Source: Promethearchaeota archaeon
GTDB lineage: Archaea > Asgardarchaeota > Lokiarchaeia > Sigyniarchaeales > SOKP01
Assembly: GCA_016839765.1 (NCBI GenBank)
Contig: JAEOTP010000076.1
Location: forward strand, 1-27,666
Length of the DNA: 27,666 nucleotides
Direction of reading: 5' to 3'
In this document: piece by piece, positions 1-27,666 of the stretch
Position numbering within the stretch: the first letter of the stretch is position 1
How the letters are laid out: every line of letters starts with the position of its first letter
Program-made: the position numbers and the translations under genes
The notes under the pieces: generated by a model
The model's input: the letters and a program-made list of their open reading frames with translations, nothing else
Told to the model about the DNA's origin: nothing
Database searches by the model: none

Positions 1-207
1 GAGGATTTCTTCTACTTCTTTTTAAATGGTGAACCGCTTCCTGCAGACTGGTACTGGATGGAAAACTTTGTTATTAATTTGAAAACTCTATTTGGTTCTC
101 CTATTACAAGTTGTGATCTACTTATATTCTGCATAATTATATCGGTAATTGCTCTCTTCATTCTATTCGATGGACATGGGTATATCTGGAAAAAAATTAG
201 GTCATAA
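1..207 (+). CDS. 3' end of a hypothetical membrane protein (truncated by window edge)
   Basis: Frame 1 is open from base 1 to TAA at 205-207 (EDFFYFFLNGEPLPADWYWM...LLIFCIIISVIALFILFDGHGYIWKKIRS). It contains a hydrophobic TM-like segment followed by a basic tail. Confidence 0.7.
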   Translation, partial: EDFFYFFLNGEPLPADWYWMENFVINLKTLFGSPITSCDLLIFCIIISVIALFILFDGHGYIWKKIRS

Positions 208-223
208 ATCCTAAAAAATTCCC

Positions 224-664
224 TTATTTTTTATTTTCTATATTTTTTACTTTATTACTTGTCTCAATCATACATGGCATACCTAACTTCTTTTCTATCC
301 ATTGATCTAAGCCTATTTCGCTTATCTTTGGAAGATTTTTGGGAGCTTGTTCTGATTGAGAAAATCGAATCTCAAATACTTTACACGGATAATCTTTGCA
401 TTCAGTACAAATTTTAATCTTTTGTCTTTTACCGCATTGTCGGATAAGGCATAAACGACACTCAAACCACATCTCTTCTTCAGGACCTTGGCAACCTTTG
501 CATTCTAAACTGGAAGTGTCAATTTTAATTCCAAATTCTTGACTTAAGGCTTTTGCTACCTGTTTTTTGAATTCAATATCGTCTGAATGGGCTGCCTGAA
601 AAAGATTACAATCAGTCCCACAAAAAATACCACAATAACCTAATAATTGATACTTATCTTTCAT
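224..664 (-). CDS. DUF3795-family Cys-rich metal-binding protein
   Basis: Typical pattern LGYCGIFCGTDC...CKGC...CRLCLIRQC...CTECKDYPC, followed by the 'IGLDQW' segment. Confidence 0.8.
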   Translation of the reverse strand: MKDKYQLLGYCGIFCGTDCNLFQAAHSDDIEFKKQVAKALSQEFGIKIDTSSLECKGCQGPEEEMWFECRLCLIRQCGKRQKIKICTECKDYPCKVFEIRFSQSEQAPKNLPKISEIGLDQWIEKKLGMPCMIETSNKVKNIENKK

Positions 665-684
665 AATTTTTTATACCTATTGAT

Positions 685-722
685 ATATTTTGTATATAAT
701 TCCAAAATATTTAAATATTTTG
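685..722. promoter_or_regulatory. Divergent promoter/operator between DUF3795 and Lrp, with a perfect 20-bp palindrome
   Basis: CAAAATATTTAAATATTTTG (703-722) is a perfect palindrome centred on TTTAAA. A further ATATTTTG half-site lies at 685-692. Confidence 0.5.
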
Positions 723-749
723 TATAATATCTAGTAATTGATAAAAAAA

Positions 750-1217
750 ATGAACATTGTCCAAACTAAATTAATTGATGATCTTAATAAAAATATCTTA
801 AAAGAATATCAAAAAGATGCTAGCGTAAGTTATAGAACACTAGCAAAAAAAATTGGAATACCGCCATCAACAGTGTTTTCCCGAATTAAACATATGAAAA
901 AAGCAGGAGTTATACGTGGGATAATTCCCTTAGTCGATCCTGAGGCATTGGGTAAATCTACGACAGCTTGGATCAAAATAAGCCTTGAAATTAATACTGA
1001 CTGTTGTGATTTTGCGGATGAGATAGCTAAATGGTCAAACTTGATGGAAGTCCATGAGATTGCCGGAGAATGGGATATCCTAATAAAAGTTAAAGTAGAA
1101 AATAATCTTTTGTTGCATGATCTCACAAAAAAAATCAGCAATATCCCTGGTATTAAGAATATGTTATCACTTATTGCCTTTAAGACAGTAAAAGATGACC
1201 CAAGAATTGATATATAA
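750..1217 (+). CDS. Lrp/AsnC family transcriptional regulator
   Basis: N-terminal HTH (IDDLNKNILKEYQKDASVSYRTLAKKIGIPPSTVFSRIKHMKKAGVI) and RAM domain (EVHEIAGEWDILIKV). ATG at 750 is preferred over TTG at 738. Confidence 0.92.
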   Translation: MNIVQTKLIDDLNKNILKEYQKDASVSYRTLAKKIGIPPSTVFSRIKHMKKAGVIRGIIPLVDPEALGKSTTAWIKISLEINTDCCDFADEIAKWSNLMEVHEIAGEWDILIKVKVENNLLLHDLTKKISNIPGIKNMLSLIAFKTVKDDPRIDI

Positions 1218-1307
1218 TCTGAATTAACTCAATTAATTTATGGAAAGCTCGAATAAATCTATATAAGTTTTCAAAAATTATTGGAATCACATAAATGAGC
1301 AGTAGTT

Positions 1308-2180
1308 ATGATGAATGAAAATAAATTAATCAAAAGCTTTCATAAGAGCTTAGAAGCTAAAGGTTATCAAGGACGAATCGTCCATGCGAGACATATTCCC
1401 GATTTACGGAATGATATCAGAAAGTATCACGAACAGAATCTTCTTTATCTCCCCTTATATAATGAGTATAAAGCATATTTTGAGTTTGAAGCAAAAGTAG
1501 ATTTTGCTCAGATAAATTCTCTTCTTATCATTGCAATTCCTCAGCCTCAAATAGAAGCGATTTTCCACTGGAATAAAAAAAGAGTTTCCTTATTTATTCC
1601 GCCAACTTATTTACATGGCCGTGAAATAATTGACTATATGACAAAATTTTTAAGTGATATATTCAAACCAGCAGGATATAACTTAGCTTATGCCATACTT
1701 CCCCAGAAAACTTTAGCCGTGCGTAGTGGTTTAGCGGAATATGGGAGAAACAATATTACTTATCTGCCAGAAATGGGTAGCTTTCATCGATTACTAACCT
1801 TTTATTCAGATTTTCCCATTGAAGATGGTAACTGGCAAGAACTCCGAATGATGGGTTTGTGTAAGGAATGTTCTGCATGTATTCGCAAATGTCCAACAGG
1901 AGCAATTCCAACTGATCGTTTCCTTTTGCGGGTTGAGAGGTATATTACATATCATAATGAACAACCAGAAGGAGTTCCTTTTCCAGAATGGCTTGACTCT
2001 TCTTGGCACAATTGCCTTGTTGGGTGCCTTCATTGTCAGAAAATATGTCCTGCAAATAAAAAAGTTAAAGATTGGATAGAACTTGGACCTATTTTTACTG
2101 AAGAGGAAACAAAATTGCTTTTAAATGGAAGAACTATTGATAATCTTCCTACGGAAACTAAAAAGAAAATATTTAGTTAA
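1308..2180 (+). CDS. QueG/epoxyqueuosine reductase-like 4Fe-4S protein, possibly degenerate
   Basis: Motifs LPQKTLAVRSGLAEYGRNNITY, GSFHRL, CKECSACIRKCPTGAI and CLVGCLHCQKICP. An expected Cys reads Tyr (ERYITY), and a plausible C-terminus continues in another frame to 2232. Confidence 0.75.
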   Translation: MMNENKLIKSFHKSLEAKGYQGRIVHARHIPDLRNDIRKYHEQNLLYLPLYNEYKAYFEFEAKVDFAQINSLLIIAIPQPQIEAIFHWNKKRVSLFIPPTYLHGREIIDYMTKFLSDIFKPAGYNLAYAILPQKTLAVRSGLAEYGRNNITYLPEMGSFHRLLTFYSDFPIEDGNWQELRMMGLCKECSACIRKCPTGAIPTDRFLLRVERYITYHNEQPEGVPFPEWLDSSWHNCLVGCLHCQKICPANKKVKDWIELGPIFTEEETKLLLNGRTIDNLPTETKKKIFS

Positions 2181-2429
2181 CTATTTAGAAGTTTTCCCGC
2201 GAAATTTAAGCGCTTTTCTTAAAAATGATTAAATCGTGAACTAGATTTGTTAATTCTTTATCAATTTTTTTTGGTTATATTTAAACCATGATTTAGAATT
2301 AAGAAATAAGAATCTTGAGATTATATATCTATTAAAAATTACTAAAGGAAACTACTTAAATTTTTTAATAAAGAAAATAATTAATTGTAGAGGAATTGGA
2401 TTTTTCAAATTATATCTGTGAAGAATACA

Positions 2430-3650
2430 ATGAGTAGAGATTTAAAAGATTTGATTGATGAGGCTGAAGAAGAACAACAATCCAGAGCGTATTTGGAAAA
2501 AACAATTGAAAAATTAAAGGTTGAAGTTACTAAGTTAAAAAATAAACTTGAAGCTCAAAAAGGCTCCTTTAAAATTGAACCTGTTGAGCATATTGAGGAA
2601 GGGAGTGAATCAGAAGAGATTAAAATTTTAAAGGACATGATTTCAACCCTTACCCAAAAAGTTGAGCAAAAAAATGATGAAAAGGAGCAATTACAAAAAA
2701 AAGTAGAAGATTTAAATCTGGAATTAGATGAAGTAAAAGAAAGTTTATCTGATACAATTAAAGATGAGATGTTATCACGAACTCAAAATTCCTTAAATAC
2801 CCTAATTCAAGATTATGGAAAATTAGAAAATGAGAATAAATCATTAAAGAAAAAACTTTCTGAGCTGGAAAAAGAAATTGGACAAAGTACTCAAGCCTTA
2901 AAAAGTGAAATATCTGAAAGCCCCATCAATGAACAATTAAAAAGTGAGATTTTTAACCTTGAGCGAAAAATCTCAACTTTAGAGAACACAAATAAAATAC
3001 TCAAGGACGATTTAGAAGTAATAATGACTAAAAAAGATTCTGCAGAAAGTTTAGACCGAATTGTTGACACTTTAAAAAAGAATAATTTAGAATTAGAAGA
3101 GGAAAATCGAAATTTATCAGAAAAATTAGATGTATTGAAGAGAGAAAAGCTCAAAATGTTCAAGTATGAATCTAAAATATCAGATTTAAATCGACAAATT
3201 GAAAAATTACAGAAAAAAAATCGAGAACTTCGAGAAAAAGACTCAATTTTATTGGCTAAAACAATTACAGCGCTACAACTTCATGATAAAAAAGAGGTAG
3301 AGATAACAAAACCTAAGCTTACTAAACCAATACAAATCTCCGAAGTTAGCCATATAGAAAAGGACGAAAAAATATTCGAAATGGAGCAGGAGACCTTAAA
3401 AGAACTTGAGGAGGAAAGTGAAATAATGACTACAAAAATTGATGATACTTCAGAACTCGTTTTAAAATCAGAAAAAATACTAGAATCAGAAGAAGGCGAA
3501 GTTATACGTAAGTGGCAATGTCCAAAGTGCGGAAATAACAATAAAGCACAAATTAGGGAAATAGATGATAAAACACGATTAATCTATGCTTATCCAAAGA
3601 TTTACGCTAAGAAATATCAATGTGGACAATGTGCTGCACAGTGGAGATAG
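2430..3650 (+). CDS. Long coiled-coil protein with C-terminal zinc ribbon
   Basis: About 290 aa of E/K/L-rich heptad sequence, an acidic linker, then CPKCG...CGQC...W. ATG at 2430 (GTG at 2418 is an alternative). Confidence 0.85.
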   Translation: MSRDLKDLIDEAEEEQQSRAYLEKTIEKLKVEVTKLKNKLEAQKGSFKIEPVEHIEEGSESEEIKILKDMISTLTQKVEQKNDEKEQLQKKVEDLNLELDEVKESLSDTIKDEMLSRTQNSLNTLIQDYGKLENENKSLKKKLSELEKEIGQSTQALKSEISESPINEQLKSEIFNLERKISTLENTNKILKDDLEVIMTKKDSAESLDRIVDTLKKNNLELEEENRNLSEKLDVLKREKLKMFKYESKISDLNRQIEKLQKKNRELREKDSILLAKTITALQLHDKKEVEITKPKLTKPIQISEVSHIEKDEKIFEMEQETLKELEEESEIMTTKIDDTSELVLKSEKILESEEGEVIRKWQCPKCGNNNKAQIREIDDKTRLIYAYPKIYAKKYQCGQCAAQWR

Positions 3651-3763
3651 AATCTAAATAAAACTAGCCATTATCAATTTAGAGGAAACCTTTCAAATAA
3701 AAAAAATCTTATTTTAATAATTATTTCTTCTCTTAACTATTGCATTTAAAATAAGGAATAATT

Positions 3764-4567
3764 ATGTCAATTATAGGAATTGATTACGAAAAATGTAATA
3801 ATTGTAAAATCTGCTTATCAACTTGTATATTGTTCAGATATAACCAAGAAACAGAAAAGATAGAATACAAAGATCCTCAGAATTTCTGCAACTTATGCGG
3901 ACAATGCATAGCACGGTGCCCTGAAAATGCGATTTTGCATGAAAATATGGGGGAGGCTTCCGAATTTGAGGGTGTGGGCAAACCAGATGCCATTCTATCC
4001 TATGACTCTCTTTATAATTTTATGCGCGCACATCGTTCAATCCGGCGTTTTAAAAAAAAGAAAGTACCTACTGAGCTCTTACGTTCAGTATTTGCTGCTA
4101 TGAATCACGCTCCTACAGGTGACAATGTAAGATCAGAAACCTTTTCAGTTCTCTCAGATCCTGATCAGATAAAGCGGCTTAACGATGTCGTAATTGAAGA
4201 GTTATTAAAAGATGAATATATGAATGATCGATATGGAAAACTATTTTATCTTTTAGGAAAATTTTTCCGTAGCCCTATTTATTTTGATGCCCCTCATGTT
4301 ATTTTTGTGAGTTCTCCTTATACTCATGAGGTTGAAATGAATAATATTGGAATTATCATTACATATGGTCGCTTAGCAGCACAATCACTAGGCTTAGGTA
4401 CATGTTGGAATGGATGGACCCAAATAGCAATGAACATTAACCCCAAAATAAAAAAATTAGCGAATATAAACGGAAAGAGGGTAGGAATATTTATTATTGG
4501 ATATCCTGCCGTAGAATTTTACCGTTCTGCCCCTCGTACAATGAAAGAGATTGATGGACTTCTCTAA
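3764..4567 (+). CDS. Nitroreductase family protein with N-terminal 2x[4Fe-4S] ferredoxin domain
   Basis: CNNCKICLSTC and CNLCGQCIARCP; nitroreductase motifs HRSIRRF, APTGDN and AAQSLGLGTCW. Confidence 0.92.
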   Translation: MSIIGIDYEKCNNCKICLSTCILFRYNQETEKIEYKDPQNFCNLCGQCIARCPENAILHENMGEASEFEGVGKPDAILSYDSLYNFMRAHRSIRRFKKKKVPTELLRSVFAAMNHAPTGDNVRSETFSVLSDPDQIKRLNDVVIEELLKDEYMNDRYGKLFYLLGKFFRSPIYFDAPHVIFVSSPYTHEVEMNNIGIIITYGRLAAQSLGLGTCWNGWTQIAMNINPKIKKLANINGKRVGIFIIGYPAVEFYRSAPRTMKEIDGLL

Positions 4568-4868
4568 ACTCTTTACCACTTTTTACCCTTATGCTTACTA
4601 ATAAAGAAATTTATTAGTTTTTTTATTTTATTTTTTTACTAAAACTTCATTCAAATCTAAGAATAGTTCCTTAAATAGTTTAAAATAGTGAACTTCATAT
4701 TAACTTTTAAGTCAAATTGAAGTTAAACTCATTTTAATTGTATTTTTATAGAGAAAAAAAAAGAAAAAAAAGATGTTAAAAAAAAGATGGAAAAATCAGT
4801 AAATCATAAAAAAGTTGTATGAAACCATTTTATCTTTTCTGAAAATTCCTTTTGTTTTTACTCTTACT

Positions 4869-4892
4869 TTATTAATTAGATCTAATTAATAA
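4869..4892. repeat. Perfect 24-bp palindrome overlapping the csp stop codon
   Basis: TTATTAATTAGATCTAATTAATAA is its own reverse complement. Confidence 0.8.
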
Positions 4893-5137
4893 CGTTTTTT
4901 TTTGGGTTTAAAACTCGGTCGAGGTCCTTTTTCTGTAATTTTTAAATTACTAGCTTGAGGACCTTTAGATCCTTCAGTTATTTCAAATTCTACTTTATCG
5001 CCCTCATAGATAGCTTTAAAATCATCTTCACCTTCAATAGATGAATAATGTACGAATACATCAGCAGCGCCGTCATCTCGAGTAATAAAACCATAGCCTT
5101 TACGGCGGTCAAACCATTTTACTGTTCCTTTTACCAT
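4886..5137 (-). CDS. cspA: Cold-shock domain protein with basic C-terminal tail
   Basis: KGTVKWF, RNP1 KGYGFI, RNP2 [14 protein letters not shown] and KGPQA. Confidence 0.95.
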
Positions 5138-5159
5138 TGAAAAAACCTAATGAACAAAT

Positions 5160-5186
5160 TGAGTACATACTTGATTAATGTACTCA
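5160..5186 (-). promoter_or_regulatory. Inverted repeat (9-9-9) upstream of csp; 5' UTR hairpin or operator
   Basis: TGAGTACAT-acttgatta-ATGTACTCA, 23-49 nt upstream of the csp ATG. Confidence 0.55.
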
Positions 5187-5354
5187 CAAATAAGTAAAAA
5201 GTAACCATTCCAAATAAATGTTTAAGAAAAAGAACTAAGATTATATCCTTAAATAGAGGACTAAGTAAAAGAAAATATTATAAGTAAAAGCGATCTGAGC
5301 AAATTAAGAGGACTGTAAACACTAATTACAAACTTTTTCTATATATAGAGCAAT

Positions 5355-5804
5355 TTACCATTCATAAAAACACTTAGTGCAAACATGTTTTTTAGCATAA
5401 ATCCTCCGAGGAATATAACTAAGTAATCGAGATTTATCTTCAACTTCCTTAATAGCAAATCCAAAGGCTCCACATTTGGGACATTCTCTTTTATTAAGAG
5501 TAATCGTATCAGTACTAGAAGTTATGATAGAATTTGCTGTCTGACCAACAACCGGAGTTTGTGCTGCTTGTGGTTGCGTTGTTGCTTGTGTCGGTTGTCC
5601 ATAGTTAGGAGATTGACTTGCTTGTTGCTGAAGACTCTGTATTTGAGCTTTCATTTGCTGATTTTCATTATATAATTGATTAATCTGATTATCTTTTTCA
5701 TTAATTAATGTTTGTAACTGATAAACTTGATTCTGTAATTCTGAAATTTGCGTAGTGAGTTCATTGATCCTTCTTTCATAGTCTTCCATATTTGAAAACA
5801 TCAT
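5355..5804 (-). CDS. Short coiled-coil/Q-rich protein with C-terminal zinc ribbon
   Basis: N-terminal Q/N-rich coiled coil, a Q/T/P low-complexity linker, then CPKCG...CTKC...W, similar to the C-terminus of 2430..3650. Confidence 0.85.
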   Translation of the reverse strand: MMFSNMEDYERRINELTTQISELQNQVYQLQTLINEKDNQINQLYNENQQMKAQIQSLQQQASQSPNYGQPTQATTQPQAAQTPVVGQTANSIITSSTDTITLNKRECPKCGAFGFAIKEVEDKSRLLSYIPRRIYAKKHVCTKCFYEW

Positions 5805-5956
5805 TCCATCTTACCTACTTACAAAACTGTAGTTGTATTATTAATCGACAAATAAATATTAAGGTTAAGTGCTATTTAAAAATTCTTACCCGAGGGGTTT
5901 TTGATTTTATTTTAAAAAAGATTATTAAATAAGTAAACGATTAATATTTTGTAGAA

Positions 5957-7474
5957 ATGACATCAATCACCATATACGATGGAACTAAAACAATCGGCGG
6001 AAATAAAATATATTTACAAGAGCAAAATAATGGCCTATTTCTCGATTTTGGAATGAATTTCAAAAAATATAGGGATTATTTTCAACATTATTTACAAGAA
6101 CGTTATTCACGAGGCATTTACGACCTCATTCAATTAAATTTAATTCCTAAATTGAAGAACTATAGAAGAGATTTAATTCCCTCTGATTTAGATATTTCCA
6201 GTTTTCCTTCATTAAATATTGATGCTGTGCTATTAAGTCACGCGCATATGGATCATTTTGGAAATATTTCTTTACTAGATGAAAAAATACCCATCGTTGC
6301 ATCACCAACTAGTATAGTGCTATTAAAAGCTATTAGGGATTGTTCAATAGCTACCTTGAATAATGAAGTTGCTTATTTTACTAAAAAAATCAGAGCAGAG
6401 GACGACAGAATTCTTAAAACTGATAAAAATGCTGTTTATTGTAGACAATTTTTCAGTACAAGTGATTTTCCACTTACTTTAGATGATTTTTTATCAATTC
6501 GTTTTAAAAAAAAGGAATTTGAAAAAGGAGATTTATGTGTTTTAAATGATTTTTCAACACCTTTTAAAATAAAAGCCTTTGAAGTAGATCATTCAATATA
6601 CGGTGCTACCGCATACATAATTAGTGGAGAAAATACCGTTGCCTATTCGGGTGATTTTCGACTTCACGGTAAAAAATCGGAACTCAGTAACAACTTCATA
6701 AAAAGTGCAAAAAGTGCTTCGGTTTTAATAATTGAAGGAACACGAGCTACAAAGAAGGATTTTAACGAACCCGAAGAAATTATTTATCAGAATTGCTTGA
6801 AACTTGTTGAAATGTCTAAAGATTTGGTAATTGCTGATTTTACAGCAAGGAATTTTGAACGCCTTGAAACTTTTCAAGAAATTGCACAAAAAGTAGGTAG
6901 AAAATTAATAATTACTACCAAAGATGCCTACTTGCTTAAGGCACTTGAAAAAGTTGATGGAATTAATCGGACAAAAGATATGTTAATTTATAAGATGTTA
7001 AAGGTAAGACCAAAGGGATGGGAATATTATCTTCTTAAGAATGAGCAAGATATTAATTTAATTGATCCAATGGAGATCTCAAAGAATCCAGAACAATATC
7101 TATTATGTTTCTCGTTCTTTGATGTAAAGAATCTGCTTGATATTAAACCCCTAAAAGGAACATATATTTATTCCTCGAGCGAAGCATTTGAAGAAGAATC
7201 AGAATTTGATTTTATAAGATTAAATAACTGGCTTAAACATTTTGGATTTGAAATCCATGGGTTTGAAATAGTTGAACAAAATGGAAAGTTAAAGCCAGAT
7301 TTTGTCAGAGGATTTCATGCGTCTGGCCATTTATCGCAGAGTGAAATAAGATGGGCAATTGAAAGAATTGATCCAGGTATTATTATTCCTGTACATACGG
7401 AAAATCCTCAATGGTTTGGAGAAAAGTTTGAAAATGCGGTTATTCTAAAAGATGGTCAAACTTTAACAATATAG
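5957..7474 (+). CDS. MBL-fold beta-CASP nuclease (RNase J-like)
   Basis: TIGGNKI, LDFG, SHAHMDH, VDHS, YSGDFRLHG, IEGT, HASGH and IIPVHT. Confidence 0.85.
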   Translation: MTSITIYDGTKTIGGNKIYLQEQNNGLFLDFGMNFKKYRDYFQHYLQERYSRGIYDLIQLNLIPKLKNYRRDLIPSDLDISSFPSLNIDAVLLSHAHMDHFGNISLLDEKIPIVASPTSIVLLKAIRDCSIATLNNEVAYFTKKIRAEDDRILKTDKNAVYCRQFFSTSDFPLTLDDFLSIRFKKKEFEKGDLCVLNDFSTPFKIKAFEVDHSIYGATAYIISGENTVAYSGDFRLHGKKSELSNNFIKSAKSASVLIIEGTRATKKDFNEPEEIIYQNCLKLVEMSKDLVIADFTARNFERLETFQEIAQKVGRKLIITTKDAYLLKALEKVDGINRTKDMLIYKMLKVRPKGWEYYLLKNEQDINLIDPMEISKNPEQYLLCFSFFDVKNLLDIKPLKGTYIYSSSEAFEEESEFDFIRLNNWLKHFGFEIHGFEIVEQNGKLKPDFVRGFHASGHLSQSEIRWAIERIDPGIIIPVHTENPQWFGEKFENAVILKDGQTLTI

Positions 7475-7674
7475 TAATTATAGGAAGAAATAAGGCTTAA
7501 ATTATAAGTAAAGTGGAAGAAAGTACTTTTCATTTAAGATTTTAAAAAAAGATGATTTAGAAAAAATTTCTCATATTACTTCTTTATATTTTGTTTCGTG
7601 AAAAATGAAACACAAATTAATGTATAATTTAAGTACAGAACCAAAAAATCGATATATTTTTAAATTAATCTAAC

Positions 7675-7701
7675 TAGTTCTATATAGTACAATCCTATAT
7701 A
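7675..7701. promoter_or_regulatory. Candidate MarR operator upstream of the PNPOx-MarR pair
   Basis: Imperfect palindrome TAGTTCTATATAGTACAA (7675-7692) overlapping TATATAG-N7-CTATATA (7681-7701), just upstream of ATG 7714. Confidence 0.45.
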
Positions 7702-7713
7702 AAACAAAGAATA

Positions 7714-8187
7714 ATGAAATTTAATATGGCTATTAATCAAGTAAAAAAAGAAAGTTTAAAATTAATGGAAGAGTCAAAAGCAGCTTATCTTACTACGATT
7801 AATCCTAATGGAGCTCCTATTACAAGAGCGATGCTTAATCTAAGAAACAAGGAGCAATTTCCAGAATTTTCTTCATTTTTTAAGAAGACAGAAAACAAAT
7901 TTCATATTTATATATCAACTAATACATCATCTTCTAAAGTAGCCCATATCGAAAAGAATCCAAGTATTAATGTCTACTTTTGCGATCCGGATGATTTTAA
8001 AGGAGTAATGTTAGGAGGAAAGGCGGAAGTAGTGGAAGATATAAAACTTAAAAATGAATTCTGGCTAGATTGGTGGACTAAATATTATCCAGAAGGAATA
8101 GATGATCCAGATTATACACTATTACGTTTAAATCCTAAGAATCTTAGATATTATTATAGGCTGAATAAGGTAAATTTGGAATTGTGA
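7714..8187 (+). CDS. Pyridoxamine 5'-phosphate oxidase-like (general stress protein 26-like) flavin-binding protein
   Basis: AYLTTINPNGAPITRAM, STNTSSSKVAHIEKNP and YYPEGIDDPDYTLL. Confidence 0.88.
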   Translation: MKFNMAINQVKKESLKLMEESKAAYLTTINPNGAPITRAMLNLRNKEQFPEFSSFFKKTENKFHIYISTNTSSSKVAHIEKNPSINVYFCDPDDFKGVMLGGKAEVVEDIKLKNEFWLDWWTKYYPEGIDDPDYTLLRLNPKNLRYYYRLNKVNLEL

Positions 8188-8193
8188 AAAACC

Positions 8194-8643
8194 ATGGAAA
8201 CTCAAAGCCAAGGAGGGTTTTTGATTGCGAAAATTCATCAATTATCCCAGAGGATTTTCGCAAGAATTCTTAGGGATGCAAACCTAACTGAATTGAATCC
8301 TGCTCAAGGGAGAATTATGTTTGTTTTGTGGCGTGCGGATAACATTTCTATCCATGAGCTTTCAAAAAGAACGATTTTAAGTAAATCAACTTTAACATCA
8401 ATGCTAGATAGACTTGAGCAAGCAGGATTTATTAAAAGAGTTCCTTCTAAAAAAGATAGAAGAGAGATTTTAATACAATTAACTGAAAAGAACAAATTAC
8501 TTCAAGAAAAATATGTAGACGTTTCAAAAAACATGACTAAAATATATTACAATGATTTCACTGTTGAAGAAATGAATAATTTTGAAAATAAATTACAAAA
8601 AATCTTAGAAAATTTAATAAAATACAACAAGAAAAAGGTATAA
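8194..8643 (+). CDS. MarR family transcriptional regulator
   Basis: LNPAQGRIMFVLW, LSKSTLTSMLDRLEQAGFIKRVPSKKDRR and IQLT. Confidence 0.93.
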   Translation: METQSQGGFLIAKIHQLSQRIFARILRDANLTELNPAQGRIMFVLWRADNISIHELSKRTILSKSTLTSMLDRLEQAGFIKRVPSKKDRREILIQLTEKNKLLQEKYVDVSKNMTKIYYNDFTVEEMNNFENKLQKILENLIKYNKKKV

Positions 8644-8670
8644 ATAAAAAAAGGAATAATTAATATTATT

Positions 8671-9489
8671 ATGCCGTATGCTGAAATTAATGGAATTAAA
8701 ATATATTATGAAATTCATGGTGATGGATACCCTTTATTCATGCTTCATGGGTATGGTGCTACGAATAAAGTATGGATTGGTCAAGTTGGTGCGCTTTCTA
8801 AACATTTTAAAGTCATAATATATGATCACCGAAGTAGTGGTAAATCTGATCACCCTAATGAAGATTATACATTAGATACATTGGTAGAGGACTTAAAAGG
8901 GTTGATGGATTTTCTTGAAGTTGATAAAACGCATCTTATGGGTCAATCCATGGGTGGATGGATCTCTCAAAATTTTACTTTGAAATACCCTGAAAAAGTG
9001 AACAAACTTGTATTATTAGGAACAAATCATAAAGGTTCTGGCTTACCATTGCTCAGAGATAATTTAACTGAGCTTTTTGAACTTGCAAAAACTAATAAAG
9101 AAGAAGCTTTTTGGAGATATGCTAAATTAATGCATCATAGAAGATTTATAAAAGAGATGCAATCAGATCCAAAGAAGAAATTTTATGGATTATGGTCAGC
9201 GGAAGATTTGATAGAAGAATTAACAGAAAATCAAATGACTCCAGAAGATTATCAGAGATTTGAAAAGGCTGGTTCCATGCATACTGTTCTAGACCGTTTA
9301 TCTGAAGTAAAAAATCCTACGATAATAATTGGGGGTTCTAATGATAGAATGTCTCCAAAAATGGTTTTGGATGAAATGCATGAGAAATTGCCTAATAGCA
9401 GAATCGAGATTATAGAAAAAACAGGGCATCATGTTTTTATAGAAGAAGCACTCAAAGTAAATGAGCTTATAATCAATTTCTTAAAATAA
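8671..9489 (+). CDS. Alpha/beta hydrolase
   Basis: HGYG oxyanion motif, nucleophile elbow GQSMGG, Asp in GSNDRM and His in TGHH. Confidence 0.92.
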   Translation: MPYAEINGIKIYYEIHGDGYPLFMLHGYGATNKVWIGQVGALSKHFKVIIYDHRSSGKSDHPNEDYTLDTLVEDLKGLMDFLEVDKTHLMGQSMGGWISQNFTLKYPEKVNKLVLLGTNHKGSGLPLLRDNLTELFELAKTNKEEAFWRYAKLMHHRRFIKEMQSDPKKKFYGLWSAEDLIEELTENQMTPEDYQRFEKAGSMHTVLDRLSEVKNPTIIIGGSNDRMSPKMVLDEMHEKLPNSRIEIIEKTGHHVFIEEALKVNELIINFLK

Positions 9490-9539
9490 TAATTTTAAAC
9501 ATTTTTTTTAATTTAAGATTGAAGTATCAGGTTTTTGGG

Positions 9540-10169
9540 ATGGTTTTGTGTCGTTTTTTAGGAAATGCGTGCATAGAGTTAATTGGAGTAAAAGACCATA
9601 TCATTGTTGATCCTGTATTTTTATCTTCTCCTCGAAAAGGAATTGAACGGATTCTTATTACCCATCACCATCAAGATCATATTGAGATAAGTAAAATAAA
9701 AGAGATTGAGGAAAAATTTTCAGTAGAAGGGAGAGAGCTTGAGATATATGGCCCAGAATGCTTATATGAAGAGCTGAATGTTGAGTTTATTTTAATAATT
9801 CCTGGTTTTAAGATATCATTACATAACGGCGAAATTGAAGTATTTGAAAATGATTGTTGGAAAGCAGAGGGCTGTATAGCTTACTTAATCTCAATTGACA
9901 AAAAGAAAATTTTGCATACTGCTGATTCGGCTATTTTTTCATCTGCATTGAGGACTCTTAAAAATCAAATTGATCTGTGTTTTGTTGCTTGTTTTGAGGA
10001 AAATTTTGAAGATTATCTCAATTTTATAAAAGAAATTTCTCCAAAACAAGTAATTCCATATCATTTTTCAACTGAAAAAGAACAAAATGGTAAAAACTTA
10101 AGTAAATATTTAAAAGATAATGGTTTTAATTCAATATTCCTTTCGATTGGTAAGGAGATAGAACTATAA
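9540..10169 (+). CDS. MBL-fold metallo-hydrolase (UlaG-like)
   Basis: FLGNACIEL, IVDP, ITHHHQDH, LHTADS and VIPYH. ATG at 9540 is preferred (TTG at 9519 is an alternative). Confidence 0.8.
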   Translation: MVLCRFLGNACIELIGVKDHIIVDPVFLSSPRKGIERILITHHHQDHIEISKIKEIEEKFSVEGRELEIYGPECLYEELNVEFILIIPGFKISLHNGEIEVFENDCWKAEGCIAYLISIDKKKILHTADSAIFSSALRTLKNQIDLCFVACFEENFEDYLNFIKEISPKQVIPYHFSTEKEQNGKNLSKYLKDNGFNSIFLSIGKEIEL

Positions 10170-10226
10170 AGAGAAATATTTCGAACATTTTTTTTAATAA
10201 ATTTCAATAAATAATCTAAAGTTGTT

Positions 10227-10772
10227 ATGGAAAAGTTAAATGATCTTACTGTACCATTGTTGAATAAGCTAGCAAAAGAATGTGGCATTCAATTTAAAAA
10301 AGGAGATAAAAAACCAGATAAAATAGCTACATTGAAAAATGCTGGAATTCCAAAGGATAAACTGGAACGACTTATAGAAAAATATTCATCACAGAAAAGA
10401 ATTAAGAAAAGGAATAGTAAAGATATTATTTTAGAAATAAAAGGGAGAATCAGATTACTTGAAGACCAAGTAAAATTCCTAATGTCAAAGATTAGTGTTA
10501 GTGAAGTAAAAATATCAAAAGATAAGGATAGAGACATAATAACAATAACAAGTGATTTGGGAGATATTAAGAAATTTGTTAAATCTATGTTGTCTCCCGG
10601 AGAATCCATAACTATAGATGATTTAATAGAAATAAAAGAATTGCAAAAAATCCCCTTAATTACATTAAAGCATACTATATATGATTTAATTGAGGAAGGT
10701 ATTTTCGAGGTTTCAGAAGGGAGTTCGAGACAAAAAATAGGGGGAAAAATAGGCTTATTAACAAGGCGTTAA
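10227..10772 (+). CDS. Hypothetical protein: SAP/HeH(Rho-N)-like N-terminus, short coiled coil, C-terminal winged-helix-like region
   Basis: LNDLTVPLLNKLAKECGI...KKPDKIATL resembles a helix-extension-helix. SITIDDLI...LKHTIYDLIEEGIFEV resembles a wHTH. Confidence 0.7.
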   Translation: MEKLNDLTVPLLNKLAKECGIQFKKGDKKPDKIATLKNAGIPKDKLERLIEKYSSQKRIKKRNSKDIILEIKGRIRLLEDQVKFLMSKISVSEVKISKDKDRDIITITSDLGDIKKFVKSMLSPGESITIDDLIEIKELQKIPLITLKHTIYDLIEEGIFEVSEGSSRQKIGGKIGLLTRR

Positions 10773-10782
10773 ATAAAAACTT

Positions 10783-11802
10783 CTAAAGCTTAATGTCCTT
10801 TCCACAGTAAGGACAAATTTTAGCCGGAATATCAACTAAATTCTCACAATAAGAACATTTTATTTTATCAATATTATCTATTTCATTAATTCTTAAACTC
10901 AACATAAATTCATTTATATAATCAGGATTTACAATTAAATACTTTCCATCAATAACAAACTCAAATTTTTTTGCCCATTCAAATACTTTATCAGTAAATG
11001 TTTTTTCATCCATTTCTAACGCAGTTCGCATCATATCCAGTTTAATTCGATTAGAAACATCGACCATTGCCTTTATTTTTTCAATTCTTTCTTTTTCAAG
11101 TTCTGTTAATCTAATCTGTTCAGAATCCTTATACATCTTAACCTGATTTAATAACTCCAGAAGCTTTTCTGCTTTGTGCTTATCTCTTATTAAATGTTTC
11201 ATACGTTTTTTGAGAGGAAGCAGAGTAAATGTTTTATCATCCTTAGTTGTTAATTTTATGAAAGTATTTGAGCTTTTTAACTCTTCTACTATTTCTTTGA
11301 CGTTTAAGATTTTTAATTGATTTATGTACTCTTGTTTAAGTGGTTTAAAAGTTATTCTATTCTCAGTTAATAATATGATTCCTTTCATCAAGTTCAGTTT
11401 CCAATTTAGTGTTGGTGGAGAACCCTCCCAAAAGGCTCCCCTAGTTTCAAATATAATTGGTACTTTATTCTTAATATACAATCGAGTAATTTTTCTAAAC
11501 AAATCTTCTGTCAAACTTTTCGAATAAGAACGACTACTATCCTTAATAAGACGTGGAAAAAAGGTATAAACATTTCCTTGGGAATTTATTAATTCAATAA
11601 CGGGAATTCTGTATCTCTTATTAATATGATAACCCTGAATTTCAGATAGTTTAACTTCATAGAGAATCTTATCAATATCAGATTGGAAAGATAATTTTGC
11701 TTCTGTCAATTGGATGGTAACCCTTGCTCTTTTTGATATTAGAGCTCTAAAGGTAGGTGTTCCGGAATTAAAATTACCAAAAGATTCAAAATGGAGTACC
11801 AT
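10783..11802 (-). CDS. Hypothetical protein: two PH/GRAM-like segments, helical/WH-like domain, C-terminal zinc ribbon
   Basis: TIQLTEAKLSF and GIILLTENRITF strand motifs; C-terminal CSYCENLV...CPYCG. Confidence 0.7.
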   Translation of the reverse strand: MVLHFESFGNFNSGTPTFRALISKRARVTIQLTEAKLSFQSDIDKILYEVKLSEIQGYHINKRYRIPVIELINSQGNVYTFFPRLIKDSSRSYSKSLTEDLFRKITRLYIKNKVPIIFETRGAFWEGSPPTLNWKLNLMKGIILLTENRITFKPLKQEYINQLKILNVKEIVEELKSSNTFIKLTTKDDKTFTLLPLKKRMKHLIRDKHKAEKLLELLNQVKMYKDSEQIRLTELEKERIEKIKAMVDVSNRIKLDMMRTALEMDEKTFTDKVFEWAKKFEFVIDGKYLIVNPDYINEFMLSLRINEIDNIDKIKCSYCENLVDIPAKICPYCGKDIKL

Positions 11803-11939
11803 TCTATATTCATAAGAAAAAATTTAGTAATATATAATTTTACTTTGGAATTTTAAAAAATTATAAATTTATGCTCCTAGAAGAATTAAAAAGAAAATTT
11901 AATTCTAATATATAGAATACAAATAATAGGTTTAGGATA

Positions 11940-12728
11940 ATGGAAATTGTAGATCTCACAGAAGGATATAAAAAAACTTACTTAGTTTGCTTAGAAGACT
12001 GGTCAGATGAGATGAAAGAGGCAGGGGATCACAAAGGAAAGTGGTATGCCAAAATGAAAGAAAAAGGATTAGGAGTTAAGCTTGCTGTTGATGATAATAA
12101 AACTGCTATTGGGATGATTCAATATATGCCAATAGAATATTCTAATGCGGAGGGCAAGGATTTATACTTTATAGACTGTATTTGGGTGCATGGTTATAAT
12201 GAAGGAATAGGAAATCATCAAAAAAAAGGTGTTGGTATAGCTTTACTCCAAGCTGCTGAAGAAGATGCGAAATCGAGAGGAGCAAAAGGTATAGTAGCAT
12301 GGGGGCTTTCATTACCTTTCTGGATGAAAGCTTCATGGTATAAAAAACATGGTTATATTAAAGTTGATAAAGAAAGCATTGCAATCCTGCTATGGAAGCC
12401 TTTTACTAATGATGCAATACCTCCTAAATGGATTAAACAACAAAAAACGCCGCAAAAAATCCCTGGAAAAGTAACCGTTACTGCTTTTATTAACGGAAAT
12501 TGCCCTGCTCAAGCTATTGTCTATGAAAGAGCAAAAAGAGCTGCCTTAGATTTTGGGGATAATGTGGTATTTCAGGAAATTAATACCTCTAACAGAGAAA
12601 TCTTTCTAGAATGGGGAATCTTCTCTGGTTTATTTATTGATGGTAATGAGATCAGAACTGGACCCCCTCCTTCTTATGAAGATATTAAAAAGAAAATCGC
12701 TAAAAAGGTTAAGAAATTAAAAAAATAA
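11940..12728 (+). CDS. GNAT family N-acetyltransferase (YoaP-like)
   Basis: IGMIQYMP, FIDCIWV, acetyl-CoA motif HQKKGVGIALL, SWYKKHGY, and a C-terminal thioredoxin-like CP segment. Confidence 0.85.
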   Translation: MEIVDLTEGYKKTYLVCLEDWSDEMKEAGDHKGKWYAKMKEKGLGVKLAVDDNKTAIGMIQYMPIEYSNAEGKDLYFIDCIWVHGYNEGIGNHQKKGVGIALLQAAEEDAKSRGAKGIVAWGLSLPFWMKASWYKKHGYIKVDKESIAILLWKPFTNDAIPPKWIKQQKTPQKIPGKVTVTAFINGNCPAQAIVYERAKRAALDFGDNVVFQEINTSNREIFLEWGIFSGLFIDGNEIRTGPPPSYEDIKKKIAKKVKKLKK

Positions 12729-12754
12729 GTTTATGTTATTTTTATTTTTTTTAT

Positions 12755-13546
12755 TTAGTATGGGTCTAGTTTTATAAATGAATATGGCTCGAATTGTTCC
12801 TGTTCTATTTCAGCTACGATTTCTCCTGGTTGCATTTGACTATTACACTTTAAATACATACAACCAAGCAATCTTTCTACTTCTAACTCGCTCCAAGGAT
12901 CAAATTTAGATTCATTTAATTTCACTTCAGCTTCACCCATGAGAAATTCAGATGCTTGCATTTTTATTTCTTCTCTCACTAAACGTGGATTGTAATCAAA
13001 CCCTTCATAAAGTGGTGACCTAAAATATTTATAATTGTAAGTGGTGCTCCCTGGTTTATTTGGGTCTAATCCTAAATCTAATGAAATCTTCAAGGCATCT
13101 TTTTCATTTAGTTTGTTATTAAGTTTCGCTTTTAATTCAAAATATTTTATTCCATGTCGTTCGACCCATCCTTCGAAGTTTTTTTCATCCTTTTTAAAAT
13201 GTATATTCGCCATTTTTTTTGGATAACCAAATACTTCTCGTCCTCCAATCATTGCCATATCTTTATCTACTGGCATTGCAAGACAGTAAGCCCCAATTAC
13301 ACCATCATATTCTCCAAACAAAAAGAGAGCTGCTTCTTTATAAACTACACCAAAATTTGTTCTAGGGTAATTGGCAATCATAGCCTGTACTACTGGATAT
13401 TTAACTGGTTTTAAAGGAGGTGGAAGTAAATGTTTAACTATTTCTGGTTTAGTCTCCCAAAATACAGTCAGAAATTCTGCATCATAAAAATCAAATGATG
13501 TTCTTCTTAATTCTTCTAATTCTTTTGGAGTTTTTACAAAACCCAT
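12755..13546 (-). CDS. Acetoacetate decarboxylase-family protein
   Basis: LLPPPL, YKEAALF and the Schiff-base Lys motif GGREVFGYPKKMA. Confidence 0.88.
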   Translation of the reverse strand: MGFVKTPKELEELRRTSFDFYDAEFLTVFWETKPEIVKHLLPPPLKPVKYPVVQAMIANYPRTNFGVVYKEAALFLFGEYDGVIGAYCLAMPVDKDMAMIGGREVFGYPKKMANIHFKKDEKNFEGWVERHGIKYFELKAKLNNKLNEKDALKISLDLGLDPNKPGSTTYNYKYFRSPLYEGFDYNPRLVREEIKMQASEFLMGEAEVKLNESKFDPWSELEVERLLGCMYLKCNSQMQPGEIVAEIEQEQFEPYSFIKLDPY

Positions 13547-13708
13547 TATAATTCACTTTTTTTATTGAAAATCGATTAATAAAATATGTAATTTGGTTAT
13601 TTAAAAAATTATTGTAAATTTATTTTATTTAAGTTATCCTTTTCATAAACTTTTATTAGTTCACAGAATCTATTTTATAATTATTAAGTGAATTGTGAGA
13701 GCATAAAG

Positions 13709-15238
13709 ATGTCAACAGTTAAAGAAGCATATAAGGAAATTGAGAATATTATAGGTTCAGAATATATTTCTGATAAAGATTTTATGAAAGCTGCTTATTC
13801 TAGAAATGTAGATCCAGCGTTTCCAGATAGGTGGGCAGATATGATTGTAAGGCCAGAAACCACTGAACAAGTTTCTGAAATCGTAAAGATCGCTAACAAA
13901 TTTAAAATTCCCATGGTTCCAAGAGGAGGCGGAGCAGATTTAGTGGGTGGCTCAGTAACAAAAGGAGGAATTCTTATCGATCTCACCAGAATGAATAAAA
14001 TTATTGAAATCAATGAGGATGATTTTTATTGTGAGGTTGAATGTGGAATTACTTGGGGAAATTTAGTCTCAGAATTACACCAAAAAGGTTTAACAACGGG
14101 CGTTCTTGGTCCGGGAAGTGGGTTCTCGGCAACTATAGGCGGTGGTCTTTCAAATAGTACTGCTGGTTTTGGTTCCACCAAATACGGAGTTGTGCCTGAT
14201 ATTTGTTTGGGAGTAGAAGTAGTTTTACCTAATCCCCAAGGTACCATTATAAGAACAGGTGCAGCAGCTAATAAATATGCAAACCCTTTCTGCAGATATG
14301 GCGTCTCTCCTGATTTTACTGGACTTTTTATGGGAGATGTGGGCACAATGGGCATCAAAACTAAAGCTTTTTTAAAATTGTTTCCAAAAACTCCTTATAA
14401 AGCACAAAGATATTATATGCTTAACAAAAATGATTATAATAAAGTTGTGGATTTGTTATATAAGCTAAGGAGAGAAGTTCGGGATGGATTGCACGATGTA
14501 CTTGTTGTTCCTTTAGCCTTATTACAAATCTTGTCTATGATGGTTGAGAACAAACCTGCAAAAAGGCCAAGATTAAAAGGGCCTGTTTTTTCAATCTTGG
14601 TTGAGGCAATGGACCAAGGTATCTTAGATCTACATCTAAAGAAAGTTTCTGAAATAATGGAAAATGATACTAGATCGTTTGAATACCAAGAAATGGACTT
14701 AGATGCGCCCCTCTCAAAAGATTGGAAGTTCAACTTAAAATATGCATACAATTATTTTAATAAATATATCTCAATTGTACCACCTAAAATTTCTTGTACA
14801 ACATGTCATAAGATTCCTATCTCAGAAATTCCAAAAGCAGCACAACTAAGTAATGAATTTGATATTCAAAATAAAGGTGAATTTCCATCACAGAGTATCT
14901 CTTTATTTGCTACGGTTATATTTCTTATGCCTAATGGTCATTGTGTTATTGTAGGGGGATTTAATGCTGATAATATAGATGAACAACGCGAAATTTCCAT
15001 GAAGATGTGGCACAAAAAATTAAGAAATCAAGTTCGGTATGGTGGGGTTCATTATTGGCTTGGGGAGGCTATTTCCCAATCTATAGTAGAAGCTGATGCA
15101 TATACTCCCGAATTTGTACAATTTTTTAAAGATATGAAAAAAGCAGTGGATCCCAATTTTTTATTAAGCCCAAATAAGTTCCATATGTATAGTTATAATG
15201 ATGATATCACCAAATATATAATCAAAAATGAAGAGTAG
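13709..15238 (+). CDS. FAD-binding oxidoreductase (GlcD/D-lactate dehydrogenase, VAO/PCMH family)
   Basis: IVRPETTEQVSEIV, PRGGGADLVGG, DLTRMNKI, ATIGG, KYG, GTMGIKTKA and DPNFLLSPNK. ATG at 13709 (GTG at 13688 is an alternative). Confidence 0.9.
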   Translation: MSTVKEAYKEIENIIGSEYISDKDFMKAAYSRNVDPAFPDRWADMIVRPETTEQVSEIVKIANKFKIPMVPRGGGADLVGGSVTKGGILIDLTRMNKIIEINEDDFYCEVECGITWGNLVSELHQKGLTTGVLGPGSGFSATIGGGLSNSTAGFGSTKYGVVPDICLGVEVVLPNPQGTIIRTGAAANKYANPFCRYGVSPDFTGLFMGDVGTMGIKTKAFLKLFPKTPYKAQRYYMLNKNDYNKVVDLLYKLRREVRDGLHDVLVVPLALLQILSMMVENKPAKRPRLKGPVFSILVEAMDQGILDLHLKKVSEIMENDTRSFEYQEMDLDAPLSKDWKFNLKYAYNYFNKYISIVPPKISCTTCHKIPISEIPKAAQLSNEFDIQNKGEFPSQSISLFATVIFLMPNGHCVIVGGFNADNIDEQREISMKMWHKKLRNQVRYGGVHYWLGEAISQSIVEADAYTPEFVQFFKDMKKAVDPNFLLSPNKFHMYSYNDDITKYIIKNEE

Positions 15239-15249
15239 GGGAGAAACTT

Positions 15250-16464
15250 ATTACTGAATTTAATCCTAAAGAAAAATTTAAGCATTTAAGTAAATTTGGA
15301 AACACTCTCCTTCAGTGTATAAGTTGTGGTGATTGTAGAGAAGCTACAGATTACACAGCAAACCCTCAAAAATGGGGAGTATGTGTAGCTAGAGACCACA
15401 CATCTGGGTTTGAACCCTTCTTTGGTAGAGGAAAAATGCAAATTATAAGATCACTTTGGCAAGGGAAATTAGAGTTAAGTAAAGATATGGCAGAAGTCAT
15501 TTATCAATGTCCTACCTGTAATGCTTGCGCAGAAGCGTGTGCTTATGAAATGGATAATGCACTTATGTATGAGGCACTAAGAGCAGAATTAATTGATGCT
15601 GGTTGTGGATTAGAAGCGCACATTCCAATGAATAAAGCTATGGTTGAGTTGTTGAATCCCTATGAACGTGATAATAAACAAAAAAACGAGTGGATTAGCA
15701 AATTAGATTTTGAAATCAAGGATGCGTATTCTGAAAAAGCAGATGTATTATTTTTTGTTGGATGCACAGCCGCTTTAACTCCTGAAATCCAAACTGTGGC
15801 AATAAACACAGCAAAAATTCTTAAAAAATTAAATGTTGATTTTGCAGTACATGGGGAAAAAGAAGTTTGTTGCGGAAGCGTGGCATTAAGGACAGGGAAT
15901 TGGGAGGCGTTTAATTCTGTAGCCTTAAAAAACTATGAATTATTCAAAAAGAGCGGAGTTAAGACAATCATAACAAGTTGCGCTGGTTGTTATAGGACTT
16001 TAAAAGTCAATTATGCTGATTTTCTTGAAGATTTAAATATTAAAGTACTACATACAGTAGAATTTATTAGAAATTTTATAGAGCAGAATGATATTGAAAT
16101 GAAACAATTTGGGATTAATGTAACTTATCATGATCCGTGCCATACTGGAAGAAATGCTGGTGATACACCGCTTTATGAGGAACCCCGAGAGTTATTGAGA
16201 AAAATTGCGAATTTAGTTGAAATGAAAACAATTAAAGAAAATTCAAAATGCTGTGGTGCTGGCGGTGGTGTAAAGAAAGGATTTCCGGATCTAGCTTTAG
16301 AAATAGCAAAAAGTAGAATAAGAGAAGCAGAGGCAACTGGAGCAGAATATATTGTCAGTATCTGCCCTTTTTGTTATAGAAATTTATCGGATGCAATTAA
16401 AGCTCTCAATTCTGATATCAAAATGGCAGATTTGACCGGATTAATTAATAAAGCTTTAGGTTAG
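15250..16464 (+). CDS. Fe-S oxidoreductase with 2x[4Fe-4S] and two CCG domains (HdrD/GlcF/GlpC-like); probable ATT start
   Basis: The in-frame region upstream of ATG 15436 encodes the first cluster motif (CISCGDC...C...GRGK). It is followed by CPTCNACAEAC, FFVGC, CCG, SCAGC, YHDPCH, CCGAGGG and CPFC. Confidence 0.88.
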   Translation: MTEFNPKEKFKHLSKFGNTLLQCISCGDCREATDYTANPQKWGVCVARDHTSGFEPFFGRGKMQIIRSLWQGKLELSKDMAEVIYQCPTCNACAEACAYEMDNALMYEALRAELIDAGCGLEAHIPMNKAMVELLNPYERDNKQKNEWISKLDFEIKDAYSEKADVLFFVGCTAALTPEIQTVAINTAKILKKLNVDFAVHGEKEVCCGSVALRTGNWEAFNSVALKNYELFKKSGVKTIITSCAGCYRTLKVNYADFLEDLNIKVLHTVEFIRNFIEQNDIEMKQFGINVTYHDPCHTGRNAGDTPLYEEPRELLRKIANLVEMKTIKENSKCCGAGGGVKKGFPDLALEIAKSRIREAEATGAEYIVSICPFCYRNLSDAIKALNSDIKMADLTGLINKALG

Positions 16465-16565
16465 AATTCTATCAAAAATTTCAATTCCCATCATTTAGAT
16501 TTAAATTAGTATGTGTCTTATTGTTTAATGTCCTTTATTTAAAATAATATGAGGGTGTTATTGTT

Positions 16566-18353
16566 TTGCCTTTAAAAAAGATTATAAAAAATTTAATAAA
16601 GACATTTATTATAGGAAGTGTAATTTTGTTTACGGGGCTAATTCTTACCTTTCTTCTTTTATATTTCCTCCCAATAAATCCACTTAGTCTTGATGAACCT
16701 ATGATTATAGAATTTTTATTATTTCTTGGCAGATTCTTTACTGGGGAATGGTATTCTTCTAACGTTATTATGCCTGGTATGCCAGTTACTGAATTATTGT
16801 TCGGAAGGGGGAATGTCCAAAGAACTTTTGAAGTATTACTATTACCTTTAACAGTTGGAGCAATTGCGGGAATTCTGATTGGATTACTCTCGATTAAAAC
16901 TAGAAAGAAATGGCTGAAAATAATCATTCAAATTCTTAATGTGCTTGGTTATGCGGTACCTGTAATATTACTTATGCTATTTTTCCAATTTGGGGCTTAT
17001 CTGTCGGGAAACCTGCCCTTATGGCATTTTAAAAACCCTGCTTATCCTGATCCGCCCTTTGTCACTGGCTTTCGAATATGGGATTCCATAATTGCGGGAC
17101 GATGGGATTTAGCATTAGATACGGTCGCCCATTATATATTACCAGGACTGATATTAGGTTTCACGATATCAGCTTTAGTAATAAAGATTGTTCGCATAAA
17201 TGCATTAAATAAAACGCAAAAGACCTCTATAATATATAATACTGCAAGGATAGCTCTGGTTTTTGGCTTAATATTTGGTTATGCTATATTAGTAGGTTAT
17301 CATTTTAACTTATTCGAATTCGGTATTATATTTGTACAAGGTCTACTATTTGACGATTTTTTCGTAATTCAGGCATGCCTATTTATAGTTATTATCACTG
17401 TTGTCTTGGTGACATTTGCTGCTAATATTATTTACAGTATATATCATCATATGGTAGAAAAAGAAGTGTGGCCAACTACATGGATTAGGAAAGAAAAAAG
17501 TTTACAAAAGGAAAGTTTGAATGAAGTTAGCAATAGTATAGAAAAAGAAAGGAATCCCGCATCTTTCAAAGATATTAAGACGTACTTTCTAAGAAAACTT
17601 AAATCCCCATTGACAATTATTGGTTTGATATTCTTTCTCTTTTTTGTAGTGATTTCGATTGTGCCTCAAATAATAACTCCATATAGCCTTACTGAAGCAG
17701 TAGGTTTTTATCCAGATTTTTGGGCAGCACCATCTCCAGGACATCCCTTTGGGACAGGATACCTAGGGCGAGATATATTAGCACTTATTGTGTACGGAAT
17801 ACAAGATTCATTGATTTTTGGCTTTTTAACCGTTCTGATTGGGATTGGAGGGGGCTTAATCTTTGGATATTTGGCAAATAATCGATTTTATGAAAATAAG
17901 TTTTATAGGTGGTTTGGTAGATGGGTAATAATGGGGTTCCTATTACTTTTTTACATAATGCCTTTAATTTTTCTTGTTCCAGTGATTTGGGTTGCTTTTG
18001 GGGAAACATATTCGACTTTATTAATCTTTATTGGCATATTATTAATCCCATTGTTTACATGGATATTTGTTAAAACAGACTATAAAACTTTTGAAATCCT
18101 TAAAAAATTGATTATTTACATTCCGTTATTCGTTGGGTTTACTGTATTAATTTATGTAACACTAGGGTTCTTAGGATTTTATGATCAAAATATACTTCAT
18201 CAGTTAGGTAGAACTATGATGGAGGGAAGGGGGCATATAATAGACGCCCCTTGGGCAACAATTAGACCAGCAACAACCCTTTTTCTTCTAACTTTAGGAT
18301 TATTTCTTTTACACGAGGGACTCCAAGATTATCCAAGACATTCAAGGCAGTAA
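16566..18353 (+). CDS. Fused DppB-DppC-like ABC peptide/nickel permease
   Basis: DppB half: PVTELL, RTFEVL, GYAVPV, PPFVTGFRIWDSIIAG and HYILPG. DppC half: APSPGHPFGTGYLGRDILALIVYG, LGFLG and APWATIRP. TTG start downstream of GAGGGTG. Confidence 0.82.
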   Translation: MPLKKIIKNLIKTFIIGSVILFTGLILTFLLLYFLPINPLSLDEPMIIEFLLFLGRFFTGEWYSSNVIMPGMPVTELLFGRGNVQRTFEVLLLPLTVGAIAGILIGLLSIKTRKKWLKIIIQILNVLGYAVPVILLMLFFQFGAYLSGNLPLWHFKNPAYPDPPFVTGFRIWDSIIAGRWDLALDTVAHYILPGLILGFTISALVIKIVRINALNKTQKTSIIYNTARIALVFGLIFGYAILVGYHFNLFEFGIIFVQGLLFDDFFVIQACLFIVIITVVLVTFAANIIYSIYHHMVEKEVWPTTWIRKEKSLQKESLNEVSNSIEKERNPASFKDIKTYFLRKLKSPLTIIGLIFFLFFVVISIVPQIITPYSLTEAVGFYPDFWAAPSPGHPFGTGYLGRDILALIVYGIQDSLIFGFLTVLIGIGGGLIFGYLANNRFYENKFYRWFGRWVIMGFLLLFYIMPLIFLVPVIWVAFGETYSTLLIFIGILLIPLFTWIFVKTDYKTFEILKKLIIYIPLFVGFTVLIYVTLGFLGFYDQNILHQLGRTMMEGRGHIIDAPWATIRPATTLFLLTLGLFLLHEGLQDYPRHSRQ

Positions 18354-18420
18354 TATCCATTTTTAAAATTTCTTTTTTTTTTTAGTAAATGCTATTAACA
18401 AAACTAAGTTGGAACTTTTG

Positions 18421-19323
18421 TTATTTCTCCAGGTTTTTATCGTTCTGAATGGTTAGACTATTTTTTTTCCATAGAAATGAAGAAATTATTCCTATAAAAA
18501 CTATTAATAGCGGATAGATAATAACTTCCAGTAGCGATGGATTGGCATTATATCCAAATAGAGTTTTTAATAATGAACCTATAATTTCAAGGAATTCTGG
18601 TGTTGCTGGATTACCATCGGGAAAACTTTCTGGCAAAATCGATTTTATATTCCAAACTTCTTCAATTATAGGATTTATAAGTCCCGCTTCTATTAATTCA
18701 TGAATGCCATATGTTATTAAGCCCGCAGCAAATAAAATCAGCATAACATTCGTTATTTTAAAGAATTTAGTTAGGTTGATGGATTTAATCCCATAGAAAG
18801 TTAAAATGCCAATTAAAGCAGAAATCGATAATCCAATCAAAGAACCAATAATTACATCTATTTGATTCAGGGAGCCAACTGAAGTTGCTCCAGTTAAAAG
18901 AAGTACTAATTCAATTCCTTCTCTTATAATTATAACAAAAGTTAGAATCGTAATTGAAAAAACCTTTTGCGTTTCAATTGATAGTACAATTCGATTTTCA
19001 ATGCTTTCCTTTAATTTAGGACCTTCTTTACTCATCCACAAGATTAAGGTTATAATAAAAATTCCTGAAATAATAAACGTAAATCCTTCAAAAATTTCTT
19101 CTAGAGTTCCACTAAAGCCTCCAAAAAAACTATTGAATAATATGGCGAATAAGATACTCACGATAATAGCCAATACGCCACCAAGAAAAACATATTTGTA
19201 ATAGTAGTTTTGATTTGAATTTTTTAGGTATAGAATTATTATGACGATAACTAAAACTGCTTCTAACCCTTCTCTAAATGCTAGAAATATCGGGACTGCC
19301 AGATCTACAATCGAAAATATCAT
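18421..19323 (-). CDS. FTR1/EfeU family iron permease
   Basis: Two REGxE motifs (FREGLEA, IREGIEL), AAGLITYGIHEL and LFGY; multiple TM helices. Confidence 0.93.
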   Translation of the reverse strand: MIFSIVDLAVPIFLAFREGLEAVLVIVIIILYLKNSNQNYYYKYVFLGGVLAIIVSILFAILFNSFFGGFSGTLEEIFEGFTFIISGIFIITLILWMSKEGPKLKESIENRIVLSIETQKVFSITILTFVIIIREGIELVLLLTGATSVGSLNQIDVIIGSLIGLSISALIGILTFYGIKSINLTKFFKITNVMLILFAAGLITYGIHELIEAGLINPIIEEVWNIKSILPESFPDGNPATPEFLEIIGSLLKTLFGYNANPSLLEVIIYPLLIVFIGIISSFLWKKNSLTIQNDKNLEK

Positions 19324-19384
19324 AATCTTATCAAATATTTTAACCTGTTTACTAAGAATTAAATATGTAAAAATAATAAAAATT

Positions 19385-19398
19385 TTAGGCTTATCTAA
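19385..19398. promoter_or_regulatory. Candidate DtxR/MntR-type metal-repressor operator
   Basis: TTAGGCTTATCTAA (TTAG-N6-CTAA), about 60 nt upstream of the FTR1 start, in the FTR1/GDT1 divergent region. Confidence 0.45.
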
Positions 19399-19597
19399 TA
19401 TAAGTAAATTTTTAGTTATAAATGAAAAATTGTATCTTATTTCTATAAAATTTTATTATCTAAAATTCTATTTTTAATGGTTAAATAGGAGTAATATATT
19501 TTAAAGTCTCTACATATCCAAATAAAAATCAAAAAAGTTAACTATAATGATTTTAATAAATCAAAAAGTTTATCAATTTCCTTTAATTTCAATTACC

Positions 19598-20242
19598 ATG
19601 GACGTATTTGCAATTTTAATCATCTATGGAACTTTATTTCTTATGGAATTAGGGGATAAAACGCAATTAATAGTATTTAATCTTGCTTTAGAGTACAAAA
19701 AGTTCTATAAAGTAGGTATAGGAGCTAGTATTGGATTTGCTTTAATAGTTACCATTGGAGTTTTCTTCGGAGCAATCATAGCTGAGTTAGTTCCTTCCTT
19801 TATCATATCGATTGTATCAGGAATTATATTTATATTAATTGGCCTTCTAGAGGCGCGTTCTCTTAAATCACTTTATTTTGATAGAAAGAATAAAAGTAAA
19901 GAAATTATTGAAAGTAAAAATGAAGAAAAAAAAGAAAATCAAGAAAATAATAAGAAATTACGATTTACAAAATTAAGGAAAAATCCTTATTTAGCAGGAT
20001 TTGGTTTTATTTTCCTTATGGAGCTTGGAGATAAAACCCAAATAGCCACAATTTCCTTTGCTTCAACAAAACCTCTAATAGAAGTGTGGATTGGTTCATT
20101 TCTTGCTCTGATTACAGTAGCATGGATGGGAATTTTGATAGGTGCTTCAATTGCGAAAAAAGTTCCAAAATTTTATCTAAAATTGCTATCTGTATTAATT
20201 TTTATAATAGTTGGGATTATAACTATTATTAATTCTCTCTAA
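19598..20242 (+). CDS. TMEM165/GDT1 (UPF0016) Mn2+/Ca2+ transporter
   Basis: Two ELGDKTQ motifs separated by a charged loop. ATG at 19598 is preferred over 19547. Confidence 0.93.
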   Translation: MDVFAILIIYGTLFLMELGDKTQLIVFNLALEYKKFYKVGIGASIGFALIVTIGVFFGAIIAELVPSFIISIVSGIIFILIGLLEARSLKSLYFDRKNKSKEIIESKNEEKKENQENNKKLRFTKLRKNPYLAGFGFIFLMELGDKTQIATISFASTKPLIEVWIGSFLALITVAWMGILIGASIAKKVPKFYLKLLSVLIFIIVGIITIINSL

Positions 20243-21150
20243 ACTTTACAAAATTCAGGGTCATTAATTGATATTAGTTGTAAAGTTGATTCAATGACAT
20301 TATATTTTTCGATTAAATAATTATTAATCTTAGAAACTAAGCTACCTTGATTATTATTCAAATTTTTATCATCTACTTTTATATAGGCCGAAAAAACTAA
20401 CATATCTGGAGTAATAGTCCATAAATGAACGTTATATAGGTCAATAATCTCTTGAAAATCTTGTTTTAATTCTTCACTAATGATATCGATATTCATTCCT
20501 TTTGGGGTCATTTCTAACAAAATTCTTGTTGAATCCCTTAAAACACTCCAAGCCCAGTAAAGAATTAGAACCGATATTCCTAAACTAACCAAAGGGTCAA
20601 GTATATTTAATCCAGTATAATAAATTATAATTGAAGCAATAACAATCCCTATCGATGATGCTGCATCAGCAATCATGTGGTAAAATACACTTTTTACATT
20701 CAGATTCTTATCTTGACTTCCCCGCAAGATAATAACACTTGTTATGTTAACGTTTAAGCCAATCAAAGCAATAATGAACATATAAAATCCAAAAACTTCT
20801 TCAGGATTAATAAATCTAAGAATTGCCTCATAAACCATTATTCCAACAATTGGTAAAAGAAAAAGACCATTAATAAATGCTGCTAAGACTTCTGCGCGAA
20901 AGAGACCAAATGTTTTATGATGACATGGTGGTTTTCTAGCAATAAAAATAGCTAATAAGCTTATTCCAATCGCAAAAGAATGAGTAAACATATGACCCGC
21001 ATCACTTAGTAAGGCGATACTGTTAGTCATTAGACCCCCAATTATTTCTAAAATCATAACTGTAGATGTAATTATTAAGGATAAGAGTAATTTTTTCTTT
21101 ACTACCGAACGAAATTGGAATAAATGCTGGGAAAATGCATTTTTACTCAT
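20239..21150 (-). CDS. czcD: Cation diffusion facilitator (CzcD/ZitB-like)
   Basis: NSIALLSDAGHM, TFGLFRAEVLAAFING, NLNVKSVFYHMIAD, LDP, ILLE and VHLWTIT. Confidence 0.9.
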   Translation of the reverse strand: MSKNAFSQHLFQFRSVVKKKLLLSLIITSTVMILEIIGGLMTNSIALLSDAGHMFTHSFAIGISLLAIFIARKPPCHHKTFGLFRAEVLAAFINGLFLLPIVGIMVYEAILRFINPEEVFGFYMFIIALIGLNVNITSVIILRGSQDKNLNVKSVFYHMIADAASSIGIVIASIIIYYTGLNILDPLVSLGISVLILYWAWSVLRDSTRILLEMTPKGMNIDIISEELKQDFQEIIDLYNVHLWTITPDMLVFSAYIKVDDKNLNNNQGSLVSKINNYLIEKYNVIESTLQLISINDPEFCKV

Positions 21151-21276
21151 AATTTTTCACATTACCTTTTTCTAATTAAAATTAAATCAAATATATCTAA
21201 TAAAATGACTGTTTATTAAATAAAAAAAATTAGATAAGAAGCAAAAAAGAAAAATAGTATTAAAATTTAAAAGAAT

Positions 21277-21513
21277 TTATTTGACTGCTTCAAAATATAT
21301 ATACCAGACTTCATCATCTTCTAGATAGTCTGTTCCTAAATGCTTGTGTTTTGTTTTGGCCAGATCACGTGGAACTGATTCACTTGCTGGTTTATAATCC
21401 GTAATTACCTTCAAAACCGTTCCAGGTCTCATTTTCATAAGTTGTTTTTTTGTTTTAAGTGCCGGTACAGGGCATACTAACCCACAAACATTTAATTCCT
21501 GATCAAAATTCAT
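21277..21513 (-). CDS. tusA: TusA/SirA-family sulfur carrier
   Basis: LNVCGLVCPVPALKTKK...GTVLKVITD; AAGGAG ribosome-binding site upstream. Confidence 0.88.
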   Translation of the reverse strand: MNFDQELNVCGLVCPVPALKTKKQLMKMRPGTVLKVITDYKPASESVPRDLAKTKHKHLGTDYLEDDEVWYIYFEAVK

Positions 21514-21545
21514 ATTTTTTTCTCCTTAATTTTTTTAATTTTTAT

Positions 21546-24014
21546 TTAGGTACATAATATTGAAAATAAAGGCTCATCCATTTCAGGTTCTGCTTTAATT
21601 TCTAACTGCATTAACTGAGCTAACCTAAGAGCTTCATATCTTACTTTCTTAGGATCAAGACCGGTTTGTTGAGCAATATCAGTAATAGTACTTGGACCCT
21701 GAAGTGAAATATAATCTAAAACTTGCTGTCTTGGAGTTTTTTCAAAGTTCATTAGTTCACGTTTTGATTTCAGGTTAATCGCATTTTTTATCTCTTCTTC
21801 ATTAGCTTCTCTTTGTTCAAACAAACCTTTTTCAATTGCTTGATCAACGAGCGTTTTACCCCGTTCTGTCCAAGCAATTACTGTTGTATAACCCTCTTTT
21901 GAACCAACTTCACCAGCAGTGAGATCTGAATATATTGCTGGAAAATCTTGACAATGAGAACAGAAATGGTTGCAACTTAGACATCTTCGTGCTTCTTGCA
22001 ACGCCATATCTTCGTTGAATATTTTATCAATTTCTTCAAAGGTCCAGTTTATTTCTTCAGTAGCTTCTTCTAAAGTTTCTGGTTTTAATGAATAATCTTT
22101 TGGAGGCTTTTTAGGCCCTATAAAAAAGGCATTCTCTTTTTTATATCTTCCTTCAATTAAATTTTCTCCTTTCAAATATCTGTCAATTGAGATTGCTGCC
22201 TCCTTTCCATGAGATATTGCGGCAATTGCTACAGCTTTAGAGTTATTGATGATATCTCCACCAGCAAAAACTCCTGGAATGTTTGTTTCGAATGTGACTT
22301 CGTTTACTTTAATTTTATTTCGCTCTTTTTCTAATTTTTTATTGGTAGCAGCATCAATCTGCTCAAAATCTACAGCTTGACCAACCGCTATTACAATAGA
22401 ATCAACGGGTATTTCATAATCTGAACCTTCAAGCTCATTTAATGGTTTTCTCCCGTTTTCATCAGGAGCGCCCCATTCGATATGATAACAGTTCAAAACC
22501 AGCTCACCTTTGTCGTTCTGAGTAACTTTTGAAGTTGATGTAGTGAAATGATATTCCATAAATGCTATTTCATTTTCAGGAATATCTTTTATTACCAATT
22601 CGAGTTGCTCTCCTGACATGATATCAACAAGGTGGATTTTTTCAGCACCTAATCTAAGAGCAGTTTGAGCAACATCAACAGCAACAGGACCACCACCGAT
22701 TATGCCTAAGGTCTTTCCTTTGAACTCTTCCTTATTTTCCCAGAATCGATATTTTCTATCCATTAAGAAATTAATTGCTACATACACATCTGGTAGATTT
22801 TCTCCTTCTAAATGTAAGGTACGAGGTTTATACTGTCCAGTTGCAATAAAGATGGCCTCAAACCCATCATTTTTTAAATTATCAATAGACATTTCAGGGC
22901 CTAAAGGCTTATTGAGTACAACTTCGACACCAGAATCTACAATCCTACCTACATCATAATCTAATACATAATTTGGTAATCTAAATTGTGGTACACCGAA
23001 TCTTAGCATTCCTCCAGTTTGATCTGTCTTCTCAAAAATTGTGGGAGCATAACCCATTCTCCTTAAGAAATATGCCGCTGTTAATCCAGCTGGTCCAGAT
23101 CCAATAATTGCTACTTTTTTGGCATTTTTAATTAATTTAGCTTTTGTTTTTGAAGTGTTTTTTGATCTTTCAATTTCCCATTCGGTAACAAATTTCTTTA
23201 ATTCACGAATTGCAACAGGATGATCATCTCCAATTAAAGTGCAGCCATGTTCACATTCATTTGTACAAATTCTTCCACATATAGAGGGAAGTGGATTTCT
23301 TTCTCTAATTAGGTCTACCGCGTCTTGATATTTCCCTTGACGAATTAATGAAATATATCCTTGAGCATTAACACCAGAAGGACAGCCACTGCAACATGGA
23401 GAACATATTAATCCTTTATCTGTTTGTTCAGTTCTCATTTGAGAACTACAGAACAATCCAATTTTTAAAATTTCTCGATTCATATCTTCTTCAAGTTCAG
23501 CAGCTCCACGCATTTCACATGGCACACCGACAATACCAATTGGATCAAATGTTTCACCCGTGAGTTCTACTAATCTTTGTAGGACGCCAGATCTACCATA
23601 AATAACACCAGCTTTTTGAACTACTTCATTAGGATCTGAAACTATTTCAGCGGTAGGTTTCTCATCTTCCTCTTGAACCATAACAATCTCTTTTAGAGAC
23701 TCGTTTTCTAATAATTCTTTCGCAAAAGTAGTTACAAATCCTCCACTTGAAGCCTTAGCTAATACTTTAGGATCTTTGCTCCTTAAAGAATAAATGGCGA
23801 GAGGTTGCTTCTCTTTAAATTTCTTTTGGATTACTTGGGGGCAATTCTGATAACATTTTCCACAAGCTTGTCCATCTCTTTCCAAAATACAATAATCTTT
23901 CAATGTGGGACGTCTAACTTCCATTTCAATATGCTTACACGAGCCAGCACATAATCCACATCCTTGACAAAGACCAGCATCTACAATTTCTTCTCTTAAT
24001 AATTCAAAACTCAT
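21546..24014 (-). CDS. Ferredoxin-FrhB (F420-binding) protein with an inserted GltD/NfnB-type FAD/NAD(P) oxidoreductase and C-terminal HTH
   Basis: Ferredoxin CQGCGLCAGSC/CGKCYQNCP. FrhB motifs SSGGFVT, GIVGVPCE, KIGLFC, and later CSHCQDF...SDLTAGEVGS..GYTTV. GltD motifs PCCSGCP, CGRICTNECE, IIGSGPAG, GGMLRFGVP, IGGG, FAGGD and EARRCLSC. Confidence 0.85.
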   Translation of the reverse strand: MSFELLREEIVDAGLCQGCGLCAGSCKHIEMEVRRPTLKDYCILERDGQACGKCYQNCPQVIQKKFKEKQPLAIYSLRSKDPKVLAKASSGGFVTTFAKELLENESLKEIVMVQEEDEKPTAEIVSDPNEVVQKAGVIYGRSGVLQRLVELTGETFDPIGIVGVPCEMRGAAELEEDMNREILKIGLFCSSQMRTEQTDKGLICSPCCSGCPSGVNAQGYISLIRQGKYQDAVDLIRERNPLPSICGRICTNECEHGCTLIGDDHPVAIRELKKFVTEWEIERSKNTSKTKAKLIKNAKKVAIIGSGPAGLTAAYFLRRMGYAPTIFEKTDQTGGMLRFGVPQFRLPNYVLDYDVGRIVDSGVEVVLNKPLGPEMSIDNLKNDGFEAIFIATGQYKPRTLHLEGENLPDVYVAINFLMDRKYRFWENKEEFKGKTLGIIGGGPVAVDVAQTALRLGAEKIHLVDIMSGEQLELVIKDIPENEIAFMEYHFTTSTSKVTQNDKGELVLNCYHIEWGAPDENGRKPLNELEGSDYEIPVDSIVIAVGQAVDFEQIDAATNKKLEKERNKIKVNEVTFETNIPGVFAGGDIINNSKAVAIAAISHGKEAAISIDRYLKGENLIEGRYKKENAFFIGPKKPPKDYSLKPETLEEATEEINWTFEEIDKIFNEDMALQEARRCLSCNHFCSHCQDFPAIYSDLTAGEVGSKEGYTTVIAWTERGKTLVDQAIEKGLFEQREANEEEIKNAINLKSKRELMNFEKTPRQQVLDYISLQGPSTITDIAQQTGLDPKKVRYEALRLAQLMQLEIKAEPEMDEPLFSILCT

Positions 24015-24016
24015 CC

Positions 24017-25252
24017 TTATCCCTCTTTAATTTTAATTTCTTTTACAATACCAATTGGATCAATTGTAAATTCAACTGAACCATTCTTATATGTTCCTTC
24101 GACCACCTCAAAAACGTGGCTTTTATATTCTTCAAAATCATCATTATCATCAATTTGTGACCTAAATCCTCCAAAGAATACATTGGATAAATTCATGTTT
24201 CCAGCAATTTTACGAATTTCTTTAGTAATTTTCTTATATTGTTCTGGATCCTTACTCTGAATTGTTTTTTGAAGTTCATCTTCAAATTTTAACAATTGTT
24301 TTCGATAATTTTTAGCCTTTTCACTTAATTCAATATTATTAGCTTTTTCGTAAGATTCGATTATTTTTAGTGTTAATGAGATTGAATGATCTCCCCCTAA
24401 TAACCCAGAAATTAAAGGTAATTCTTCAATAAGCCTTCCTGTAAAAACATCCTCTAATAAGTTACCATTTGAAGGAATTCGACCTTTTGGTAATCCTGAT
24501 GTTGATAAAGTAAATCTAAAGAAATTACCTACTATATCGGGTACCCTTTCAGTTACATCATCATCCTTGTCTGCTAATTTATCAGTTGCTCCTTTTTCAG
24601 AATGTTCAGTTGCAACTTCAATATTTCCCATAAGAGTTCCAAACATTCCTAACATTCTGATCCCAGAACGTTCTATAATTGGTTTACAACCTCTACATGG
24701 AGCATTATAGTCAATACATCGTTCTTTACATTCTCTTGAGACAAAACCATTACAAAGATATCCGAGATCGTTAAAACATGTCTCAGTATCTTCTAAGTCA
24801 ATTTGCCGTTTTACGTCATCTAAGTAATCACATGTTTTTCGCCTTCCGCATACAATACAGAGATTTTTTAAGTTTGGGAGATCAGCCTCTTCAATCTCTA
24901 GTTTTAATTCTTCAATTTCCCCTAAGCAACCATTAATACTAATTGAACCTTCAATAATTTTATTTAAAGGAGTTACTTCATGACCTTTTTGATTAGCAAG
25001 AGCAAAAATCCCTCCAGTTGTAGCACAGTTTCCATAAGCAATCACTTTTCCTGAATTTGTTCTAATTTTATTTAAAGTATTCTTATTCTCTGGTAGTAAA
25101 AATCCAGTGATTATTGATACATCAGTCTTTTCTTCTTTCCAATTTTGAGGATCTTGTATAAATTCTACTTTATATTTTGATTCTCCCTTTAAGAGAATCG
25201 TCTCATAAAAGCATTTATTACATCCGTTAAACTGGAATATTCTAACATTCAT
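24017..25252 (-). CDS. MvhG/HoxY-like [NiFe]-hydrogenase small-subunit homolog with C-terminal extension
   Basis: GCNKC, YGNCATTGG, NGC, LCIVC, CFNDLGYLCNG, RCIDYNAPCRGC and PDIVGNFFRFTL, then about 160 extra residues. Confidence 0.78.
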   Translation of the reverse strand: MNVRIFQFNGCNKCFYETILLKGESKYKVEFIQDPQNWKEEKTDVSIITGFLLPENKNTLNKIRTNSGKVIAYGNCATTGGIFALANQKGHEVTPLNKIIEGSISINGCLGEIEELKLEIEEADLPNLKNLCIVCGRRKTCDYLDDVKRQIDLEDTETCFNDLGYLCNGFVSRECKERCIDYNAPCRGCKPIIERSGIRMLGMFGTLMGNIEVATEHSEKGATDKLADKDDDVTERVPDIVGNFFRFTLSTSGLPKGRIPSNGNLLEDVFTGRLIEELPLISGLLGGDHSISLTLKIIESYEKANNIELSEKAKNYRKQLLKFEDELQKTIQSKDPEQYKKITKEIRKIAGNMNLSNVFFGGFRSQIDDNDDFEEYKSHVFEVVEGTYKNGSVEFTIDPIGIVKEIKIKEG

Positions 25253-25694
25253 CTTTGAAAGTCCCCTCCTCTCTAATTGCAGTTGCTAATCGTTCTACAA
25301 TATCTTCAAAATCTCCGACAGCTGTTTCTCCTTCGGCAGCTCGAGAAGTATATTGATTAACAAATTGATCACTATAACCTAACTCTTTAAATAACTTTTT
25401 CATTAATTTTATTCTATGCATTGATAAAATATTCCCATTAAAGAAATGACATGCCCCTAAACAGCAGCCAACGCACGCAACTGCGTCTGCTCCATTGCTT
25501 AAGGCATCCATAATTTGAATGGGACCAACTTGACCAGTACATTGTACTCGAACTATCCGAATTGCAGGATTATAAGCCATTCGAGCTACGCCAGCTGTAT
25601 TTGCTGAACCTTGCCCACATTCATTGCACATAAAAATTACAATATTTTCCATCTTTTCAAGTACTTCTGGTTCAATATATTCACATTCACTCAT
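25242..25694 (-). CDS. mvhD: MvhD/FlxD [2Fe-2S] subunit
   Basis: IFMCNEC, IRIVRVQCTG and GADAVACVGCCLGACHFFNGN. ATG at 25694 overlaps the hdrA end and follows GGAGGTG. Confidence 0.88.
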   Translation of the reverse strand: MSECEYIEPEVLEKMENIVIFMCNECGQGSANTAGVARMAYNPAIRIVRVQCTGQVGPIQIMDALSNGADAVACVGCCLGACHFFNGNILSMHRIKLMKKLFKELGYSDQFVNQYTSRAAEGETAVGDFEDIVERLATAIREEGTFKDEC

Positions 25695-27666
25695 TTTCGC
25701 ATACAGCACCTCCGCCTGATATTGCGATTATTTCATCTAATAGCTGTTCATCACTAAAATTTAATAATTGTATTGCTCCTGTGGGACAAACAGGCATACA
25801 CATACCACAGGACTTGCAAGCAATTTCATTTACCATAGGTGTTCCATCATCATTAATTTCAATTGCAGCTGGAGCACATACAGTTTTACATAGTCCACAT
25901 CTAACACATAAATCGTAATCTACCGTAGGAACTAACATTTCTTTTTCGATATAACCTTTAACTAATGGAGCCGCTGCTATTGCTGCGGCATTCCCTGCTT
26001 GAGCAACTGATTCTGAAATGTCTTTAGGACCTTGAATAGCTCCCGCTAAAAAGATACCTCCTTTGCTACTTAATGTGGGGTTCATTTTAATATGAAATTC
26101 CTTAAGAAAACCTTCTTTTGAGCGAAGTACATGTAATTTTGACCCTAAAGGTCCGATGCCTTCAGGGGGTACCATCGCTGCTGAAAGTACGACCATGTCC
26201 GCCTTTAATTTTAACGGCGTTTGACTAAGAGTATCTTCGACTATAACTCTCAATTCTCCAGAAATAGGGTCTCTGAGAATCTCTGATGGACGTCCTCTAA
26301 TAAATCGAACACCTACCTCTTGAGCAGATTTATATAATTCTTCAAAGTTTAAACCAGGAGTCCTCACATCAATATAGCAGATAGTAACATCTGAATCGGG
26401 ATACATTTCTTTAACAATTCGAGCATTTTTAATTGCAAACTTACAACAACCTCCTGTACAGTATTGATTCCCTACTTGATCATTTCTACTTCCTACACAT
26501 TGTATCATTACAATACTTTTAGGAATTTTAGCATCAGAGGGTCTTAATACCTGACTGTTAGTAAGAGAACCGGGAGCTAGCATTCTTTCTAATTTGAGTT
26601 GTGTAATTACATCTTCATATCCTTCTTGACCATAATGGTATGGTTCAATTTCAGAGGGGTTATACTCATCATAACCCGCTGCGACAACAATAGAACCGAC
26701 TTTAAAGGTTTTTGTTTCGGTTTGCATTGAAAAATCTACTGCTTGTACAGGGCAAACGTTAATACAAGTATTACACTCAATACAGCTTTTTTTATCTCTC
26801 ACATACGTAGCGGGAATTGCTTGTGGATAGGCTTTATAAATTGCATTTCTCACTGACATACCACTATCCCATTCACTAGGTACCTCCACAGGACAGTGTA
26901 GGGCGCATTCACCGCAAGATGTACAGTTATCTTTGACATATCTTGGTTTAATTTCAACCTCAACTTCAAAATTACCCATTGAACCCTCTACACTTTTAAC
27001 TTGAGCATTAGTATAGAGTTCTATTAATGGATGATTAGCTACACCATTAGTTAATGGAGATATACTACATTGAGGACACTCCAATGTCGGGAATGTCTTA
27101 TTTAATTGTGTCATATGTCCCCCGATTGTAGATAATTTTTCTACTAAATAAACTGGAATTCCTAACTCAGCTAAATCATATGACGCACGAAGCCCTGCGA
27201 TACCAGCACCAATTACTAATGCAGCTTTCGTTGTAGGAACTCTCCGTGTCTCAACATCTTCTAATTTTCGTGCTCTATTTACTCCAGCTTCTACTAACTT
27301 CTTTGCTTTTTCAGTTGCTTTATCTTTTTCTTTCTGATGCACCCAACTATTATACTCTCTAATATTTACTTGTTGGTGTTTATGTCTATTAATTCCCATT
27401 TCTTCAATTGCTTTAGCAAAAGTCCTACCATGCTGATTTTTTGAACATGAAGCCACCACTGTTCTATTGACATCGAATTCTTCAATAGAATCTTTGAGCA
27501 TTTGTACTCCAGGTTTTGAACACATAAACATATAATGTTCAGCTTTAACCACGTTTGGTAAATCTTTAGCATAATCTGCTACTTTAGCAACATCGACGGT
27601 ACCAGCAATATTATGACCACAATGACATACAAAAACTCCTATTCTGGGATCTTCTTCTTTTTTATC
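25687..27666 (-). CDS. hdrA: Heterodisulfide reductase subunit A (5' end outside window)
   Basis: The frame is open from the window edge: DKKEEDPRIGVFVCHCGHNIAG...MFMCS, NIRE, VIGAGIAG, GGHMTQLNKTFPT, an inserted ferredoxin, QCVGSR, YCTGGCC, YIDVRTPG, GPKDI and a C-terminal 2x[4Fe-4S] ferredoxin. Confidence 0.95.
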   Translation of the reverse strand, partial: DKKEEDPRIGVFVCHCGHNIAGTVDVAKVADYAKDLPNVVKAEHYMFMCSKPGVQMLKDSIEEFDVNRTVVASCSKNQHGRTFAKAIEEMGINRHKHQQVNIREYNSWVHQKEKDKATEKAKKLVEAGVNRARKLEDVETRRVPTTKAALVIGAGIAGLRASYDLAELGIPVYLVEKLSTIGGHMTQLNKTFPTLECPQCSISPLTNGVANHPLIELYTNAQVKSVEGSMGNFEVEVEIKPRYVKDNCTSCGECALHCPVEVPSEWDSGMSVRNAIYKAYPQAIPATYVRDKKSCIECNTCINVCPVQAVDFSMQTETKTFKVGSIVVAAGYDEYNPSEIEPYHYGQEGYEDVITQLKLERMLAPGSLTNSQVLRPSDAKIPKSIVMIQCVGSRNDQVGNQYCTGGCCKFAIKNARIVKEMYPDSDVTICYIDVRTPGLNFEELYKSAQEVGVRFIRGRPSEILRDPISGELRVIVEDTLSQTPLKLKADMVVLSAAMVPPEGIGPLGSKLHVLRSKEGFLKEFHIKMNPTLSSKGGIFLAGAIQGPKDISESVAQAGNAAAIAAAPLVKGYIEKEMLVPTVDYDLCVRCGLCKTVCAPAAIEINDDGTPMVNEIACKSCGMCMPVCPTGAIQLLNFSDEQLLDEIIAISGGGAVCENE

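Follow-up and report, generated by a model that had tools for sequence, protein, structure and literature searches.

The genes at 21277-27666 of the window analysed here (a contig of 27,666 nucleotides from a Promethearchaeota archaeon) belong to a conserved cluster that is fairly likely to encode an H2-independent, bifurcating Hdr system of the HdrABC/MvhD family, which would act on sulfur bound to TusA and DsrE-type carriers. In this cluster, the MvhG-type small subunit (here MvhG*) has about 155 extra residues, which point, on moderate scores from profile and model comparisons, to a vestigial [NiFe] large subunit without the nickel-binding cysteines. The recognition of this probable vestige is a new finding.

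Results

Five tightly coupled genes were found on the minus strand at 21277-27666: hdrA, mvhD, an mvhG-like gene (mvhG*), an FrhB/GltD hybrid (X) and tusA. The domain assignments of the five genes all passed the Pfam gathering cut-offs. As the window is the entire contig, hdrA (25687-27666, five-domain, assigned by alignment with solved HdrA chains and by NCBIfam models) is truncated at its 5' end by the contig end. It is followed by mvhD, encoding a [2Fe-2S] electron-transfer subunit (25242-25694; Pfam FlpD, E 6.9e-32), mvhG* (24017-25252, 411 aa), X (21546-24014, 822 aa) and tusA, encoding a sulfur carrier with a CPVP active-site motif (21277-21513; Pfam TusA, E 7.2e-19). The overlap between mvhG* and mvhD is 11 nt, and that between mvhD and hdrA is 8 nt with the ATG start at 25694. 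The spacing is 2 nt between mvhG* and X and 32 nt between X and tusA, the latter including an AAGGAG ribosome-binding site (21522-21527, minus strand, by sequence inspection). The layout of overlaps and gaps given in an earlier note on this DNA was confirmed from the ORFs. The most likely start of mvhD is the ATG at 25694, because the resulting 150-aa length equals that of the gene calls in relatives; the GTG at 25709 is a less likely alternative.

The five genes are as the earlier note described them, but the conserved cluster to which they belong comprises 12 genes, of which they are the 3' half. Its complete order, tusA-dsrE-dsrF-dsrH-dsrE2-hdrC-hdrB-hdrA-mvhD-mvhG*-X-tusA, was found in GCA_019058365.1 and GCA_048940445.1, and hdrB and hdrC lie directly upstream of hdrA in relatives. 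In the source genome, the 5' half of the cluster is located at the end of contig C4, which terminates in an hdrC 95% identical to that of a relative, and hdrB falls in the assembly gap.

Compared with the L008 orthologue (678 aa, 96% identical), hdrA lacks approximately 19 N-terminal residues. The product aligned over its full length with solved HdrA chains (5odc_A residues 2-646, E 1.6e-187), NCBIfam HdrA2/HdrA models covered residues 8-649, and equivalents of E356 (LKLERM) and K409 (FAIKNA), which stabilise the bifurcating FAD, were retained. These alignments show HdrA to be a complete bifurcating-type subunit, of the full five-domain methanogen type. Six cysteines of MvhD were invariant among 22 orthologues. 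In the orthologues of relatives, HdrB had 10 invariant cysteines and two CCG motifs, and HdrC had eight invariant cysteines, the ligands for two [4Fe-4S] clusters.

Residues 1-255 of MvhG* (24488-25252, minus strand) constitute a complete MvhG-type small subunit according to the alignment with MvhG chains and the AF2 model. This core aligned with chains 5odc_E and 9sw2_E up to their C-terminal tails, and the model (pLDDT 92.9) matched 5odc_E with a Z score of 21.4 and an rmsd of 2.6 over 242 residues. Cysteines C76, C109, C132, C135, C159, C167, C175, C179, C186 and C189 were invariant in 99 sequences, and C11 and C14 were conserved in at least 90% of them. With these 12 conserved cysteines, the core carries the ligands for three [4Fe-4S] clusters.

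The C-terminal extension of MvhG* (residues 256-411; 24017-24487, minus strand) was analysed by three approaches. An hhalign comparison with an Asgard MvhA profile gave a P value of 2e-5, a score of 42.1 and an HH probability of 77%, with controls, including shuffled ones, scoring no higher than 25.6; in this alignment GLLGGD occupied the L1 position (RICGLC). The only structure matches extending to residue 411 were to FrhA, Nqo4, the 49-kDa subunit and MbsL (Z 8.8-10.3). The top language-model clusters of the extension carried PF00374, with a score of 0.86, which is below the tool's lead threshold of 0.9. These three independent lines together lead us to read the extension as a vestigial large subunit. 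It contains no cysteine and no L1 or L5 metal-binding motif, represents only about a third of the large-subunit fold, and produced no match to PDB sequences or to Pfam in HMMER profile searches.

The earlier note had stated that the operon has no NiFe large subunit. This held in so far as mvhA was adjacent to the cluster in none of the 56 loci inspected, but a probable, cysteine-free vestige is fused to MvhG. The window operon does not encode an MvhA with L1 (RxCGxC) and C-terminal DPCxxCxxH ligands, and no ORF with the L1 motif was found in 29 near loci. Full-length NiFe large subunits were present only at other loci, in all six genomes checked (the source genome and five more). In both the source genome and that of Promethearchaeum syntrophicum MK-D1, every one of these adjoins its own MvhG small subunit, and no orphan C-terminal MvhA fragment was detected in the source genome.

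Protein X is modular. It combines a ferredoxin domain, an FrhB part and a winged helix, and in some orthologues, as here, an NfnB/GltD module is inserted as well. Residues 1-70 (23805-24014, minus strand, as for all segments of X) form a 2x[4Fe-4S] ferredoxin domain with eight cysteines invariant in 21 orthologues. Residues 71-205 (23400-23804) comprise the N-terminal domain of FrhB and the start of its C-terminal domain (Pfam FrhB_FdhB_N, E 1.8e-12, 47.7 bits against a cut-off of 22) and align with the plain FrhB of Thorarchaeota and Methermicoccaceae. The remainder of the C-terminal domain, residues 687-760 (21735-21956), matched positions 73-149 of the FrhB_FdhB_C profile (E 5.8e-19, 68.9 bits, cut-off 23.3) and aligned with the FrhB chains 3zfs_C and 9r51_B. 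NCBIfam FpoF/FrhB models matched X from residue 9. Not all FrhB-family modules use F420.

The FrhB C-terminal domain is split by the NfnB/GltD module (residues ~206-686; 21957-23399), whose boundaries were set by alignment with FrhB-only orthologues. The module has sites for two [4Fe-4S] clusters, FAD and a Rossmann site for NAD(H) (Fer4_20, E 8.7e-23; Pyr_redox_2, E 6.6e-27), matches PDB chains 9n5u_A (5e-87), 8oh5_C and 4ylf_B (E 1e-70), and is circularly permuted as in StnC and in NfnA of the NfnABC type. No gene for an NfnA/PyrK-like or GltB partner lies in the cluster, either in the window or in relatives. The NADPH motif YRR(S/T)xxEMPA after strand beta-2 is absent from X of the window, which has HLVDIMS instead (sequence HLVDIMSGEQLE). 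In most X orthologues this position is occupied by D or E, and ILYRRSEDQMPA was retained only by the G153 orthologue. The hybrid of an FrhB and an NAD(P)-type GltD site claimed earlier is present as regards both domains, but the nucleotide site looks NADH-type, and not NADPH-type, from these residues.

X does follow mvhG*, in the slot where the earlier note had placed it, but its GltD module is a variable insertion. It is absent from Thorarchaeota and some Lokiarchaeia, and was missing in two of 29 close relatives, which indicates that it is dispensable. The FrhB of Thorarchaeota also lacks a subdomain of about 50 residues. In Ca. Harpocratesius repetitus and one other lineage, X is reduced to a protein of 126-149 aa with the ferredoxin domain and the winged helix, and entry of F420 or NADH electrons through X would be impossible in these organisms. 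These two domains are the only parts common to all variants of X. The winged helix (residues 761-822; 21546-21734) had weak Pfam matches to HVO_A0114 and HTH families, below the gathering thresholds.

The MvhG* extension domain was detected in 80 of the 400 Asgard genomes searched, and complete ORFs bearing it were always 412-452 aa long. The carriers include both cultured Lokiarchaeia, MK-D1 and Lokiarchaeum ossiferum, in which the Hdr/Mvh-type cluster occurs. The order hdrA-mvhD-mvhG*-X(-tusA) was kept in 29 near and 24 distant loci, as far as contigs reach, in Lokiarchaeia (including these two), Sigynarchaeum, Thorarchaeota and even a Methermicoccaceae MAG, and tusA closes the cluster in most of the loci with sequence reaching that far.

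The link to sulfur that had been proposed from TusA was strengthened by the presence of a second tusA, dsrE, dsrF, dsrH and dsrE2 within the cluster. TusA of the window scored 67.8 bits against a Pfam cut-off of 28.6, and its Cys14 was invariant in all 21 orthologues; the active-site cysteines C79 of DsrE and C101 of DsrE2 were also invariant among orthologues. The source genome contains cofH, cofE and cofD above curated cut-offs, and the presence of these F420 biosynthesis genes makes F420 a plausible donor to X. Transcription of the MK-D1 orthologues (DSAG12_01145-01151), at RPKM values of 182-318, is similar to that of the genuine Mvh hydrogenase (296-371; Imachi et al. 2020, Supplementary Tables 3 and 4). 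These orthologues had thus already been tabulated in a supplementary table with expression values, without interpretation (Imachi et al. 2020).

Discussion

In the proposed mechanism, F420H2 would be oxidised at the FrhB flavin of X and/or NADH at its GltD-type flavin. The ferredoxin domain of X would then pass the electrons into the clusters of MvhG* on the side of the former NiFe site, which the stump may shield while acting as a docking surface. From MvhG* the electrons would travel through MvhD to the FAD of HdrA and split there, one being transferred to ferredoxin while the other would reach the pair of non-cubane clusters of HdrB by way of HdrC. HdrB would reduce a sulfur-sulfur bond, in a persulfide, a trisulfide or a protein disulfide, offered by the TusA/DsrE-family carriers, and the reaction might serve as an electron sink or as a supply of sulfide for biosynthesis. 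An independent proposal that Hdr acts on TusA/DsrE-bound persulfides was made in 2025, in a preprint about a different Asgard archaeon. As the midpoint potentials lie close together, the reaction may go either way. The values are approximately -340 mV for F420, -320 mV for NADH, -420 to -500 mV for ferredoxin and approximately -270 mV for sulfane sulfur/H2S. By these textbook values, bifurcation to ferredoxin with a persulfide acceptor would be at best near equilibrium.

The same proteins could operate oxidatively in the manner of sHdr systems, with HdrB oxidising sulfane sulfur delivered by TusA/DsrE, and with the electrons so released, perhaps joined by those of reduced ferredoxin (confurcation), reducing F420 and/or NAD+ through MvhD, MvhG* and X. 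The set of TusA, DsrE-type and DsrE2 proteins resembles the sHdr companions as these are described in PMC11094781 and PMC4175335. The carriers would feed no Dsr pathway, as neither DsrC nor a sulfite reductase was detected in the 96%-complete source genome, and transfer from ferredoxin and sulfide-level electrons to NAD+ or F420 is downhill by textbook potentials. The gene content argues against this direction: there is a single hdrCB pair and not hdrC1B1A-hyp-hdrC2B2, HdrA is of the five-domain type accompanied by MvhD and is not the minimal sHdr form, and no gene for a GCV_H-family or lipoate-binding protein lies in or beside the cluster (the two GcvH-family genes of the source genome are on contigs C57 and C75). 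The hosts live by fermentation as strict anaerobes, and no acceptor that would sustain sulfur oxidation is evident in them. An oxidative function is on this evidence unlikely.

An ordinary H2-dependent MvhADG-HdrABC, with MvhA supplied in trans, would be compatible with the fact that each of the six genomes checked encodes, at another locus, one or more full-length [NiFe] large subunits. We consider it very improbable, given that those of the source genome and MK-D1 adjoin their own small subunits, that the stump is probably a homologue of the MvhA portion expected to fill the same place, and that the fusion and the following X are kept across classes with mvhA in none of the 56 operons; the lack of an orphan C-terminal MvhA fragment in the source genome argues in the same direction. 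It is likewise improbable, if slightly less so, that MvhG* and X form a redox-sensing regulator, in which the winged helix would bind DNA and tune the sulfur-relay and Hdr genes by the redox state of the clusters. The persistence of the winged helix and ferredoxin domain as a small protein where FrhB is lost would fit such a role, but the HTH-family matches are weak, the cofactor ligands of the complete electron path are all conserved, X is translationally coupled within an enzyme operon, and a separate AsnC/Lrp regulator gene is already present upstream of the cluster in relatives.

An H2-independent Hdr system acting on carrier-bound sulfur would have consequences for models of Asgard physiology and of syntrophic eukaryogenesis, which lean on 'MvhADG-HdrABC' genes as H2-evolving or H2-consuming. 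If the nickel-iron subunit is a metal-free stump, as its sequence suggests, this widespread and transcribed Hdr/Mvh-type cluster cannot be a hydrogenase. The flavoprotein for F420/NADH and the sulfur-carrier partners point to a cytoplasmic, sulfur-linked electron route hitherto unconsidered for these organisms. A soluble hydrogenase would have been recycled as an electron wire, as has also occurred in complex I and in the Mbs/Mbx complexes. Where genes of this kind are annotated automatically as subunits of a hydrogenase, metagenomic surveys will overcount hydrogenases. With MK-D1 and L. ossiferum in culture, the hypothesis is open to direct test.

In Nfn enzymes, the flavin that bifurcates is the NfnB-type FAD. 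A wider and doubtful reading is that the cluster encodes a four-substrate, three-flavin hub (FrhB-FAD, NfnB-type FAD and the bifurcating HdrA-FAD) wired through a fossil hydrogenase, by which Lokiarchaeia might interconvert F420H2, NADH, ferredoxin and carrier-bound sulfane sulfur, with sulfur, and not H2, as a main outlet of reducing power. If true, this would place a sulfur outlet in the syntrophic archaea closest to eukaryotes.

Comparison with known systems

FlxABCD-HdrABC of Desulfovibrio and the F420H2-dependent HdrA2B2C2 of Methanosarcina acetivorans are H2-independent, with a nucleotide or deazaflavin dehydrogenase module replacing the hydrogenase, and both retain an MvhD-type subunit, as FlxD or as a domain fused to HdrA2. 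The system described here is predicted to be likewise an H2-independent Hdr complex with an MvhD-type subunit. Homologues of FlxA, FlxB and FlxC are absent, unlike in FlxABCD-HdrABC, and an FrhB carrying a GltD insertion would serve as the donor module. The connector would be an MvhG with a probable hydrogenase vestige, an element that neither of those systems has.

With MvhAGD-HdrABC of methanogens (group 3c [NiFe], PDB 5ODC), the cluster shares HdrA, MvhD, the MvhG fold with its three-cluster ligands, and the full ligand sets of HdrB and HdrC. It differs in that MvhA is probably represented by the cysteine-free stump fused to MvhG, with flavoprotein X in its place, and in that the flanking genes encode TusA, DsrEFH and DsrE2 and not methanogenesis proteins. 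The substrate is likely to be protein-bound sulfur, and not CoM-S-S-CoB, judging from this gene content. As in sHdr-LbpA, an Hdr-type core is genetically linked to TusA and DsrE-family sulfur transferases; compared with sHdr (PMC11094781, PMC6067878), the present cluster differs in having one HdrBC pair instead of two, no hyp gene, no LbpA and a full bifurcating-type HdrA, and MvhD, MvhG* and X are absent from sHdr.

Nqo4/49-kDa of complex I and MbsL of the membrane-bound sulfane sulfur reductase are descendants of the large subunit that have lost the metal site while remaining seated on a homologue of the small subunit. In them the fold is kept entire, at about 400 residues, and a new catalytic pocket has been gained, whereas MvhG* would retain about a third of it, fused and with no evident catalytic site. 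The GltD-like modules of NfnB (NfnAB) and of StnC/NfnA in Bfu-type enzymes (4YLF, 8OH5, 9N5U) align with X over ~415-480 residues, including the two [4Fe-4S], FAD and Rossmann sites (E 1e-70 to 5e-87), and the EAxRCLxC segment of X is permuted as in StnC and NfnA. Unlike NfnB, X has no NfnA (PyrK-like) partner, an acidic residue replaces YRR at the end of strand beta-2, and the module lies inside FrhB. Finally, the FrhB plug-ins on CO dehydrogenase and formylmethanofuran dehydrogenase of Ca. Ethanoperedens (PMC11493965; 8RJA, 8RIU), whose chains were among the top sequence hits of X in the PDB, similarly place an FrhB with an N-terminal ferredoxin domain on an unrelated iron-sulfur enzyme, and X is distinguished from them by its NfnB/GltD insertion, its C-terminal winged helix and its predicted attachment to Hdr through a fossil hydrogenase.

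Organisation and conservation of the cluster

The window is the entire 27,666-bp contig C58 of a 3.32 Mb genome (96 contigs, 96% complete), which the names of close homologues assign to the Lokiarchaeia (Promethearchaeota). Five genes were located on its minus strand: hdrA (25687-27666, open at the contig end), mvhD (25242-25694; Pfam FlpD), a gene for a 411-aa MvhG-like protein (mvhG*, 24017-25252; Oxidored_q6), the 822-aa gene that follows it, here called X (21546-24014), and tusA (21277-21513; TusA). X contained FrhB_FdhB_N, Fer4_20, Pyr_redox_2 and FrhB_FdhB_C in that order, each above the Pfam gathering score. From hdrA to tusA, the genes were joined by an 8-nt overlap, an 11-nt overlap, a 2-nt gap and a 32-nt gap containing AAGGAG. 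The earlier note had described five coupled minus-strand genes, and the ORF layout and Pfam domains showed that description to be correct.

In two long contigs from relatives, the same five genes were preceded by tusA-dsrE-dsrE(F)-dsrH-dsrE2-hdrC-hdrB, and this 5' half by a divergent AsnC/Lrp regulator gene. In the genome of the window, the 5' half was found at the extreme end of contig C4, where hdrC (95% identity to the hdrC of a relative) stops at base 40,500 of 40,502; the assembly gap between C4 and C58 takes only hdrB and about 19 hdrA codons. The five window genes are half of a larger conserved cluster. The hdrBC genes named in the earlier note were accordingly located, both upstream in relatives and hdrC on C4.

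The gene order hdrA-mvhD-mvhG*-X(-tusA) was kept, to the limit of each contig, in all 29 close loci and all 24 distant loci fetched, which bears out the conservation across Asgard genomes that the earlier note proposed to check. Exact-sequence look-up identified loci of Promethearchaeum syntrophicum MK-D1 (DSAG12_01149), Lokiarchaeum ossiferum (NEF87_002001), Ca. Harpocratesius repetitus, Ca. Sigynarchaeum springense and Thorarchaeota MAGs. Of 400 genomes of the phylum, 80 encoded the C-terminal extension of MvhG* (residues 256-411), in each case within an ORF of 412-452 aa where that ORF was complete; the extension is a specific marker of the cluster. Among 1.84 billion representative proteins, it was carried by only a handful of 50%-identity clusters, one of them derived from a Methermicoccaceae MAG (GCA_054798655.1), which encodes dsrE-dsrE-hdrC-hdrB-hdrA-mvhD-mvhG*-frhB-tusA at 4340-11629. 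Its presence in a lineage that is related to methanogens and not Asgard suggests that the cluster is old or was transferred laterally. A locus of an unassigned lineage had the order DsrE-hdrA-mvhD-mvhG*-(mini X)-tusA-(TusA/DsrE fusion).

Among orthologues, 10 cysteines of HdrB (two CCG motifs included), 8 of HdrC and 6 of MvhD were invariant, as were the CPxP cysteine of both TusA proteins, DsrE Cys79 and DsrE2 Cys101. The window HdrA aligned end to end with the solved methanogen HdrA and kept E356 and K409 (5ODC numbering), a glutamate and a lysine described as stabilising the bifurcating FAD (PMC12054007).

Directly downstream of tusA (18421-21150) were genes for an FTR1 iron permease (minus strand), a GDT1/TauE-like protein (plus) and a cation-efflux CDF protein (minus); these lie outside the conserved cluster, as relatives carry other genes there. 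Elsewhere in the window, a FAD_binding_4 (GlcD-type) dehydrogenase gene adjoins a gene with two CCG domains (HdrD/GlcF-like) on the plus strand (13688-16464), probably a lactate/glycolate-type dehydrogenase pair; such pairs are reported to be expanded in other lineages of Asgard archaea. The plus-strand ORFs at 2418-3650 (410 aa) and 10227-10772 (181 aa) had no Pfam match.

A putative hydrogenase remnant fused to the small subunit

MvhG aligned over its full length, C-terminal tail included, with residues 1-258 of MvhG*, and the twelve cysteines for three [4Fe-4S] clusters were conserved in 99 sequences. The extension of the Lokiarchaeia proteins had no cysteine, and the C-terminal DPCxxCxxH motif was also absent. 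No significant match to either MvhA of the genome was obtained when the extension was searched against all its ORFs (phmmer), and its profile yielded no large-subunit match, only coiled-coil noise, among PDB sequences and Pfam (HMMER). Putative homology was seen only at the profile-profile, structure and language-model level. The alignment showed a conserved GRxIEExPxI...G in the extension that is similar to the MvhA sequence surrounding the L1 nickel-binding motif. Profile-profile comparison of 70 extensions with 31 Asgard MvhA sequences gave a P value of 2e-5 (score 42.1, against 14.4 for the reversed query and at most 25.6 for 60 block-shuffled queries), with extension residues 11-68 on MvhA 40-97 and GLLGGD opposite RICGLC. 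With looser settings, the alignment continued to MvhA residue 161, with GGFxxP opposite GGRSxHP.

A first AF2 model of MvhG*, from 57 close homologues, had a pLDDT of 47. An alignment broadened to 99 sequences, including distant orthologues and canonical MvhG, gave a model that was confident throughout (pLDDT 92.9, pTM 0.91). In an exhaustive structure comparison, its core matched MvhG with Z 21.4; an FrhG type was rejected, FrhG matching with Z 12.4. The only matches reaching the C-terminus of the model were four members of the large-subunit superfamily, namely FrhA (Z 10.3 over 160 residues), Nqo4 (Z 9.1), the 49-kDa subunit of complex I (Z 9.0) and MbsL (Z 8.8). Foldseek against the PDB returned small-subunit chains only among the matches listed, because one domain fills the list. 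In a language-model feature search with the extension alone, the three best named matches were PF00374 clusters (score 0.86, lead grade only). Each of these lines is moderate on its own; taken together, they make a vestigial, metal-free [NiFe] large subunit the best reading of the extension.

Absence of a hydrogenase large subunit from the cluster

No mvhA was present in or adjoining the operon in the close, distant, Methermicoccaceae or unassigned-lineage loci inspected. In all six genomes checked, full-length [NiFe] large subunits were encoded away from the cluster: on contigs C33 and C46 in the genome of the window, each with its own small subunit, and at distances of about 3 Mb in MK-D1, 0.4 Mb in L. 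ossiferum and 1.6 Mb in Harpocratesius. Since mvhA was missing from these operons and the gene order was conserved, the proposal of the earlier note that the cluster lacks a NiFe large subunit stands, apart from the putative vestige fused to MvhG*. Completion of a split large subunit by a separate C-terminal fragment was rejected, the genome having no orphan PF00374 fragment. A full MvhA encoded elsewhere might bind in trans; the fused stump occupies the place of MvhA and therefore argues against this.

On C46, an MvhA-like large subunit (19998-21311) ends in DPWIK without the C-terminal DPCxxCxxH, and a small ORF about 25 nt downstream reads ...RCFDC-TGA-LSCAAH. Together the two ORFs appear to encode a [NiFeSe] large subunit of the VhuA/VhuU type, split in two and carrying selenocysteine in its nickel-binding motif.

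Modular architecture of the flavoprotein X

In Thorarchaeota and Methermicoccaceae, X was a plain protein of 345-389 aa comprising a ferredoxin domain, FrhB and a winged helix, which aligned with residues 1-205 and 687-822 of the window X. The roughly 480 residues between 205 and 687 form a module of the NfnB/GltD type, which interrupts FrhB at its cluster-binding loop. This insert was closest to the GltD-like parts of NfnA (NfnABC type, 9n5u), StnC (8oh5) and NfnB (4ylf); its EAxRCLxC segment is circularly permuted, as it is in NfnA and StnC. The glycine motifs for FAD and the dinucleotide were retained. HLVDIMS stands at the position of the YRR motif, which in NADPH-dependent proteins binds the 2'-phosphate. 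Strand beta-2 thus ends in an acidic residue, which under the common rule for Rossmann folds suggests an NADH-type site. One orthologue (L086:1437-3905, genome G153; 52% identity to relatives) keeps the canonical NADPH-type motif ILYRRSEDQMPA at this position; in that genome the nucleotide specificity may differ, or the GltD module may have been exchanged.

The flavin and nucleotide domains of the module were gone in two of 29 close relatives, L021:356-1507 (G260, same genus) and L028:359-1507 (G202). Both X proteins were about 380 aa, with the FAD and NAD domains deleted and cluster-binding flank remnants left, which shows that some members of the family lost the nucleotide module recently. 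The Sigynarchaeum X gene was split into two ORFs. In Ca. Harpocratesius and the unassigned lineage, X consisted of just the ferredoxin domain and winged helix (126-149 aa). The 2x[4Fe-4S] domain and winged helix are the invariant parts of X, and are taken to be its connection to MvhG*. A complex prediction with the Thorarchaeota MvhG* and FrhB-type X scored 0.01, which counts neither for nor against binding.

Two further GltD-like fusions were observed in the genome. A 938-aa ORF (C33:8448-11261), with a complete FrhB followed by a tandem GltD-like part, lies near a canonical hdrA/mvhD-mvhG-mvhA cluster (C33:150-4768), and a 1648-aa ORF (C13:19550-24493) joins an MvhD domain to a GltD-like part.

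Genomic context and proposed function

Genes for F420 biosynthesis, a point raised in the earlier note, were present in the genome: cofH (with a cofG-like neighbour), cofE and cofD, these three above curated cut-offs. DsrC/TusE and sulfite reductase were not found in this 96% complete genome, and the DsrEFH of the cluster therefore serves no Dsr pathway. With 11 MvhD genes, about two dozen CCG proteins and about ten FrhB-like genes, the cluster is one of many Hdr-type modules. Three MvhD (FlpD) copies (C43:12816-13181, C35:18970-19338 and C59:58024-58389) have two in-frame TGA codons each, consistent with selenocysteine-containing paralogues beside the Cys versions.

The analysis establishes which proteins the cluster encodes, that their ligands are conserved and that a nickel-iron site is lacking; gene content suggests how the complex might work. 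X would accept hydride from F420H2 at the FrhB flavin and/or from NADH at the GltD flavin. From its iron-sulfur clusters, electrons would reach the three clusters of MvhG* by way of the former NiFe face, now covered by the stump, and MvhD would deliver them to the HdrA flavin. There they would be split: ferredoxin would receive one, and the other would travel via HdrC to HdrB, which would reduce a sulfur-sulfur bond borne by TusA or DsrE proteins.

The main rival is an oxidative, sHdr-like operation. Textbook potentials place the reaction close to equilibrium, and the direction in vivo may therefore be either. Several features argue against membership of the sHdr type: the cluster has only one HdrBC pair, its HdrA is full-size, it includes MvhD and it encodes no lipoate-binding protein; the GcvH-family genes of the genome lie apart from it.

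Comparison with known systems

Imachi et al. (2020) listed six MK-D1 orthologues of cluster genes, DSAG12_01145-01150, under 'Heterodisulfide reductase complexes'. The expression evidence consists of their published RPKM values, 265-318 for these genes and 182 for the adjoining tusA (DSAG12_01151), similar to the 296-371 of the true Mvh hydrogenase genes; their main text credits MK-D1 with a single hydrogenase. A figure legend of a 2025 Nerearchaeum preprint proposed an Hdr reducing TusA- or DsrE-bound persulfides with H2 as donor. Apart from this gene list and this hypothesis, no account of the cluster was found in the literature searched on Asgard/Lokiarchaeota Hdr, Mvh, FrhB and sulfur-carrier genes. 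As no description of the fused hydrogenase vestige, the link of this cluster to sulfur carriers, the variants of FrhB with and without the GltD insertion, or the occurrence beyond Lokiarchaeia was found in the literature searched, the cluster is classed as a putative new form of Hdr-type bifurcating complex with exchangeable donor modules.

Follow-up and report, generated by a model that had tools for sequence, protein, structure and literature searches.

The analysed window, a stretch of 27,666 nucleotides from an Asgard archaeon (Promethearchaeota archaeon; contig JAEOTP010000076.1, assembly GCA_016839765.1), carries on its minus strand a gene, P0001, in which a GltD/NfnB-type flavoprotein interrupts an FrhB-type module. 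The open reading frame (21546-24014) encodes 822 aa without internal stop, and lies among the following genes.

25687..27666, minus strand: hdrA (P0004), 5' end cut by the contig end; HdrA2 model, 739 bits
25242..25709, minus strand: mvhD (P0003), 155 aa; FlpD, 110.5 bits
24017..25252, minus strand: mvhG-like gene (P0002), 411 aa; Oxidored_q6, 51 bits; VhuG, 4.8e-13
21546..24014, minus strand: P0001, ferredoxin - FrhB(N) - [GltD/NfnB-type cassette] - FrhB(C) - winged-helix-like tail; 822 aa plus stop
21277..21513, minus strand: tusA, 32 nt downstream of P0001, last gene of the cluster; TusA, 67.8 bits

The intergenic gaps and overlaps around P0001 are tight, the stop of P0002 lying 2 nt before the P0001 start. 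P0002 is homologous to [NiFe]-hydrogenase small subunits and is extended at its C-terminus; no large subunit adjoins it, and the hydrogenase large subunits lie elsewhere, on contigs where each is accompanied by a small subunit of its own. The order hdrA-mvhD-mvhG*-X-tusA, where X is the P0001-type gene, was recovered in 11 of 12 related loci, and tusA is conserved in all 12. Upstream of hdrA, related genomes (locus L017) present hdrB, hdrC, dsrE2, dsrH, dsrF, dsrE and tusA, and the full conserved order, of 12 genes, is tusA-dsrEFH-dsrE2-hdrCBA-mvhD-mvhG-like-X-tusA. As in the Hdr donor modules of the Mvh, Fdh and Elp types, P0001 is co-encoded with hdrABC and mvhD, and in the loci examined the P0001-type gene is always inside the Hdr operon. 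Among the operon genes scanned, there is neither an LbpA-type sHdr gene nor an NfnA-like gene, although one of the latter adjoins a tandem paralog of P0001 on another contig (C33). P0001 thus differs from bifurcating NfnAB, in which NfnA (FAD plus [2Fe-2S]) takes up the high-potential electron.

The same operon slot is occupied by a lid-less, cassette-free form of 345 aa in another Asgard family and by a cassette-deleted form in a 100% complete genome of the same genus (G065), which has lost the cassette secondarily. The lid-less, winged-helix-tailed subfamily fills this slot in at least two Asgard families. The 345-aa and the cassette-deleted forms (366-399 aa) keep the host FAD motifs SSGG, Y139-G-R141 and AG[ED]xGS and, as they are the only candidate donor subunits in their operons, the host site should accept some substrate.

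The nested architecture is conserved within one Asgard order, being present in 44 of the 68 sampled genomes of the same family and in >120 sequence clusters (90% identity), whose members all measure ~820 aa. The chimeric assembly that the earlier note had considered, as well as a pseudogene, is therefore rejected, since the architecture is conserved in these >120 clusters without stops. In addition, the cluster cysteines (C16/19/22/26; C42/51/54/58; C166/189/685/688; C207/211/246/250/254/258/678/681) are all invariant (20/20) in 38 orthologs sharing 44-90% identity. A full-text literature search, in which absence is not proof, retrieved no paper describing a GltD/NfnB module nested in an FrhB.

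Domain architecture and predicted fold of P0001

The following features were delimited within P0001, from its N- to its C-terminus.

23820..23987, minus strand: ferredoxin domain, 2x[4Fe-4S], residues 10-65; sub-threshold Fer4 matches, alignment to Fsr 7np8_A residues 4-57, invariant C16/19/22/26 and C42/51/54/58
23580..23792, minus strand: FrhB_FdhB_N, residues 75-145; Pfam 52 bits, SSGG FAD motif
23418..23540, minus strand: FrhB_FdhB_C piece 1, residues 159-199, profile 4-48 of 150; Pfam 24.7 bits, C166 (GVPC) and C189 (GLFC)
21972..23405, minus strand: GltD/NfnB-type cassette, residues 204-681 (~480); two [4Fe-4S], FAD and NAD(H) site predicted, permuted StnC / Bfu-NfnA type
22617..22706, minus strand: dinucleotide site, residues 437-466; GGGPVA, then strand beta2 ending HLVD464IMS (relatives xxYRR[ST])
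21954..22043, minus strand: junction, residues 658-687; permuted Fer4_20 start EARRC678LSC681, then after three residues the FrhB ligands C685-x2-C688
21798..21965, minus strand: FrhB_FdhB_C piece 2, residues 684-739, profile 78-149; Pfam 50.8 bits (match from ~664)
21549..21794, minus strand: C-terminal winged-helix-like tail, residues 741-822; HVO_A0114 20.6 bits (under cut-off), H-H-H-beta-beta topology

The host belongs to the FrhB family (PF04422 and PF04432), with 47.7-52 bits for FrhB_N (cut-off 22) and 68.9 bits for FrhB_C (cut-off 23.3), the latter matched in two pieces between which ~25-30 profile positions are absent. These pieces flank the Fer4_20 and Pyr_redox_2 matches of the GltD-type module, and the motif positions of the earlier note agree with this arrangement (nt 23448 for the end of LKIGLFC, 23405 for the start of CSPCCSGCP, 21972 for the end of EARRCLSC). 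The non-canonical [4Fe-4S] pattern PC...C...CxxC of the family (Mills 2013 and the Fsr paper) is present as P165-C166, C189 and C685-x2-C688, invariant in the 38 orthologs, with 495 residues instead of the usual 54-57 between ligands 2 and 3. In the Loki-type lineage, the cassette thus sits between the second and third cysteine ligands of the FrhB cluster (C166, C189 / insert / C685, C688), so that, as the earlier note had proposed, P0001 is a domain insertion that splits the cluster ligands and not an end-to-end fusion. FpoF and Fsr-N also have an N-terminal 2x[4Fe-4S] ferredoxin domain; with this domain, FAD and a single further [4Fe-4S], the host is a module of their type and falls in a subfamily that lacks the lid and bears a winged-helix tail.

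An AlphaFold model based on a 76-sequence alignment, including cassette-only and cassette-free relatives, reached pLDDT 86 and pTM 0.76, while an earlier run with the 38 close orthologs only gave pLDDT 70 and pTM 0.54, with all Fe-S loops below 50. Residues 1-757 of the model superposed on 8riu_B (VIA Z 29.5, 277 aa, rmsd 3.0 A) and on other F420-oxidoreductase modules (8rja_E, Z 27.6; Fsr 7np8_B, Z 24.4), and the model matched 9r51_B with Z 22.7 over 232/282 aa. Both FrhB halves superpose as one unit on these solved structures and are predicted to form a single FrhB fold.

In the cassette, Pfam recovers Fer4_20 (residues 205-283, 74.6 bits) and Pyr_redox_2 (residues 299-603, 97.6 bits), and the NCBIfam model PRK12771 covers residues 198-688. 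Its phmmer matches include 9n5u_A (1e-86), 9bov_A (6e-82) and 8oh5_C (1e-76), while residues 189-685 of the model align to NfnABC 9bov_A (VIA Z 41.0, rmsd 2.9 A over 447 aa) and StnC 8oh5_C (Z 39.6). The motifs of the GltD/NfnB/DPD-N family, namely the GxGxxG of the FAD site (G305-x-G307-P-x-G310), GG(M/L)xxxGIPxFRLP (G334-G335-M-L-R-x-G-x-P-x-F-R-L-P) and the C-terminal GGD (G585-G586-D587), are invariant, as are the eight Fer4_20 ligands for two [4Fe-4S] (C207, C211, C246, C250, C254, C258, C678 and C681). Fer4_20 is permuted, residues 205-283 matching profile positions 30-111 and residues 658-687 matching positions 4-35 (E 2e-4); the C-terminal motif is also present in 145 cassette homologs. 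Because the cassette is circularly permuted, its two ends meet, which suits insertion. At this junction, the invariant C678/C681 of the cassette and C685/C688 of the host are all within 11 residues, and a cassette [4Fe-4S] cluster would be a neighbour of the host cluster.

The tail displays the H-H-H-beta-beta topology at pLDDT 82-95 and is common to cassette-bearing and cassette-free relatives, as it is aligned in all forms. Several HTH families match it at E 0.01-0.1, all sub-threshold in Pfam.

The F420 and dinucleotide sites

The insert takes the place of the "lid" that normally lines the F420 site in FrhB. We take the conserved IGKGK turn of the lid sheet, located beside the F420 ring, the K75-Y76 loop and the small residue S209 (M. 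marburgensis FrhB numbering) to be the F420 contacts. The canonical contacts are missing in P0001: the lid with its IGKGK turn is replaced by the cassette and, in every ortholog, the K75 equivalent is V/I and the S209 equivalent is E/D (E702 in P0001). In the motif tables, GV[IV]YGR of FrhB_N stands where the [ST][KR]Y loop is usual, and AGE702VGS of the second FrhB_C piece replaces G-S-[VI]-G-S. The tandem paralog of the same genome, an end-to-end Fer4-FrhB-NfnB fusion, keeps all three features. The genome encodes F420 biosynthesis genes (cofD and cofG, above cut-off); the co-occurrence of cofD as an indication of F420 use was discarded, since the gene is nearly universal in the family (99/101 genomes, with or without a P0001-type gene) and does not discriminate.

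At the dinucleotide site, most of the 145 cassette homologs carry YRR, whereas the NADPH signature xxYRR[ST] is absent from P0001, which reads LVD464IMS, with a strand predicted at residues 459-463 next to D464. D464 is at least 90% conserved in the 38 orthologs, while a basal ortholog retains YRR; at the same cassette site, P0125 reads MVEIRN and P0126 VIYRRS. According to the acidic-residue rule for Rossmann beta2, which has exceptions, this site appears to be of the NADH type rather than the NADP type.

A candidate electron-input subunit and its alternatives

In methanogens, HdrABC bifurcation is known to draw on H2, formate and F420H2, and in bacteria on NADH by way of Flx. Our analysis favours, with a probability of about 0.55, P0001 as the electron-input (dehydrogenase) subunit of a hydrogenase-free HdrABC-MvhD-MvhG-like complex, for which the cofactor content, complex formation and cluster-to-cluster proximity are those we infer above. 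NADH would be oxidised at the cassette FAD, as suggested by Asp464 in place of YRR, and HdrA would deliver electrons to ferredoxin and to HdrBC. The latter probably acts on a disulfide or persulfide borne by the TusA/DsrE proteins encoded in the same cluster. The host FAD site would be an older second port, at which F420H2 could be a substrate even though its canonical contacts are gone. P0001 would in this way allow pyridine nucleotides to feed an archaeal HdrABC directly, through an unusual construction in which an entire flavoenzyme separates two ligands of one cluster. There are precedents. In Elp-Hdr and Fdh-Hdr, HdrA is fed by an FrhB-type subunit and MvhD (PMC12350162), and the cassette of StnC, itself not bifurcating, takes electrons from NADPH and passes them on to a bifurcating module distinct from it (PMC10482914). 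HdrA proteins that carry an NfnB/GltD insert have been described (PMC9012536; PMC12054007), and FlxABCD-HdrABC has been proposed as an NADH-dependent Hdr (Ramos 2015, doi 10.1111/1462-2920.12689).

The earlier note had proposed a single-chain two-flavin enzyme, acting either as an F420H2:NAD(P) transhydrogenase or as a dual electron-input module. Both flavin modules indeed appear intact and the electron-input module fits best, but the free-standing transhydrogenase, in which F420H2 would be oxidised at the FrhB FAD and the electrons would cross three [4Fe-4S] to reduce NAD(P)+ at the cassette FAD, or the reverse, is poorly supported and in our opinion very unlikely. Adjacent clusters do join the two flavin modules, F420 is made by the genome and the potentials of F420 and NAD are nearly equal. 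Nevertheless, the gene is a fixed member of the hdrCBA-mvhD-mvhG-like operon, the F420 contacts are changed, the dinucleotide site reads NADH-type, the cassette-free forms in the same slot cannot be transhydrogenases and the near-universal cofD carries no weight. The NAD(H)-type flavoprotein nested in FrhB most likely feeds a hydrogenase-free Hdr complex. The lost F420 contacts would suit a cofactor swap, in which the host FAD/F420 site is dead or structural, the cassette is the sole substrate site and the FrhB fold serves as scaffold and wire, like ElpA or the FdhF-like part of StnC. Both Elp-Hdr (PMC12350162) and Stn (PMC10482914) include subunits that serve as scaffold and have no catalytic role, but the cassette-free forms, with their host FAD motifs and as sole candidate donors, make this reading rather unlikely.

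The direction of the reaction is a separate question, as H2 is a stronger donor for bifurcation than NADH (~-320 mV) and, with a persulfide acceptor, the NADH-driven reaction may be near equilibrium or reversed. The same complex would then work by confurcation, reduced ferredoxin and thiol/persulfide oxidation driving NAD+ reduction, for example in sulfur-compound oxidation or amino-acid fermentation. Hdr-type bifurcation is reversible, and sHdr systems that include TusA/DsrE are reported to oxidise sulfur (PMC11094781). The sequence itself gives no hint of the direction, however, and the HdrABC is here of the methanogen/MvhD type, with no LbpA-type gene among the operon genes scanned; we consider this reversal improbable. 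Finally, the weak HTH-family matches and the H-H-H-beta-beta tail could evoke a redox-sensing transcription factor that binds DNA by its tail. This idea is hardly credible, considering that the matches are below threshold, that P0001 is embedded among enzyme-subunit genes with tight spacing, and that another redox subunit of the same genome, an HdrA::MvhD on contig C33, also bears a winged-helix domain (DUF7347), which suggests a docking role.

Related systems and possible origin

The permuted cassette of P0001 is also found in StnC of Sporomusa ovata StnABC (8OH5) and in NfnA of the Bfu-type NfnABC (9BOV, 9N5U/9N5V), with 31-35% identity and VIA Z 39-41 over ~450 residues. In all three, CxxxCP and Cx3Cx3Cx3C precede the Rossmann domains for FAD and the dinucleotide, and EAxRCLxC closes the cassette. 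StnC and NfnA have a [2Fe-2S] domain on one side of this cassette and a NuoG/FdhF-like domain on the other, and there it binds NADPH (YRR), whereas in P0001 it is inside the FrhB fold, with Asp464-Ile-Met in place of the 2'-phosphate site. Fer4-cassette-CCG paralogs of roughly 922 aa are 54-57% identical.

The relatives of the host are ElpB/FdhB of methanogen Elp-Hdr and Fdh-Hdr (8RVU, 7BKB; PMC12350162), the FrhB-type subunits of the F420-reducing CODH/Fmd of Ca. Ethanoperedens (8RIU, 8RJA), Fsr-N and FpoF, the host part giving Z 24-29.5 over 253-277 residues with FrhB-type modules. In these systems, an FrhB-type FAD/[4Fe-4S] unit with extra ferredoxin clusters is the donor beside MvhD and HdrABC, as it probably is in P0001. 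These modules differ from P0001 in having an intact lid and intact F420 contacts and in being scaffolded by a truncated FdhA instead of an MvhG-like protein; their substrate is F420H2. Neither an inserted flavoprotein nor a winged-helix tail, both present in P0001, is seen in the ElpB, FdhB, CODH, Fmd, Fsr-N or FpoF modules.

As in P0001, a ~500-aa flavoprotein cassette lies between Fe-S motifs of an Hdr-system protein in the "HdrA9-11" of ANME-1 (PMC9012536) and the "type III HdrA" (PMC12054007), where the NfnB/GltD insert was proposed to add a pyridine-nucleotide port. However, in these ANME-1 and Bathyarchaeia proteins the cassette lies in HdrA itself, within its ferredoxin domain, rather than in an FrhB-type donor subunit as in the Asgard P0001. 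FlxABCD-HdrABC of Desulfovibrio is a proposed NADH-dependent Hdr with, like the complex proposed here, an MvhD-like subunit and a sulfur-carrier-type acceptor (DsrC), but it is bacterial and its NADH-binding subunits FlxA-C are unrelated to P0001.

A tentative scenario, which we find conceivable without favouring it, is that a plug-in NAD(P)H cassette was inserted in the donor subunit of an Asgard bifurcating Hdr connected with sulfur-carrier proteins, its ends joined at one Fe-S cluster by permutation, followed by retuning from NADPH to NADH and by the cutting back of one sublineage to a single-cluster stub. If true, the lid-less, cassette-bearing (NADPH-type and NADH-type) and cassette-deleted states, all in an otherwise identical operon, would form a natural sequence showing how the donor of flavin-based electron bifurcation is switched, and a ready-made experiment on donor-module exchange. 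Loki-type Asgard archaea, whose redox and hydrogen metabolism figures in eukaryote-origin models, would gain a hydrogenase-free, NADH-driven route to reduced ferredoxin. The permutation also suggests a general rule for the recurrence of this cassette as an insert in HdrA, HdrD-like, StnC and NfnA proteins.

FrhB homologs are also paired with GltS catalytic subunits in FGltS, a putative F420-dependent glutamate synthase (PMC3448663); as these are on separate chains, FGltS does not have the same architecture. The tandem paralog of P0001 (contig C33, L005:7589-11264; 928 aa), located beside an NfnA-like gene, combines the same two families in one chain, but linearly. Unlike P0001, it comes with an NfnA partner and has no Hdr genes next to it on that strand. 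Its FrhB_C (profile 2-149), its lid and its F420 motifs TKY, DKGR and GSIGS are intact, and its NfnB has the canonical order, without permutation (Fer4_20 1-112).

Insertion of a GltD-type module into an FrhB-type protein

The gene at 21546-24014 (-) is an open reading frame of 822 residues with zero internal stops, hereafter P0001, whose domains are arranged as follows.

Domain matches along P0001 (residues)
10-65: 2x[4Fe-4S] ferredoxin domain with two Cys4 motifs (Pfam)
75-145: FrhB_FdhB_N (Pfam, 52 bits)
159-199: FrhB_FdhB_C, piece 1 (Pfam profile positions 4-48 of 150)
205-283: Fer4_20 (Pfam)
299-603: Pyr_redox_2 (Pfam)
about 664-739: FrhB_FdhB_C, piece 2 (Pfam profile positions 78-149)
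741-822: C-terminal tail (Pfam helix-turn-helix matches, all sub-threshold)

The FrhB_C match is split, its pieces flanking Fer4_20 and Pyr_redox_2, which bears out the claim of the earlier note that a GltD-type module is inserted in FrhB rather than fused in tandem; its motifs and coordinates were right to within a few bases. Full-text literature searches found no published description of an FrhB with a nested GltD/NfnB-type module.

Cys104, 134, 192, and 195 ligate the [4Fe-4S] cluster of M. marburgensis FrhB, in which the 57 residues between Cys134 and Cys192 form a three-stranded sheet, whose sole conserved element, the turn 163-IGKGK, adjoins the F420 ring; F420 is also contacted by S209/V210, and K75-Y76 lies at the FAD (Mills 2013, PMC3591093). 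The Fsr structure paper describes an identical ligand pattern (PC-X40-C-X54-C-X2-C) and names the segment between the ligands the "lid". The host cluster ligands of P0001 (C166, C189, C685, and C688) are invariant in 38 orthologs, and the lid (~55 residues) is swapped for ~490 residues of GltD-type sequence.

A first model of P0001, based on an alignment of close orthologs alone, was poor (pLDDT 70). The second, based on a 76-sequence alignment in which cassette-only and cassette-free relatives were added to the orthologs, reached a pLDDT of 86 and a pTM of 0.76, with low confidence limited to the linkers 192-203 and 630-637. In this model, the stretch 189-685 matches the structures of 9bov_A (Z 41.0, 447 aa, 2.9 A) and StnC (Z 39.6). 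Residues 1-757 align as a single unit with the FrhB-type subunit 8riu_B (Z 29.5, 277 aa, 3.0 A), and also with the FrhB-type subunit 8rja_E (Z 27.6), Fsr 7np8_B (Z 24.4), and FrhB 9r51_B (Z 22.7). Because they superpose as one unit, the two FrhB halves, whose joint folding the earlier note had left to structure prediction, form a joint fold in the model, with the cassette as a predicted excursion from it.

Permutation and cofactor preference of the cassette

The insert (residues 204-681, the cassette) finds its closest solved relatives not in canonical NfnB but in the NADPH domains of Bfu-type NfnA (9n5u_A, 1e-86; 9bov_A, 6e-82) and StnC (8oh5_C, 1e-76), with matches spanning residues 200-684. 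In Bfu-type NfnA and StnC, as in P0001, the EAxRCLxC motif follows the Rossmann domains, whereas in canonical GltD/NfnB it stands at the start of the Fer4_20 domain. The P0001 cassette is circularly permuted, because Fer4_20 profile positions 30-111 (residues 205-283) precede positions 4-35 (residues 658-687; Pfam) and EAxRCLxC comes last. Its first (C207, C211) and last (C678, C681) ligands would be contiguous in canonical GltD, so that both ends should be adjacent and share the ligation of one cluster, and this geometry suits insertion. Two cassette and two host ligands fall within 11 residues at the C-terminal junction (C678-x2-C681-x3-C685-x2-C688), and thus the two clusters should be neighbours.

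A representatives search recovered the same cassette in many hosts, including HdrA-like, Fer4+CCG (HdrD-like), and [2Fe-2S]/NuoE-like proteins. Its nearest relatives (54-57% identity) are HdrD-like proteins of ~920 aa in related genomes (for example G174:C27:3871-5322; P0132), in which a Fer4 dicluster domain flanks it on one side and two CCG domains on the other; they are a possible donor of the insertion. A 1648-aa open frame with the cassette (41% identity) is found on contig C13 of the same genome.

The second Rossmann motif of P0001 is GGGPVA, and strand beta2 (modelled at 459-463) has D464-I-M at its end, a position where most of 145 aligned cassette homologs present xxYRR[ST] and a minority xxCLE. 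The Arg pair of the YRR motif binds NADPH by its 2'-phosphate. Among P0001 orthologs, conservation of D464 is at least 90%, and the dinucleotide motif reads LVDIMS in P0001, MVEIRN in P0125, and VIYRRS in P0126, the latter two being orthologs of 55% and 45% identity, respectively. As the main clade has D464 for YRR and P0126 keeps YRR, the usual Rossmann rule indicates a putative preference for NADH in the main clade and a putative change of cofactor from NADPH to NADH inside the family.

The host site and cassette-free relatives

Three canonical F420/FAD contacts are absent from every P0001 ortholog, P0125 and P0126 included: the lid with its IGKGK turn is lost, V/I replaces K75 (motif G-V-[IV]-Y-G-R, R141 invariant), and E/D replaces S209 (motif A-G-[ED]-x-G-S). 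As an internal control, a 928-residue Fer4-FrhB-NfnB fusion on contig C33 of the same genome keeps TKY, the DKGR turn, and GSIGS, with FrhB_C unbroken and Fer4_20 unpermuted. The genome makes F420 (cofD and cofG above cut-off), but these genes have no discriminating value for F420 use, since cofD occurs in 99 of 101 family genomes with or without a P0001-type gene. The host pocket is thus concluded to be remodelled, and the use of F420 there is uncertain.

The C33 fusion directly follows an NfnA-like gene (295 aa, DHODB_Fe-S_bind; together L005:7589-11264 (+)); it is joined end to end, retains both the lid and the canonical F420 motifs, and begins with an N-terminal extension of ~110 aa. It is a second, independent joining of the FrhB and NfnB families within one genome, and the pair is possibly an F420-linked Nfn.

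Searching shorter proteins with the N-terminal 200 residues of P0001 retrieved two kinds of cassette-free relatives. Short forms of 366-399 aa (P0284-P0312) are ~70% identical to both host halves, with 57-76 residues left between ligand 2 and ligands 3-4. Cassette relics are kept, namely R-C-G-C-T-L-I-G..E-L-K (in P0284, 19/28 identical to residues 255-284) and D-G-K-R-C-x-S-C ahead of C-x-H-C. Seven cysteines survive in the residual segment, sufficient for one more cluster, and this stub, with four extra cysteines, probably retains one cassette cluster. In a tree of long and short forms (348 shared columns, rooted on a 345-aa group assumed to be ancestral), P0125 and P0126 are basal and the short forms are a single clade (SH-like support 0.998), nested inside the long forms via nodes of 0.93-0.997. 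Therefore, from the relics and the nested position, the short forms are secondary deletions of the cassette. In G065 (same genus, 100% complete), one occupies the same slot of an operon otherwise 81-97% identical:
L039 (G065:C4) 8890-10029 (-): short form in the operon slot

In the 345-aa forms, from another Asgard family, ligands 2 and 3 are separated by only 18 residues; lid and cassette are both missing, and a winged-helix-like tail is present as in P0001. Their locus is an hdrC-hdrB-hdrA-mvhD-(mvhG-like)-X-tusA-dsrEFH cluster, X being the slot of P0001 or its relative (L047-L049; genomes G055, G075, G005). They show G-F-A-G-S at the S209-equivalent position.

A winged-helix-like domain ends P0001 (window 21549-21794 (-)) and its cassette-free relatives, and a DUF7347 winged-helix domain (46 bits) starts the HdrA::MvhD fusion on C33 (L005:2198-4744 (-)); attached to redox subunits, such a domain may serve this lineage repeatedly for docking or regulation.

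Operon, distribution, and functional reading

In the window, the gene order is hdrA (5' end cut at the contig end), mvhD, mvhG-like, P0001, and tusA, with gaps or overlaps of 2 to 32 nt. The order hdrA-mvhD-(mvhG-like)-X-tusA is kept in 11 of 12 related loci, with X identity down to 51%, and tusA-dsrE-dsrF-dsrH-dsrE2-hdrC-hdrB lies upstream of hdrA where DNA is available. No [NiFe] large subunit adjoins the P0001 operon, and the two of this genome are on other contigs, each beside its own small subunit. The MvhG-like protein (window 24017-25252 (-), 411 aa) has a ~200-aa C-terminal extension without Pfam match and is conserved along with the operon (35-90% identity across families).

Of 68 sampled genomes in its own family, 44 have the full-length form; it also occurs in two of seven from a second family in the order and in one genome elsewhere with 9% contamination, and it was not found in the others of the 301 phylum genomes searched. 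Just three clusters hold the full architecture at 50% clustering, and the source labels are Lokiarchaeota/Promethearchaeota and other Asgard names.

In operons with a cassette-free form, that protein is the only candidate for a donor subunit; the host FAD site therefore probably still has its own substrate. This favours a dual-input module, which fits better than an inactive scaffold or a free-standing transhydrogenase; of the functions suggested in the earlier note, dual electron input is thus retained and a free F420H2:NAD(P) transhydrogenase fits less well. On this reading, the host is an FrhB-type donor subunit that lacks the lid and serves an Hdr complex with no hydrogenase; in it, the Loki-type lineage would have gained an NAD(P)H port by cassette insertion at the host cluster; the cassette would later have been retuned to NADH, and its flavin part removed again in one sublineage. 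Elp-Hdr and Fdh-Hdr are among the closest precedents (PMC12350162), together with StnC, which uses the cassette as a non-bifurcating entry for NADPH electrons (PMC10482914), and HdrA proteins into which an NfnB/GltD domain is inserted (PMC9012536; PMC12054007). FlxABCD-HdrABC is a further precedent, as an Hdr proposed to depend on NADH (Ramos et al. 2015, doi 10.1111/1462-2920.12689).

At L005:147-4744 (-) and 6506-7501 (+), a conventional mvhA-mvhG-hdrA::mvhD hydrogenase cluster adjoins an Mpt_N gene (methylene-H4MPT dehydrogenase-like) and the C33 fusion, so that hydrogenase-linked and hydrogenase-free Hdr systems coexist in this genome. At a distance of about 5 kb from the P0001 operon (window 12755-16464), genes for an acetoacetate decarboxylase (12755-13546 (-)), a GlcD-like FAD_binding_4 protein (13688-15238 (+)), and a CCG-domain HdrD/GlcF-like protein (15436-16464 (+)) may represent a separate lactate/glycolate-type dehydrogenase.
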